Translations under genes and position numbers: made by a program | Assembly: GCF_037042905.1 (NCBI RefSeq) | Contig: NC_087249.1 | Coordinates: 3,534,001-3,598,000, forward strand | Direction: 5' to 3' | DNA length: 64,000 nt | Source of the DNA: Lytechinus pictus | Lineage: Eukaryota | In this document: piece after piece, positions 1-64,000 of the stretch | How positions within the stretch are numbered: the stretch's first letter is position 1 | Layout: the number at the start of each line of letters is the position of its first letter | Notes under the pieces: model-generated | The model's input: the letters and a program-made list of their open reading frames with translations, nothing else | Database searches by the model: none | What the model was told of the DNA's origin: nothing

Positions 1-770
1 GTGACATTTGTTCTCGCAAATGGCTGACGAATAAATCCTTTTGACGTGTATTATAACTAGGTATTTGTGAATTCTGAAGAAATAATTTTTTTAAAGTACA
101 TTCTTGGGGCATCGATTGTAGTTTGAACATGAACAATGCACAATTGAACGACACAAGTTCACTAAGTGGTACCATTTTCAGACGAAGAAATAACGGAGTA
201 CTTGGATGTCTATAATTAGAATTTGTTATAAGTCGTATCGCCCTTTTCTGCAATACTCTCAATTTATCAAGATAAGACTTAAAAGTGTTTCCCCAGGCAA
301 CATTACAATATGTCAGATAAGGTAAAACAATACTATTGTATATTGTTATCAGTATCATTTCAGGTAAAATTGATTTTAACCTATAAATAACACCTACACT
401 GCGAGACACCTTTGTGCAGACAGCATCTAGATGATTTTTCCAGGATAGGTGCTCATCGATATATAACCCAAGAAACAAAATATTTGCACTTGGTTCAACA
501 TCATGACCCCCTATATGAAGACAAGTTATACTCCCTGGAAGCTTTTTACCCTTAGAGCGGAAAATTATGCACTTGGTTTTTTTAATGTTCAACAATAACT
601 TATTGCAACAAAACCATGAATACAGCTTCTTAATTTCTTGATTTGCAACCAGTAACAAATTTTCTACTGACTTATCAGAGAGCATCAGACTGGTATCATC
701 AGCAAACAGGGAGTATGAGAATAATGTTGATGAATGTATTATATCGTTTTTCAAAATATGAAAATAGTAA
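1..770 (-). mobile_element. Degenerate non-LTR retrotransposon (CR1/L2-group LINE) ORF2 reverse-transcriptase fragment
   Basis: Minus-strand translation, with frameshifts, gives SYSLFADDTSLMLSDKS...LYSWFCCNKL...KTKCIIF...FLGLYIDEHLSW...IYNSIVLPYLTYCNVAWG...LRVLQKRAIRLI. These are the FADD catalytic motif and the RT C-terminal motifs of CR1/L2-group LINEs. Confidence 0.85.
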
Positions 771-3700
771 ATAGTCTCTTGGATTGAAACTCTCAATATC
801 TTGAAAAACAAAAACAAAACATACATAAACAAAAAAGTAAAAAACTAAAAAATACTTGGGAAAATATCAGCGATGAATATCTACATAGACATTACTTTAA
901 TAGGCTTATATCCCACCATATTACAGGACATTCATGTATCTGATATAATTTGTGTGCTACATGCAACTCAAAACCCATTCCGAAAAGCATTTTCATATAA
1001 AAATGTCGTTTCATAACATATAATTTGCCAAGTAGATGTACCAAGACCTAATCTATTTGGGAAATTGGTTTTTCATGGACATATGGATAAGGTGATTTAT
1101 TAGCATCCAATTTACATTTGGTTATAATGCACACCAAGTGTGTTTGATATCCTTCATGTATGTATTGTACATGTACAAACTGGCATTTAGCCAATGTGAA
1201 GTACTGGAATAAATGTACACAATATTAGAGGCATACACACATGTATCATGACTTCTTGAATGGTTTGGGTAAAAAAAATCTTGAAAACCGAAATATTCAA
1301 TGCCAGTAGGGTGATATTCTTATTTTAAAATTTTGAAAAATAATATTTTAAAAGTTAATTGCTTCGTATCAGGAATGTGACATCCAAACAAAGATACTAT
1401 CTGTACGTACATACATGTACATTGTAGTTTAAAGTATTTTTCTTTTTAAAGTTCGGCTTATATGAAAAAAAAGTTCAATAGCATTTTTTTTTTCAAAAAA
1501 AAATTACACACCCTGTTGCTTTTGAAAAAAAAGTCTACTAATGACAAAGCCATGCTGAGGGAAAAGTTACACATGGAAAATGTTCTTTTTTAAGAAAATA
1601 AGGATTTCATTTGGCAGTAATGCAAGGACACAAACTTCACATTTGACCATATGAAACATGTTCATGTACAGGGGCAGTCTTCTCCATAAATATTCTCAAA
1701 GCAGGGATTCACTCTCATTTACGTTTCAAAGCAGACCTGTACAGTGACATTTTATAGTTCAACCATCATTTCAAATCAGAATTCAATTTCTTGGTGGCAT
1801 GCAGGCATACATGAATGTATACAATGTGTTAATGGGTTTTTGCCAGACATATTTAATGAAGGTCATTTTCCTAATTCAATCAACCGATTGGCAACAAACG
1901 ATTACCTGTACATGTACCATACATTATCAAATTATATTCAACAGTCAGAATGAACTATGTTTTCAGCACCCATTTCTTTTCACTCACTTTACAGTGTATA
2001 CCTACATGTATACATTTTATGTACAATTAAATTGAATATAAACTCCATTGATAGTAAATGTATTCAGGACTGGTGAAAATGAAGAGAATTATCAATCAGA
2101 GTTCAAAAGGGAGATTTTTTTTCATGAAACTATAAAGCAATTTTATACAGGCCCAGGGGCTCTTTAATACACAACTTACACACTGTGGGTAATTACATGT
2201 TGTTTAAAATAATTAATTGATTGATCCTTGTACATCCTTCATTGTTTTTTAATCTATTTCTTAATTATCTATTATATCATTAATATTTTCATTAATTTTT
2301 TTATTTCAATATATGTTATATTTTTTTTGGGGGGTATCATATTCAGGTTATTACTCATATGCATTTTTCAGACTGTACTCCTCAGTGTACAGAAAAAGCA
2401 CCTTAAATCCCACTGAAATAAAAAAATTACCACTTTTAATTTGATTTAAGAGATCTGCAAGTAATCAACACTTCAAGCTTGGATTACAAACTATCAAGCA
2501 GTGGATGGCAGTTCCAAATAGATAGGAAATCACCAAATTCATGACAGTATAATCCCAAAACTCAATGTCTGGATTAGGGGAATACATTCTTGGAAGAATT
2601 CCAGGGGTTATGTTTATCATTTTCACTGCAGAACTTTAAACATGAAGAACAAGAAGTAAGTATGCTGTAGCTTTACAAGTCTGCATACTGTATATTACAC
2701 ATTGTGCATATTACACTTTTGCTTTTATAGAGATTTCAATTTTCCCAGACTGAAGGTTGGGGGGGGGGGGGGGATGGGAGGTTGACACTAAAAGAGAAAG
2801 ACAATTTCGTTCAACCAGTACAGGTACTAATTATTTTCAATGTACTGATACTGTTAATTATAAAGTAGAGATGCATGTATTAACTATTATACATAAAACG
2901 CAAATGGCAATCATGATGCAGTGAGCTTTTAAAAAGAAAATAAAACCACTTACACAAGTGAACAAGAGAAAATAATAATTCAGAAACTCTTGACAGGATG
3001 TCCCATATTTTAAAAAAAGATAGAAAGAAGCTTTAGCAAGTTTTGAATAAATTCCTAGTATACAATACAACCCCTCTACCTGATATTGGTGATGTTTAAT
3101 GGAAAGAGCTATTCAAGTTGAATTCTTCTCATCTAAAAAAAAAAACCTTTAAAACTTAATGCCACTTGATAGTGACTTAATAATACTGGTAAAAGTCCAA
3201 AAGTAAAGTGTTGTAGAAAATTGCTGATTAATTTCATGGAAGCCTACGAGGTAAAATGGCAGGGATTATTATAGATTACATGCATTAAAGGATGCTAATC
3301 TAAACCATACATTGTCCTTCAAATCTTGCAAATATACTATATTAGCTCTAAATATTTTCCAAAGGGTACATTAAAAAAAAACATAGGAGCATTGATCCAT
3401 ACACTTGGTAAACATAAGCTCAATGTGTTAAGCCCCAGTGAACCGAGTGGCATCATTGGAAATATCCCAGTTCTGTCAAAGCTCTGGGGAGCATTCCATG
3501 GAAGAGTGTGATTTTCAGTTATAATTTAAATGTAAGCTACTGAAATCCTTGCATCTGATTGGCTCAGAGCAAATTCATCAGTGAAAATCATTGAAAAGAT
3601 GCTTCATAAAACCCCTAATTGTCTAATGTACATAAAGTATTCCAATGAAATAATATAACAGAACTGGCCATCATTTTTTTTTATCAAGCTTTAAGAAATC

Positions 3701-3892
3701 AGTATCTGTTATCAATAGCATGCAAGAGGTTTACTTTGAGAGTATTTTGTAACAAAGGACAAAATACCAAGATTCATAATGGGGGCCTTTATTTTTCCTT
3801 TTGTTCAACAGAAGTTTAGGGATCCATTCTACAAGTTCATGTACAACTTCAAAGGACATCTTTCATTTTAAAGAGAAGCTGAGTGGATTTAA

Positions 3893-4487
3893 AGGGGAAT
3901 CCAGCCTTGGTCATAAAATGTTGTGTTGGGAAGGAGAAAAATAAATTAAACAGAATGGTGAAACTTTGAAAGAAATCGGACAAGCAATAAGAAAGTTATA
4001 GCTGCTTTAAAATTTAGATCACTAATACTATGTAGATTTCAAATTGGCAACTGGGTAAGTAAATTATGACAAGGGGCAAGGACAACTTTCCCATAGGCCA
4101 TGTATTTTATTATCAGGGATTTGTGGTTTTCTCCTAAGTACCCATTCCCCCGGGGCAGTAATCTAAATATAACCCAGGTATTATATTGTTTTATGTCATC
4201 ATGAAAGAAAAATATAATTTGAAATAAAACTTTTGGAAAAAATGACATTTTAGCCATAATATGTATTGGAGTACATGGAAGAGTAGTCCTTGCCTTACAT
4301 CACTATGACATCCCATATGCGGCCAATTTGAAGTCTCCATGGGTATAGTGATTACCAATATTTACAACTTTTAAAAATTCATAACTTTCTTGTTGTTTGT
4401 CCAATATTGTTCAAACTTTCACCTATCAACTTGTCTGATTTTTCTTTTCCTTATAAAAACAAGTTTTTATTTGGGTTGGATTCCCCT
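3893..4487. mobile_element. Non-autonomous DNA transposon (MITE), Kolobok/T2-like, TTAA target site
   Basis: Terminal inverted repeats AGGGGAATCCAGCC / GGTTGGATTCCCCT, flanked by TTAA at 3889-3892 and 4488-4491. Confidence 0.85.
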
Positions 4488-5023
4488 TTAATACATGAAC
4501 TTATTAAACAATGTATGTTCTGAACATTCAAAGGACAAACCATTTGTTTAATTCAGCCACATACCTGGAAAAGATACATTCAATACACATTAAAAAGGGT
4601 CTCCAAAATGCATAAATGAAAATATGCCTTACTTTTCTGCTCTATCCGAACAGGCATGTTTACATTCAATCAAATTTTGTGTGGACAATCAGAAAAACAA
4701 ATCTTCATGTTGAGTATGTTCACTAAGCCTATCCACATCACTACGCATCAATTCATAAAATACATGGAGGTAGAAACGCCCCAAAATGATGCAAATCATG
4801 CATGTCGAAATGACTATTGAAATGAAGATGAACAAAATAAATGTTGTAGTCTCTTTACAAGCAATCTCTGCAAAATGAAGTTCAGGCATGATAAACTAAT
4901 AAAATATTTTGTTTCAGTTGGGTACTGTGAAGCTCAAATTATAACCTCAAGAAGTTTACCTTCCCTTTAAATATCTCTATGAATTGAAGATGAAAAACTT
5001 GAGGTTGAAAAAGATAAACATAC

Positions 5024-6751
5024 CTGAGTTTTCAAGGTTGACCATTGTACAAGAGTCAATGAGATCCTTCTCAACGAATGCACGAAAGTCTGCAGGGAAC
5101 ACCAGTAGATCAGGCAAGATGAAGGTGAATCTTGGTGTGTCTACAAGTTGATAGTTGTGGCTCTCTTCGTCATCTTTCACCCTCTGACGACTGGTTATCA
5201 CCAGTCTGGAGTTGGCTGCTGAAAGACCTCTTGTCAGTCTCTTGGTACCTGGTGGAAGGAATGGAAGAAATAATGTCTATGTTCACAAGGTTTAGAATTA
5301 AAAAGCCTGATGAAGGGAATGTTCTAGGTGCCTCCCTTTGTCATCAATCATACCCGGTGCCTGACTACTGATTGTCTTTGTACTTTATAATGCTTGTTGC
5401 CTACATGTATAACGGTGCAATCTAATCTAGTTAAAGGTCAAGGGCAATTTGTGACATGAATAGGTCATTCCCTGTATAGGGTGGCTTAATACACATACAT
5501 GTACATGTGCCTTAATACAAACAAGTACAAAGTGTCAAACTCTAGATAACAGAGGGCAGACATGTACTGCATTGAACATTTGCAGGCTACATTTGAGTTT
5601 GTCTAGCCAGTCCAACAATACAGGATACAAGAGTTCTTTTTTTTTGGGAAGACAGATACTAAAAATAAACATAGATTCCATCCAGAATTGAAACAATGCA
5701 AGTGACCTCATTATTTAAAAGAAAAAAAACCAGGTGACTAAAAAAAAAAACCAAGAGAAAAGAACTTACCCGGTGACTTTGGAGGATCTCTCAGCTGAGG
5801 ATGCTGCAAGGCATTTGGAGATGAGGAGCCCCCATTATGTGAAATGGAATCATCTCCTCTCCCATTTATTTTTGGGGAGGCCCTGTTGGGAATAGGCTGT
5901 GTCATTTGCCCATTTGGGGGAGAATTTCTCTTGGGAGAACCTTTCTGTGGAGGACTTCTCTGGGGCGAGCTGGGCTTTGGGCTGGTCTTTGGGGGAATTT
6001 GGTTGGAAGGGTTTTCTTTGGGAGAGATTTTCTTTGGAGCTGCCTGTCTTTGAGCAGATAGCCGTTTCTGGCCTTGGAGTTCTTGGAAGTCTCTTACTGC
6101 AGCATCAAAATTCCAATTTGTACCTTTATTTGTATTAAAAGAAAAAAGGGGTTTAAATATTGAGGTAATGGCACATGTACACAAATTATGAATTACAAAG
6201 GAAACTAAGCCTGTGAAGGCACAAAACAGACTCTCTTCATGAACTTTATATGAACTTCATGTCCATGACCTCGATTTCTACCACAGCACTGCGTCTTTAG
6301 AAAAGCACCCGCCCAACCAATAACGAACAATACCTCCATTTCCCCTCTAAACAACTTGGCAAATGAGCCAACAACACACTTCAAAATTTCTAATCTCTAT
6401 TTCAATGCCCAAAGAATTCTGGCTTCATTACCTGCTGCACCCTTTATCAAATAAAACCATAATAAAGAGTACTGGACGAGACATTCCTCATACCTAATTA
6501 AATGCACATGTACAGTACATCTGTCTCTCTGCTGCACAGATTTGGCAGTACAACAAGCCAAGTGCATTTAAATATCTATATAAATAGAATAAATTTTTAT
6601 GCCCCCATACAGTGTATAAAACTACTTATAAATTCAAGATTTACATACAGGAATGCGTCTTACCTTCTAGAAGATCATGAGCAAATCCAAGATCAAGTTG
6701 GGTCATCTTCATGAACCGAGATAACATCACATGTTTATCTCTCTCCTCCAT
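5024..6751 (-). CDS. OTUD7B: OTU domain-containing protein 7 (OTUD7A/B, Cezanne-like deubiquitinase), first three coding exons; the gene continues off the left edge
   Basis: Exons 6751-6664, 6123-5770 and 5248-5024 are joined by phase-1 GT-AG introns. They give MEERDKHVMLSRFMKMTQLDLGFAHDLLE-GTNWNFDAAVRDFQEL (UBA-like N-terminus), then KRLTRGLSAANSRLV, then FTFILPDLLVFPADFRAFVEKDLIDSCTMVNLENSG. These match OTUD7 motifs as I recall them (ARDLLEGKNWD, KRLSRGISHA, FQLPDL..FRSFIERDLIE). A versus B cannot be resolved; invertebrates are expected to have one co-ortholog. Confidence 0.9.
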
Positions 6752-7295
6752 TTCTATGATGTATCCTACACAGGGCAGGTCAGGGCAAGGAGAATCAGTG
6801 TTTGAGGATATCTTTTGGGCGATTCTCCAAGGTACCCTTAATCATATCCCACTGGATTTTACTTTGTGACTTTCAGCAATAAAGGCATTCAAGATTTATG
6901 AAGGGTACTACAACAAGTGGGTCGAAATTGTAGAGTAATGAAGTGCTGATTCACCCCCCTCAGACACTGGTGAAATCTGATCCAAAATCCTGGAAGGGTG
7001 TTCGCCGACATGTGCAGTCGTCGAGCGTCTGATGCGATAATGAGCTTCCGTCTTCACATGTGACACGCTTTTGTTTTTAGACCATGCTCTAGCCGCAGGT
7101 CACTTGGGTTTGAACATGTAGCTGTACTGTCGATATCAAGTATTCAGAATCAGTGAACTTCCTTTTCTGTGAAGTAACAAGGTTGTGGCATTGTCGTTAT
7201 CAGGTTTGCTGCCTTGCTTTATGGATGTAGCATCTGATCTCACTGGGGTCAGTGATTACGTCAGGAGAAAATCGCCACTTTGACCTGTGCACAGA

Positions 7296-7415
7296 TAAGA
7301 GAGTGAAAGAGAGAGAGAGAGAGAAAAGGAGATACAGTATAGAGAAATAGGTAGATAGATAGAGAGTGAGATAGAGAGGCAGAAGAAAAGGAGAGAGAGA
7401 CAGAGGATCAGAGAG
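7296..7415. repeat. (GA)n/GATA-rich microsatellite, a polypyrimidine tract on the minus strand
   Basis: GAGA/GATA low-complexity run just upstream of a candidate minus-strand acceptor (AG at 7286-7285). Confidence 0.8.
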
Positions 7416-10400
7416 AAATGTATAGTTAGATTGACCAAAGAATAATGCATAAATTAAAAATGCCTGTCTGTCAACTCTGGAAAGACTTGTAAACAAACTT
7501 CCAACATCATAAAACATTAAAGCAGCAGTCCTCAGCATTCATACACCTGGGTCATTGCAAAACATAATCTGCAAGATTATATGACCCATTCATATTTCAA
7601 TTTGTCTAATTCAAATCTTGACATACATGTAGCAGAGTAGGCTTGTATCAACAGCGATGTCGTATTATCCAATGTATACAGTAGCAGGGCAGCAAGTTAC
7701 GCTTTCTTCAATTAAGTTAATTTAATCAGAGTGGGAGTTCATGCAAGGCTTTTCTTCTGATGTAAATGTCAATAAAGTCACTCTGCATCGGATATACACA
7801 GCTCAGCCGTCCATGCATGCATTGCAATGTGCCAAAGTAAAGTTCAAAACCTCTTCATAAAGAAGAAATGAAAAACAACAGCAAAAGTAGGATGCAGATA
7901 TCCAAGCAAGCAAAAGAAGAACACTCCATATACCTGATGAAGGAGGACAATTTGTGAAATATCCAACCAACTTTCAGTATGTACATGTAGGGCCTACATG
8001 TTGAGGTCTGTAAAAACCATTTTAACAAGGAAGAGATTAATAGGAAATGAATACTTCTTGCAGTAAATTACTCATAGTTCTTTATTTTGACCGGGAATGA
8101 TACATTTACATTTTAGGTGAAACATAGTTCAGAAGTTCTTGTGACAGTTTCATATTAAATCTGTTTGTACATGTACACCTGTATGTAAATTATGCACAAC
8201 CTGACACGTGACTGTGGCTGGTGCCCCATTCTTATGCGACAAGTTAGAAACACAAATATTCATATTTTTTTACAAACTGAATGTCCTTTAAACTTATTTT
8301 TCATTTAATTCTGACATAAATTTGTATTCACATGCTTGATAATAACAAGAATATTGCATTTCATTGTCATTCAATGGGAATAAGAAAGAATGAGATTCTG
8401 ATTTGGCACTGGGGTACATGAACAAGTCACTAGTTTTGTGTAGTGTAGTGCAGGCTCATGGTGCAGAGCACAACTCAAAATCAGCTTTTATAATCTTCAA
8501 ATAATGGCTCAAAAGTTCAATGAAAGGTACATGTAGAGAACACAGAGGACAGAAACAAATGTGTCACAAAATACATAGAAAAAAACAAAACTTCCTCCAG
8601 ATCAGCAACATACATTCATGTACCTCACTCTGCACACAGCAGGACTCAGAGACATAGCAATCAATCACAGTATTCCAATGCCTACTACATGTACTCGTTT
8701 TTAACCAACAATGTTTTTTCCCCCAACATTTCTACCAATTACATTTCTGTACATGTATATTATGGGGCCCAAATCCGTTATCTTATCAGGCCTTCAGAAT
8801 TCAGATCTACTGTATGGAAATTAATGAACTTTGTTATGTACAACGATTCTAATCTAGAATAAAATTCTGAACCATCTCCTCCTTTTGCAGACAAATGCAG
8901 ACTTACATGTACATACGTACATTTAGGCCAATTTGTACATTTTACCATATGAATGAATAAAAAGACCCAGGTTACAAATGTCAATCCATACAAAATACAG
9001 TACAGGTACATGTACATGTACACTGTATCGTCAAATTTGAAGAGTCAAAATTCAAGTTCCTCGCCTCTGCTTCATATATATATACAGACGTGTACACATA
9101 TTATTACTCAGACACATTCTAAAAAAACCCAGTACATACCAATAAAATGGACTTCAACCATTGCTTACTGACTGATGTTGTCTGTACTTATGTTACAGTG
9201 GATAATTGCTGTTTGATGACAATCCTCTTGCACTGTTGGAATCCTGAGCAATTGAATTTATTGTCAATAGAGACAACAGCAAACTCAAAAACAGACACAA
9301 TAAAACAGAAACCTCAGATCCAAAATGAGGAACTCTCAGAGAGCTGAAGGCATGCAAACATTTCACGCACAATAGAAAAATGAATATTCTCACACTTGGT
9401 CGAGTCGAAGGAATGATTCTTGTTCATCATGACCACAAGAATTTTACATCATACAATAGACAGTCAGGGCATGGTCCAATGGTTGAGTGTAAAAAGGAAA
9501 GATGCAAAAATGTTAGATGGAATTTTTTTCTCATACACTGTAAATACAGGGCATGGTTCAATGTAGACGTGTAGTACAAAAGTACAATTCAACTGATAAT
9601 TGCAAAGGAATTCTTACGCAGTATTGCCAATAAAGTTAAATTCAAACATGTACATGTACAACAGTACTACATGTAAGAGTTCTTTATAGGAAATACATCA
9701 AGATGCTATTTCCTATGATTCAGAAACCTTTAATATGAAACTTATGGAGCGATGACGTACCCAATGGGTATTTCTACAATATTCAAACAATGGACACTGA
9801 ACAAAATCTACCCGTTACAAACTCTTGTAGGCTACATAAAGCACTATTTTAATAAAAAGCTCTTTAATTATCTTACATGTACAGTACAATGTTGCCTACA
9901 ATAATATCATTTCATACATTGAAAAAAAGGATAAATGTAGCGTTCAATCATAATAATTGAATGGACAAATAAACAATGATTTAACCATATACCTGGTACA
10001 TGTACATTGTAGGCCTATGAATCGGTTACAGTGTACATGTACATTACTAGATCTATGTAAAGTATTTAAAAACCAGAAATTTCCTTATTTCCCAAACGTG
10101 AGACCTTCAAGAGAGGCAGAAAGAGAGAGACAGATGAGTGAAAGAGAGCACAAAAAAGAGAGAAAATGAGAATGAGAAACAACCAACTGTTGTTGAATAA
10201 AGTAGGTAGAAATATTGTCCTATTGATGGATCTGAAATTGTCATTTGTAAGCCCATACCATGTGACCTATATAGTCAACAAGCTACATGTACCGTCAAAC
10301 TTCACAACTATTGTAGTTCAAGGGCGTTCACCAGTACATGTACATGCCCTTCAACCAACCAATGGACAATATACATAGAAAGAAGTGATTTATATAATTT

Positions 10401-11116
10401 TCAGTACAAATGACAGTGTGAAGGCCTACATTACTTGTACATGTGTCCACTGTATATAGCCTTGAATCTGGATTTTTTGCATAGTAGAGGATAAAAAGCC
10501 TGTCACTACATGTACATAATTCATGAGAGCCATGATTTCTAAATTTTGGAGAGCCAGTTTGATGCCAGAGCCCTTTTTATAATATACAAAAGAGGAGAAA
10601 ATTTCATTTGTATCAGTTTGATATATTTCTTACTGGTCATGTCGGACCACTAAATCTGGCTATTTCTGAAAAGTTACTGGCCCTACAGCAATTTTTACTG
10701 GTCTGGGACTGTTGGAACAGTGCCAGTGTTGCACGCTGGCTTTAGATATTCAGTAATGAAAATGATAAATGTATGTTAGATCCAAAATATAGATGTTTGT
10801 TTAAGCAAAAATGAAAAGAAATGGCTAAAATACATCATGTAGACTCTACACTGTATTTGAGTCTGGGTACATGGGCATGGTACATGAATCATGCAAATAA
10901 AAGTGTGATCAGTGTGTACATATTGAGCTGATTGTGACTGTTTCAAAGTCACCAAAATGTTGCTATCAAATAGTGAATGTTTTCTAGGAATTGGACATTA
11001 TGAAACCACTTTTAATGTTTTATGCCAATTTATTGCTTCCACTACTCATCATGACCTTTAAAAGCTTTGATAAATCTAAAGATGATCTGTTTAATATTGT
11101 GTTTTTCTAGTCTAGT

Positions 11117-11638
11117 TTATGGTCAGTTTGCTTTACACTATACTATGAAGAGATTTGTTATTGTTTATTAATTAGATAGAGCTCTGCCTACATGCCATGA
11201 AACATCCACATGAAGCATCCAATATAAAAATGCCATCATCATTTTTCATATTGTCATTATCATTTGAATATCCATTGTTGAATATAGATTTTACTATAAA
11301 ACCAAAACACTTGTTGTGTGAAAGGTCGGCTATATTTCTTCAATATGATGTTAAAATGTCTAAGTAAAAAAATCACATGGATTACTTGATAACTGGTAAT
11401 CAATGTTATTTTTTGCTTAGACATTTAACATCAAATTGGAGCAATAAAGCCCACCTTTCAAACAACAAGTATTTTAGATAAGTAAGATCTATATGCGACA
11501 GTGGATATTCAAATACATGTATGTGAAAAATAATAATGACATTTTGATATTGGGTGCTTCATATGGATGTTTCATGGCATGATTAATAAACAATAACAAA
11601 TCTCTTCATAGTATACTGTAAAGCAAAACTGACCATAA
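11117..11638. repeat. ~520 bp imperfect palindrome (foldback element)
   Basis: The left end TTATGGTCAGTTTGCTTTACACTATACTATGAAGAGATTTGTTATTGTTTATTAA is the near-exact reverse complement of the right end. Complementarity continues inward to a centre near 11390. Confidence 0.9.
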
Positions 11639-13260
11639 GGGCCCAAGTTAGTATTAAACAGTAATATAATAGTAATATTTTACATAGTTTTCACAAAATT
11701 AATCACTTAAAGATGATCATATGCTACACTTCTGTAAGGTTTCAATGTAAAAAGGATATTATGGTTCAATAATTCATACCGGTAATCAGATCTTTAATGC
11801 TTTACCAATTTTTAGACAGTCTTTGACATCACCATACATTATCATTATTTATTTATTTTTTTGGGGGGTGGGGGTAAAATATTCCAAGTTTAACAGCTGT
11901 ATGATCAGAAACAAAAAATGAAAGCCCCATAAAAAAGTTTTTATGAGCAAAATTCTAGACCATAGTGAGTTAATACATGTACCATAGACCCTTCCAGGAT
12001 AATCAGCATTACAAAATATCCTCTGTGCCTTTATGAATTGGAACATGGGTCAGACATCTATTAAGACCAAATTATCGATCAATTAAAAATGCAAATGAGG
12101 GCCTTTTTTGCAGAAAAATGAAGACCTCTCTTCAAACTTTTATGCGTGGGACGAAAGGGGCATTCTCTAGCAAAGCCAGTAGACTACACAGAGTGAAGTC
12201 ACAATGTTTTTTGTTTGATTAGGACACGTTATATGCTATCAAATACCCATATTAACATTCCTTCTTATCTTTCAAAGTTCATCAACAAAGTCTGTCTTGG
12301 AACCTTGAGCAAATATTTACAAGTACATTTTGAAATACTTGGTTGGCTTATGTCGCATGCCTGTCTCATTTGCAGGTAACCCTACATGTACACAGTTTCT
12401 ATTTCTAGCCATGATTAGACGAGGGTGAACTGTGCAGATGACAGAAACAAGTGCTACCAAATTGCTTTAAAGACAAGAAAAGTGGTATTTATTTTTTTTT
12501 ATTTATTGGTCATGCAATACACAAAATACAATGCACATGTACACATACAGGGTAATCATAGAATAAATTTGAAAATGAAAACCACTTGTAAAAAAAAGGT
12601 TTTATTAAAGGGAAAGTTCACCCTGACATCCATTTTAATATAATGAAAGCATAAAAATTAGAGATGTATACAATTTTCGATGGAGGTTTGGGGGAAAAAA
12701 ATTCATCAAAGAAAAAGCAGGTATAAATTTTTTTTAAGAATGGATTTTTGTGACATCACTTGTGTACATATTCCCCATGTAAATGTATAATAGAATTTCA
12801 ATAAATTCTTCTTTTTTTAATGTGTATGACAAAGAAATAATGAGTCTCATACATGTACATGTAGATGTTGAATGAAGAAAAGTAGAATTGATAAAACCAA
12901 TCTGATTCAAGTGTTAGGGTGCTTGTTTTTAACAAAAATATCACAGCCCCACATTTGACACTACAATACAAAATAATGTTGCCCACTATGTATGAACATT
13001 GAATGGAGATTTTGTTGGAAACTAAAAGATGTAGCATTAATCTCCAAAAGGAAATGCAGACTAAGCCAAAGTGACACATTTCCAACCAACGTGAAAATTA
13101 AAGGGGTAGTATTCCCTCAAAAGATTGAACACCAGCAGAAGCTGAAAATAAGGAAAGAAGATTATTTCGTAAAGCTTTGATCTTCATGCCTTTCATGGTG
13201 TCGTTGAATTGTGATTTGTCTATACATGAAAGAGCCGCTTCACGTGAGCACTGACACTAA

Positions 13261-14069
13261 GGGTGCGTTTATCCGCCACTTTTTTACCCTAGAATCATGA
13301 TTTGAATCATGATTCAAATCATGATTCTGCAGAATCACGATTGCGTTTAGTCGAAATTGAATATAATCATGATTAGAATCACAAACATGAAACACGAAAA
13401 AAGGGGCGTTTGGAAAGACGTTTCTGCAGAATCACGTACGAAAATGTTCGAATAAACGATATCGTGATTACAATCATGATTATATGACCTCACTGTTGTG
13501 TCGGGCTACTTTCGGTTTGACTCTTGCCAAGCTCAAGGCGCTCTATATGCTCATTGTATATGAATTCATTTCTTGTCATGTTCAAGTTCTGTGTTGGTCA
13601 TCGCATCGTCCACTACTTTTCATTTTTTGGTCATGTCTTAAACTTCAAGTTCTAGTAAATGAATTAACTGGACAGACAATGATCTCAGTTGTTGTTGAGT
13701 ATACAGTATCAATATCAAATTGGATCTACACTGAAATTCACTTCCGAACACCATTTTGGATAAACTAAACAAGATGAATAGAAGCATATGGACCCTTTAT
13801 GATAGAAGTAAACAAAATGAGGTATAGACTGAATTCTGATGGAAGCAAAATAATTTTCGAGAGCCGAAACACGTGCGAAAAACTTCCTCTGTCAAACTGC
13901 GCACTAGTGATGCGCACTGGATTGGCCCGAATCTGAGGAGAAACAGCATTGGAATGAAGGTCGTCTAAACGCTGATTCTGTGATATTGTGATTCATGTTT
14001 GTGTTTTGAATCATGATTCAAATCATGATTCAAATCATGATTCTGGCTTGAGGTCGCATAAACGCAGCC
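13261..14069. mobile_element. PIF/Harbinger-type MITE
   Basis: TIRs GGGTGCGTTTAT / ATAAACGCAGCC, with a 3-bp TAA duplication on both sides (13258-13260 and 14070-14072). Both ends carry subterminal arrays of the palindrome AATCATGATT. Confidence 0.85.
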
Positions 14070-17000
14070 TAAATAATGAAGTACACGAAGGCCAACCCTG
14101 CATGGAGCTACCATAGAGCTATTACAGAAGGAGAACCATCTTCCAATTCCTCTGTTAATCCTTTGTTATTGCTTCCTTCGGGCGAAGGAACGATATCTAA
14201 CATCAATCGGCGAGCCGCCAGGCAAAAGTTAGAGCCCGCTTACATAACGTGATAAGCCCGCTCGTAAAATCTGTGGTCAGAGATTCTTTTGAAGGTCCCT
14301 GCGAGGCACCGCCGTAAACAACGTTCTCCCACATAACTTCTCTTCGAGCTCAGTGTTTTTTCAAAATCGAAACACGACTTGCTGTACGTCTTTTATGTAT
14401 GGTTGAACTTCTGAGATGATCCCCTTTGCATACATACCAAATACGTTACAATCTCATTCGACTCAACAAAATTACAAACAGAGAAAGTTGAAGATTGGTC
14501 ATTTTAGGTACGTATGTCTGTCTTTCTTCCGTAGTTGTAAATATTTCCCTGCTCGTACATGTTTTAGAAATTATAATAACGTGAAAAAGCATACTTTGAG
14601 CTTAATTTTTATGCAAGATCATTTGCGTGATTACAATGGCCTTGAAAATATAACGACGAATCTGCGGGGCATTTCTACATCGATTGATGCATCGTCGAGT
14701 ATCTTCCGGTGCCCCACGTACTCCTATTTGTGTAAGTTGAAGTTGAGTGTGACGCTTGAGCTCGCGCGCTCAGCTCATTCACACAGTACAGGCCTCAGCT
14801 CCGGGCCGTTTCGGAAAAATATTAGGATTTACGCACTTGAAGAGATAGATCTAGACCTAACTTTTATGATATTTCGTTGATTATGATCTGTAAATTTTAT
14901 TTATATTAATATTACCCACTGGGTCCGAATGATGGCGTTTTAAATTGCATTTGATCAACTTTCCCCATCAGATTTAGGGCTGATTTACAGGCGGCATGCG
15001 CCTGCAAGTGTGAAAGTGCCGTGATGGACCACCCTGCTGTGAGGGGATTAGCGGTGCCGCGCATGGGGCAAAGCGTTCGAGAGAGTCAGTCCTCCTTCAG
15101 TAATAGCTCCATGGAGGCTACATACATGTACATGTACAGTAAGTTTGATCCTAGGCACAGGTCTTTGAACCTGGCATTTTATCTTCTTTGTTTCTTTCAT
15201 AGTACTGTACATCATATATGTATATGCTCAAGAAAGTGCTACATGTATGAAAACAAAAATCAATGACCCCCCCCCCCCCCTTCTCAGCTCAGCATGACTG
15301 AAAATGTGCACAAATTACATGTATGTGTATGGATTACCATATTTTAAGAGAAACCCATGATGTAAAGAATGATGAATATCACAAAAACATGTTTTTTTAC
15401 GTAAGATAAAGTGGGCAACCATAAATGACAAACATGTACATCCCTAGGCTGAAAAAAATGAGTCATTTCCCTGCCTTGCTAATTGAGTATCACCTATAGA
15501 AGGAAGATCCCATTTCAGAGGTAATGGTTCCAAATATAACCTTTGATTCATGGTGTTAGAGACAAAAGATTATCAAATACATGTAAAGAATAAACACTAG
15601 ATGTATACAAGGACATATGTACATGTAGATGTAAAAAAGAAATACACATCCAGCTTTCGTTTCTGAGAAATAGAGGTTTACTGTGGAAGGATGAGTTGTT
15701 GCTCATTCAGATGGGTGCAATGAAGCTCAAAACAACAATCATCAACAAAAATGTATAAAACACTTAAATCATATTTTGTCAAAAGACAAGAGTTAATCTG
15801 CACTCTTCACACCAATCAAATTCTTTTTTAAAAAATAGCAGAATTAGCACACACTGAAACAACTCAGCACAAAATATTCTGCCCAAAGATCACAGGCAAA
15901 CTAACAAAATCAATTCATTTTTTTTTCTTCAAAACTATAAAAACATGAATATGATATGGTAAAATAAGTAATTTTAAAGCCTACACATACTTTAGTACAT
16001 ACATGTATGTACATGACATTATGGTGTCCTTTGTAAGATAATGATCCTGCCCAATATTTACAAAGTGATAATAGTTACACATCAATTGAAAGTAATATTA
16101 ATCCTTCTGAGTCGAAAGAGAAAATACATACATAGGGGTAACATTTGTTTTTTTATCTTAAGGTCAAATTGTTAACAAAATGGCAAAATGACGGTTTTGA
16201 CTCAGCCCTAACCAGAAGTTTCACATAATGAAAATGTCATTTAATTATACAGTTCAACAATCGCAATACATGATTTTTATAATTAATATCTGGTTTGGAT
16301 CCAAGTCAAAGAAAAGCTGGACACAAGACACCAGCTTTAGAAATACTTTCAACAATAGAGAATTTTGCCCTCAGTACAGTCAAGATCACCTCCGAAATTC
16401 TTAAAACACCTTTCTTTCATGCAACTACATGTATTTCATTCAGAAACAAATTATATACTACAATTGAATTTTGAAACAATATTTACTATGTTAGATAATA
16501 CTTCCTCACATACAATATATGTGTAGTGCCTACAGTACACCTCGAGACATATTTGTACAATATTGTATTTAAAGGTACAGCTACATGTAATGAAGAATTA
16601 TTCAAAAACATATTAAGATCATGATTGATAGTTAGGATAAGTCAGTCAAATTACCTACCAGTATTGTATCTGATTATAAGAAAAGTACCAAGATGAAAAC
16701 AAAATTTTAATCTTTCAAATATGATCAAAAACTGAAAAAATATATCTTGAGGGTTTATTGATTAAATAACGTGAAAGACATCAAGAGTTTTATATACCCG
16801 GTAACTTGTTCTATTTTGCAGTCCTGAAATTAATATTTTGTTTTCACCAATCGCATGAAGCTGAGGCCTGAGGGCCAAGTCTGATCATGTATGACATTAT
16901 TTTTTTCTTAATATTTTTTATGACTTTACTTATATTCATGTATACTTTTTTGTTCAATCTAGACACAAACAAGATGCAACATGGAGCAGTGGTTCCTGAA

Positions 17001-17384
17001 TCACAATGCTTTAAAGGGATGAAAATTTTAATTGAACATACATTACTTCTAATGAAAATTTCTTTTGATCAATTTAGTAGTATTATTTTCAAACTTATGC
17101 ATTTTAACAATGATTACGTGATATTAAGAGAGAAATAATGAGCAGACCCTTGTAAATAGAAACTGTGACTAATGGAGGCCAAAATCACAATTTTTGTGTC
17201 TAGAATGGCTCATGATTTTAGACCATACCATACTTCAACTAGCTCTTTACAAGAAAAGCATGAGACAATTTCAACTTGATATTAATACTAAGTACTGCAT
17301 GATGTCACAGCTACATGTACATGTACATGTATCATATAAAAATACTTGCTCATTATTTCTCTTTTTATAAAGAGGGAGTACAAT

Positions 17385-17675
17385 AAGTTATACCCCTTCA
17401 AGATCCTTACGTTCCTCCTTTTCCAATTCTCTTGTTACCCCCAAAATTTCCAAAACCTGGGGTGAAAGATCATTTGCTTACTCATCCTCTAAGCTATGGA
17501 ATAGCCTCCCTCAAAACATCAAACAATGCTTGACTTCTGAAACTTTTAAACATTACCTCAAAACATTTCTGTTCAATTCTTCTTAATTTCTTTTATAATT
17601 TCCTAAAAAGCGCCTTGAGCACTCTACAGAGTGGATTTGGCCCGATATAAGTCTAATTATTATTATTATTATTAT
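17385..17675 (+). mobile_element. 5'-truncated L2-type LINE 3' end with (ATT)n tail
   Basis: Encodes [11 protein letters not shown]...WGERSF...[29 protein letters not shown], a typical LINE ORF2 C-terminus. This is followed by the 3' motif AAGCGCCTTGAGC and an ATT tail. Nearly identical to 59337-59690. Confidence 0.85.
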
Positions 17676-19432
17676 ATACCGAAAAAGTAAAAAATATATG
17701 AAAGCTCTAAAGGCAGACTTAACTCAGTCTCACTATTATTTTCAGAACTCGCTCCGATAGAGCTAATTTCAAAGTGTTGCATTATGGTGCAGTGCATTGC
17801 AGTACGCTCGCTAATGCAACCCTTCTACATAAGCCCCCCCCCCCCCCATTTTTTCAAAGTGTTGCTGAGATTGGAGTGGTGCGATGTTAAAGCAACCTCA
17901 TGACTTTCGAGACAACCGGGGGAGTGCTATTCTCTAAAGGATGTGCTATTAAGATACATGTAGCCCCTCCCCTCATGTAAAATACACACACAACCAGTGC
18001 ATTCATCATAATGAAGCAGCAGTTACATGTACTCCATGGTCAGCGTCCTACTTTCCGCTCACTCCCCCCTTCAAATCTATTCCATAGTTTCTGGTCATTC
18101 GTTTTGAATTGGGCCAGTAAATAGGTGGATTTGTGACATCTGCGCAACAATTTTTGGTATATTCCTTTAATTTTCTCTGCTGGAAATACAAAATATGTTG
18201 TAGGCCTATTTGGTGTCAAAATAAAGCCTATGATGAGAGCAGTAACCTCATACCAAAGTCATTTTAAAAATAAAGTTGTTTCCCCTCTAAATAAGTGTTT
18301 AATTTATAGCAACATGTGAAGGGTGGAGGATAATCAGGAGCAAATTCTCCTAGGAATAAAAAATGGCAATTTTATTAAAGTTGTTGGTTACTTCTAAAGC
18401 ATACAGATGTACACTCTATGCCATTTTAGAATTTAAGTGCATTTTTGTTAATTTCAGTTAATTTCCTATCAGAAAATGTATACCGGTATCTGCAGTCAAT
18501 TCGGTAAACTCAGTCATAATAACAATACAATACAGGCTAATTAACTCTACTTTTGAGGCTTTGAATCAGACTACAAATTTTGCCTCCATTTTTAATTAAA
18601 AAAAAAACTTTGAAAAGATCATTCAAGGCGAGACTCAAATCTGCGTTGCGTCAATGATCTTGACTATAGAAAATCACATGATTGAAAAAAAATGATAGTG
18701 CATATGATTAACCCTATCGCTTGCCTACTTTACTAGTTTAGTTATTGCACCATACCAGATATGATTATTTACGAGTTGAGCCTGAGATGAGCTGCATGAT
18801 ATATGCGCAGCCCCCCGCGCAGCCTGATGCCTGAGTGATCGTGTTGCATTGCCTGTTGGTAGTGACTATGTTCCTCCGAAATACTCCAAAGGTCCAAGTC
18901 AGAGTTTTAACTGGGGGTTGGAACTGTCAAAGTCACAAAGGGTCAAAGTCAAAGTTACTATCCTGAAAAAGTGAAAGAATATCTTTTTTATTTATGACTA
19001 TGTCTATGAGGCGTAGATTTCTAGTCTGGCTAAATAAACCTTATCGTCATGATCGTTTACTGTGTCTGCCGAATCGACATCAATATTACTAGTCTTGACT
19101 CCTCTGGTCGGGCTACTTCATTTCATTTGCTTTTTTTCTGACACAGAAACATGAATTAATCTATGCAATGGGCGCATCATAAAAATCGCACGCGCTGGGA
19201 ATTGTAATGGACTACGAGTCCGACTACCACTACCGTACACTAGGCTTCATCAGTTTCATGTTTTCAGGACGCAAAAAGTCAATCCGCCCGCGCCCAACTT
19301 CCACTTCACTCGTCGTTATCTTAATAACTGCTCAAAAACAATACACCAACAAACAAAACACAGCTGCACATCAACCATCTGATATCACGGACAAAAAGGA
19401 TAATAAAATATATAACAAGAAAAAGAACATAC

Positions 19433-19660
19433 CAGTAACTTTCTGCCCCCGGTTTCTGCCCTTCTCCGAGCACGAACCAAAGTAAATTTATTATGGCTTG
19501 TTAATCGGATCGATTCCTATATAACGGACATAGAAAACTAGGTGCGCACCCGGTACCCGATCCGTGGGACGCAGCCTAACCGGTAACGAGGATACGAAGG
19601 CGAAGCACAGGACTTAGGGCTATAGGGTGGGGCTGATTCTAGAGAGGCCAAAGTCACCCC
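19433..19660 (-). promoter_or_regulatory. Probable CpG-rich promoter and non-coding first exon of the OTUD7 gene
   Basis: Locally CpG-rich, with a minus-strand donor TG|GTATGT at 19433/19432. It sits where the CpG-depleted gene-body domain ends. The TSS is not determined. Confidence 0.45.
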
Positions 19661-20844
19661 CCCTCCAAGAATAAGAGGGATAAGATAAAAGGGGAATATA
19701 GAACAAGAAAATGAAAGAGAGGGGGAAAAAAGAGGAGACGGAAGATAAGAGAATGATTGATAATAAAAAAAAAATCGTATTACCGGTTGAGTGAGATGGA
19801 TAACAATCTGCTCAAGTCTCAAGAGCATGTTTCCTATATAGTCAATATACACACATAAATATTCTCGAAATTTTTCATTATTTTGTTGTAGCGATCGAGA
19901 TGAACATCTTTACGAAAGAGTGCTAAGAATATTTAAAGAAAATGTTTAGCTCGCGCTGCACACTCGCAGCTGATTACTGAGGTAGGCATATACGTAGCCT
20001 CTGATTTCCCACAAACAGTCCTTGAAATATTCCCTTTCAGGGCAGCGTATCAAATATTTCCAGTTTGAATTAATCATTGTTTAGTTTATGTACAAAATTG
20101 CTTAGTAGAGCCATAACCGTAGGAAGCAGGGGGCAGCACCTGCCATATGACATAAATGAAAATTTTCACAAAATTCAACTCAAGTGTGCACAAAATCTTT
20201 TAATTTCACTTTAGAAAGTGCTAAAACGCCCCCGATGATGACAAGCTCCGTTGATTCGTTCCTACGCTTTTGAGTTTGATATAAAAAATTACGCGTCTTG
20301 CCCCCCATCCCCGTCCAGAAAAAAAAATTATGCCTACGACCATGCTTAGAATGTCCCGTTATTAGGGGTCTAAATCGCCCCCCCCCCCCAAAAAAAAAAA
20401 AAAAAAATAGTTCGCACATACTTCACATCATCATTGTTATTTAGTGAGATAAATCATATCCTCTTCACAATTTTCCAGTTTTCAGGTCGGGAATTCAGCT
20501 ATAATGTGCGATCGCACTCGCATACTTTGACTGGTGAGATATGCACTAGCGGTTTACAAAATATATACATGGAGAATTTCCCTGGCCCGTGCATGCTATA
20601 CATAACTTTTTACGTTCAACTTTAAATAGATTACCCAAGAAAAGGTTATGGCACTGAAAAAAAGTTTCATATCTCTTTATTTTCATAATTATTATTCATG
20701 TTATCTATTTCTAGAAAACTATTATGTTTTTTTACCTTTCGTTAAATATATCATTTGTTTTTAATTTGAGGTAAAAATGTAAATAATGATCTAAAGCTTT
20801 TGTAAAGGCCAATAAAGTGAATTTTACTCGAGCATCCGAAAACC

Positions 20845-20980
20845 CTGGGGAGCGTTTATGAAAGTGATTTGTCCGACAAGTCCTGTTTTATCCGACAGTT
20901 ACCATAGCAACAGTGCTTCTCTGTCAATCAAAATCAAGGAAAGTGTCAGAGCTGACAAACTGTCGGACAAAAATGTTGAT
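20845..20980. repeat. Short interspersed repeat, MITE-like fragment
   Basis: Starts CTGGGGAGCGTTTATGAAA and has internal inverted TTGTCCGACA/TGTCGGACAA. A related degenerate copy appears to lie at about 3484-3615. Confidence 0.45.
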
Positions 20981-22679
20981 ATTTTCATATTTTCATTTAG
21001 TATTTTATTTTGATCAAGCAGATCAAAATGAATTTTCAAGTGACATAATTAATTCTATCATTTACCATGTTTACAGTCAGTGGTGTGCATATCACTGTTT
21101 TGTGAATATAAATGATTTGAAGCCATAGATTTATTTTACATTTCATTTTGATTAAATGTTTTGATTTTCCTTTCTCAATTGAATTGACAGACATTTTCCT
21201 CACGACTGTGTATAATTTACCCTTTCTTGCGTACTTCTCTTAGTTCTCATTACTTTTGTGTTTTGCTCTATTCTAAGCACCTTCAGCATTTAATCAAAAT
21301 GGAAAAGACGCTATATAAATCGTACGTATTGTTATTTTATTATTTAATTCAAAATCTCTGGGTGTAAAATTGACCTTTGATAATATAATCTAAAACATCA
21401 TTGGAATCCGGGCTTAATTTCCAATGTGACACTTACAAACATGACAGCAGAGATTATGAACAAAAACTGCAAAATAAAAGTTTCGTTTTTAGGTAAATTT
21501 TGAATGGATCCCTTGACCTCTGCATGTGCTCAGTAGAAAGCAATTTATTTATTTTTTACAAAGCTGCTTACTACATGAAGTTTGCAGTATTATTACTTGA
21601 TACTTGATGAGATAATTCCTCATTCAGCTCCAAAAAGCTAAACTAGAATGAACTTTGCAATATGTCGAGAAAGATTGGTGTCATCATGATAGTGATGATC
21701 TCTACAATAAAAGGAAAGTGAAGAGCAAGAAAAGTTTGATTAAACAAGACGTGTTTGGAATTCAAAACCACCATGCTTCATTTATTGAATATTGAATAAC
21801 TGTTTAACTATAACGTTCATAAAGTAAACACGTACTAAACATTGTTGTACAACATTTTAAACAGAGTTTATATTGTCACAGTATATTGTTTCTCTCCCAT
21901 CGATGCCCATTGATGTTGCATACAAAAGTGTTGCTGACATTGACAATGACAATGATTTTATTTACCCATGTCACCCTAATTCGGGTATTGGGGACACTAT
22001 CATAGAACATAACATATTCAAAATCATTTCAATTATATTTACAAAGTATTTACAAATATATACAATCACATATTTACAGAGTAATGGAATGAATACTACA
22101 TGAAATTACTTTAGAGACGTAACTGTCAGTGAAAGGTATGATGTGTCTCTAAATCGATTGGTGAGAGAAGGGGGAGAGACAAAAAAGGAAAAGAAGAAAA
22201 GAAAGAAGGAAAAACAAAAGGGGAAGAGAAAAAAAGAAAGAACAAAAAGATAAATGATGGTAATAACAATAACAATAGTGTTAAAATAAACAATACTAAC
22301 AACAATGATAATAAATGATAACAATAACGGTATATAGACAAATAGACGAATGAATGCGTGTTATAGGATTCAAAAAGTGGAACTGCAATGCAAAGGCACC
22401 GATATGTGAATAAAAAGTGAAAATATAATTCTAATATAGGTCTATATTGGACTTTTATTTTATAAAAATTTGAGAGAATTAAGACTTATTTTCCCTTTAC
22501 CTAATAATTGTTTAATTACATACATGAACGTGATTTCAAAAAGAAAATGTTAACATAAATATTTTATTTATTTATTTATTAAACTTATCCATTATAATGC
22601 TGCAAAATTTTGATAAATTTATCAATGTTGACATTTTGGAAGAATTGAAAAGCTTAAACATTTTTAATGCATTTGCTGA

Positions 22680-22989
22680 ACCTGCTGGGCCGTGGCGACG
22701 TACGCGTCTAAACTAGGTTATGAATATTCATTAGAATATTCAGCGTAGGCGCACGTTCATTGGATAAAAGTTCTTGTTACGTCACGCTCGAGCTTGCAGT
22801 CTAGTCAGGGCCCGTGCAGTCGCATAGCAACCTGAACTTTCCAGCTTCACATGAGCTAATAGCAGCGTACAAGCGAACACGTTGATTGAAACTCTTCGAT
22901 ATATTTTAAGAGTGTTTTTTATCACGTTTGTGGTAAAAGTTTTTATTCTACCGCTCAACATCCGCTTGCGAGAAATTCACAGTGAGCAG
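22680..22989 (+). promoter_or_regulatory. Promoter and non-coding first exon of the coiled-coil kinase gene
   Basis: CpG-rich patch with an inverted CCAAT (ATTGG ~22759), a CRE-like TTACGTCA (~22776) and an X-box-like GTCGCATAGCAAC (22819-22831). A strong donor CAG|GTGAGT follows at 22989. Confidence 0.6.
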
Positions 22990-23597
22990 GTGAGTTCTTC
23001 ATATATTTTCAAGAAATCTGCAAAGCCTTTTGAAAATAACAGAAGAAACAAATTATTTTGTATGTTGCCTAAACATCACTCATATTATTCATTCCTTATC
23101 TTAATATGAAAAAAAAAACACTATGCTTTATATACTTTCATTTCACGACAATTGTCGCATGAAGCAATATATATATTCAATAAGAACACTTTTGTTTAAA
23201 TCATTATGGAGACCTATGATTTTATATCACGAAGTCATTGTTGTATTAACACTTAACTTTTACTGGATCCACAAGAGATGATCAGGTATATTCACACAGT
23301 TTCACTTTGTTTTAGAATGAGTATCACATCGAAGCATACCAACAGACTTCTTCCTCTATTGGCTGAGAAGCCAGTAAGGAATAAGGGTGATCTAGTTTAC
23401 CCTACTATTAAGAAATCACTGATGGCACGTCAAGTGGACCAATTCAAGACCAAAAAAGTCCGAAATGAGGCAAGTAAAGTGTTATACACTCTCATAAAGT
23501 TTGGTTCAAATATGAACCAACTTATCTATCTCGGATTCGGAACGAGGATGCGGCGGGAGAGAATTATTGAGTGAATAAAACTCAGAGCCAAAAACTC

Positions 23598-23908
23598 GGC
23601 CCGTATTCTGAAGTCGGGTTTAACTTTGACCACGGTCTAACTCTGTGCTAAAATTATGGGGAGCCAAAAATTCAAAAATTCCGTTTGTATTGTATATTTC
23701 TTATGTTTACTATTTTGTTTCCTTTTGCTTTCATAATGAAGAAAATCCTTCAGTTATCATTCTCAGACAATTATAAACAATTTGAGTGTCAAATGAGTTA
23801 ATCAATTGGATGTGTACTGTTAAGGATTTGTGCCACAATTGGCTCTCCATACTTAAACCACAACTTTAAACCAGGGTTTAATTTAAACCCGAGTTCAGAA
23901 TACGGGCC
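23598..23908. mobile_element. MITE with long TIRs
   Basis: GGCCCGTATTCTGAAGTCGGGTTTAA ... TTAAACCCGAGTTCAGAATACGGGCC; no clear TSD. Confidence 0.8.
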
Positions 23909-24953
23909 ATAGAGTGGGGATAACTAGAGAAAGAGCAAGAGAGAGAGAGTGAGTGAGAGAGAGGGGCAGACAGACGGGGAGAAAGAGAAAGAAGGGGGAA
24001 GGACAGGGAGGACAGAGATATGGGGCGTAGTAATATTTCCATCTTAAACATTATTCTATTAAAAAAGCCTAATCACTTTATCCGATATAAGTTACACATC
24101 CAATGTTAAATGCTGATTTTTCAGGAAACGAGAGAGGTTTGAACATTTTTCAATTTTTTTAATACATTTTTTAGGGGGTGGCAACCTCTAAAACAGGTCT
24201 TGTTGGCAAAAATAATAACAGTATTTGGGGGGGTAAATGATAAAAAAGAATAAATGAATATAAAAAGACATCAAGGTTTTATTTCTAAGTAATCACGGGG
24301 GAGTGGGGGGATTCCTTTTGCCTTTTCCTTATATTGGCGGCCCATCCGGGGGTTGCATGGGCCAACTTGGAATTGGGCACCGATTTTCAGTACCAAACAG
24401 GCTGAGACGATATGCATTACGACATTGCATCAGTTGTGTTTGAGGAATGATTTGTTTACACTAGAATTATTGACTCTTCTGGTAGATCGAATAAACAATT
24501 ATTATTTATCTTTATCTCTCGATAAAGCATTTACCTAAATAGCAATTACTCGTGACCTTTTGATGACATTAAGCTTTACAGTCTTCACAAACTTTTTGAT
24601 CACTCCCGAGCGAGTGATTATTGTTTCAGTAAAAACAAAAGAGAAGATAAGGTGTGCTCCCTACACATTACAGTCATGAAACCACAAAGGTTTTACCGTA
24701 AATTTGTCTCAAACTGCATGTTTAATATCTCAATATTTCAATGTAATTAAAGTGGATAACATTTGAACCTAGTTTGGGAAGTGAGACAAGGAATATTTCC
24801 CATATGTAATTATTTTTTTTTTTTAGGGGTGATTACATTTTAAAATATTGATTTCTTTAGGACGTGCAAATAGTGCTGAAATTTCTTCGGGAATCTTTTG
24901 ATTTTGAGCCTACTACCAACCCGGCAGACACGGTCAGTAAACTGAGGTTTAAG

Positions 24954-27900
24954 ATGGCTAGTGCAGATAATAAAATCGAAAGAATGAAGGAACAATTAAA
25001 GGTAAAATCATATTAATGTCTTTGTCCATTTATTAATAACATTAGTTAAGCAATCTGTAGAGTAGATATCTGTTTCATTATCAATTTCTATTGAAAAAAA
25101 TAAAAATAAAAACATGAAAAGTGAATGAATATTTAATTGAAATTGATTTTGTTTATTTTTCGTGTTTTTTAAAAACATTCTTTTCACCATTTAAAGTGAT
25201 ATTCACCTTGACATTTTTTTTGTTTACACTGGCAGATGAGAAAAGTAAGAACAAGGCTTCAAGTTTGATAAATATATGTACAGTATATTGTCGTACATTG
25301 AATATCACAGGAGATGATTAATTCGTTAAAGTAGAAGTATGGCTTGAAATAAGACATGATTTCAGTTTGGAAAAGAGAAATATAAACTAATAAAAAAATA
25401 TCTCAAGGTATTGCAAGAAGAAGAGAACAACCGCATATATAGGACCTTCCAATGGAATTGAATAAAATATCATCGACTTCCGCTTAAAAACCCCCAAAAG
25501 TAAAAGGTAGCTTGAATTAAATCTATTTTCATAAACCATTGTCAAAATGGAAGAAAGAACAATTCTCATAGAAAGGGGGGAAGGGGGATATGCATATGGG
25601 GAGGGGGTGTTACTATTTCTGAGCATATGTGATTTAAGTTCCCCCCTACCGACATCATGCTTATGATAAAATAACAAAGGTGCAACTTGAATGATAAGGG
25701 TCACGCAGCGTTGTCACACTTTGAGATTCAGTAGTTTCGTCATAATAAACGAGAGCTTCATATGTGTGATGCAACTTTTGTGTAGGTCCTGTTTAGAGAA
25801 TATGTTGATATGAGCATTCGTAAGACAAGGAGTGGCAGTTTTATATCATTATTTGACTGGAAAGGCGACCTGACTACATAGACCGTGCGTTTTCATTTCA
25901 TCCTTGAATCCTTCGATAAAGCGTAATATAAAGTAAAAACGATGTCACAATCTCCTATGTTCACATCTACCCTAGATGACTACTAATGCATGATCATTAT
26001 GCTTGACTTTACTCGGGAATGGAGGGACGGTCCATATTACCCCCCCCAAAAAAAAAAAAAAAAATCTTAATTTTCTTATCATCTTTCCATTTCAACAATT
26101 GATCCACAGACTTCTACTAACATCACTATAATCCGTCCATAACCATGATTTCTATCTTCGGGTCTTTCTGCATGCACCAAACGATTTCAATTCACGTTTT
26201 ACTTTTTCCTTTAAGGCTTTATTAATTTTTCTTAATAAAAGCCTATCTTGCACGCTCTCTCCTTTTCTCTTTTACATTCCCCTTATGCAGGGGCGGATCC
26301 AGGATTTTCCAAAAGGTGGGGGCACATTTTTCGGAGGAAAAATATGACAAGCCCCCCCCCCAAAAAAAAGGGGGTTTTAACCAAAAAAGTCTTCACTTTC
26401 AAAAGAGGGGGCACACCTCTGTTTTAATGGCATTTTTACATTACAAATTTTAATTTTGCTTCTCAAAAAGGGGGGGGGGGGCACGGACCAGATGTGTTCC
26501 CCTGGATAAGTGTCCTTATGTTCTTCCACAATAATATACCCTTCCCCCTCTCCAACCCTCCCCCTCTCTCTGAGTGTAACTCTTTATTCTTCTCTCTCCT
26601 CTCCCTTTCTCTCCCCCTCTCGCTTCCTTTTTAATTCCCCTAACTCATTCTCACAACCCTTCTCTGACTGCGTGCCTGTACTTACCCTCTGATCTCTACA
26701 CCTTCCTCTTTCGCCCCTCCCGCTCTCACCTCCTTTTCGCCTCTTGTTTTAAAGGACCACGATGTTCTCTTGTTTGACGTGCAAGGGGAACTAGGTCTAG
26801 GATCTGAGACCAACCCAGCTAGAACTGCAAGATCCTTCAGGAATTTCGTTCAAACCTCTAAAGAACGCGTTACTCGTCTAAAAAAGAACATAAAGGTGAA
26901 AATTTATGAGATTACTGATGTTATTGTTTGCGGGGGCCGAGGGTATTCACCACACTTTTCTTTATTATACTTTTACAAAAATATGAAAAATTATCATTTA
27001 TTCAGATTGTTATTTTTTGCAAGGGATCCTAGGAAATTATCACCATAATTATCTTAGGAAACAATACACCTTGATATGTGAAATGAGTTTTTTTAGTACA
27101 GATAATATAATCATACAGATTATTTCAACGATTTGCGGCATATAAGTCGATACATGATTTATGTAGCTTATATTTACTTGAAGAATACATTCGTATACTG
27201 GAATGGAAGTGGGGTAAATACTCCGAGTACTTTTCGGGGGTGCGGTTCTAAGCTCTGGAGCTCGAACGAACCACGCATTAAGGAAGGGAGGAGGTAGGTG
27301 ATGATGAAGATTAAATGTAGTACATGTACATCACTTAACAATTTTTGTTTTAAAACTCTTTTTTTTGTACTACAGGGTAACGAGGTCCTCGTAAAGGCTT
27401 GCAAGGGACTAACAGGTGTGTCTGGTCCCCTTGCTCCTGATGGGTTAGCCGATCTCCTCACATCCAGCTGGAGCAAACAGAAACATGTCATATCACAGCT
27501 TAAGATCGAAATCCAGGTATATACATTTTGACGAAATGAAAATATATAATTATCAATTTTCTTGATTTTGACTGTACAAAAACATACATCACGGAATATT
27601 CAGACCCGATTGGACCCCTGTGGCATATAATGAGAAAGAAAAAAGGAATCGGGCCTGCAAAATTCATGATTCTCGAAAATTATACTCATTTTAAGCAAAA
27701 TCTTCTGCATGTATATAACAATTAACATTTATAACGATGAACATACGAAATGATATTCCAATTCAAGATTCAATGCAAATTATTTATTTTATTGTACGTC
27801 TCTGTTTTGAAAAATATAGTCCTAAATCAAGTTGACAGAATGATAAAACGGAGTGACATCTATCATAAGCAGATGGGAGTTGCTGCTACCCTGTTTGGCG

Positions 27901-30900
27901 TTCAACGATTAAAGGGATAGAGCCTCGTCGATCTGGCGCTGCACAGCGGCTGCCGGGCCCACGATCAATTGGGCAAAGCACATTTTCGGAGCATTTCATT
28001 TCATGTCTATTTCGAACAATAAATTATGGATTTATCATTTATCATTATCATTATCATTAAGCGATATTGAATCCAAACATGTCTTCGTATTCTCATAATC
28101 TCTTTGCAGAAATTGAAAGAGGGGCGACCAAGTCAGCCATTGGACATCACTCCGATAGGCCATTTGGATGAGTTACTGACGGTGAGACTACTATTATTGC
28201 TGACTTACATTTAACACCCTAAAATATTCTCTGAAAATGTGAAACGTATAATAGATCTGTGCCACATCAATTTCTTAGTTTTTCATATTTTTTAAACACA
28301 TATTTAAAGCAAATCCTGAATTATACACTTCATGCCAACATGTTCTTTATCAATAATTCCATAAGCAAATCGGACACACTCTGCAAACATAAATAACGAT
28401 ATCATACTAGCAAGATTGTGATATTTCACATTGTCCAGTAATCGGAATATTTAAAGCTCCACAAGTCTATAATTATGGAAGCTCAATAATTAACGGTTCT
28501 TCTGGTTTACATCCAACAAACATGTGATGTAATTACGTGCAAACCAGAAAATGTCTTTATATTGAGTTTGACGAATTCGCTTTCTCGATCTTCTCTCGTC
28601 AGGGTCTTGCTCAATTGATGGATATCGATACTACCAACACCCAGACCTCAACCATTGTCGATAAGATGGAAGTTTCTTTCATCGACCTCAAAGACATGGT
28701 CAAGGTCAAAGATGACAAGATTCAGGTATATATACATCCAGCTCTATAGTCATGGACAAAACTCTCGTCTAATTAAATTCAGGCGTGGATCCTTTATTAT
28801 TTTCAGAGGGGGAGGGGCGGGTGGCACAGGGGCCAATATATATTCCTTTCGCACCATCAAAATACATTGTGATTCCCATTTTATAAGATGACCTCTACCT
28901 TCTTTGGTGATAGCTCCCTTTTCCTTTGGGGTTTGTCAGAAAATTGTAAATAAATCGAGAAACTATGTTTGTCACCCCTATTTCTGGATCTGCTCCTGAT
29001 ACGAGTAATATAATTCTTGTTTTGGTTTATTTTCAATTTTCTTATACTATATAGTAATACATAAAATGGTATATGTCACGTACTAAATCCTGTCAATGAT
29101 CAATTAAGTTGATTAATAAAGTTGATTAAAGTTGATTAAGTTGATTTATAAAGATATCCACTTGTATTTTTACCCGTACTCTATAGGATCTAGAACACCA
29201 ACTTCGAATCAAGTCAAATAAACACCACAATGACACGGAGATCCAGGTAAATACCCCTTCCCCCAACCCCCCCCCCGAGAGACTGGATTAAGGGAGTGGA
29301 TGAGAGAATGAAGGGAGCGTGACGTGAGAGAGGGAGAGGGAGAGAGCAAAGAGAGGGAAGGGGGCTGGGGGAAGGTAGTTAGCTAAAAAGATGGACAAAT
29401 AGATCAATCGATTAGATTTATTGGAGATTCGGAGGGAGGGTTTTAAGTGAAATAAAACTGCCAGAGTAAAAAATAAATAATCGAATTTTGAAATCAATGT
29501 CAATTTTTTCATTTCTCCTAGAATCTTTGTGATCGTGAAAAGACAAAGACCAAACGCATCGTTGAACTCCAAAACGAAATGGATGATTTGCAAACAAAGA
29601 ACCTCGACTTAGCCCTTGACCTACAGGTAAAATATTAACAAAAATCATAATTGATAATTTAATTACTGTAATGAAACATATTTTCATTAACAAAGAAACT
29701 AATGCTATGATATACATTAGTTTCTTTGTTTATTAATTCATTTTATGTGCATCAAACATATTTGTATGTGCTCCAAAACTTTTCTTTATAACATAGATAA
29801 TTGTTATTGTTGTTGAAAATAGTTCATTTGAGCAGTTGAACCCCAAGAAATTTATGAGAAGGTTTAAACATATAAAAAGCGAGTAGGAAATGAAGAGGGG
29901 ACGTCCCAGTGACCCTTTCGCATTTTTCTCAACAAAACTACGCGACGCTTGTGCTTTTCCCGGTTATGATTAATATTAGAATAAGCAAATAATTTCACTT
30001 AAATATAGAGCCTAATCAAAAGCATATCATTATCTGAATGTTTATAGGAAGCTCAAGATAAGCGTCAGACAGCAGAAAATCGAGTCTTTGAATTTGAGAA
30101 TAAGATTCGCCATCTCGAGGAAGACATCGAGAAGACGACGTCTGAAATTGAGGTATGACATAAAAACAACCTTCAAAACATTTTCTCAAATTTCATTTTC
30201 GTTTACCATAGTACATTAGTCAACACATATGATTCAAGAGTCATTTATTCCACTCAAAGGAGACAATATGTAAACGGTGCATTACAGAACTATAAATATA
30301 CACACATTTGAAAAATATATAAACATGGATTAGAAAGAAAAAACACAGAAATTAATGAAAAGTCATGTTAAATCTGAAAAGAATGAGACAGGTAAGTCAA
30401 TTGCAATATAGATTTTATTTATAAGGGTTGTAAGAAATTTGACAATCAATGGTTTTACTGAATGTAATCTTAATATTATTTGGAAGAATTTGTCATGTTG
30501 ACATTTTAACTTCTGAAGTACTGAGATTTAGTGAAATATCATGAAGGCTTTGAAGTTTGTTTTTAATTAAAAAGGTTCATGAGGTTCATAAGTTTTTGGT
30601 GGTATTTATTGTCCAAATGAATTAGTAATTAAATATATATTGTATAATGCATTGACTTAGAGCCGGTTTAGTTTTATTTCTCAAAGACCAGGCTTTACTG
30701 CAGCGCAATGGCGATGCTATAAATATATTTGCAATTTGTTATCACTTGAAATAAATCTAAAAATTGGCTTTAATAGCAACAGTTTCATTTTGTTTCCATA
30801 TATATTCTTAGGATTTACTGCAGCGTTACGAGGATGCTGGAGAGGTGGTTTTGGATCTTCAGAATAGTCTCGAGGAGGCTAAAACAAACAACGCATCTCT

Positions 30901-33900
30901 TGAGAAACAGATCAAGGTATGACATGCATTTTCTGGAAATTCTTAAGGACAAAGACATGGAATAAGATCATCTTCTCGCATTTCGCTTGAACTAATATCG
31001 TCGTTACGTGTACCTATATTAATGAATACAACCATCTCAACTTCTCTTTTTATTTTTCGCATATTATCAGTCTCAAAGGAAAATTTACATTTTTCTTCTT
31101 TCAATGTAGGATATCCAAACCAGAGAGTTTAAGAAAGATGAATACATCTTGACCTTAGAGAAAGATTTGGCAACTCTCAATCAGAAGATGGACTTGGATT
31201 CACCCTCTGAAGTAGGTGTTAAGGCATCAATAATGATGATGATTAATAATGAATATGGTGTTGGTTTGAATAATGACAATACAAAATTCTCCCCCCCATC
31301 CTACTAATTTATACCCAGTTCTTTTGTGTCGGGAAAATCAATTTAAAAAAGTCATTTGGAAAAAAATTACAAGCAAAGTTTAATCAGCTTTTAGTACAAA
31401 ATGTTAGGTAATATTATAAAGAACACAAAAAAAGATGATTACAACTATTGCATTAATATTTTTAGTGTAAACCAAAGACAAAAAAAGAAGGTTTCAAAAA
31501 TAAGTGTTCGGACATCNNNNNNNNNNNNNNNNNNNNNNNNNNNNNNNNNNNNNNNNNNNNNNNNNNNNNNNNNNNNNNNNNNNNNNNNNNNNNNNNNNNN
31601 NNNNNNNNNNNNNNNNNNNNNNNNNNNNNNNNNNNNNNNNNNNNNNNNNNNNNNNNNNNNNNNNNNNNNNNNNNNNNNNNNNNNNNNNNNNNNNNNNNNN
31701 NNNNNNNNNNNNNNNNNNNNNNNNNNNNNNNNNNNNNNNNNNNNNNNNNNNNNNNNNNNNNNNNNNNNNNNNNNNNNNNNNNNNNNNNNNNNNNNNNNNN
31801 NNNNNNNNNNNNNNNNNNNNNNNNNNNNNNNNNNNNNNNNNNNNNNNNNNNNNNNNNNNNNNNNNNNNNNNNNNNNNNNNNNNNNNNNNNNNNNNNNNNN
31901 NNNNNNNNNNNNNNNNNNNNNNNNNNNNNNNNNNNNNNNNNNNNNNNNNNNNNNNNNNNNNNNNNNNNNNNNNNNNNNNNNNNNNNNNNNNNNNNNNNNN
32001 NNNNNNNNNNNNNNNNNNNNNNNNNNNNNNNNNNNNNNNNNNNNNNNNNNNNNNNNNNNNNNNNNNNNNNNNNNNNNNNNNNNNNNNNNNNNNNNNNNNN
32101 NNNNNNNNNNNNNNNNNNNNNNNNNNNNNNNNNNNNNNNNNNNNNNNNNNNNNNNNNNNNNNNNNNNNNNNNNNNNNNNNNNNNNNNNNNNNNNNNNNNN
32201 NNNNNNNNNNNNNNNNNNNNNNNNNNNNNNNNNNNNNNNNNNNNNNNNNNNNNNNNNNNNNNNNNNNNNNNNNNNNNNNNNNNNNNNNNNNNNNNNNNNN
32301 NNNNNNNNNNNNNNNNNNNNNNNNNNNNNNNNNNNNNNNNNNNNNNNNNNNNNTATTATTCAATACGATTAGTAATGAAAATAAGAAAATAATAATAACT
32401 GTAATAATAAAATGGAGGAGATGATGATAATGATGCTTATCAATGACACTGGCGATAGTGATGCTGTTGCTACTGCTTCTGATGACGATGATAATGATGA
32501 CAATGATGGTGATAATAATTTTAAGATAAAATCCTGCCTTAAATCCTTAGGATGACTTCAGGACATCGAAGGCTAACCAGAATGCCCTGAAGCTGCAAAA
32601 GAAAGCATTTGACCAAGAACTTAAGGTAAATATATGTACAATGCGATACAATACAATACAATACAATACAATATAATGACCTCAATCCTTATAAATTGCA
32701 TCTACGCCTATGATTATTTGAACTTGTTGAGGAAGGTTTGTTATAATTAATTACATTTGCTCCAGTGTGTTCACAGGAAATAGCCTGAAACCTTTTACCT
32801 GACATATTGGCGTTCATGGGGACTTGGGGCCATGGCTCCACCGAAAAAAAAACTTTCACGAGAAAAGAAAAGGGAAATAGTGGAACATCATTCTATTTTT
32901 TTAATATTATGTCAAAACCTATCCTAAAATTACATTTTCGTACTAATTTTTTTTGGCTTCATTACCAAACTGACCCGATAGATATATCACTTCTTTTTAC
33001 CCCTCTTCAGAATATTCGTTCTAATGGACAGGAAAGAGATTACTATGTCTTGAAGTTGGAGCAGGATATTGAAAACATGCAGAAAGAGAAAGATGAGCTC
33101 TATCAAGAGATACAGGCAAGGCGTTTTTTGTATCATAAATCAAAAGTACATGATACAATATGTAAGTTTACTAGATATAAATTACAAAAGTGAGCAAAGC
33201 AAATTGCACAGTAAAACACGAACAATTAATTTAGCTGATATCGGCGTCCCATGAGGTGGTGGGGCAAGGCGGCGACCGCTCCCAATGACTATTAAAGTAG
33301 TGAAAAAAGGATGAGAAATGGAAGAAAGAAGAAGGAAGAGTACAAAAACAGAGTTATGGCCATGTAACTAAACAATATCCCTATATGATCTACAGGAGAA
33401 AATATGACGTCACCTTAAGGCTGTCTTGCCCCGCTATCAAATTATCGTGGCGCCGCTGAATGCAGCAATGCCAAAAAGCATATGAGCCAAAAAGAATGTC
33501 AATGATATACTCATGATACTAGTCATTTGTTTTCCAGAACTCGTTTTGGAAAGAACCCAAGATCAACGATCTCGAGGATAAACTGAATCAAGACATTGAA
33601 GACCTGAAGGAACAGAAGATAGAACTGGAGCTAAAGTTAAAGGTATTCAGATCTTGGTGGGAAAAAAGATGAATGGACAATGCATCTGGTTAAAGAAAAG
33701 TTAAAACCCTGAATTTCAGGATGTGAAAAAATAAATGATTTACTATAGTTTACAGAAAATTATATAAACATGGTCATAACAGAAATAATTGCAGTGAAGA
33801 AACTAACGACAGTAGTAGTGTAGTAGAAGTAGTAGTTTTGGTAGTAGTTATATTGGTAGTAGTAGTATTAGTTGTAAGAAGTAGTAGAAGTAGTTGTAGT

Positions 33901-36900
33901 AGTTTTGGTAGTAGTTGTAGTAGTAGTAGTAGTAGCAGCAGAAGTAGTAGAAGTAGTAGTAGTAGAAGTAGCAGTAGTATTAGTTGAAGTAATAGAAGAA
34001 AAAAGAAGAAGAAGGAGAAGGAATATAAATAGAAATAGTAATACATGTGTAAGAAGGTAGATTGTAGTATTAAAATGTTTTCCTCTCTGTTTAATTGATT
34101 GTTGAAAATTGTTTGAATTATCCCCCCCAAAAAAAAAAAAAAAAATCGAAGCTTTGTATACACGAGTTACAAGTGTTAAGAAAAAAAAAGAAAAAAAAAT
34201 CCTCATCTTTCAACTTCCTTCCAACTTTATACATCAATATAGGACGCCATATCCAGAGCAGATCAAGAACTATATGAATCGAATTCAAAGGTTTCTGAAG
34301 TACAGGCTCAAAAGATCGAACTGGGCTCAAAACTCAAGGTAAATTGTCTAGGGATATTTACAATTAAGCTATCAAATTATATTTGTTATTGAAGTACAAT
34401 AATTCAACTTGATAGTCATTATAGTTTGTACATATAGGTTTATGTTTTATAACCATTTACTATATAGTTTTATATATCTCATTAACCTATATAACCATTG
34501 TTTATTCTTCCGGAATTGCTAGGAGTTAGAGAGAAAGAATGCTGAAACCACAGACCGTCTTCTTGATTTGGAAAAAGAATTCGCAGACTTAGAGAGTCAG
34601 AGGAATGAAAAGGATGAAGAAAATAAGGTTAAAAAAAACTTTGTTCATTTTTATTAATTAATTTATTATTTTTGAGGAGTCTTTAGAAAAATCTAATAAT
34701 CACTCTTATCGTTAACCTGTAAAATTTAATTACCTACCGAACTTGAGCGTATGACATACCTGAAAAAAACACGAAGTGATGGATGTAGATTACATACTCG
34801 TTTATAATTACAGCGTCTTTCTGATGAGATATCACAGCGAGATACCAATATCAAACAACTGATAGCAGAGAATCAACAGCTTCTGTCTAACTCTCAGGTA
34901 ATTCATCTTTATCTTTACTTATAGAAAGTCACTATTTTTTTTTTCATTTGTCATTCCATTTGTACTATTTAATTTTCGATGATATTTAATTGATTCGATG
35001 ATTATTTTTACTTATTTGAAAACATAAATATATATACAGAAGAAGAAGAAATGTCACATTAGTATTTTAGATCAGGAAAGCATTGAAAAGAACATTATGA
35101 ACCCATAGCCATATATTATCAATATAAATTTTAAAGGAATTGAAGGAAAGCTGTTCAACAATGAGTCAAGAAAAGGACCGCCTTGAAACTCTTGTCGCCA
35201 ACTTGACTCAGAGAACGGATTGCCTTACAACACAACTCGAAACAGCAGCCCAAGATATTCAGGTAACAAAATATCAATCAGTCCTAAGCAAACATACATA
35301 TACAATAAGCAATTACACGGCACGTTAAAATGTGCCGTGTAATTCTTAAAATTCTAAGACATTTTTCCAACTTTCTTTTAGTTGCCACTTCAAGACCTTA
35401 GAAAATATATTTGATATAGACCTACATTTATATATATAAAAACAGGTGTAAAATGTCAAATCCCAATCTATACACACAAATTAAAAATCTGACTAAAGAC
35501 ATTGTATTTTTTGAAGGAATTTAAGGATCAGTCTCTATCCATTATTGAAGAGGGAAAGATACATCAGACTAATGCCCAACAATTAAGCGAGGAAAACTCA
35601 TATCTCTCAAAACAAGTTGACGAATTAAAGAAAAAGTGCAAGGTATGTACCAATGGAAAATATAATCATTAAAAAATGATAATTGATGAATCAGAAAATT
35701 AAAAAATAGACAGATATGATAATATATTAAACAGCATACATGTACACCGTTAAATTGATTAGTGAATGAAAGAATTAATAAATCAGCAACTTTAGCAATA
35801 AATACATTGTTCAGTTATTGCCATAACATGATTACAGAAATAGCATAAAATAAATCTCCGACACAAATGCTATAGTACTAAAAAGAAATTATTAAAGTTA
35901 TGATTAAACGTTTATTTACCTCTTAAATAAACGTAAAATTCAAAGAGATGGGTAATGTTTCTCTTTTGGATGTCACTTTATAGGAAGAAGTAAAACACAA
36001 TTTTTCAACATTTTTTTAAATTTCTGTATCTCGTATGCAGCTTGTTGTCCTTAGTTTTTTTTCTCTACTTTCTTTTTTTGTCAACCTCCCTTTCCTCTGC
36101 TCCTCCTTATTCATATTCTCCCCTCTTTTTTAATGAAAGGAATTGGAAGAGAGGCTTTTTGAAAGAGAAGAAAAGGACCAGCATCAGAATGAGGAACTTT
36201 CGATTGAAATAAAGAAAACTCAGCAACAATATCAGGTATTATTATGAAAATATTCATGATTAGAAACCACTGTATATCTTTCAGGTATTAGTTGCAATAT
36301 TTATTGTTTAGAAATCAACACTTTGAATGGTCACTAAACTACTCTAAAATTAATTTTAAACTAATAATCCCATTGGGAGCTTAAGCTGTAATTAAGTTAC
36401 GTTTTGTTTAGAATAAAGTTATAGAAAGCAGCCTGCGTCAGGTGCCCATTCATACATGATAGTGCCGTTCTTGGTGTGATTTAGTAAAATGTTATTTGAC
36501 TCACTGAAACTTTTGTAACTTTATAATAGAGATATTTACAACATACTCATTTTTTTAGGACTTGAAGGAGAGATTCCAATCTAAGATTGATGAGGTGACG
36601 AAAACTCGCAAAGAATTAACGGAGAGATCAGCTAAAGAAAAGCGTGACGTACTCACTGAACTTTCAGAAGCTCGAAAACAACTGGAGGTATTAACTCCAA
36701 TATTAATTTTCAGTGTCAACTGTTACAAGCTACATGTATGACAAACTGATTTAGAAAGTCAATGTAAGATGAACCTTATTTCATTGATCACTGCGATTAA
36801 GATAATTTCCATGCATTGATATTATTTGATTTCTACTTTATCTTTTTTATTTGGTAAAAGTGGTAAAGATCATAAGGATTCCAAACTATAACACGATACG

Positions 36901-39900
36901 ACACAAAGGTAAATGACCGTCATCACCATCACCACCATCACCATCACCATCACCACCATCACCACCACCAAAACAACAACAATAAACAGCAAACCTGTCA
37001 AGTTAAGACGACGAATGTAATGTTGCATACAACCGCCACACATTATCCCTTGTTCTTTCCCCTCTCGGTCATCTTCTCTTACTTCGTTACTATAGATACA
37101 AATTCTTTTTAATATTAAGCATCTCTCTTCTTACCCAAGCCTGTCTTCCATCCCTAAATTTGTTTTCAAAATTGAAACTTATCGACAGGCATTCCAAGAG
37201 AAATCTAAACGTTTCCAGAAAATGAGCGACGATTTGGGAGAGAAGAATTACAGCTTATCGACTGAAATCGCAACTGCTATAACAGACAACAAGGTAAATA
37301 TTGAATTAATCATGTTAATGATAAAATTATAGTAGAGCATAATTATTGTATTGTTCATATATGTATTAGCTACTTATTATTTTCTATAAACTATAGTCAT
37401 TCCATGAAGGGGAATTTCAATAGTCGTCTTTCCAAAATGAAAAAGAAAAGAAAGGAGAGAGAAAACAAAATATAGTCCGAACAACGTTTGTCTTGTTCTA
37501 TTAATTAAAATAAGGCTTTTGTTAAAATGGTATTCTCATTACATTTTAAGTTTTATCCTGATATTGTTACTTCATGGATACAGTTGCCATTTTTTTTTGT
37601 AGCCAATGAAGCACACTGTTTTCTGTAATGCATGTTATACCTCTTTGAACCTAGTATGTGTTTGAAAAATCCTAGGTGGATGAATGAGATCTCCGACTTA
37701 TCTGTTTGAAATTATTCACTTGCTTGTTCCGACAGGCACTGAAGGATGAATTGAAGACATCTAAAGATAATAGCGAGAAGGCAATCAAAATTCTGAAGGA
37801 GAAAAATGACGCAATTTTGTCTGAACTCGCTGCTGTTAACGAGAAGTGCAAGGTAGAACATTGCGTATTTTGGATTGAAACAAAAAGCTGAATATCTTTG
37901 AATCCAAATCATAAACATAACAGTTTAGTTAAATGATGATAATCTTTGCTTCGCGGAAATAAGTAATAAGGAATTCTCAGCTTAAATAACTGATGATAAT
38001 TCCCGGGTAAATACTTTGCTATACAAGTCAATGCTTATACCATTAGTATTCAGTCTGAAATCGTGGCATTTTATCTACTTCTCCTGTATCTGCATGTTTC
38101 GAATATCATCCTTACGTAAAAACTACAATAACGATGGAAACATCCATAGAATAGAAATTGTATATAACGTTGACTGAATTATTTGAGAGCTCAGTTCATA
38201 TCAAAACACAGACATCTAAAACAAAGTGTATTCAGATGCATGTATTTTGATTGAGTTTACCCCTGTATGCATATCGATAACAAGTTACTGAAGGATAAAG
38301 GTTTATACTCAAAGTCGTATCATACTATTGTTACCGGGGTGACTTTCGAGCAAACTGGGCTGCTAAGTATATAAATTCCACCTTTTCCAATAGAATCATT
38401 TTATATTATTTATCCTCGCGAACAGGACCTACAGGAGAATGTTGATGATTTACAGGAAGAAAATAAGAACTTGGTTCAGGAAACAATTGCATCACAGGGA
38501 GGAAAGAATAAAGAGGTATATGACGAGCTGATAAAGACCTACCAAGAATGCAAGGTAAATAGATTGGTTTTGTCTAAAACGAAACAGTGCAATCAGAAAC
38601 ATGTGGGGGTTGTCATGGTTAATCCAAACCACAGAACAACATTACAAACGATTCCTTATGTAAACGAATGAAATCCTGAATAAAACCGGTATTATTTTGG
38701 AAATAGAAATAAAAGCAACAAAGAAATCTGATCCTGGTGAACATTAAGAATAGTATTAGTAAGCTTCTCATTACTAAATGACTAATGCCAATGCTGATTT
38801 AAATCAGTGTTGAATATTGAATATCTTTAGTTATTTGACACTGATAGGAGAAATTATCCTTGTTCCTTTTGATTTCCCTTTTTCCAGGAAAGGGGTGAAG
38901 AGTTGGAAAGAGAAAGGGAGGAGTTCCAGGAAAACGTTGCTAAATGGGAGAAAGAAAAGGCCAATTTCTTGAAGCAGCTTGAAGCACGACAAATTGACAG
39001 CAAGGTAATTGATATTGACGATTTTGCAAGTTCCAAATTAATTGTAGCACGACTCTCCAATTTTTTTGATGTCCAATATCATATTTTTAAGAAAATCACT
39101 ACATTTATCTAACTGGGAAGGTAAATCTATCGAGTGATTTCCCGTCTAAATCAACCTGAAAATATAGCCGTCGCGTCAGTATAAGGGGAAATTTCATACA
39201 TTGTAATGACAATTTGAGAAATAATTTACCCACTGCAGTACTATACTCAAAATGATGATTCCAATGATTCTCTTTCGGAGCATTGTTTCCTGAAGTAAAT
39301 CCAATCAAACGGTAAATTGAAAATTTAATCAGATTATTTTCTAATAGCCACTTTGGAAAAAGTATAGGTTTATAAGCATGGTAACCGAGAAAATACGTAA
39401 AGGAATGTAAACTTTTACTTATATACAGGACAGCAATATCAGCAGCCCGAAGATTTCAGGCACCTCGGCTAAACTTCATGAGAGAATTACAGACCTTCAG
39501 AAAGAAAAATTAGATCTTGAAGAAAAACTACAGACTTCAGCTAAGGAGCTCAGGGTAAGTGACAATAAAATCTTAATCATCCTGGTAAAAAGTTCTGGAT
39601 AAAACACGAAATATCTTAATCTTATAAAGTATGCATTCGAAACTTGTGTTATTTTAAAGTGCCTATAACAGATGACAACTTTATTTTTTTGAAAACATGT
39701 TTCATATAACAAAAAAAAAAAGAGATGATGACTTCTTAAAAAAACCTTATATTTCTCTCCTATCTTCTCCCCCTTGATCAATTTTGTTATTTTCTAACAC
39801 CCCTTTCTCCTGTCCCATCATTAGCATCCTTATGTTTATAGTTAATATGATATGTGACTAGACCTAAGTTAAATATGGCCTCTGGATGGAATGATTATTT

Positions 39901-42900
39901 TCTCCTTTCTGATTCAACTACCCCCCCCCCTTTCTCCTTCAATATTCTTTTAGGCATTGGAAGGAGATCTCAATTCCGTAAAGACAGAAAGCGAAAAGCG
40001 AGTTTCAGAGTTACAGGAAGAAAATGATTTTATGATTTGTGAAATTGCATCTCTTCGCGACCTTTGCGTTGTAAGTAGCAAATAATTTTCCTGATATTCT
40101 ATTTATACACCATTTTTAATTTAAAAAAATGTTATCTCATTTATCTATCCAAAGAAGCTCTTTTGAGCCAATTTACAGGTATAGAAATCACGCCTTACAA
40201 TATTCTTATATTTATGATGTTTGTCCCCTCTCTCCCTAAGTGATGAAAATATTAACTAATTTATTCGCTGTTAGTGGAATTTAAGAAAGAAAAACACCAA
40301 ATACAATCAAAGTTGACCACACTGTATTCAGCAAGAGTAATTTAACAGCTCAATAAAAATTTCTTTAAAATGAATATAGCGAGAAAAAGAAAGAAACCTG
40401 AATAATATTATCGCTGATGCTAATAACAGCGCTTCGTTTATTTAGATAAAACGTTCGAGAAAAATGCCCTTAACAAAACTTTGGAACACTCATCTTTCAG
40501 GAATCGGAAGAGTCGATGGAATCTATGGCAGAAAGGAATGACCAACTGAAGCGAGTTTTGAGTCTTACCCAGGAAGAAAAAGACGATGATCTCTTGCATG
40601 AATTGGAGAAAAGTTTTCTACGATGCCAGGTGAAAAAGAACAAAAAGGAACATTTCAGATGAAAAAAATACTTGCATGAGTTTCATCATATTTAAAAGGG
40701 GTGTCAATGTGATATTAATACGAAGTTTTAATAAATGTAGCAAAATGACAACGGATAATAGGAGCGTTCTAGCATCATGAATCATCGTATTTTGTCGTAT
40801 GAGAATTTTTCACATCTTACTAATTTCTCTGAATTTTACATTAGGTGAGAAGCACAGATGTCTGACTTTTATTATAGTGATTGTTGAATGGCTGATTGAA
40901 ACATCCAACAAGTCCTTTCATGAAACAAAAACAAAAACACTCCCCATGCAAGTCATTTTCAGCTTCCACACAATAGTCATATTTAATAGACATATGGATC
41001 GATTAATGATTGACACGTTTCCCCTTTTCTGTTATTAAAATTAATGACTGATTAAAAGAGATGAAAATAATTAAAAATTTATATTTTTAAGGCATCTGAA
41101 GAATTATTCTTATAGAACTAATCTATATATATCTTTTTTTTCTTTCAGGATCTGGAAGATACATTGAAGCATGTGCAACTGGAATCGAAAGAAGCATCGA
41201 ATGTATGGAATCAAGAAAAGAAATGTCTCGTAGATCAACTCCAAGACCTACAACTTTCACCTAAGGTACGACAATCCACTGATATTCGTTACCACAAAGT
41301 AAAGTTTATTTACTTTTATGAGCATTTGTCTTTCTATCAAACAGTAGATTCAAGGTTGGTATCTGCTCCACAATCTTCCACCGACTTCCATTATTTTATT
41401 AAGAGTCCAAGACTTGTTGAGTAGGAAGCTTTCCCCTGATACCCCTTAGCACAGGCAGGTCTTTCAGAATGTTAGGACTCTCCCCTTGCCCGCTAGCTTT
41501 TCTCTCCAGTCCTGTAATTTAGATATTGATGTGTTGGGCAGCTTGGGCTTCATGTCCAAAGGTTCTATTGCTAATCAAAATATAAGCTCCTGAAACCAAC
41601 GTTGTCATGGTTGTGTTGGTCATGTAAGGTGATCCACAATTTGAAGTAAATAAGAAAGATTTTGTAATCAGTTATTTACCAGGATGAAGGTACCGTCTAA
41701 TAAGCAGTACATTCACATGTTTTAGGAGATGGGTTCCAGACCGGTTCAGGATTTAGGAGCTACCAACATGTTTCAAGAACAAATCTCTCAGTTCCAACAA
41801 GATAGGGAAGGATTAAAGGAAAAACTTCGAGAAGCAGAGAAAGAAAGCGCGGTAAAATTATTACCTTATTGTAATTTAGACATACTAAAGTAACACTAAC
41901 ATCATACAGTGTACTTTTAAACAAGTTTAACATAATGATTCTCTATAGTTTTCTGAAGAAATTTTGATAGGTTTAACGAATATATTGAATAACTCTTTGA
42001 AATCATAAATTTCAAGGCATCGCCGATGTGCGAATAATTAAAGAATTTAATGAACTATGTTTGTAGCATTCAACTTATTTTAGAGATTTTTAAACTCTAA
42101 CATCACTAACGTACACGAAGACTTTTAATTACTGCTTGATATTAAATTAATAAAAATGGTTATCACTTTACTTATCACTTAGGAACTTCGAGAGGAGTCG
42201 GCCTTTGAGATCCAAGAGCTACGTGAAACCTCTTGCAAATTGGAAAAAGAAAATACCGATCTCTTTAAAAGTCTTGGGCGCTGTCAAACCGAATGCAAGG
42301 TATGAGCTATTTTATTTATACTGTATTTATCTACGATAAGATGCAGTCTCGATTTACACTTTATTTATATACCATTCTTTTAAAAGCAAATTTTATGTAT
42401 AAATATCTTTTTATACAGGACCAAGATAAAAAAACAGTATCCTGATCTTTTTATCCTGTTTAAATATATGGGAACAAAAAAATAAAATAAACATAGAGAT
42501 GCTACATTAATCAAGACAATAGCTCACTTACAAATGTACCGATAATAAATCAATAGCAATGATATCGATAATCAGGATAATTCTAATTTTCAAGAGAAGA
42601 TCTATTTCATTATTTTGATTAAAATATTTATATCTATTTTATTCTGTTTCGTGTATGTGATATTTACATTGGTACACGATGCTCGTATACCCATCTGCAT
42701 AGTATTATATTAATTCCTAAGCTGAAAATGGTTGAATTAATTTGAATTCCAAGACAAATGTGTCATTTTCAGGAGGCCAAATCTAGGGCAGACGAGATGC
42801 ACGCTGCTACTGTAGAGCTTCAGGAAGAGATCGGAAAACTTCAAAATGAAAGGAAAGAGCTGAATGAAATACTGCAGAATTCTTCCCGAAAGCAGGAGGT

Positions 42901-45900
42901 AAAATATATGGAACAAATAAATATGATCTCATGAAGAATTATATAATTACAATAATGCAAACGAAATTATTTTTTTTTCAGAATATGCTACTCACTGATC
43001 CTGTGAAAACCGGAGAACACCATCTCACCGATGATTAATGCCTAACAACAGTTATACCTTTCAAGTGAAACAATAATAATAATGAAATAATTTGTCTTGT
43101 GAATTTGTCCTGGTAAGAAGGGATATAAGTGCAAACTTCAAAATATAGTCTTTCTTGGTCAACATGATCAATTTAAATGTCTATATCATTTTTCTGCCTT
43201 AACGTGTTTAGGAAGGATACTTGGATAGAAATAATCTAGATACTTCTTATTTGTTTGAAATACCTTAGAAAATTTGACTTTCTTCTATTTGTTTCAGAAC
43301 TTAACCAAACTCCAAGATGAATCATCGAAGTTGGAGAAGGAGAAATCAAACCTCACCAAGCAACTGGAGAGTCGCCAGCTTGTGTGCCAGGTGTGTGTGC
43401 CATTGGCAATTCATTCCAATTCCAAGTGATTGGTCTTTATTCATGCAGAGCACCCCAAAAAATCCTCCACATTTTCTTATGAAAAAAGGACGAATTGTAT
43501 AAAATTACACGACCGGGCCTTTCCTTTATATTCACACTCATACTACTTTGTCTTTCTTTAATAATAATTTCCCCCTTTTTATCGTAACTTGGAAAATATG
43601 GGGAGGCTCGTAACACCTGTCTATCTAAGCTGTACCCTTCCAGGTTTGGGCTATATAAAAGTTACAGATGAAGAGGCAGTTTCTAATTACGGATAGAAGA
43701 AATAACCTTGTTCTTTACATTCAGAGAACAATATTTTTTTTTAGCAAGATATAAATTTGTGTTTGACAGCAATTCGAAGAATATCTGGCCGCAGCGACCG
43801 AAGAAAGTGAGAGACACATGGAACTAGCTATGAAGCTGAAGGCAGAAAATGAAGATCTTTCCCGACAACTCACCAAGACTCAAAACCAGAAGGTATCAAA
43901 GCAGGAGACAAAAATCAATTTGATTATTAGCGATTTCATTGAATTGCGTTTGATGGTCATTTACACAATTTCTTACATTAAATTCGTGCCTTTAATTCCA
44001 GAGGGGACGGGACTGTGAACAAGTGGACCGCTTGTTATAATGATCGAAGCTTTTAAAATCCCAGTACAACGTTTTTTTTATATCATTATATTTCAATTTT
44101 TATTGTATTGTATTTTTATGGAGTTTGTAAACTGTTCTGTTGGAAATTAGAAAAAAAATAAAACTGAAACTGAACTGAAACCAGATTTCGCAATTACTAA
44201 CAACGATAAAAAGTCAGCCACTTATAACTTTATTATGATAAGTCAAGCCTTTTATAACAATTAAACATTAATTGAATCAAACAAAACCTTTATAATAATG
44301 GCATCAACTTTTTAAACTGATTTTAGGAATCAAGCTCATTTCAGGCAGTGACTCCTAAAACAGTTAAACGCACTGGCCAACAAGTCGAGGAGCTTCAAAA
44401 TGTCAAAAAGGGACTTGAGCAGAAACTCAGCAAGGCCGAAGACGAAAGCTCGGTAAGATTAAGTTGACATACCAGAGCTTATATTTCTATTCCCAGAAAA
44501 GACAAAATAAGATAGCTGTAATTAGTGTCATTTTCTAAAAGCAGGATATGATAAAGAAAGTCAAAACTCAACAATCTGGACCCCTTCCCCGTCAAATGGA
44601 TCGTTCCCCAATTTGCCATACCCAGAAATGTTGAAATCAGAAACAATTTGTTTCTAACATTGAATTCTTATAACCATGTATATTTATTACTTGATGTGAA
44701 TTTATTTCCATTCAAATGTGAACGACATATAAATTTTAACATATTAATAACAACAAATTCAGGAAATAATTAATGCAATAGAATGTCTTTGAATTAAGTC
44801 ATTGAATAAAATTACAAATTACGTCGAATCGAATCCGTTCGTAATTTCTAAGATGTACAAAATATACGTGTTTGGTTACCAAATCTTAATTTTCCTGCAA
44901 ATCACAATTAGCAACTGGTCATGAAAAATCAAATCATCGGTACCAGAGTGAAGGACTTGGAGAAGTTGGTGAAAGAGACTGTGGACAAAAACATCAAGCT
45001 TGAACATGAAATAAAGGTAATCAAGTTTGTTCGATTATTTAACTCCAAGAGTGGGGATTCTGCATGCCTGCTTTAAAAATGAGGTTACAGAAACCATTTG
45101 GAACTTTAGAAAACAAGAAATGAGACAAAATGCTTGGGCCTAGTAATAATGAGCAGAAACCTGTGGTCTTGTCATCTGACTACTCCATCCTCTTTCCTAC
45201 CGTCGCGTTATCAAAATTCTCTTCTATCACTTCGTCAGACCTCAAAGAATAGGAACACCAATTCGTATTGTAAGCTCTAAATGATGTTCAGTGGTGCTAA
45301 AAAGTTAGTAAACCCTACCGGAAAATGAACACATATACAGTCCATGTCTTTATGTGATATTGTTGAGTCAGGGAGCGAGGCTGTGTGTCGTGGGTGTGTG
45401 TCGATGATAAGAAAATGATGAAACAAAATTACCCCCCCCAAAAAAAAAAATTACAAAAAAGGTAAACTCAATTAAAAAAGAATATTAGTAACTCAAACAC
45501 ACAATTCATAAAATTCCCATCTCACATTGCAGAAAGCTACTTCCAAACCTGCTCAGTCGCAATGTGTCATCGAAGATCTTACTAAGAAAATGGACGAGCT
45601 TGAGAGAGAAAGGGAAAAACTGACAGAAAGGCTTCAAACTGCTGATATTGAAAGCAAGGTAAATAGTGATATGGAAAAAAAGAAGAAACAGGGGAAGAAA
45701 TACATAATAGAAATAAATTGATGGTCTCACAACATGATCAAGTTTGAATAAGTTTTTATCATGAACAGCATTGGAATGTATGAAGCAAGATGTGCAGTAG
45801 CAGACATCGGTGGAGAAAACTTGATATTAAGAACTATAGATGACTAATACAGTTTCAGGGTGCCGGATGTCGATACTTTTTTCTCATGAATATGAGACGT

Positions 45901-48900
45901 ATTCAGTCATGACTTTCTAGCTCTCAGGTGGTAAATCTGTCACAGAAGTAGGCTTTAATTTCCAGAGAAAATCATTTTGAATATGTTTCCACGTTAGGAT
46001 TTAACTGATAAAACCGAGGCAGCCTTGGAAAAGACGAGAGAAATGGAAGAGCTAAAGAATGAGGTGGAATTAAAGAACAAGAAACTGGAGTTCGATGTCA
46101 CGGTTGGATCTTACCTAGAATAGTTGAATATTTGATATTTGATACATACTGTCATTTCTCACTAGCATTATCCTCTTTTCCATTCATATTTCCAATTTCT
46201 AAATTTTTGCTTATTACCCTATTCTTAATTCATTTTTCAAATTCTTATACTCACCTTTCCCAACCACTGCGTTTTGTTTCGAAACAAAAAACAGCATTTT
46301 TACAATGGTTTGCATTGTTTTCATTGCGTCATATTATTACGGTTTGATAAAGAAACAAATAAATAAATCAAGTTTAAAGAATTGTTCAACAGAGCTAGCA
46401 TAGTAATTCAAAAAGAATAGAAATGCTACATTATTAGAAATAATTTATCTTATCAAGCTATTCTGATTGCCTACATTTATTCAGTTTACGAAGAACAAAG
46501 TAGAGACTGCATTCTCAATGGTCGATGATTACAAGAAAGATGTCGCCGATATGAAGGTCCATAACAGAGGTCTCAAAAATCAGGTGGATTTCCAGAAAAA
46601 TAAAGTTCAGGTGAGATGTAACTTGATACAACTTTGTTAAGATTAGTCTAGTCATGATATTTACTCGAGTTCCTTAAACACAGAAAATTATTACATATTC
46701 TTGACTGAAAATTTTCTTGTCGTTTTCTTAATATGTTGACTACATCCTGCAGGATCTTGAAGGTCAAGTGTCTAAGCTGAAGGAACAAAGTGCCTCGCTG
46801 GAAAAGAAACTGGAAGACGCAGAGCAAAGGGTAAAATACACGGAAGACCTTAAGGATAAAGAGATGGACTACCTTAAGGAGAAAGGGATGAACGACCTTA
46901 AGGAGAAAGAAACCGAAATTAAGAAAGTGAGATACCAACTCGAGGCAAAGACGGTAAAGTTTGATGCGATGGAGAAAGAGAAGAATAATCTGCAAGGGAA
47001 GGTCTCTGAGATGAGGAAGCTAAAGGAGGTACTGGAAGTAAAAGTAGCAAAGGCCGAGACAAGAGAGAAAGGGGTGGAGGATGAAATGGAGGTAAGTATG
47101 CCTTTAAAATGCTTGTATGGTTCTAAGAAGTTCGTTCTTGAGATAATGTGTCATATCAAACGCTGATCAGGGCATATCTTGTCAGAATCCAAGACCAGGG
47201 GCTCTCATGGGTTGAACCATGCTGAACTTCGGACCCATTCTTCTTGAAGTTGCATTTCTCGTGTAAGTTGATTTTGTCTATGTCCCCCGCCCGTCTTCCC
47301 CACTAGCGAGAGTAATACTGTATCGGCCTTCTTTAGGTTCATGATACGTCCTCCCTGCAAACCCTTTGAAATAATCTTTTTATCAGTTCATTGAAAAATT
47401 AGTTGCAAATATGTTTATCTCTTTATTTATTTCACACTATTATACTATAGGCTATGAAAGCTGCTCTGAACACGGCAGCTGTTGAGTATGGTCTGCTTAC
47501 TAATGTCGGGGATACACTCACAATCACAGACTTGTGCCAGTCACTTGATGGCATGAGGCAACTCAATGCACATATGAAACTCGAGATGATCGACTTGGAG
47601 CAGGCTAAAGCCAATCTTGAAGAAATGGTAAGTGAAATATGTAGAGTTAAAATAAAAAAATATATACCATGAATGCGTCGATTATGATAGTATGTCAGCA
47701 GTCAAACCATTAAATTGACAACCAAAGGTAGCAAAAGCTTAAATGAAACAGAATTTGAGAAATCGAGAGGCATACATGGGTAAAAGAAATTTGGTTCCGA
47801 CACTGAGAAATAGCCATAGAATCCATCCTCCCACAGTGGAGCGAAATAAAATTCTTCGACCTTTTATTAACGTAATGCTTTTTATTCTTTTATAATATTA
47901 ATCTATTTCTTTTTTAATGAAAATATATATATATAAAACAAAATAAATGTATATCATACTAATCTTGTTTTACTTCATACAGTTGAAGACGAGTGATGCT
48001 TATTTCAAGAGTGGGGATTCTGTTGACGAAAAAAGGTAAATCGTTTATACTGTTAATTTATTGATACTAGATAAATAATAATAGTCAAACCATTAAGTAA
48101 AAGCTCAGATATAAATACTTGCTGCAACACGCACCATCGTGAATAATACTAAGCTCAGATATTTTGTTAAGTGTTTGATTTGCGTGTTTGCGTGTTGCAG
48201 CAAGTATTTAAAACTCAGATATAAATACTTGCTGCAACACGCACCATCGTGAATAATAGAAGCTCAGAGATTTTGTTAAGTGTTTGATTTGTCGTCGCTA
48301 ATTGTTGGCAAAGGGTCATAAGATCGTGAAAGTTGAAAGATGAATCAAATCAGGTGAAATCGTCAGTTAATCCTAATCCAGTGCTTCTCAACCTTTTTTT
48401 TACTCGAGGAATCTAAGAGTTTTTTCGAGGCCGACCTACTAAAATAAAAAAAAGGATATGACTACTTGTCTCGACTCAAAAATTGTCTCGACAATTATAA
48501 AGAGCATATTAGTGCGTAACTTTATGATCTTCTGCTGCAGTGACTGAGCCAAAAATTGAGGGGGTTTGATACGACAGTTTTATTACAAAAATCCAAGTTT
48601 GTGATAGATTTTGACACAATATTAAAAAGATAATATCATATTTCACCCTTATCCCTTTTCTTTCCTTTCCTCTTTTTTTTTCTTGGTCATGAAATATTTG
48701 GGGCCAAGAGCCACCCCCCCCTTATCTGTATGCAAAAGACTTTTCAATAGTAGATTTGTTTCCTCCCTCACCCTTTCGCTTTAAAACACGGTCCATTTTG
48801 ATGAAAGTATGTTTCATGAAAATTTTCCCCCTATTTATTTTTCTTCTCTGGAGCTTCTCGCGGCCCACCGGTTGAGAAGCGCTGTCCTAAATCATACCTG

Positions 48901-50394
48901 CTGTATTGGTTATCATAAAACATAATAAAAACTCAGTAAAGAGGTTTTAAAAATCCAAAACAACCCCTTAATATCCCGTTTTCATTAATACTAAGATCTT
49001 ATTCATGTCTAAATTGCAGCATCGGAGCGCGTGAAAGGACTGAACTGAAGGAGACAATAAAAGATCTTCGATTCCAGGCTTACAAACAGGAGCATCTCAT
49101 CAAGAAACTCAGATATGAAGTCTCAGAGTGAGCACTATACATCACAAATATTCTATGGATAAGTACCTTTAATCACTGAAGACTCCACGTTATTGCCATT
49201 TTTTCCAAGATAAAAGTATAGCTTGACCTACTAAACATGTGTTTTCTTTGGGTAACGCGTACCAAGTGTATGTGCCAAACAGTTTTGATAGGGTCTTTCA
49301 CGAAATATGATAAATGACATAATTTGGCGCGAAGCGTAATCATTCTACCTTTTAATCCCGTTTTTCCCACCAATTTTTACCTGTAATGTATACTTTCATC
49401 AAGCATTTTCATTCCCTTTCTCCACTTATGCGTTTTTAGATTTCACGATTTCATATTGAAAAAGCAGGACACGAAGTTTAGCGACATGCCTTATGTCGAC
49501 AGAGCAGTGGTCATGCGTATTTACTCCGATGTCGAACTCAAATCCATCGATGCTGCTGACCTCTCCTTCTTACCTAAAGCCCAGGATGATGACGACGAGG
49601 ATGAGATCGGGAAAGGTGCTTTCGGGAAGGTGTTCTTGAGGCAATACAAAGGCCAGGCCGTCGCCGTCAAGGTTCCGTATATAAGCGAACGGGTGAATGA
49701 TGAGGATGCTACGAAGCGGATGATGCGAATCAAAGCAAACCATGCTCGTACCACCATGGAAGCTTTAGTTCACCTTGCACTTGCTGACCATCCATCTTTC
49801 CCAAAGACAATCGGTGTCGTTGACATTGATGGGGCCCCTTCACTCGTTCTGGAGTTCCTCGGCGACAAGGAAACAGGTGACGTCTTTTCCCTTAGCCAGG
49901 CCATCAAACATCCCAGCCCTTCACTAAGGCAGAAAGACTGGTTTGGTATCATCACGGACATCGTCAACGGAATGAAGGCAATGCATGCTAAAGGTCTCCT
50001 CCACAACGATCTAAAACCCAACAACGTTCTTTTGCAGTGGGACTACAATGATAAAAGATGGCATGCTTTCATCATTGATATGGGCAAAGTGTCCACCCAG
50101 ACCGTACCTCTCAAACATCGTCACATGCCTGACGATGACCGCGAGCAGTACAAAGAAGGCTCCATGTTTCAGCATCTAGCTCCAGAATATATGTTGGACC
50201 AGCAACCCATGTCTGTTCAAACTGACATCTTCTCTATGGGAAAGATAATTGGTCGGATCGAGGGAAAAGTGATGAACAATCGGATCTTGAGAGAGTTAGT
50301 CGCTGAGATGACGAATGTTAAACCACGTCTTCGACCATTATGGAAGGACATTGAGAAGGCAGTCGCAAAAGCTCGGAAGAAGTGTCTGTCATGA
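24954..50394 (+). CDS. Giant coiled-coil protein with C-terminal Ser/Thr-type (non-RD) protein kinase domain, ~43 coding exons, ~1,940 aa
   Basis: Exons in one continuous frame: 24954-25001, 26755-26895, 27376-27516, 28110-28181, 28603-28725, 29187-29246, 29522-29626, 30048-30152, 30812-30916, 31110-31211, [gap], 32551-32625, 33011-33115, 33538-33642, 34243-34338, 34523-34627, 34814-34897, 35137-35262, 35517-35642, 36140-36235, 36559-36687, 37189-37293, 37736-37852, 38426-38554, 38888-39004, 39429-39554, 39954-40070, 40501-40629, 41149-41265, 41726-41851, 42183-42299, 42773-42898, 43298-43390, 43770-43892, 44327-44452, 44912-45016, 45533-45658, 45998-46102, 46485-46610, 46753-47091, 47451-47627, 47983-48035, 49020-49127, 49440-50394. 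The peptides are E/K/L/Q-rich with heptad periodicity, and splice phases are consistent through to the kinase exon. Confidence 0.85.
26289..26515. mobile_element. Short MITE-like repeat (CAGGGGCGGATCCAGG family)
   Basis: Starts CAGGGGCGGATCCAGGATTTT and ends in a degenerate inverted CCTGGATAAGTGTCC. A related copy lies at about 28780-28998 (CAGGCGTGGATCC...GGATCTGCTCCTG). Confidence 0.55.
31517..32353. other. Assembly gap (837 N)
   Basis: Run of N inside the coiled-coil kinase gene; it may hide one or more exons. Confidence 1.
33811..33995. repeat. (AGT)n imperfect microsatellite
   Basis: AGTAGTAGT array in an intron; it explains the poly-L and poly-T ORFs in the ORF track. Confidence 0.9.
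48101..48291. repeat. Local direct duplication with an intervening inverted segment
   Basis: An ~80-bp unit (CTCAGATATAAATACTTGCTGCAACACGCACC...GTGTTTGATTTG) occurs twice. The spacer TGCGTGTTGCAGCAAGTATTTA is the reverse complement of the unit's start. Confidence 0.85.
48379..48884. mobile_element. hAT/Charlie-like MITE
   Basis: TIRs CAGTGCTTCTCAACC / GGTTGAGAAGCGCTG; near-identical 8-bp flanks TCCTAATC / TCCTAAAT(C). Confidence 0.8.
49440..50394 (+). CDS. Intronless terminal exon encoding the protein kinase domain of the coiled-coil gene
   Basis: Contains GKGAFGKV (Gly loop), VAVK, the alphaC Glu (MEA), HNDLKPNN (catalytic loop), DMG, HLAPE and DIFSMG. The acceptor TTTTTAG|A at 49439/49440 is phase 2 and compatible with the upstream exon. 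Confidence 0.93.
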
Positions 50395-52327
50395 CCCTTA
50401 GCTATTTTGGATAGCTAAGGTTGTTTATATACTATTTTGAAGATGAAAATATCCTGGCATTCAATTCTCAGTATTGCAGAAATTAAAATTAAGATTATAT
50501 TCAATATAGGAATAGATACACACAAGATGACATAATGTAGACCATTATCATGATTGAATTCAGAAGTAGGCCTTAAAAAGAAAAAGCTTTATGAAACATG
50601 AAATCAAAGTCCATCGAGAATCATCAATAACGCAGCATTACGAAATGTTTTCTTTATATTGTGTGCAATTAATGAAAAGTTTGATATATAATCTGCTGAT
50701 TTTTATCTGCAACATCAGAATGCCATAGGAATCAGGAATAGCTATCTAATTGAAGGGCAAAACGAATTTGTTATATAGTTATACCATTGTTATGTTATTG
50801 ATGGTTTCTTCTTATATTTTGCATTAGGAATGATGATAGAAATGGCTTCAGAAAGTTGACAGAACCGAGCATTGACCATTGAACAAATGATAAGAATAGT
50901 AGGAAGCTATAAGTGATAAGTCTGAAAAAGCGTCTGATCACATTATATATAAGTGATTTTTTCGAGTCTTTTAGTACTGTAGGAATCCACTTCTCATGCT
51001 AGCCAACTCTTTCTTCCTCACAGGCTTCCAGAAATTGCTTTTAAGATCTTCGCATTTCCTTGACCAGTTAGAACTCGACATCTTTCTCCGTCTTGGAAAT
51101 AAAAAGTGATTAGAGGTAGTTTCTGTGATCTGTTTGTTGCGTGATTGGAGGTTGGCGTGGAGTTGTGGATTTCAGGCGGGAAGGGAATTGGTAAATCACG
51201 TGACAGACGGTTCTGGGGTCAAAGGTCGACGAATGTCCCTTTGCCTCAGAACAAGAAGCAAAGAAGAAAGTTAAGAAAGGCTGGTGCTTACAAGATTGAA
51301 AAGTGTAAAACGGTGTTTTAAGAAAAGCTTGTATACATGTAAAATGTAAATAAAATTATTTATTCTGTTGAAGATCATTTAGCATGTGTCTTTTTTTAAG
51401 GAAGTTTTTAATAGTTTGTTTATCTTGGACAGGAGCGAATGCGAAAGGTAAACACAGGTAAATGGCCGGTAATAATGTTAAGAAGAGGGGAAAAGAGATA
51501 GATAGATATGTAGAGAGAGAGATAGAGGGGGGGGGGAGAGGAGGGATGGGGAAGAAAGAGAAAATAGGGGAGGGAGAGTGGGGTGGGAAGATGATTTGGA
51601 ACCTAGTCATAAAAATATCAAGACAAACATATGATACAGCGATATCTTTTAAACTCATGTTTATTTCAACATGCTCTAAACATCTGACAAGAAGCAGTAT
51701 GATAAAACATTCCATGAATAAAGAAATGATAAATAATGATATTTTTGTTAATAGATGACTGTATGATATAATAAAAAAAACAGTAAAATTATGCAAAAGT
51801 AAAAACACAATCTGTAAGATTATTTTGTGAAGCTTATAACTTTTAAATACGAATAAATCATGACAATTGAATAAGTGTACATTTTTAAGGACAGCCTTTA
51901 TCTGTATACTAGACTTTATATTCTATAGGAAATGATGAATGTACTGATCAAGAGAAACGTAACAATATTATAAAGAATAAAAAGTATAATGCAAAGTTTA
52001 AATGACTTTAAATGCATTGGTACCACGAGCTGTCGCTCTTTCTTTCATACAAAATTACGAAAATAAATAACATGTCATCAAAATAATCAACATGATGAAA
52101 TATTGCACATAATTGCAATTTAAGTCATACACGTTATTTCAATTTTATGTTAACATTTCTTTACTATTGTAAACATTTATGTGTTTTGATGGACTTCGCA
52201 ACTGTGCTCGAACATTTTCATTATTATGATCGTTATCAAACATGCAATGTTATTACAAAACTCTTTTTATCACACAAAACGCTTTTATATTAAAAATAGG
52301 GAGTATATAATATGGATAAGCTTTTAA

Positions 52328-52878
52328 AGGACAAGTCCACCCCAACAAAAAGTTGATTTAAATAAAAATAGAAAAATCCAACAAGCATAACACTGAAAAT
52401 GTCCTCATAATCGGATGTAAAATAAGAAAGTTATGACATTTTTAAGTTTTGCTTAATTTCACAAAACAGTTATATGCACATCCCAGTCGGTATGCAAATT
52501 AGGGAACTGATGACATCACTCACTATTTTTGTGTATTTTATCATATGAAATATTCTATTTTTCTCCTATAACATGTAGAATTACCATTGATTAACATTTT
52601 ATGGTTCAGGCAAGTTGGTCCTTATTTTCAAATCTCTGAAAATTGAAATATTGTATAAGTCAAACAGTAAAAAAAAAAAAAAAAATAGTGAGGGACATCA
52701 TCGATTCTCTCATTTGCATGTGACTTAATTGTGCAAATAACTATTCTGTGAAAAATAAGCAAAATGTCATAACTTTCTTTTATTTTTACATTAGATTTTG
52801 ATGAGGTTTTTAGCATTATGCTTGTCTGATTTTTCTCTATTGATTCGAATAAACATTTTTCTTAAGTCAACTTGACCT
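52328..52878. mobile_element. Kolobok/T2-like MITE, TTAA target site
   Basis: TTAA|AGGACAAGT ... ACTTGACCT|TTAA. It has long internal inverted arms (AATAAGAAAGTTATGACATT / AATGTCATAACTTTCTT) and is related to 3893-4487. Confidence 0.85.
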
Positions 52879-53145
52879 TTAAGAACTGACTCAAACTGTA
52901 AAAAGTGGAAATCAAATGAAGCTGTCAAGAGGTAGAACAAAATTCTTCTTTAGTTTTTAGTAGATTGAGTACAGTAGAATAAGTAAAATAAATTGAGAAC
53001 AGACATACTTTGATAACCATTTCACTTGGTTTCAGTCAATTTGATTTCAGAATTTTTGCTGGTCGACAATCCTTCTTTTAATGACTGAGAAGAGTACTTT
53101 AAAACTTTCAAGTCCATATTAATCATTTGATTTGCTTGAAGAATA

Positions 53146-56100
53146 TTATAAAACCAAACAAGTTGAAGATTTCTTGTTCCTTTTCTTTTCCGGAGAGGGA
53201 GACGGGGTTTTGTCAAGAGGTTTATTGTTCTCTTCTTTTCTTGGTTTGTTAATGTCAGGTGTGGTCTGGGGTCCATCGTCACATGCTGGTGACGTCATAT
53301 TCTCCTGTCCCGTGTCTGGAAAAGGGGAAATAACTCAATCAATTAAAAATAACAAAAAACACAATTTTTTTCATCACTATGACACGAAATCTGAGGTTTT
53401 AATCCCTACCAGATTTATGTAGATCAGTCTATCTTACATATCAGATTTGACTTAATCCATGTACCAAAAAATGCGAACAAATTACAATAATAGGCCTAAT
53501 GATTGTGATGGTAATGCCAACGGTATTGGTGATGATGATGATGATGATGATGACGACGATGGTTATGATGATGGCAATGATAATATCTATGGAAGTAAAT
53601 GGATGACGCCACACTAATCAAGGAGAGGGGGACGGGGACGGAACAACAGACCTCCTCTCCCCTAAGCAATTGGATCACTTTTTTCATCTATTCGTCAGTG
53701 ATAATTCAATTCAATTCAATTCAATTCATTTTATTGTCATAATGATGTGATAGTAATCAAGCGTGATAAATGATAACTGAAAGATTTGAACCTTACCTTT
53801 GCCTCCATCACCAATCCCTGGCAGCTCTGGCGTCTCGGTCTCAGCAGGTCTTTGTGGTTTGTTGTTCATATTATCCTGATCCTCAAGAACCTCAACCCCA
53901 AGGGTCGGCTCAGCATGTTCCTTGATCTTCTCCACCAGTTCTTCGAACTTCTCATCATCAAAGTTGGCCACAGTGGTCTCGTTAGTAAAGTCAATGTAGA
54001 GGAGCTGTGTGAAGGTCATACTCATTGGTCCTTCCGGGGGCCAGGTCATTTCTTCAAGAAGCAGGGGAATGATGGGTTTACGAAGTGCATCAGAAAGACT
54101 GATCTCCCGTCTGCAGTTCGCAGAGAGGGCGTACTTTGATGTCACACATGAAACCACAACCTGAAACAGTTAAAAGTCGAAGAAAATTTAAAACTGATAT
54201 CCTCGGAAACGGTATCATAAACTGAACTGTCAGTTTCATAAGACAAACAGAAAACCCGAAACAAAATGTTCACATACAACAATAAATCATAAAATTAGAC
54301 ATATTATGACACATTTACATCGGATTCATTTAAATCGATTGTTGGCCTGTAACTGGTTAGTGATACATACTTTTTGAATTTTGGATGATTTATATAGACT
54401 GCTTATAAGAACTCTTGCTTTCAACCAAGAATGTAAACCCTTGAATTGGTTGCTGCAATCAAGATCGAGTATTGTTAAAGCCGCCTGCTCATTTAAAGTG
54501 ACTAGATCATTTGGGGTTAGTACTTAGCCTTACACTTTCAAGGTTGAGCAAAGAACAAGTTGTAAACAATGACGAATGCCATACATACGTCCATTTCATT
54601 CAGAACAGATTAGCTTTGAAAGAAAAAAAAAATCTATGAAATATACTAAATTTCACTCTCCGTGTTCTAGATTAAAAACTATCTCACCTTTGCATTTCTT
54701 ACACCTTTATCAATCTTGGAGTAGAGTGGATCCCCACCACCCATTTGATTGATGTCTAACCAACAGTGGTACCCTAGATCAGTGAGACGAGAGAACAATC
54801 TCTGTATTTGTGGTTGCTTGTCCCATTGTTAAGAGATGAATACGGTTGGGGGATCCACAGATTCCTGGGATGAAATAAACAAGAGATAATTTCAGCAAAT
54901 CATAGGTCAAGTAAAATTAAAAATAGGCTTGACGTGAAGAGAATCGCAGGATTGTAGATGAATAATACATAAGCATTGTTGAAAGGAGAGTAGAAAACTA
55001 GAATATAATATCAAAGGACACAGAAAACGGCAATTGTAATATTTGGAGCTCGTTAAGTGGCATCAGTGCATAACATTTGAGATTAAAAGCAGCTCCAAAC
55101 ACGTGAATGAAAACTAGATTGTAGGCCAATCATAAGGGCTCATTTGACACTGAGGGTTGATCCAATGTTTTTGGAAATAGAAAGTTGAACTTTGTCATTT
55201 ACCGTAGTTTGATTTTGCTGAACACCAGGTATGTTCTTTGTGTCTTCCGATACCTTTTTCACCGTGGCTGGTTTGTCTTCTACCTGAGGAATCCAATTAC
55301 GGTACTCTAAGTAGAAAAAAGGATGTAATATCATATTTTCGTTTTGACAAATAAAATATTAAAGCTCCGGGTCTGGAATAAAATCACATTGATACTGAAT
55401 TAATCATATGTGCTTAATTTTAGTATACCATGCATACATAACGATGTCTGCAAACAAATCTCAAACATTTTTCATATTTTCCCCGGTGGATTTAAGTGCC
55501 ATTATCCTCTTAAATGTGACACTCAGAAAAGTATGAAGGTCACCTCCGGGAGATATGCTAACCTTTTTTTACGCTGTGTGATTTTGTAGCCATTTAACAA
55601 CTTCTATTCAAAATCGTATACATTTGAAATGTTTATTTTATATTTTGAGATGACAGACTTCAGCATTCTTCTCACCGTCTTACCTTCAGATATCATACTC
55701 TCCTCCGGATTTGCGTGGTAAGAAATCTGTCCGAGAAGCTCCGAAAACTTCGGATCTTCCCAGAACTTCTCACCCCTGACGTATTCCTTGTCGTTGTAAA
55801 ACTGTATGTAGAGAAGCTGAGCAAACAGCATACTCATTGCGCCCTCAGGTGGCCACTTGGTGTGATCTATGAGGACGGGGATGATAGGTTTGTTTAACAG
55901 GTTGGCAAGATTAACCTAGAAGATGAAGGAAAGAAGAATACTGTTAGAAAATTGGTTATATGACCTGGCCTATTAGGTAGACTGGAGCTGCTGCGTACAA
56001 CATGTAAAAGACTTTGGTGTCTATTGGAAATGTTAGATGGCTTACTTATTCCGCATTATTCTGTTTCGTAGGCCGAACACCATTGCATTACTATTATGAA

Positions 56101-59100
56101 TTTTAAATGTATTTTGGTCTTAGAAAATTAAAATTGTACATACAAATATTTTGTTAGAATAAACATATATATATATAAATATAATTTAGATGAATATTGA
56201 GGAAAGTTTATTCTGTGCAATAACTACACGAGCTACAACCTACAAAACTAGCACGTGAAGGACTGTGCTCCAAACATTATCATCAACATGTACATACTTT
56301 TATCATCCATGTTCAATAGCGACTAAATGCTTAATGACTTCTATTTATATGATTTATCATTACCAAACTGTATAGCTATACCAGCTGAAAATCGATATAG
56401 AATTAGCATTGCATTGGATGTAAATTCTCATGACTGAATAAAAATAGTTTTCACAAGATGTGATAAAAGAATTGTGAAAAGGGTTATAATGCTTTAAAGC
56501 TCTTTCAGAATTAAGATGTTCCCCCAAAAGGAAAGATTTCGACACCGAATTATGAAATAAATCTCAATACCTCCTTGTTGCAGTTTTCCGAGTTCGAGTA
56601 TTTTTCCGTCACCATACAGAGTACCACTTTGGATGATCTCATGCCCTGGTTGATCTTAGCGAATAACTGATCTCCTCCACCCATCTGACCAATGTCCATC
56701 CAGCAGGGAAACCCGGCCATCTCAAGATGCTTTCTGATGGCCTTCACCTCGGGCTGGTGGTCCCACTGATAGCTCAGGAATACTGTTGGAGGTATTCCAG
56801 AATCGTCCGAAGGGGCTTGAGGTACGAGCATTTCTAATGTAATAAAAAGAAAACGTTGTTGCCTTGTAGTTATGTAGGTGTTGATATCAGCTATCTTTCT
56901 ATTAAGCGGCTCTCGTTACCAACCATCATGACCATGCGGCTAAAATTATGTCAAACTCGGGCAAACTAATGTTCGAATAATTAGAGCGTAGTAGTCAATT
57001 AACAGGAAATTAACCAATGAGAACCATGTACCCAATTAACTAGACCATGGATCCTAACTAGACTGCATGGTAAATCTGGTTCGTGACCAGATAATGTTCT
57101 ACTGGTGGCAATATATTTAAGAAGATGATTATTAAAGAAGTTTGGGGTTAAAGTTTGCTTTGGATAATTTCCAAGGTAGAAAATCATGCACTAGGAAGTA
57201 TTTCGTGCATATGTATTCCTAACACGAAAACGAAACTTGAATCAAAATTATGTACCTGCTTCTTCTAGAGATTGCGTGATTATTTCTGCTGCATCAGTTC
57301 TTCCCATATCCTCTAGCGCACCAAGAATGGCATAGGTAGCGTCACTACTCTTGTGAGTTGTGTACCATTCGGCTAGGATGGCCATGGTAGGGTCTGGTGA
57401 TAGGGCCCAGTTACGGATGTCTTCACCCGAGTAGCCGAGACGAACTGCCAAGAATCGCCAGTCATGTTCGTGTTCGGGGTTCAACAGCTTTGATACGTCA
57501 CGCGACCATTTAGGCGCGTTAGTTATCGTCTACAAAAGGCAAAAGTTGTAGAAAACTTATCTATTAAAAAAAATCACAAATGGTTACAGGACGCAATGAA
57601 AAATATGAGCTCTTTCTGTTGGTTTGGTCATATACATTAGTTTTGATAAGAATGATTTGATTCAACATCGAAATCGTATCATGTACAGGAATGACAGTGA
57701 AGTCGCAAAGACACAAGCTATCCTTTTGATGTCAACATGCCAATATTACACGGATTGTCTCCATTGCAAACCTATGCTTTCCAACTTACAAAACAAGAGG
57801 ATGCCATTTTATCCTATCCCACGTACAAAAAGGGGCGTAAAGTTTTATGTAGAGGTACCATGGCAATGATATCTTATTCAAGGAAATAAAAGTCGGTTTG
57901 GCGGGTTCAAATCTGATGAACTATGTATTTCACAATCTTTCCAAAGCCCCCTTTTACCTTATGGTCGATCTCTTCGACCTTTTCGACCGTCTCATCGACG
58001 ACTTCTTCTAACTCATCCAGTCTCTGGCCCTGCTCATTGACGTCTTTCTTGACGTTCAAAATCTCGTCACCCTGTTCTGTCACAGTCTCGTCAATTCTCG
58101 TTATGTCGTTTTCTGTGTTCGTCACGCGAGAATCCAAGTTATCAATATCTTCCTGCTGCTCGGCCACGTCTTTGCTGAGACTTTGCAAGCTAAAAAAGTG
58201 TAAAATTTTTTTTTTAGTCGTTTCAAGTTCAATCTACGAAAGCCGTGGAAAGAAAATATACTGTCTCGATAATTATTGGCGTGCTACAAATACTTAGATT
58301 TCATTTCCAACATGATACTGTGCTTTCCATTCTCCTCACACGTTGCTTGTTGTGGAAACTGTATTGTGATTATATTCAAATGCAGATACTGATGATAATA
58401 GTGATAATGTTGATGGGGGAATTTAAAGTTATGATAGCGTTTACGAATAACAATAACTCCACAAATTAAGGTAGATTTAAACATAAATGCCAAATGTGGC
58501 AATATGACAAAGCGACCTCATGCAGAATCAAGCAAAATGATAACCGAATTGTGTGTCTGTATACAGGACTGAAATTGTGTATTTAATCATACATCATTAT
58601 CATAACCAAATCAATTATATTCTATAACTATGTTTTGCTTAATTTTTTTTTTATACCTTACCAAAACATTTTCTTCCCAATTTCACCCGAAGATCATTTA
58701 GGATTTACCTTCTGTCTTCCAAGAAATCGATCAAGGATTGGACCAGGTCTGGAACACCCATCTGCTGACATGTCTTTAGTTTCTCTAGTTGTGGTCGATA
58801 AACGGCTAGACATTCCTTATAAGCCATGCCAACCCGCTTTGCCTCCATCAGTATTACAGAGATCCACATAGGATCTATCGTCTTCACCTTGTCAAAGAGG
58901 ATCTTTAGACACCTTGTAGCTTCTTTCTGTGGGAAAGAACAAAGGATTTGACATAGTGATACCGACAAGGATAACAACATAGGTCTGTAGGCCTTCTATC
59001 CTGCTAATGGTCATGGGGGAGCGGGCCTTCGCGCGTGCGGGGCTGAAAAATGTGGAACTCTCTTCCACAGGGTTTAAAAACTTAGACATCAGCAACCACC

Positions 59101-59617
59101 TTCAGGGACATCCTGAAGATGTACCTGTAATATAATGTATAAGGTTTTTTGGACAGACAACCATCTATGTATGAAGGCTATCCTTGTATAGGTCCAATTT
59201 GCTTTGTACTTTTTCCCTTTCTGTATTTTTCTCTAAAGCGCCTTCAGCATCTAAATAAGATTGAAAGTGCGCTTTACAAATTCTATGTATTATTATTATT
59301 ATCATCATCTCCCCAGTACCTTATTTCACTTATCAAAAGTTATACCCCTTCAAGATCTTTACGTTCCTCCTTTTCCAATTCTCTTGTTACCCCCAAAATT
59401 TCCAAAACCTGGGGTGAAAGATCATTTGTTTACTCATCCTCTAAGCTATGGAATAGCCTCCCTCAAAACATCAAACAATGCTTGACTTCTGAAACTTTTA
59501 AACATTACCTCAAAACATTTCTGTTCAATTCTTCTTAATTTCTTTTATAATTTCCTAAAAAGCGCCTTGAGCAATCTACAGAGTGGATTTGGCGCGATAT
59601 AAGTCTAATTATTATTA

Positions 59618-59691
<74 letters not shown>

Positions 59692-60717
59692 AGACCGGAC
59701 CCATATCCCAAACTTGTCACCGAACTTGTAAAGTATGAACGACGTCTCTTACCCAACACCATCATATTTTCGGCTACGTCTTAATGACCATAAATGAAGG
59801 ATAGATCTCTGATCGTTTTCTTTAGAGGTAGTGCCTTAGGTAATGTGTTTGATAATTACCTCGCTGGTGCAACCGACGCTTGCAATGATAGTACATGCAG
59901 AAGACACCGAGAAAGCCGACAGTTCCCATGCTTTCACACATTTATCTATGTGTTCGACAAATTTGATGGCATATTCACGAGAGATATCGGCGAGTGCCAG
60001 AAAACAGAGGGTCGCAAGGGTTGGATCACACAGGTCCTCCATCATGAGATCGATGTGAGAGACCAGAGCCTGCAGAAAAATTATTCAGAATCAAAGGGTT
60101 TTATTCAAAGAATTACATATAGACGAGAAGGAGCAATTAAACCTTAAAAATGAATGCTCATTGGTACTTTCTATAGTCTGGAAATGAAGTCACATTGGTA
60201 CGTTCTATTTCTGTGCAAGGTGGAAAATGTCTGAGTGGATTTGATAAAGGGGGCGGATGCCATCCCTTCTCCCCTTTCTACACTCATAGCCGGATAGGGG
60301 AGTCTGCCCATATTAATTAGAGCTATATCGGAGAACATACAAGTAATTATCCGTTACTCTTTGAGTCTTCTTTTCTCTGCCTGTATGAAAAATTCCTGGG
60401 AAAAATTCTAAGACCCCTCCAATTACATTTAACGTTATTAAGTAAAAACCGGTGAAAAGGAAATTTTGACTTCTTCTTTTCCATCAGTATTTCAATAATG
60501 GAAGGCAAGGCTACAAAATCATACCTCGGGATTTTGTTAAGCAACTTCATCCAAGAGAAGGTACATATAGGTCTTGTCATCATGACCCATGTCTTCCATC
60601 TTTTCTGCAAGTTTGTCCATTCGCGATAAAATCACTTCCGGTTTGTTCTTATAAATTCCAGTTAAAGCACCTATACGAATATATTGCAAAGAAATATATT
60701 AAAGCAATTAAGAATTT

Positions 60718-60748
<31 letters not shown>

Positions 60749-63700
60749 AATGCCAATACAGTATTCCAATACAGTATTAGTATTACTAGTATTACTTATA
60801 TGGCATAAGAAACAACCCTCACCCACATACCCATAAAAGCACCTACAGTGCTGTGAAGCCTTAATAACCAGAGACTGATCAGAACGTACAATAGCAACAG
60901 GGATCTCCGTCAGTGGAGAAAATGCCAGTCAGATGGCGAATGGAGAATGCAGAAATACATCCAATAACTATCATACAGAACCCCTAAGAAAAAAAGATAA
61001 TAATAATAATGATAATAATGATAAAAGAAAATTACGAAAGACATATTCCATATCCATGAAAAATACCTACTGCAAATGTGTGTGTCTTCACATTTGTTGC
61101 TCAAGTAGGCCTCCACTATGGCGTCACCATATGCGACAAGGATATCACCGTTTTCCCCAAGCGCTCCTAAGGTATTACCCGCTAATTCCTCTAAGTCTCT
61201 GACGTCACATGTGAGAAGTTTTAAAACACTTGGAAGGAGATCCTTGTATTTATTCACCTTGTCAACGTCCTAAATCGGAGATAGATATCATATCACTTTA
61301 TTGTTGCCTCAGAAAATCAGCCACTTAACTATTTCACTCTTTAAATAAAACATGAAAGGACATGAAAGAAAAATGTACATAGAGAACTCTGACTTGGTGA
61401 AATCAGGGTTAGACCTACAAAATAAAAAATACTGTAAAGGAAGAGAGTTATATTATTTAGGTAGCAATCACGCTATATTGAATTTAAGGCAGCGATATTT
61501 TGCATCTTTTCCAATCCAATTTAGGCAAGATATATTTAATTTCAATATTCACGAGTAGTATAAGAAGTCATGGCTAAAGAATCATACCTGCAGTATATAA
61601 TCAGTGATAATTGTGCTTATTATATCTCCATGGACTGAGAGAGGTGTCTCATCGCCCTCAAGCTCTTGCTCCAGACAGTATTCCAAAATGCTCTTTAATT
61701 GACTCACACAAGATTTCCTGTGATAAACAACAATAATTATTTTCATTTTGTCGAACACAAGTAATTGAAAACAAAGAACTGCTGAAAATTAATGGGGTAC
61801 CGTAGAATTAACTTGCAGTACTTTCACTATAAGCTTCCAATCTTATTCATGAGAAAATAAGATTACTTCTTGAGTAGTTTGAAAATACTGTGGTCTATCG
61901 AAAAGGTCATGGCTCCCAGGAGAATGAGACTAAAAAAGGTTTCATCGAAGTATGTTTCCTAGATCAACTCACCAAAAACAAATACCAAAATCAATTTCAA
62001 TACACTTCCCTGTATAAGATATGGGAAAGTCGATTAGGTAAAAAAAAATGCATTCAATGTATAATGATCCATGTATCTTTCTTGGTTGGACAATGTTTAA
62101 TCTGACGTTGCCCAAAGGATTGCACAGTAGCTGGTTACACAGAATATCAAAACTGCCAAATGTATAATCCGTTGCCCAAAATTGTCGTCAAAATGTATTA
62201 AAGCATATATCATGCTTTTACCTTGCCATTCGTAATATTTCAAGTAAATCAGTATTATCACTACTACTATTCCTGATATCTTACCCAGCATTTTCTAGCA
62301 TGGCACAAGCTGGCATGGCTTGTGCCAGAGCCTTATGGTCCAGGTTGTGTTCAAAGTCGACGTCTTCACGGCGTAACCATTTGAAAAATATTTCCAGGAC
62401 ATCAGGAATAAGCTTTTCAGTACCCTGTAACAGAGGGAAATGAAATGTTGGGTACCAGTGTTGGGGACCATGGTTGGTGATGACGTCAATATAGTAACGA
62501 TGGTGATTCGTGAAGAACGAAGTGAGTTTTTGCACCGAGACGCAGAACATATCCTATAACACATCTTAATGCATTGATAATGCAAGTGCATTTTTAAATA
62601 ATATCGCTAGCACTTGTCTGAGGGCGTTCATTCAACCTTACCAAGAATGCATTATTGAGGGCCAAACTTTAATTGAATGATGCACAACTTTAATATGGAA
62701 ATTATGTCTTATTAAAAATGTGTTTCAATATAAATCAGTGGCATTACATGAAATAAATATATATAATTTTTTTTATAATCATGAATCACTGAAGTTTAAG
62801 TTAGTCAACTGCAAAAAAAGAGAGGAAATTTCGTTTGATAAAACTGTGATATGCCACAAGCTATATTGTATCACCGTATAGAACGTACAATATACACACC
62901 AGAAACATGAAATGGTTTGCGTAAAAAAAGTTGCAGAACAAAAAGCACGTATCATGCAGGGGTTTCATGGGAAATTTTTACTCATTATTGCGTAAAATTA
63001 ACATAGTATTAGGTTTTTTTTTTACCAAAACGAACATGCATTCAATTTAATCCAAATTTTTGTAAGCCTTTCTTATAATGAAATGGAATGAAATATGGTG
63101 GGGAGTGGTGGAAGGTATTTTAAATATATAAACTGTACCTCCCATGACATCTCATTTGACTCAGCAATGGCAAGAGCAACAACGAGATGCATGTCTGAAC
63201 TGCTCTGGAGACATGACGAAAGCAACCGAACGAATGACCCCTGAACTTTCTTGATAATCTTGTCGCGACTAAAATGCAATAAGGAAGATAAAAGTGAAGA
63301 ATAAAAATGTTATCGGTTAAAACTGAATGTGAAGACATTTTCTAATATTTTGAATAAGTTACGAAATTTTCCCATTTTGACTTAATGAAAAAAAATGACG
63401 ATAATTTTCACAAGGTCAGAAGATTTCACCACTACCACCACCATTTCTGCACAAAAACTCCTTGTTTCAAAGCAATCTTGAGCTCACTATTACCCTGTGT
63501 CCAAGACAACGCAATACAGAAAGTTATGTATAGAGACGTGATTGAGGTTCAATTTTTCAAGCTTTACTTAAGGCCACCATCACGATAAAAATCTTTAGGA
63601 TAAGGTAAAATTTGAAACGCTATCATATCATATCTAATTTGCATATTCACATAATGTGTCGTAACAATAAATCATACGCTGTATCGTATTGCAGTATCAT

Positions 63701-64000
63701 ATATATTTAGAGTCGACTGACATCTGCTTATATCTTCAACAACAACAAAACAAACCTTAAGCGCCATTATCATGATTATCCAGAAAAAACCCCAGACTCT
63801 CATAAAAAAAATCATTTAATAAACAGTCTCTAGGTGATGGGTATTTGTTGCGCCTATGGTAACCATGAGTCGTCTAATAGGTCCGTGTCTATATCAGTCC
63901 ATTTACTCACCTACAAGCGTTGATGATATCTGAAACTGTATCTTTGAGTGCGCTGCCAGAATCACCCCATGACACATGCTTCGCCTCGTCAGACTCCTTC
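53146..64000 (-). CDS. VEPH1/Melted-like ARM + coiled-coil + Death + TIR + TIR + CaaX protein; 5' end lies beyond the window; two in-frame TAA codons (null allele, pseudogene, sequencing error or readthrough)
   Basis: Exons, all GT-AG with matching phases: >64000-63911, 63268-63139, 62424 (or 62553)-62285, 61717-61588, 61269-61071, 60670-60525, 60069-59860, 58926-58709, 58189-57958, 57529-57256, 56833-56571, 55915-55684, 55306-55203, 54864-54688, 54160-53797, 53315-53146. About 1,025 codons are visible. Death domain: [11 protein letters not shown]...PTMAILAEW...[16 protein letters not shown]1: VFLSYQWD...[12 protein letters not shown]...[13 protein letters not shown]2: VFIS*QWD...[12 protein letters not shown]...[10 protein letters not shown]. 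The protein ends [13 protein letters not shown]. Confidence 0.88.
58985..59301 (+). mobile_element. Older L2-type LINE 3' fragment
   Basis: Degenerate [19 protein letters not shown]....[11 protein letters not shown], then AAAGCGCCTTCAGCAT...GTGCGCTTTACAAAT and an (ATT)n tail. Confidence 0.7.
59302..59690 (+). mobile_element. Young L2-type LINE 3' fragment with long (ATT)n tail
   Basis: Reads [21 protein letters not shown]...[12 protein letters not shown]...[10 protein letters not shown], then the 3' motif and ~85 bp of ATT repeat. Near-identical to 17385-17675. Confidence 0.88.

What the first reader, a model, noticed from the sequence alone, without database searches (positions are those of the whole stretch)
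47983..50394. Chimeric gene: an intronless non-RD kinase spliced onto a ~1,600-aa multi-exon coiled coil
Seen: 42 small exons are followed by one 955-nt exon holding the whole kinase domain. It is joined through the gene's only phase-2 introns (48035/49020 and 49127/49440). The kinase has HND in place of HRD and DMG in place of DFG, but keeps the Lys, Glu, Asp, Asn and APE residues, so it looks active. Established: known coiled-coil kinases such as ROCK, MRCK and citron have N-terminal, intron-split AGC kinases, and non-RD kinases are enriched among innate-immune kinases. Inference: a lineage-specific fusion in which a retroposed or mobile-element-borne kinase was captured by a structural coiled-coil gene, giving a long tethered kinase.
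Basis: partly seen in the sequence, partly recalled or inferred. Interest (0 to 1): 0.75.

Follow-up and report, generated by a model that had tools for sequence, protein, structure and literature searches.

The report
Conserved sea-urchin coiled-coil non-RD kinase gene
This is a real sea-urchin gene that puts a RIPK1/IRAK-like protein kinase at the end of a very long coiled-coil rod, but it is not a recent chimera: the layout is shared by a large, unstudied echinoderm gene family.

Summary
Window 49440-50394(+) is one 955-nt exon encoding a complete kinase domain with HND and DMG and all catalytic residues. It is joined to upstream coiled-coil exons through two phase-2 introns (48035/49020, 49127/49440), as in a RefSeq Lytechinus pictus model (P0158). 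A transcript contig also links these exons to coiled-coil exons further upstream. My exon-chaining model gives 40-46 small phase-0 exons and about 1,600 residues before the kinase.

The origin story fails. At least 36 paralogous kinase domains in this genome all sit in uninterrupted reading frames. The phase-2 intron before the kinase exon is at the same codon in five paralogs and in the Diadema setosum ortholog. The Diadema locus is colinear from the first N-terminal repeat exon to the kinase. A paralog 8.6 Mb away models with about 1,200 pre-kinase residues (a rough estimate) and the same last four exons. HN is invariant in 41 family members from urchins, a sea star, a crinoid and a sea anemone.

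So this is an ordinary member of an unnamed family: 47-aa repeats, dimeric rod, then a non-RD tyrosine-kinase-like (TKL) kinase. RefSeq models cover it only in pieces. The scan also noted a paralog with this architecture elsewhere in the genome (s1-311700).

The parts
24861..25001 (+). First of three 141-nt exons, each encoding one 47-aa N-terminal repeat. It is preceded by an in-frame tag/acceptor, so a short ATG exon must lie upstream; I did not find it.
   Evidence: Exon chaining. 58.7% identical over 46 aa to Diadema L016:1039-1176. An HMM of the repeat hits paralog kinases P0151/P0018 (1.6e-11), P0152 and P0006, and paralog exons at C5:12.13 Mb (1e-17). No Pfam match.
26755..26895 (+). 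Second 47-aa repeat exon.
27376..27516 (+). Third 47-aa repeat exon.
28603..46610 (+). About 35 small phase-0 exons (mostly 105, 117, 126 or 129 nt) encoding the heptad-rich rod. The exon 43770 ends at 43892. Exon 46485-46610 is missing from the X1 contig, and 41726-41851 and 44912-45016 are missing from P0200, so these may be cassette exons. Six weak exons are doubtful: 28110, 29187, 29318, 30334, 30526 and 33310.
   Evidence: Exon chaining. P0200 maps at 93-100% to the exons between 41149 and 47091 except 41726, 44912 and 45533; its first 33 and residues 273-314 gave no reported hit but read as exons 40501 and 45533. X1 contig. 43.7% of residues lie in heptad-pattern windows, against 1.4% in shuffles. 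Exons of the same size class align in register. Homologous exons occur in the paralog and in Diadema.
31517..32353 (.). Run of 837 N inside the gene. It may hide exons and was left untouched.
46753..47091 (+). 339-nt coiled-coil exon shared by both RefSeq models (P0200 and P0158). Predicted to form a parallel in-register homodimer.
   Evidence: complex prediction on P0200:390-504 x2 scored 0.46 against a best control of 0.00, with i-to-i contacts in a heptad pattern.
47168..47212 (+). Alternative terminal mini-exon (GISCQNPRPGALMG*) used only by RefSeq model P0200. It would give a kinase-less isoform.
   Evidence: No read coverage in the four runs laid. Reads and the contig splice 47091 to 47451 instead.
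47451..47627 (+). 177-nt exon (AMKAALNTAAVEYGLL...). Several RefSeq models of relatives begin at the Met here.
   Evidence: Homologous exons in Diadema (L016:9986-10153) and in the paralog.
47983..48035 (+). 53-nt exon that shifts the phase from 0 to 2.
   Evidence: The paralog has a 62-nt exon with the same phases.
48340..48900 (.). High-copy dispersed repeat inside the 985-nt intron. A 110-nt tandem/palindromic element lies at 48100-48291. This is ordinary intronic repeat DNA, not a carrier of the kinase.
   Evidence: 2,937 first-look candidates in the genome, spread over many contigs; none of the 101 matches lies at a kinase paralog locus. Repeats. RNA reads pile up here with loose ends on both sides.
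49020..49127 (+). 108-nt exon, phase 2 to 2 (IGARERTELKETIKDLRFQAYKQEHLIKKLRYEVS). It is the last coiled-coil segment.
   Evidence: Conserved in P0159 (S. purpuratus), P0001 (Diadema) and the paralogs.
49440..50394 (+). 955-nt terminal exon holding a conserved VDRAVV lead-in and a complete TKL-type non-RD kinase domain. Key positions: G-loop 49609-49632, Lys 49669-49671, HND 50002-50010, DMG 50077-50085, APE 50179-50187, stop 50392-50394.

Best explanation
Window ~24.86-50.4 kb (+) is one gene of Lytechinus pictus. It belongs to an old, expanded and unnamed echinoderm family.

The encoded protein has about 1,900 residues and three parts:
- Three 47-aa N-terminal repeats of unknown fold.
- A heptad-rich alpha-helical rod of about 1,400 aa, built from about 35 small phase-0 exons.
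- A C-terminal tyrosine-kinase-like (TKL) kinase, always encoded by one large terminal exon. Its nearest solved relatives are RIPK1 and IRAK4.

The kinase carries HND instead of HRD and DMG instead of DFG. RIPK1 itself has HKD and DLG. All catalytic residues are retained, so it is most likely an active non-RD kinase.

Inferred mechanism: the rod forms a parallel in-register homodimer. This holds two kinase domains side by side at one end, ready for trans-autophosphorylation or proximity-driven signalling. The N-terminal repeats at the far end act as the targeting or binding module. By standard coiled-coil geometry (about 0.15 nm per residue) the two ends would be about 200 nm apart.

The single-exon kinase, the two phase-2 introns and the coil-kinase junction are inherited family features, not a recent fusion. 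What varies between lineages is rod length: about 750 aa in Diadema, about 1,200 aa in a paralog and about 1,600 aa here.

Shown: the gene structure, its conservation and the intact catalytic motifs. Inferred: dimerisation, kinase activity and any biological role. A role in stress or innate-immune signalling is a guess.
For: - Kinase ORF and Pfam match.
- Closest PDB sequence is RIPK1 at 4e-13, whose alignment shows HKD and DLG. The family profile scores RIPK1 at 8e-25 and IRAK4 at 2e-24.
- RefSeq P0158 joins the last five exons exactly. P0200 covers exons 40501-47091. The X1 contig bridges exons specific to each model.
- The exon-chaining model has 40-46 phase-0 exons and 1,600 pre-kinase residues.
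- Heptad signal: 43.7% of residues against 1.4% in shuffles.
- Dimer prediction: 0.46 against a best control of 0.00; this mark was reached by 21 of 30 solved homodimers and 0 of 23 solved monomers; parallel and in register.
- 36 paralogous kinase domains in uninterrupted frames.
- Same intron position and phase in L002-L006 and in Diadema.
- One-exon kinase in the Diadema, Antedon and Asterias genes.
- Diadema locus colinear over the whole gene, with about 750 pre-kinase residues.
- Paralog with about 1,200 pre-kinase residues and an identical 3' exon structure.
- N-terminal repeat HMM hits annotated paralog kinases and paralog loci.
- In 41 family members G, K, E, H, N, K, N, D, G and PE are invariant and the D of HND is present in at least 90%.
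- Tree: the window groups with S. purpuratus P0159/P0160 (100/100) and is sister to a paralog clade present in both genera. Diadema branches outside both, but those nodes are not starred (87/85, 90/87).
- AF2 model: pLDDT 82.5, confident kinase fold and long pre-kinase helices.
Against: - No transcript evidence links exons upstream of 40501 to the kinase. The first exon was not found.
- An 837-N gap lies inside the gene.
- RNA depth in the three raw-read runs was near zero. The 49127/49440 joint was not seen directly in reads.
- The RefSeq models found are a kinase-less coil model with its own terminal exon (P0200) and a short kinase model (P0158, listed only under nr, so perhaps from another annotation). 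Short isoforms may therefore be the main products.
- No ortholog of the middle coil was found in other species within 285-906 aa.
- Kinase activity, dimerisation and function are untested.
- The dimer score comes from a model that can recall coiled coils from memory.
Confidence: 0.82

Rival explanations
1. One reading: a lineage-specific chimera. An intronless kinase, retroposed or carried by a mobile element, landed downstream of a structural coiled-coil gene and was captured by splicing.
For: The kinase domain is in one exon, while the rest of the gene has more than 40 small exons. The two introns next to it are the only phase-2 introns. A dispersed repeat lies in the adjacent intron. GC3 of the kinase exon is 0.55 against 0.46 for the coil exons.
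Against: The same intron position and phase occur in five paralogs and in Diadema. The same last four exons sit on a pre-kinase region modelled at about 1,200 aa in a paralog. Diadema is colinear over the whole gene. All 36 paralog kinase domains are single-exon, so no multi-exon parent exists. The residues across the junction are conserved. No poly-A tract follows the stop in the sequence read. I did not look for target-site duplications. The intronic repeat is generic, and none of its listed matches lies at a kinase paralog locus.
Confidence: 0.03
2. An ancient capture. The one-exon kinase cassette was joined to a coiled-coil gene once, at the base of the family (before echinoderm classes split, possibly before the cnidarian-bilaterian split), by retroposition or exon shuffling. 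Every member inherited it. This concerns origin only and is compatible with the best explanation.
For: The kinase is in one exon in urchins, a crinoid and a sea star. In the sea-anemone relative the last exon starts at the kinase domain. The coil exons are phase-0 symmetric, while the kinase is attached through phase-2 introns.
Against: There is no parent gene, no element remnants and no outgroup that lacks the fusion. In Asterias the single exon also holds 500 pre-kinase residues, and more distant paralogs start the exon at the Gly loop. Intron loss or gain explains the pattern equally well.
Confidence: 0.2
3. Two or more separate products, as the RefSeq models found here have it. One is a kinase-less coiled-coil protein ending at 47212. 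The other is a short kinase of about 430-505 aa from an internal start near 46864-47454. The ~1,900-aa protein would be rare or absent.
For: RefSeq models P0200 (518 aa, own terminal exon 47168-47212) and P0158 (505 aa). RefSeq models of the Diadema ortholog and of a paralog also begin at the Met of the exon homologous to 47451.
Against: The X1 contig joins P0200-only exons (45533, 45998) to P0158-only exons (47451, 47983, 49020). Reads splice 47091 to 47451 and none cover 47168-47212. Both RefSeq models start at Mets inside exons whose reading frame and splice sites continue upstream. In Diadema the upstream exons continue in frame beyond the annotated Met. Full-length relatives carrying both repeats and kinase are annotated (P0151, P0006).
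Confidence: 0.15
4. The kinase domain is a catalytically dead scaffold, a pseudokinase like MLKL or KSR, held on a rod.
For: HND and DMG depart from the canonical HRD and DFG. KSR2 is among the sequence hits.
Against: The glycine loop, VAIK Lys, alpha-C Glu, catalytic Asp and Asn, DxG Asp and APE are all present. All but the catalytic Asp are invariant across 41 members; that Asp is present in at least 90%. The active kinase RIPK1 has HKD and DLG.
Confidence: 0.08

Closest known systems
RIPK1 kinase domain (TKL group, RIPK family)
   Same: It is the best solved-structure sequence match to the single protein (4e-13). It is also among the top matches to the family profile (8e-25). Like this kinase it is non-RD (HKD) and has a D-L-G in place of DFG. 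The S. purpuratus ortholog is auto-named 'RIPK1-like'.
   Different: No RHIM, Death or CARD domain was found in any part scanned. A coiled-coil rod lies N-terminal to the kinase instead. IRAK4, JAK and BRAF score almost as well with the profile, so membership in the RIPK family is not established. A published RIPK survey places no invertebrate except amphioxus in RIPK1-5, and it did not include echinoderms (PMC9573974).
IRAK4 / Pelle-type kinases
   Same: The profile match (2e-24) is nearly equal to that of RIPK1. Both are TKL-group kinases activated by induced proximity in oligomeric assemblies (established knowledge).
   Different: No Death domain. From my own knowledge IRAK4 is an RD kinase, whereas this family is invariantly HN.
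ROCK / MRCK / citron (coiled-coil kinases)
   Same: A kinase attached to a very long dimeric coiled coil, so the idea of a kinase on a rod of fixed length applies.
   Different: By established knowledge those are AGC kinases at the N-terminus, with intron-split domains and PH/C1/CNH tails. Here the kinase is TKL-like, C-terminal and single-exon.
Leucine-zipper TKL kinases (MLK/DLK/ZAK)
   Same: TKL-group kinases that are thought to be activated through coiled-coil or zipper-mediated dimerisation (established knowledge; not tested here).
   Different: Their zipper is short and lies C-terminal to the kinase. They are RD kinases. No specific similarity was seen beyond the TKL fold.
Uncharacterised echinoderm and cnidarian 'HND' kinases
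   Same: Examples are RefSeq LOC129260597, LOC105443716, 'kinX-like', 'irlB-like', 'golgin A2-like' and 'CROWDED NUCLEI 3-like'. This is the actual family. Members share the HN(D)[LI]K..N motif. The annotated urchin members examined also have a C-terminal kinase after coiled-coil-like sequence, and some carry the 47-aa repeats.
   Different: This member has the longest rod seen: about 1,600 pre-kinase residues against 100-830 in annotated relatives. The RefSeq models found cover it only in pieces.

Membership tests
Eukaryotic protein kinase superfamily (Pfam PF00069) | Significant match to the Pkinase profile above the gathering score. | tested here: met
   70.9 bits against a cutoff of 31.7, E 1.5e-19. 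The AF2 model has a confident bilobal kinase fold.
Active (non-pseudo) kinase | Gly loop, VAIK Lys, alpha-C Glu, catalytic-loop Asp and Asn, DxG Asp and APE all present. | tested here: met
   All are present in the window. All are invariant in 41 relatives except the catalytic Asp, which is present in at least 90%. Enzymatic activity itself cannot be tested with these tools.
Non-RD kinases | No Arg before the catalytic Asp in the HxD motif. | tested here: met
   HND at 50002-50010. H and N are invariant across the family.
RIPK family (RIPK1-5) | The kinase domain groups specifically with RIPKs rather than with other TKL kinases. | tested here: inconclusive
   RIPK1 is the best hit for the single sequence. 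With the family profile JAK, RIPK1, IRAK4 and BRAF are within three orders of magnitude. Foldseek gives LIMK1, Eph, TNNI3K and BRAF. I built no tree with human TKL kinases.
RIPK family (RIPK1-5) | An accessory RHIM, Death, CARD or ankyrin domain. | tested here: not met
   No such Pfam match in the kinase exon, P0158, P0200 or ten individual upstream exons.
ROCK/MRCK/citron coiled-coil kinases | N-terminal AGC-type kinase followed by a coiled coil and PH/C1/CNH domains. | tested here: not met
   The kinase is C-terminal and its best matches are TKL/TK-like. No AGC kinase was among the top hits and no PH/C1/CNH domain was found.
Recent retrogene or element-borne insertion | An intronless copy with a multi-exon parent elsewhere, a poly-A remnant or target-site duplications, and absence from orthologous loci of relatives. 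| tested here: not met
   All 36 paralog domains are single-exon, so no parent exists. The exon is present with the same intron in Diadema and in paralogs. No poly-A tract follows the stop. Target-site duplications were not searched for.
Echinoderm repeat - coiled coil - HND kinase family (unnamed) | 47-aa N-terminal repeats, then a heptad rod, then a C-terminal single-exon HND kinase reached through a phase-2 intron before the F-H/Q codon. | tested here: met
   Repeat HMM. Rod. Intron position. Paralog and ortholog gene models.

The most novel reading that the evidence does not exclude
The gene belongs to an undescribed family of dimeric, rod-tethered, non-RD RIPK1/IRAK-like kinases. The family has at least 36 copies per genome, including a near-identical tandem array. 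In this reading it serves echinoderm innate-immune or stress signalling, and rod length (about 750 to 1,600 aa, varied through the number of rod exons) acts as an evolvable spacer between an N-terminal repeat 'sensor or anchor' and the kinase pair. It would be a kinase counterpart to the well-known TLR, NLR and SRCR expansions of sea urchins.
Probability: 0.2. Interest if true: 0.6.

Novelty: new variant of a known kind. Interest (0 to 1): 0.4.

Why it matters
It corrects a tempting story. The 'chimeric' look comes from one big kinase exon behind dozens of tiny coil exons. That arrangement is an inherited family trait, not a recent gene-fusion event.

It also shows a pattern in RefSeq models of the family. 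Those found for this gene, a paralog and the Diadema ortholog begin at internal Mets or, for this gene, split the locus. The true proteins are probably two to four times longer than annotated.

The family itself has no name and no literature that I could find. It combines a non-RD kinase whose nearest solved relatives are the innate-immune kinases RIPK1 and IRAK4 with a very long dimeric rod and a novel 47-aa repeat. It is strongly expanded in sea urchins. That makes it a reasonable candidate for anyone studying echinoderm signalling or immunity. It also offers a natural series of rod lengths for testing 'molecular ruler' ideas about tethered kinases.

Tried and rejected
- The look-up of encoding contigs for P0158, P0200 and P0159 found nothing on record. 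I therefore could not see RefSeq neighbours or the S. purpuratus locus.
- The search for homologous proteins with the coil model P0200 returned only itself and P0158. This says nothing about longer relatives.
- BLASTP of the N-terminal exons against family proteins gave no hits. Only the HMM built from six repeat copies did.
- My crude heptad score was too strict to be useful on the short N-termini of relatives.
- Raw RNA reads (X5-X7) were too shallow to show the 49127/49440 joint. Most reads laid belong to intronic repeats.
- Foldseek against the PDB and AFDB clusters did not separate TKL subfamilies. The ESM Atlas feature search gave one eukaryote (mostly cnidarian) cluster and then bacterial kinases, which I take as uninformative.
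- Synteny with the neighbouring Death-TIR-TIR gene (53146-64000, minus strand) is not seen within 10 kb downstream of the Diadema ortholog. Adjacency gives no support for a functional link.
- No DNA-level similarity exists between coil exons or introns, so the exon duplications are old, not recent.
- Paper searches found no description of the family. Bradham et al. 2006, the sea urchin kinome paper, is not held.
- I rejected the idea that the intronic repeat at 48340-48900 carried the kinase.
- I found no conserved first exon by tblastx against the 1 kb of Diadema sequence available upstream.

Full report
**What is at the coordinates**

Window 49441-50391(+) is an uninterrupted 317-codon frame. 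It matches Pfam Pkinase (E 1.5e-19, 70.9 bits) and PK_Tyr_Ser-Thr.
- GKGAFGKV at 49609-49632.
- The AVAVK lysine at 49669-49671.
- TMEALVHL, containing the alpha-C glutamate.
- LLHNDLKPNN, with HND at 50002-50010.
- IIDMG, with DMG at 50077-50085.
- HLAPE, with APE at 50179-50187.

The sequence shows an acceptor ...tttttag|A TTT CAC at 49440 and a donor ...TCA GA|gtgagc after 49127. The split codon is therefore GA|A, which makes a phase-2 intron.

**Is the kinase exon spliced to the coiled coil?**

The window is Lytechinus pictus. It lies on contig C5 of 57,468,504 bp, the same length as the RefSeq contig that carries P0200 and P0164.

- RefSeq protein P0158 (LOC129260597, 505 aa) is 98% identical.
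- A second RefSeq protein, P0200 ('tropomyosin-2-like', 518 aa), maps at 93-100% to most exons from 41149 to 47091, with its N-terminus reading as exon 40501. It then ends in its own mini-exon 47168-47212.
- The two models share exon 46753-47091.
- One assembled contig of run X1 joins exons found only in P0200 (45533-45658, 45998-46102) to exons found only in P0158 (47451-47627, 47983-48035, 49020-49127). Raw reads of X6 show the 47091/47451 and 47627/47983 joints.

So coil exons and kinase-proximal exons are on one transcript. The contig ends 7 nt after 49127, and raw-read depth on the kinase exon was only 0.4-2x in one run. The last joint therefore rests on RefSeq models in L. pictus, S. purpuratus (P0159) and Diadema (P0001), and on its conservation, described below.

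**The whole gene**

I built a splice-aware exon-chaining script. It scores coiled-coil-like composition, AG/GT sites and phase consistency, and is anchored on the kinase exon. It yields a chain from 24861 to 49127.

- Without six weak exons there are 40 small exons plus the kinase exon, giving 1,917 aa with 1,600 pre-kinase residues. With the weak exons there are 46 small exons.
- All introns are phase 0 except 48035/49020 and 49127/49440.
- Exon sizes cluster at 105, 117, 126 and 129 nt.
- Pre-kinase composition is E 14.6%, K 12.8%, L 11.6%, P 0.7% and G 2.2%.
- 43.7% of residues lie in 28-residue windows with a strong heptad pattern, against 1.4% after shuffling.
- Pfam gives only sub-threshold generic coiled-coil hits.
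- Two copies of the 113-aa exon product are predicted to form a parallel in-register dimer. The score was 0.46 against a best control of 0.00. That mark was reached by 21 of 30 solved homodimers and 0 of 23 solved monomers. The three runs agreed in at least 95% of contacts and the partner's pLDDT was 86. Contacts are i-to-i in a 3-4 pattern.
- The AF2 model of P0158 (pLDDT 82.5, pTM 0.67) shows long helices at residues 2-88, 101-143 and 152-197 and a confident kinase domain.

The first three exons of the chain are each 141 nt and encode three copies of a 47-aa repeat. The first of them is preceded by an in-frame stop within the acceptor. A short ATG exon must therefore lie upstream, but I did not find it. 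An 837-N gap (31517-32353) lies inside the gene and was left alone.

**Testing the 'chimera' idea**

*1. Paralogs in the same genome.* Thirty-six matches at E <= 1e-10 all sit in uninterrupted open frames of 253-585 aa, most of them 314-371. A single-exon kinase is thus the family rule, and there is no multi-exon parent.

*2. Intron position.* In paralogs L002-L006 (39-65% identity) and in the Diadema setosum gene, the acceptor sits one base before the same F-H/Q codon, giving a phase-2 intron.

*3. Gene models of relatives.*
- Diadema P0001 has exons of 54, 19, 37 and 322 aa, matching 59, 18, 36 and 318 aa here.
- The crinoid Antedon P0022 has its kinase in a 339-aa last exon.
- The sea star Asterias P0028 has 754 aa in one exon.

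*4. Junction residues.* The residues across the junction are conserved in relatives at 33-51% identity: LRF..Y.QE..IKKLRY..S | FH.., then VDRAV.

*5. Colinearity with Diadema.* The 10 kb upstream of the annotated Diadema gene holds, in order, homologues of the three repeat exons, of exons 29522 and 30812 and further coil exons. The end of the 339-nt exon, the 177-nt and 108-nt exons and the kinase follow. The same chaining script gives roughly 750 pre-kinase residues there.

*6. A long-rod paralog.* The paralog at C5:12.14 Mb has two of the repeat exons (E 1e-17). It also has about 30 phase-0 coil exons, several visibly homologous to exons here, about 1,200 pre-kinase residues by a rough model, and the same final exons of 177, 62, 108 nt and kinase, with the same two phase-2 introns.

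*7. The repeat in annotated proteins.* The repeat HMM hits annotated proteins that end in the kinase. These are P0151/P0018 (L. pictus, 1,143 and 1,118 aa; three copies), P0152 and P0006. It also hits, weakly, the distant paralog at C5:51.03 Mb that another first-stage note (s1-311700) described as 'repeat + coiled-coil stalk fused to an intronless non-RD kinase'.

*8. Kinase tree.* The window groups with S. purpuratus P0159/P0160 (100/100). This clade is sister to a paralog clade present in both Lytechinus and Strongylocentrotus. Diadema P0001 branches outside both, with weaker support (87/85 and 90/87).

The gene and its architecture therefore predate the camarodont urchins, and the family predates the split of echinoderm classes.

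*9. The nearby repeat.* The only element-like DNA near the kinase exon is a dispersed repeat at 48340-48900 with thousands of genomic candidates. None of its listed matches lies at a kinase paralog locus. There is also a small tandem/palindromic element at 48100-48291.

I conclude that the origin story is refuted at the level of this gene and lineage. A single ancient capture at the base of the family cannot be excluded.

**What kind of kinase**

Across 41 family members the following positions are invariant, in P0158 numbering: G247, K265, E295, H376, N377, K380, N383, D401, G403, P436, E437 and D450. D378 is present in at least 90%. Among the 150 best library representatives the HN[DG][LIVM]K..N motif dominates.

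Named members come from Lytechinus, Strongylocentrotus, Diadema, Asterias, Antedon and the sea anemone Actinostola. The nearest ESM Atlas cluster is mostly cnidarian.

- By sequence the closest solved structure is RIPK1 (4e-13). The alignment shows that RIPK1 has HKD and DLG, so both 'oddities' here have a precedent in an active kinase.
- With the family profile, JAK, RIPK1 (8e-25), IRAK4 (2e-24), a plant lectin receptor kinase and BRAF are close together.
- By structure the top hits are LIMK1, EphA3, TNNI3K, FES and BRAF.

The domain is therefore TKL-like and nearest to RIPK1 and IRAK4, without demonstrable membership in either family. No RHIM, Death or CARD domain is present.

**How it most likely works**

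This section is inference. The rod dimerises in parallel and in register. That places two kinase domains together at the C-terminal end, and the six 47-aa repeats (three per chain) at the other end. The kinase has the full catalytic set. Being non-RD, it probably does not depend on activation-loop phosphorylation in the usual way (general knowledge about non-RD kinases). Its activity would then be governed by proximity, localisation or partner binding.

A role in immune or stress signalling is suggested only by three indirect points:
- The kinship with RIPK1 and IRAK4.
- The copy-number expansion, including a tandem array of at least 11 units that are 99.9-100% identical.
- The fairly fast divergence of the kinase domain (82% identity to the S. 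purpuratus ortholog).

The Death-TIR-TIR neighbour of this gene is not found within 10 kb downstream of the Diadema ortholog.

**Annotation and isoforms**

The RefSeq models found cover the gene only in pieces: a kinase-less coil model and a short kinase model, each starting at an internal Met. Relatives (P0164, P0001) are likewise truncated at the exon homologous to 47451. Real short isoforms may exist. The evidence here favours splicing from 47091 to 47451 over the P0200 terminal exon. Three symmetric exons are skipped in one source or another and may be cassette exons: 41726-41851, 44912-45016 and 46485-46610.

**Novelty and verdict**

The gene is a typical, if extreme, member of an unnamed family. 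I found no literature on that family. A RIPK survey omits echinoderms (PMC9573974), kinome papers give only counts (PMC4883820), and the 2006 sea-urchin kinome paper is not held.

I rate it a new variant of a known kind (coiled-coil-tethered kinases; TKL non-RD kinases), with moderate interest.

Noticed in passing
G000:C7:28966769-29009091 (loci L008-L012): A tandem array of at least 11 units of about 4.0-4.3 kb, 99.9-100% identical to each other. Each carries a 337-aa open frame with an HND kinase domain 40% identical to the one here. It is either a very recent amplification or an assembly artefact.
   Followed up: partly
window 24861-25001, 26755-26895, 27376-27516: Three 141-nt exons encode a 47-aa repeat with the approximate pattern ..VLL.......G......P............. 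followed by a basic helix. It has no Pfam match. It recurs in Diadema, in a paralog at C5:12.13 Mb and, in three or four copies, in annotated paralog kinases P0151, P0018, P0152 and P0006. It looks like an unnamed domain.
   Followed up: partly
window 47168-47212: RefSeq 'tropomyosin-2-like' (P0200) ends in a 45-nt terminal exon after a 76-nt intron. That would give a kinase-less isoform. None of the four runs laid had reads there.
   Followed up: partly
window 41726-41851, 44912-45016, 46485-46610: These are symmetric (phase 0-0) coil exons. Each is absent from one source (P0200 or the X1 contig) but conserved in frame. 46485-46610 has a clear homologue in the paralog. They are likely cassette exons that vary rod length.
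   Followed up: partly
window 48340-48900 and 45197-45590: RNA-seq reads pile up at 15-30x with loose ends on both sides. One joint links 45452 and 48611 on opposite strands. 48340-48900 is a dispersed repeat with thousands of genomic candidates. The reads probably come from other copies.
   Followed up: partly
window 48100-48291: A 110-nt unit is duplicated in tandem at 95-98% identity, with internal 27-30-nt inverted repeats. It looks like a small MITE-like or hairpin element in the intron.
   Followed up: no
window 31517-32353: A run of 837 N lies inside the gene between exons 31110-31211 and 32551-32625. The exon count across it is unknown.
   Followed up: no
L016:1-10000 (Diadema setosum, upstream of XP_072174352.1) and G000:C5:12123000-12142821: RefSeq models of the Diadema ortholog (429 aa) and of the L. 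pictus paralog (431 aa) start at an internal Met. In-frame, well-spliced repeat and coil exons continue for 9-16 kb upstream. Under-annotation recurs in the three loci examined.
   Followed up: yes
window 33739-34057: A low-complexity stretch is open in two frames, reading as V/L-rich and S/R-rich runs. It lies in an intron of the gene model and looks like a microsatellite-type repeat, not coding sequence.
   Followed up: no

Follow-up and report, generated by a model that had tools for sequence, protein, structure and literature searches.

A sea-urchin gene for a predicted lipid-anchored protein with a VEPH1/Melted-like solenoid, a coiled coil, a Death domain and two SARM1-class TIR domains

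What kind of protein carries a long helical N-terminal region, a coiled coil, a Death domain and two TIR domains, and does the gene that encodes it in Lytechinus pictus specify an enzyme, a signalling adaptor or nothing functional at all? We have addressed this question for a locus in a 64,000-nucleotide stretch of the L. pictus genome, referred to here as the window. The original prediction, made from the DNA letters, was of an independently assembled relative in kind of SARM1 that might consume NAD+. We find that the locus holds a genuine gene, expressed in the sea urchin, whose product is predicted to be lipid-anchored.

Gene model and interrupted reading frame

The gene lies on the minus strand, as do all features described below, and our spliced model comprises 18 exons with a coding sequence of 1147 codons; all 17 introns are GT-AG and there are no frameshifts. 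The model is colinear with the database protein P0178, from which it differs by 9 mostly conservative missense changes. The gene had been taken to lie within the window, but it starts 3.3 kb past the window end: exon 1, exon 2 and the rest of exon 3 lie at G000:C5:3598001-3601331. Exon 1, which carries the ATG (G000:C5:3601162-3601331), and exon 2 (G000:C5:3600362-3600482) are placed by colinearity with P0178 and by their GT-AG introns. Exon 3, also colinear with P0178, occupies 63911-64000 of the window and 63911-64074 in extended coordinates.

The proposed order of ARM region, coiled coil, Death domain, TIR, TIR and CaaX box on one transcript is borne out both by the spliced model and by RNA. 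Eight splice junctions are supported by RNA contigs from two studies, and stranded raw RNA reads agree with a minus-strand transcript. The supported junctions join the ARM exons to the coiled-coil, Death, TIR1 and TIR2 exons, two sets whose possible division between separate transcripts had been named as a weak point of the original prediction. The claim of one open spliced frame did not hold for the assembly, in which two in-frame TAA codons interrupt it. The first is codon 396 (60537-60539, in exon 8), where P0178 and the orthologues have lysine; the second is codon 923 (54829-54831, in exon 16), the tyrosine of the FISYQWD motif of TIR2, which in the assembly reads FIS*QWD.

Two stop codons within conserved exons, in a genome that holds three intact paralogues, could mean that this copy is dead or dying, with both nonsense codons real, the protein cut at residue 395 and function left to the paralogues. 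The RNA bears directly on the second stop. Plus-strand position 54829 is G in the RNA of three runs (depth 21 of 21 in X1, 4 of 4 in X5 and 3 of 3 raw reads in X23), such that the coding strand has C in the RNA and A in the assembly and the codon reads TAC, for tyrosine; across the exon that holds this stop, RNA of the three runs is otherwise identical to the assembly. At the first stop, two sampled words of a 60-base probe both occur in some RNA runs and only one of them in others, a pattern that, as far as two words go, could reflect a segregating allele; a search for RNA-derived open reading frames spanning this codon returned P0178 and one paralogue and nothing else. Against decay stand the preserved GT-AG introns and unshifted frame, the small number of missense differences from P0178, and a dN/dS of 0.016-0.033 between the window gene and its paralogues (dS above 1). 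Neither stop occurs in the three paralogues, and P0178 is intact, as is P0187, the orthologue in L. variegatus. We conclude that the gene is not a decayed pseudogene, because RNA has TAC at the second stop, the paralogues and P0178 are intact, and dN/dS is about 0.03; we regard a dead or dying copy as improbable and a fixed loss of the gene as an unlikely source of the TAA codons. Most likely the two codons arose as an error of the consensus, or the animal that was sequenced carried a null allele. An altered genetic code was also considered and rejected, since the two TAA codons replace different residues (lysine and tyrosine) and one of them is TAC in RNA.

Domains of the predicted protein

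The N-terminal 540 residues form an ARM/HEAT solenoid in the structural model (pLDDT 91.5), in agreement with the long helical region first proposed. Exon 4 (63139-63268, residues 152-195) begins the part that resembles VEPH1 and Melted, and the solenoid continues through exons 5 (62285-62424), 6 (61588-61717), 7 (61071-61269), 8 (60525-60670), 9 (59860-60069) and 10 (58709-58926). A loose RNA-contig end at 60670 runs into the end of exon 7, an RNA joint links 60525 to 60069, exon 9 has RNA joints at both ends, and exon 10, likewise joined by RNA, is 50% identical to the Diadema and Patiria orthologues. The suggestion that this ARM region is of the Melted/VEPH1 type is supported as a structural match: VEPH1/Melted models are the top matches in two AlphaFold libraries, the second being a cluster library, at E values of 5.6e-10 to 1.5e-7 over 352-414 aligned residues, whereas generic ARM/HEAT proteins score about 1e-5. 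When residues 166-541 are superposed on VEPH1 3-369, the rmsd is 5.6 A, the identity 17-18% and the E value about 1e-9. At the level of sequence, Pfam searches of 28 family members gave for the solenoid just sub-threshold or generic solenoid families (Adaptin_N and INTS7_N in some), and for the N-terminal region the neighbours in a protein-atlas feature search were all generic and HEAT/MMS19-like. SARM1 chains are not among the best 50 PDB matches of the solenoid, an absence that counts as weak evidence. The likeness to VEPH1 and Melted lies in a shared N-terminal ARM-like domain, to which may be added that all have a C-terminal membrane-binding device, predicted in the case of the window protein. 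In VEPH1 and Melted that device is a PH domain, for which the window protein has no Pfam match; its C-terminal half is made up of the coiled coil, the Death domain and the TIR pair.

Exon 11 (57958-58189, residues 543-620) was said to encode an acidic heptad coiled coil, and this assignment is consistent with weak matches to coiled-coil families alone and with a model of the exon as a single 77-residue helix; RNA joints flank it. The Death domain proposed for exon 12 (57256-57529, residues 621-711) is recovered by Pfam at an E value of 2.8e-14. Against the PDB it matches p75NTR at 1.3e-7, NRADD at 7e-5 and MyD88 at 0.3, and, judged by these matches, the domain most resembles the p75NTR type. 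Death domains of this type are not known to form large helical oligomers, and the domain is therefore a weak candidate for an oligomeriser.

The model orders the C-terminal portion as helix, Death domain, TIR, linker, TIR and tail. Each of the two TIR_2 domains is spread over two exons: TIR1 over exons 13 (56571-56833; TIR_2 E value 1.2e-17) and 14 (55684-55915, placed by homology and RNA), and TIR2 over exons 16 (54688-54864; 2.1e-6) and 17 (53797-54160; 7.9e-7), the last of which also begins the disordered tail. Exon 15 (55203-55306, with RNA joints) encodes the disordered linker between them (pLDDT about 30). The HMMER search that the original prediction had proposed matched both TIR_2 and Death, TIR_2 twice; over the two domains of P0178 the TIR_2 score (PF13676, gathering cut-off 28 bits) is 164 bits, and single exons reach 64.9, 28.7 and 30.0 bits. 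The motifs W.D..M.GG and S.NC..E that had been read in both TIRs are there, but FxSY fails in TIR2, where the assembly has the stop.

Assignment of the TIRs to the SARM1/bacterial class is upheld by the best matches among solved proteins. Among proteins of solved structure, SARM1 is closest in sequence to TIR1 (E value 4.6e-5); for the TIRs together the nearest by sequence are SARM1, PdTIR, AbTIR and TcpB, and the nearest by structure SPARTA TIR-APAZ, SARM1, TIR-1 and AbTir, with the prokaryotic TIR structures superposing at an rmsd of 2.0-2.9 A across about 145 residues. The glutamate expected at the catalytic position of helix alphaC is likewise present in both TIRs. In a HMMER alignment the glutamate of 'NKE' (E799, the last codon of exon 13, 56571-56573) falls on that of SARM1 'HKE' (human E642), and E799 and its TIR2 counterpart E989 (54104-54106) are invariant in 37 of 37 family proteins from about 8 phyla. 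Also invariant in the 37 proteins are the GGGD loops and the S.NC..E motif, and every member has the BB loop D-I-G-Q-M-G-G-G-D. SARM1 and the bacterial and plant TIR NADases have a WxxxE motif, with the tryptophan four residues before the catalytic glutamate. In all 37 members both TIRs instead read N-C-x-x-E, with asparagine in place of this tryptophan. NADase activity of the TIRs is plausible, and the asparagine could indicate a different substrate or no catalysis. A prediction of the TIR1-TIR2 complex scored 0.00, a result that counts neither for nor against their pairing.

Exon 18 (53146-53315) encodes a disordered, polybasic tail. The proposed prenylation signal is present as a CaaL ending, CLVL (53149-53160), followed by the stop codon (53146-53148). 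A cysteine at -4 is kept in the family: 33 of the 37 members have a CaaX box, X being mostly L, I, V or M, and upstream of it lies a stretch rich in lysine and arginine.

The family and its names

Including the window locus, the L. pictus genome holds four paralogous genes. The family ranges over echinoderms, hemichordates, amphioxus, molluscs, annelids, nemerteans, flatworms and rotifers; there were no vertebrate, arthropod or nematode members among the matches that we looked up. In a tree of the TIR domains, TIR1 and TIR2 form separate clades with 100/100 support each, and both clades contain deuterostomes and spiralians. This is an old, bilaterian family of signalling proteins.

To call the module 'undescribed', as was done at first, is too strong, for orthologues are annotated in many phyla, some of them as MyD88-like. 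A Strongylocentrotus purpuratus member bears the database name 'MyD88-like protein L1', and Aplysia LOC101850562 was described as MyD88-like, with an Armadillo-type fold (PMC9334734); in both species the proteins given this label do belong to the family of the window gene. A literature search turned up no publication from which the S. purpuratus 'MyD88-like L1/L3' entries derive and no enzymatic, localisation or oligomerisation study of any family member. The ecTIR-DC families (Gerdol et al. 2017, as cited in PMC6321704) are defined as TIR proteins widespread in invertebrates and absent from vertebrates, and the range so defined fits that of the window family. We also considered a conserved partnership with a neighbouring RIPK1-like kinase gene and rejected it, as the 36 genomic relatives of the kinase gene do not lie beside the three paralogues.

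A nucleotide hydrolase or an adaptor

The reading that we set out here, to which we give an even chance, is that the protein is a membrane-held TIR nucleotide hydrolase, activated by clustering and equipped with a regulatory solenoid, the stop codons being an error or a null allele. Its tail would be geranylgeranylated, and the protein would thus be held on the cytosolic face of a membrane, where molecules would be clustered by the coiled coil, perhaps with help from the Death domain. Clustering would allow the TIRs to meet through their invariant glycine-rich BB loops, and the invariant glutamate of each TIR would then cleave NAD+ or a related nucleotide, leading either to its depletion or to a signalling product. 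The solenoid would serve to regulate the protein or to bind a ligand, a role suggested by the ARM domain of SARM1. The original prediction went further, in that the solenoid might be autoinhibitory and TIR1 and TIR2 might together form a composite active site.

The protein could also be a non-catalytic adaptor, its TIRs docking on those of Toll-like or IL-1R-like receptors or of other adaptors and its Death domain recruiting a Death-domain kinase or some other partner with a Death domain, so that the whole would act as a membrane-tethered scaffold for NF-kB/MAPK-type signalling. This we take as a serious possibility, though not one that we favour. The pairing of a Death domain with a TIR defines MyD88-type adaptors, in MyD88 as in the window protein the Death domain is N-terminal to the TIR, and the label is the one used by databases and by one survey. 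The absence of the WxxxE tryptophan points the same way, as does the fold of the solenoid, since known relatives with a solenoid of the VEPH1/Melted type use it as a scaffold for binding proteins. The TIRs themselves argue otherwise. By published criteria the TIRs of MyD88, TLRs and IL-1Rs are defined by Box 2 RDxxPG and Box 3 FW (PMC7075850), and both are absent from the TIRs of this family. No MyD88 or TLR TIR falls below an E value of 1 among PDB sequence matches or appears in the best 50 structural matches. The Death domain is also nearer to those of p75NTR and NRADD than to that of MyD88, and the window protein, about four times longer than MyD88, has the solenoid, coiled coil, second TIR and CaaX box over and above the plan of MyD88. 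Finally, a glutamate that is invariant at the catalytic position of both TIRs across about 8 phyla would be unexpected in a pure scaffold.

The closest parallel to the hydrolase reading is SARM1, together with TIR-1 and dSarm, in which, as in the window protein, N-terminal helical repeats and an oligomerising element (putative in the window protein) precede a C-terminal TIR of the same class whose catalytic glutamate aligns with that of the window TIRs. The differences lie in the other parts. As had been proposed, the coiled coil and Death domain stand where SARM1 has its SAM domains, and Pfam at E values up to 0.1 finds no SAM domain in P0178 or in five relatives. SARM1 has one TIR rather than two, lacks the predicted CaaX anchor, and has tryptophan rather than asparagine four residues before the glutamate; the window solenoid matches VEPH1/Melted best. 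The prokaryotic proteins SPARTA TIR-APAZ, AbTir, PdTIR and TcpB/BtpA, which are the best structural matches and among the best sequence matches of TIR2, share the glutamate; they have the WxxxE tryptophan that the window protein lacks, and the latter has a eukaryotic multi-domain architecture.

To our knowledge, no animal TIR protein other than SARM1 has an enzymatic mechanism that is well established. In the family described here, TIRs of the SARM1 class, with the glutamate invariant in both copies for >500 million years, are mounted on entirely different regulatory parts and a predicted lipid anchor. We tentatively suggest, while holding it somewhat doubtful, that the family represents a second, SARM1-independent TIR nucleotide hydrolase switch of animals, ancestral to bilaterians and geranylgeranyl-anchored, with tandem N-C-x-x-E TIRs, a VEPH1-like solenoid as its gate and coiled-coil/Death clustering as its trigger; it could act by making a signalling nucleotide and not by plain loss of NAD+. 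If the TIRs are active, there would be a second path in animals from a sensor to NAD+ chemistry, at a membrane, and the 'MyD88-like' label of invertebrate immune-gene surveys would conceal a different kind of protein. If they lack activity, what remains is an unstudied adaptor that is nonetheless conserved across many phyla. We note that laboratory breeding and gene editing are both possible in L. pictus.

Gene structure and transcript evidence

The coding pieces named in the original prediction all lie on the minus strand of the window, and Pfam recovered there the Death domain (57251-57529, E 2.8e-14) and both of the TIR_2 domains it had described: TIR1, whose first half is at 56553-56915 (1.2e-17), and TIR2, at 54682-54828 (first half, 2.1e-6) and 53729-54169 (second half, 7.9e-7). 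The coiled-coil segment (57910-58233, also minus strand) gave weak Pfam matches to coiled-coil families and nothing else. With the database protein P0178, marked as the window's own, as a guide we built a gene model of 18 exons, with a CDS of 3444 nt and GT-AG at every intron; the gene extends past the window end, exon 2 and an exon starting MAEQFEELQ being located in the adjoining 10 kb of contig sequence.

RNA-derived contigs from sequencing runs X1 and X5 (two studies) contain eight junctions exactly where the model predicts them, part of which are backed by raw stranded reads from run X23. One contig covers exons 8, 9 and 10 together with the coiled-coil exon and reaches into the first 103 nt of the Death exon. 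A second connects the Death exon with TIR1, and a third runs from TIR1 through a linker exon to TIR2. Because these contigs bridge the ARM, coiled-coil, Death and TIR exons, they speak against separate transcripts for the ARM and Death-TIR exons and bear out the proposal of a single spliced transcript. First mates of the stranded library fall on the plus strand only, which fits minus-strand RNA in a standard stranded library. We note that RNA reads also pile up within intron 9, in the stretch 59300-59700, at a very high-copy repeat, followed by an (AAT)n-type microsatellite; the summed word depth of this repeat in a DNA run is 24,000-38,000, compared with ~30-80 elsewhere. A run of 837 N (31517-32353) is an assembly gap or masked sequence.

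The spliced frame originally described is broken in the assembly by two in-frame TAA codons that had been overlooked. The first, at 60539-60537, is Lys in orthologues and in P0178, and the second, at 54831-54829, takes the place of the Tyr in the TIR2 motif FISYQWD. Every RNA source has another base at 54829 (X1, 21/21 depth; X5, 4/4; X23, 3/3 reads), giving TAC. Leaving the stops aside, nine residue differences, mostly conservative, separate the window from P0178; both stops are absent from all three paralogues, the L. variegatus orthologue is intact, and dN/dS against the paralogues is 0.016-0.033 over 1410 nt, with dS saturated. Together these observations argue against a decayed pseudogene. 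We take the two TAA codons to reflect either a mistake in the assembly or a null allele, the RNA reading of TAC concerning 54829.

Relationship to known TIR and solenoid proteins

In the model, the C-terminal half opens with a 77-residue helix and a six-helix Death domain, continues through TIR1, a linker without order and TIR2, and closes with a disordered tail of 90 residues; the solved structures that match it best are SPARTA TIR-APAZ, SARM1, C. elegans TIR-1 and AbTir. By sequence, TIR1 best matches SARM1 (4.6e-5), and the matches of TIR2 are to TIRs of bacteria, including PdTIR, AbTIR and TcpB, with no MyD88 or Toll-like receptor TIR among the sequence matches of either; the predicted SARM1/bacterial class is thus upheld at both levels. 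E642 of SARM1, the Glu of its 'HKE' motif, is the catalytic residue of that enzyme, and the family's invariant Glu aligns with it, placing the Glu of the alphaC motif where the original prediction had put it. For the Death domain the matches are p75NTR (1.3e-7) and NRADD, with MyD88 reaching only 0.3.

The N-terminal 545 residues are predicted with high confidence to form ~30 helices (pLDDT 91.5, pTM 0.85). Among solved structures this region matches generic solenoids (karyopherins, the PP2A A subunit, beta-catenin; E ~1e-5 to 1e-4). In AlphaFold Swiss-Prot the top seven places go to VEPH1 from four vertebrates and to Melted from fly and worms (5.6e-10 to 1.5e-7), query residues 166-541 aligning on VEPH1 3-369, followed by generic ARM proteins at 1.5e-5; the AlphaFold cluster library gives the same ranking. 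The fold comparison thus supports the suggested Melted/VEPH1-type ARM. Pfam found no sequence-level family match for the N-terminal region of family members.

The window gene is not a SARM1 orthologue, since it lacks SAM domains and has an apparently different solenoid and two TIRs rather than one. Nor is it a member of the MyD88 family, because Box 2 and Box 3, which mark a MyD88-type TIR (PMC7075850), are absent and its Death domain is nearer that of p75NTR. Nevertheless, an S. purpuratus member is already deposited as 'MyD88-like protein L1', and Aplysia LOC101850562 (P0010) is among the 'MyD88-like proteins with an additional Armadillo-type fold' (PMC9334734). Judging from how they are described where cited, the 'evolutionarily conserved TIR-DC' families of Gerdol et al. 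2017 very likely include this one. The module, which had been put forward as possibly undescribed, is thus already on record. Our literature search found no functional study of any member, and we regard the family as catalogued but mislabelled and uncharacterised, with an architecture based on a TIR of the SARM1 class.

Family range, constraint and possible mechanism

Searching without a profile from a single TIR exon gave 1770 proteins, the top scorers mostly having two TIR matches. Database look-ups identified full-length relatives in crinoids, sea urchins, starfish, sea cucumbers, hemichordates and amphioxus, as well as in gastropods, bivalves, annelids, one nemertean, one flatworm and rotifers; no vertebrate, arthropod or nematode member was among the ~40 proteins looked up. 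The architecture, for which a search across metazoans had been proposed, is therefore present in many invertebrate groups and not confined to the window gene. Those full-length relatives scanned with Pfam share the order coiled coil, Death, TIR_2, TIR_2. S. purpuratus also has a short relative, 'MyD88-like protein L3' (P0031/P0157, 279-282 aa), with one TIR_2 84% identical to the window TIR1 and no Pfam Death match in its 100-residue N-terminus; this protein could be a paralogue that has been truncated, or its gene model could be incomplete.

The 37-member alignment shows very high conservation of the Death domain and of both TIRs. Among the residues that never vary are Y733-Q-W735, G763-G-G-D766, S793, N795, C796 and E799 of TIR1 and their counterparts in TIR2, including E989. 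Separated TIR1 and TIR2 domains form two groups in a tree (100/100 support), each containing deuterostomes and spiralians, so that the TIR duplication predates the split of these lineages. Outside Bilateria the tandem TIR_2 module also occurs in other architectures, inside a giant ankyrin-repeat protein of the cnidarian Hydractinia (P0067, 3650 aa) and in chytrid fungi (P0074, P0129), and so may be older than the full architecture. A Cys at C-terminal position -4 follows a K/R-rich stretch (K-S-[KS]-x-C) in 33/37 members, and four shorter or partial gene models end without CaaX. Most CaaX members have L, I, V or M as the last residue; Leu at this position directs geranylgeranylation.

The genome holds four paralogues: the window gene on C5, one on contig C15, annotated as P0175 (Lytechinus pictus LOC129277962), and two on contig C8. 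Their Death exons (57256-57529 in the window; L006, L007 and L008 elsewhere) encode 99% identical protein from DNA only 81-88% identical (dN/dS ~0.005), a constraint much tighter than in the rest of the protein that suggests a shared, highly constrained partner. The two C8 copies (G000:C8:27.42-27.44 Mb and 39.30-39.32 Mb; L015-L018) encode nearly identical protein, the exons of both matching P0180 at 94-100%; either a segment was duplicated recently or the assembly contains a haplotype twice.

The analysis establishes the architecture of the window gene and the evolutionary constraint on it. Beyond this we infer, with roughly even confidence, a protein whose polybasic tail would be prenylated and hold it at a membrane, which would be clustered by its coiled coil and regulated by its solenoid, and which would act through TIR-TIR assembly, the invariant Glu of each TIR cleaving nucleotide as in SARM1 and prokaryotic TIRs. 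This catalytic model is weakened by the replacement of the Trp of WxxxE, found in TIR NADases, with Asn. Its main rival, a non-catalytic membrane adaptor, is a lesser but serious possibility that agrees with the Death-plus-TIR logic and with the scaffold nature of VEPH1/Melted, but the class of the TIRs and the invariant Glu in both copies sit poorly with it. The catalytic hypothesis for this family is sharp and testable.

Genomic neighbourhood

A neighbouring plus-strand gene (38375-50391) converges tail-to-tail with the TIR gene. Its exons at 38375-38668, 41122-41421 and 46732-47163 encode coiled coil, and an exon of 335 aa encodes a protein kinase domain (best solved match RIPK1, 4.8e-13; Pfam Pkinase, 1.8e-19). 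None of the at least 36 related kinase exons in the genome, which include a tandem array on contig C7 (~28.97-29.01 Mb), lies beside the three TIR-gene paralogues. Upstream of the TIR gene's first exon are two weak phospholipase A2-like exons on the minus strand, both under the Pfam cut-off (L003:9363-9665, G000:C5:3607363-3607665, E 9e-7; L004:1880-2155, G000:C5:3609880-3610155, E 8e-5), which are probably part of another gene, for a secreted PLA2.

Follow-up and report, generated by a model that had tools for sequence, protein, structure and literature searches.

VEPH1/Melted is a growth-signalling adaptor with the partners TSC1, FoxO, Warts and ALK5, and SARM1 combines an ARM domain with two SAM domains, hydrolyses NAD+ through its TIR domain and carries a mitochondrial targeting sequence. 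The PH domain of VEPH1 binds phosphoinositides, and VEPH1 has been described as single-copy and without known paralogue (PMC6734325). MyD88-like TIR domains are defined by an RDxxPG box 2 (PMC7075850). Here we describe a sea-urchin gene of a Lytechinus-type genome, located in a 64-kb stretch of DNA (the window). Its protein starts with an alpha-solenoid (residues 1-545), continues with a coiled coil, a Death domain and a pair of TIR_2 domains and terminates in a polybasic CaaX end. The best overall explanation, to which we assign a probability of about 0.65, is that the gene belongs to an ancient family in which a Melted-type solenoid is combined with coiled coil, Death, TIR, TIR and CaaX.

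Gene structure and premature stop codons

The gene is located on the minus strand, is expressed and has about 16 exons, the middle ones of which lie within the window (Table 1); residues 1-122 of the protein fall outside it. The encoded protein of 1147 amino acids shows about 99% identity to the database protein P0023 of the same species. Over the 995 positions compared, tblastn and the splice model show 8 differences between the window copy and P0023, two of them nonsense and six conservative. Assembled RNA contigs support the exon chain from 63268-63139 to the exon starting at 57529 with eight canonical GT-AG joints, and the spliced frame is unbroken. The exon at 63911..63999 has a GT donor after 63911, and a loose end of an RNA contig at 63271 extends into it.

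The sequence-only reading had placed a VEPH1-like region with six peptide blocks at 58709-62553. All six blocks were recovered on the minus strand, in the order given and in RNA-supported exons, one of them being split by the 59860/58926 splice into 10 and 14 residues. The interval does contain solenoid exons, but its outer limit has to be moved: 62553-62425 is an open stretch within an intron, and upstream of 62424 the solenoid runs on through 63268-63139 and 63999-63911 past the window edge. The VEPH1-like portion spans approximately 63228-58714.

Table 1. Coding features of the gene in the window, in the order of transcription. Residues are numbered as in P0023.
Feature	Position	Strand	Evidence
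Exon for residues 123-151 and positions 1-2 of codon 152; N-terminal solenoid extension absent from VEPH1	63911..63999	-	tblastn with P0023, 100%
Solenoid exon, residues 152-195; VEPH1/Melted-like from residue 166 at 63228	63139..63268	-	RNA joint 62423/63138, translation, Foldseek
Solenoid exon, residues 196-242	62285..62424	-	RNA joints; AG acceptor with 16/20 pyrimidine tract
Solenoid exon with 13-residue (249-261) and 15-residue (271-285) blocks	61588..61717	-	RNA joints, translation
Solenoid exon with 16-residue block (326-341)	61071..61269	-	RNA joints, translation
Solenoid exon with 12-residue block (354-365) and first in-frame TAA (60539-60537)	60525..60670	-	RNA joints on either side of the stop
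Solenoid exon, 3' end with first 10 residues of block 461-484	59860..60069	-	RNA joints, translation
Final solenoid exon with 14 residues of block 461-484, VILMEAK (494-500) and IDFLEDR	58709..58926	-	RNA joints
Coiled-coil exon, residues 543-620	57958..58189	-	RNA joints; weak Pfam matches of coiled-coil type only
Death-domain exon, residues 621-711	57256..57529	-	Pfam PF00531, 2.8e-14 on the exon
TIR domain 1, exons 56833-56571 and 55915-55684; Glu799 at 56573-56571	55684..56833	-	Pfam TIR_2; HMMER alignment to SARM1 TIR
Exon linking both TIR domains	55203..55306	-	tblastn, 100% identity; splice model
TIR domain 2, exons 54864-54688 and 54160-53797; Glu989 at 54106-54104; second in-frame TAA (54831-54829)	53797..54864	-	tblastn, splice model
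Final coding exon: disordered tail, polybasic stretch, CaaX box, stop codon	53146..53315	-	tblastn, splice model

Both nonsense differences create TAA codons inside RNA-defined exons. At the first of these positions P0023 has Lys396 and the L. variegatus orthologue AAA; at the second they have Tyr923 and TAC. Since there are two such codons, the haplotype in the window may be a null allele. We nevertheless regard it as unlikely that the gene is dead in this copy by truncation within the solenoid, which would leave no downstream part made from this haplotype, or, alternatively, that both stops are sequence errors in an intact gene. Transcripts of the locus are correctly spliced, the remaining six differences are conservative, there are no frameshifts and every splice site is intact. 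Furthermore, the two stops share the same octamer, CTTAACAA, a coincidence that would be unusual for mutations of independent origin and may indicate an artefact. In the RNA contigs, the exon holding the first stop has one mismatch that is not listed, and that stop may therefore be absent from them.

Relationship of the solenoid to VEPH1/Melted

No Pfam model covers the solenoid region. The Foldseek query was an AlphaFold prediction for the solenoid with a pLDDT of 92.6 and a pTM of 0.86. In the Swiss-Prot part of the AlphaFold DB, ranks 1-7 were occupied by all seven VEPH1/Melted entries, i.e., VEPH1 of human, zebrafish, mouse and rat, fly Melted and two Caenorhabditis melted homologues, with E-values of 1e-9 to 7e-8. 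Query residues 166-541 were aligned with VEPH1 residues 3-369, and the alignment stops at position 58714 in the exon with which phmmer recovered the family. The first other match was coatomer gamma (7.6e-6, 10% identity, rmsd 11 A), and SARM1 was absent from the best 30 Swiss-Prot matches. Among 2.3 million AlphaFold DB clusters, the best six look Melted/VEPH1-like (three named melted, two PH-domain proteins, one unnamed), each aligned from its own N-terminus. The top row of an ESM Atlas search was an 830-residue chordate PH-domain cluster aligned to residues 165-544. VEPH1/Melted thus scored clearly better than generic ARM/HEAT proteins in the Foldseek structure searches, in agreement with the homology proposed by the sequence-only reading.

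Against the family profile, the VEPH1 strings as quoted in that reading scored 12.4 bits, compared to -17.1 +/- 5.7 bits for 300 within-block shuffles, and every block was aligned at the expected position. A word-indexed profile search with the family did not find VEPH1. Judged from the predicted structure, the resemblance to VEPH1 exceeds chance, because its Foldseek E-values are 2-4 orders of magnitude ahead of those of generic solenoids. With structure and 15-20% identity as the only basis for homology, we consider that the likeness probably reflects common descent. As a scale of divergence, urchin and mollusc solenoids within the family are only 16-20% identical, a level equal to that of the identity to VEPH1.

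It appears rather improbable that the N-terminal domain is a generic adaptin-like ARM/HEAT solenoid for which VEPH1 ranks first due to similar size and curvature, by convergence or very deep superfamily kinship. Searched against solved structures, the family profile matched AP-3 delta, AP-1/AP-2 beta and transportin (9e-5 to 5e-3), and the true kinship of the domain may therefore be with adaptin trunks in general. Several members have sub-threshold Pfam matches to Adaptin_N and INTS7_N, the protein-language-model neighbours are generic HEAT families only, and by TM-score alone, a shape-only measure, VEPH1 has no lead over coatomer, AP-2 alpha and plakoglobin. In a shape-only ESM Atlas search, the model of an Aplysia member (pLDDT 92.1) likewise matched adaptins, coatomer and importin, and VEPH1 was not among the rows. 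However, the seven Swiss-Prot VEPH1/Melted proteins, which come from vertebrates, fly and nematodes, have E-values 2-4 orders of magnitude better than any other solenoid. Their identity is 15-19% rather than 10-13%, and the rmsd is 4.0-6.6 A in five of the seven (8.4-9.3 A in the other two) versus at least 11 A for other solenoids. Their alignment extends from the first residues of VEPH1 to the end of both solenoids, whereas the best solved solenoid reaches only 2.8e-5 in a Foldseek search of the PDB, in which every match was generic ARM/HEAT. In addition, the collinear blocks, although compared with strings taken from the sequence-only reading rather than from a database sequence, fall on conserved positions of the family profile.

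An orthologue of VEPH1 was rejected as identity of the protein, which has no PH domain and belongs to a multi-copy family. With the Melted-type solenoid as preferred reading, the 'orphan' VEPH1 domain gains its first likely relatives. If common descent applies, this solenoid would be a portable module used in two membrane-tethered contexts, with a PH domain in VEPH1 and with coiled coil, Death domain, two TIR domains and a prenyl anchor here.

Death and TIR domains and distribution of the family

Downstream of the solenoid, Pfam detected a Death domain (6.5e-13) and a pair of TIR_2 domains (2.5e-48) but no PH domain, as the sequence-only reading had described. That description can be extended by about 165 additional N-terminal solenoid residues, the coiled coil and the conserved polybasic CaaX end. 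The latter is of the geranylgeranyl type, a predicted lipid anchor, and 105 of 120 listed family members terminate in a CaaX box. The Death-TIR-TIR half was matched by 238 proteins at E<=1e-20, and the 120 listed of these include members from echinoderms, hemichordates, amphioxus, molluscs, annelids and one nemertean. The N-terminal halves of these members match the solenoid of the window. By sequence comparison, this is an ancient, invertebrate and unstudied family with a common layout across phyla. The proposal that a Melted ARM module was shuffled onto a TIR protein thus holds with respect to the likeness, but not as a recent event: the fusion is ancient because all these phyla share the same architecture. 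The further idea of that reading, a role as guard or decoy or as a bridge from growth signalling to TIR activity, is speculative.

The nearest solved relative of TIR1 is the SARM1 TIR, and bacterial TIRs are also among the nearest. Glu799 aligns in HMMER with the glutamate of SARM1 HKEIV, which is the catalytic E642. Glu799 is kept in 120 of 120 listed members, and Glu989 in 119 of 120; apart from this one exception, SxNCxxE is conserved without change in TIR1 and TIR2 of the listed members. By sequence, the TIRs are SARM1-like rather than MyD88-like and have a putative catalytic glutamate.

It is distinctly improbable that the protein is a non-enzymatic MyD88-type scaffold whose TIRs dock on Toll-like receptors, whose Death domain recruits IRAK-type kinases and whose solenoid only adds a binding surface: the order Death-then-TIR, the name 'MyD88-like protein L1' of the S. 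purpuratus member P0020, the classification of the Aplysia members LOC101850562 and LOC101855561 as MyD88-like with an Armadillo-type fold (PMC9334734) and the fact that a conserved glutamate is no proof of catalysis are in its favour, but the Death domain is closest to p75NTR and NRADD among solved structures (1.3e-7; MyD88 E = 0.3), the TIR_2 matches lead to SARM1 and bacterial TIRs, the RDxxPG box 2 is absent from both TIR domains, and there are two TIRs with SxNCxxE, not one. Canonical MyD88 identity was rejected on the p75NTR/NRADD-like Death domain, the missing box 2 and the presence of two TIRs.

For the family with a Melted-type solenoid, we tentatively propose a SARM1-like logic. The fast-evolving solenoid could serve in regulation, perhaps by autoinhibition, or in partner binding. 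Oligomerisation at the membrane via coiled coil and Death domain would place the two TIR domains, which are strongly conserved, next to each other. Because each TIR keeps the glutamate that SARM1 uses for catalysis, the TIR domains might consume NAD+ by hydrolysis or cyclisation, or start downstream signalling.

Comparison with known systems

The solenoid finds its best structural match in the N-terminal part of VEPH1/Melted, an armadillo-like solenoid about 370 residues long (human Q14D04, Drosophila Q9VS24; E = 1e-9). VEPH1/Melted likewise has a C-terminal membrane-targeting device, a PH domain there and a predicted polybasic CaaX end here. In contrast to VEPH1, which has been described as single-copy, the urchin family is multi-copy, and its protein lacks the PH domain, has about 165 extra N-terminal solenoid residues and continues after the solenoid with coiled coil, Death domain and two TIRs.

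By analogy with SARM1, the urchin protein begins with helical repeats of presumed regulatory function, which are followed by a putative oligomerisation module, and closes with TIR of the TIR_2 type. However, its solenoid is not of the SARM1 type, as judged from the best 30 Foldseek matches, it has a coiled coil and a Death domain in place of two SAM domains, two TIR domains, and a predicted prenyl anchor instead of a mitochondrial targeting sequence. With MyD88 it shares a Death domain followed by TIR, and S. purpuratus A0A9E8IDW3 bears the name 'MyD88-like', but the urchin protein adds the 545-residue solenoid, the coiled coil and the CaaX end. The trunks of adaptins and coatomer (AP-1/2/3 large subunits, COPI gamma) rank next among the structural and sequence-profile matches and cover residues 24-544. 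Compared to VEPH1, their Foldseek E-values are weaker by 2-4 orders of magnitude, with about 10% identity and an rmsd of at least 11 A, and the urchin protein differs from them in having neither appendage domains nor a coat-complex context.

Gene model, transcripts and in-frame stops

The gene lies in an AT-rich region of the window (~36% G+C). Minus-strand open stretches between 64000 and 53100 encode the six peptide blocks quoted in an earlier sequence-only reading, followed by a coiled coil, a Death domain (PF00531, 2.8e-14) and TIR_2 matches. The gene model was first drawn by inspection of splice sites and then checked with RNA evidence, which consisted of assembled contigs and raw reads of two samples that carry the same species label, and covered positions 57400-63399. 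RNA contigs confirmed eight exon joints with canonical GT-AG ends. The frame stayed unbroken on joining, and all six blocks were found in this RNA-supported frame in the order in which they had been quoted. The finished model has 16 exons within the window and the C-terminus CLVL. Exon boundaries lie after residues 195, 285, 400, and 470 and inside codons 152, 242, 352, and 542 (numbering of P0023, a 1147-residue database protein of the same species). P0023 matches the window exon by exon over residues 123-1147 with eight differences, and a Lytechinus variegatus protein, which is a 90% cluster mate of P0023, differs from it by 5%. The gene extends past the window end at 64000, residues 1-122 being encoded beyond it.

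The sequence-only reading had placed the VEPH1-like N-terminal region at 58709-62553. The downstream exons of this extent are RNA-backed, but 62553-62425 is an intron that happens to be open. Position 62553 is also not the start of the domain, as the helical domain runs upstream via 63268-63139 and 63999-63911 and off the window.

Features of the gene and its surroundings in the window
Feature	Position	Strand	Evidence or remark
Exon	63268-63139	minus	RNA contigs
Exon	62424-62285	minus	RNA contigs
Exon	61717-61588	minus	RNA contigs
Exon	61269-61071	minus	RNA contigs
Exon	60670-60525	minus	RNA contigs
Exon	60069-59860	minus	RNA contigs
Exon	58926-58709	minus	RNA contigs
Exon	58189-57958	minus	RNA contigs
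Exon	57529 onwards	minus	RNA contigs
First in-frame TAA	60539-60537	minus	Lys396 in P0023
Second in-frame TAA	54831-54829	minus	Tyr923 in P0023
Polybasic stretch and CaaX box	53146-53190	minus	close the protein
Stretch of high RNA depth	59350-59575		intronic
Long ATT/AAT-type microsatellite	~59600-59700		next to the stretch of high RNA depth
Run of 837 N	31517-32353		

Within the intron between the exons 60069-59860 and 58926-58709, RNA depth rose locally to ~460-615 in the contigs, compared to ~2-18 on exons. This stretch showed many loose RNA ends and several fixed differences and resembles one copy of a repeat whose transcripts are abundant.

Of the eight amino-acid differences between this copy and P0023, two are in-frame TAA codons within exons, at sites that read AAA and TAC in the L. 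variegatus orthologue. These stops could reflect a real null haplotype; the ends of the exon around the first one are fixed by RNA contigs. They could also be sequence errors or another artefact: each of the two stops is contained in the octamer CTTAACAA, and the RNA contigs show one mismatch in the first-stop exon, its position within the exon being unspecified.

The N-terminal solenoid and its relatives

The structure of residues 1-545 was predicted and formed one continuous helical solenoid (pLDDT 92.6, pTM 0.86). In a Foldseek search of the Swiss-Prot part of the AlphaFold DB, ranks 1-7 were occupied by human, zebrafish, mouse and rat VEPH1, Drosophila Melted and two Caenorhabditis melted homologues, with E-values of 1e-9 to 7e-8, 15-19% identity and 339-419 aligned residues; query residues 166-541 were placed on VEPH1 3-369. 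The rmsd was 4.0-6.6 Å in five of these seven matches and 8.4-9.3 Å in the other two. From rank 8 onward, coatomer gamma, importins, PP2A-A and RAP1GDS1 followed with E-values of 7.6e-6 or worse, identities of 10-13% and rmsd values of at least 11 Å. VEPH1/Melted thus scored better than generic ARM/HEAT proteins in the structure search, the opposite of the outcome that had been named as speaking against homology. A search of 2.3 million AlphaFold DB clusters gave a similar picture: the best six aligned from the first residues of the target (E 2.5e-9 to 1.2e-7) and look Melted/VEPH1-like, three being named melted, two being PH-domain proteins and one being unnamed. The ESM Atlas, searched by shape only, gave as its first row a chordate PH-domain cluster of 830 residues that covered residues 165-544 of the query. 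Among solved structures in the PDB, the best match reached 2.8e-5 and all matches were generic ARM/HEAT proteins.

Sequence comparison within the family fits homology, since the solenoids of urchin and mollusc members are only 16-20% identical, which is the same level as the identity to VEPH1. The VEPH1 blocks quoted in the sequence-only reading scored 12.4 bits against the family profile (not the window sequence), compared to -17.1 ± 5.7 bits for within-block shuffles, and fell at the expected profile positions; as these strings were hand-picked rather than drawn from a database entry, they are a lead only. The predicted structure supports a Melted/VEPH1-type solenoid joined to Death-TIR-TIR. 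The latter part had been proposed to stand in place of the PH domain, and this agrees with the domain content: a Death domain and two TIR_2 domains were found, and a PH domain was absent from P0023 and the scanned members.

Alternatively, the domain and VEPH1 may both simply be adaptin-like solenoids that happen to be about equal in size. When matches are ranked only by TM-score, VEPH1 (0.53-0.54) has no lead over plakoglobin, AP-2 alpha and coatomer, all three of which also cover the N-terminal extension of the solenoid. The model of the Aplysia protein LOC101855561 (pLDDT 92.1), when searched by shape only in the ESM Atlas, retrieved adaptins, coatomer, INTS7 and importin and gave no VEPH1 row, which we counted as evidence against the VEPH1 link. 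Likewise, the family profile matched AP-3 delta and AP-1/2 beta best among solved structures. A word-indexed profile search with an alignment of 36 N-terminal halves returned only two sea-urchin fragments and no VEPH1, a result of little weight as just 8000 candidates were scored. For the solenoid, Pfam searches of the exons, the N-terminal halves and P0023 1-545 assigned no family and gave only sub-threshold matches of the Adaptin_N, INTS7_N and importin types. Protein-language-model look-ups with the whole solenoid and with residues 166-545 led to generic HEAT families such as MMS19 and GCN1. PF24161, present in precomputed annotations, was considered as a model of the solenoid and rejected, because it also occurs in P0047, a member without solenoid. 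Weighing the structure matches against the TM-score, Aplysia and profile results, we consider it about 70% likely that the solenoid and VEPH1 derive from a specific shared ancestor.

Family distribution, Death and TIR domains and membrane anchor

When 1.84 billion representative sequences were searched by phmmer with the last solenoid exon, only six proteins came up, two of them full-length, with 870 residues (Diadema) and 1161 residues (Antedon). The Death-TIR-TIR half of the latter, used as the next query, gave 238 proteins at E ≤ 1e-20; the 120 listed of these belong to echinoderms, hemichordates, amphioxus, gastropods, bivalves, annelids and a nemertean. The N-terminal halves of other members matched P0023 1-545 with E-values from 1e-230 (urchins) to 1e-7 (oysters). 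In mollusc and annelid members (P0056, P0060, P0075, P0092, and others), a further 300-350 N-terminal residues precede the shared solenoid. The window protein has the full family order of solenoid, coiled coil, Death domain, two TIR_2 domains and polybasic CaaX end. A recent domain shuffle in this genome, one form of the origin proposed from the sequence, is ruled out, because the same architecture is common to several phyla; the fusion of solenoid and Death-TIR-TIR is ancient and family-wide.

Several paralogues are present per genome, with four in Antedon and several in Strongylocentrotus purpuratus, Diadema and Branchiostoma. They often lie on one contig or have adjacent locus numbers, as exemplified by the four Antedon genes, LOC118413458/LOC118413459 in Branchiostoma, LOC132747531 to LOC132747533 in Ruditapes, and DgyrCDS8667, 8668, 8670, and 8671 in Dimorphilus, which suggests repeated tandem duplication. 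Oyster 'MyD88-like' genes have been reported to stand in tandem clusters (PMC4346834), and in the Aplysia immunome LOC101850562 and LOC101855561 (P0054 and P0056 in our set) are listed as MyD88-like with an additional Armadillo-type fold (PMC9334734). A UniProt member from S. purpuratus carries the name 'MyD88-like protein L1'. Our literature search found no paper tying TIR or Death-domain proteins to VEPH1. As members are catalogued as immune genes and a study of the VEPH1 link was not found, the gene family is already known, though uncharacterized, and what appears new is the assignment of its solenoid to the VEPH1 type.

The two halves of the protein differ in conservation. Among 35 members, the solenoid (P0023 1-545) is 16-61% identical to the window protein, compared to 52-89% for residues 616-1065; between urchins and molluscs, the Death-TIR-TIR half is 52-55% identical. 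A fast solenoid combined with a slow Death-TIR-TIR part is the pattern that would be expected of a variable sensor on a constrained output.

Pfam assigned P0023 a Death domain (6.5e-13) and two TIR_2 domains (2.5e-48), with coiled-coil noise at 545-620 and no family on 1-545. Among solved domains, those of p75NTR and NRADD were nearest to the Death domain (1.3e-7), MyD88 reaching E = 0.3. For TIR1, the TIR of SARM1 and a TIR protein from Paracoccus were the nearest solved relatives; for TIR2, it was chain 4lzp_B of a Brucella TIR protein. In the HMMER alignment, NKEVNLA of the window protein was placed on HKEIVTA of SARM1, so that Glu799 occupies the position of the HKEIV glutamate, the catalytic E642 of SARM1. 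This glutamate forms part of an S-x-N-C-x-x-E motif in 120 of the 120 listed members for TIR1 (Glu799) and in 119 of 120 for TIR2 (Glu989). At the sequence level, the protein has a TIR with a SARM1-type, putatively catalytic glutamate. An RDxxPG box 2, which marks MyD88-, TLR- and IL-1R-type TIRs (PMC7075850), was absent from P0023 including both TIRs and present in only two of 121 fetched proteins. A polybasic CaaX end, typically KKS[KS]xCxxL and mostly with a final leucine, was found in 105 of 120 listed members across phyla, so that a predicted prenyl anchor in the membrane seems to be one of the traits that define the family.

Possible function and comparison with known systems

Taken together, the data describe a putatively membrane-anchored protein in which a rapidly diverging helical domain and two oligomerization modules are combined with a tandem TIR output that evolves slowly. 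In a possible mechanism, the solenoid would sense or bind a partner and restrain the TIRs, the coiled coil and the Death domain would drive assembly of the protein at the membrane, and the TIRs would either consume NAD+ or serve to nucleate signalling. To our knowledge, no animal TIR protein other than SARM1 is established as an NAD+ consumer. The conserved TIR pair with its SARM1-type glutamate, together with the helical regulatory domain, the oligomerization modules and the lipid anchor, makes this family, which spans at least six phyla, is often multi-copy and has so far figured only among the 'MyD88-like' or 'uncharacterized' entries of immune-gene catalogues, a candidate second animal TIR enzyme system.

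It is also conceivable, though in our estimate quite improbable, that the solenoid of Melted/VEPH1 is an old and portable regulatory module, that VEPH1 and the window family go back to a single membrane-tethered ancestor, and that the solenoid retains the same class of partners, directly coupling growth or nutrient signalling to a second NAD+-consuming TIR family that, besides SARM1, is widespread in animals. The solenoid might then bind TSC1, FoxO, Warts/Hippo or TGF-beta receptor components, and the protein might guard those pathways or serve as a metabolic death switch. A guard, decoy or growth-signalling role of the family is speculation.

A canonical MyD88 is rejected on the lack of RDxxPG; the Death domain, recognized as such by Pfam, lies nearer to p75NTR and NRADD than to MyD88. 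The likeness to VEPH1/Melted concerns the solenoid and is confined to predicted structure. VEPH1/Melted has a C-terminal PH domain, whereas the window protein has a coiled coil, a Death domain, two TIRs and a CaaX end. VEPH1 is described as single-copy with a paralogue in no species, and its armadillo-like domain as without known relatives (PMC6734325); the window family, in contrast, is multi-copy and does not behave as a single-copy orthologue. For this orphan domain, an invertebrate family with the same solenoid would supply evolutionary context and a second functional setting for asking what the VEPH1 domain binds. The C-terminal PH domain of VEPH1/Melted localizes the proteins to the plasma membrane (PMC6734325), which is paralleled by the C-terminal lipid anchor of the window family. 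With respect to SARM1, orthology is ruled out, as the solenoid is not SARM1-type: SARM1 was absent from the best 30 Foldseek matches in Swiss-Prot. Pfam detected no SAM domain in P0023, and the coiled coil and the Death domain sit where SARM1 has its tandem SAM domains. The window family shows the same logic as SARM1, built from different parts.
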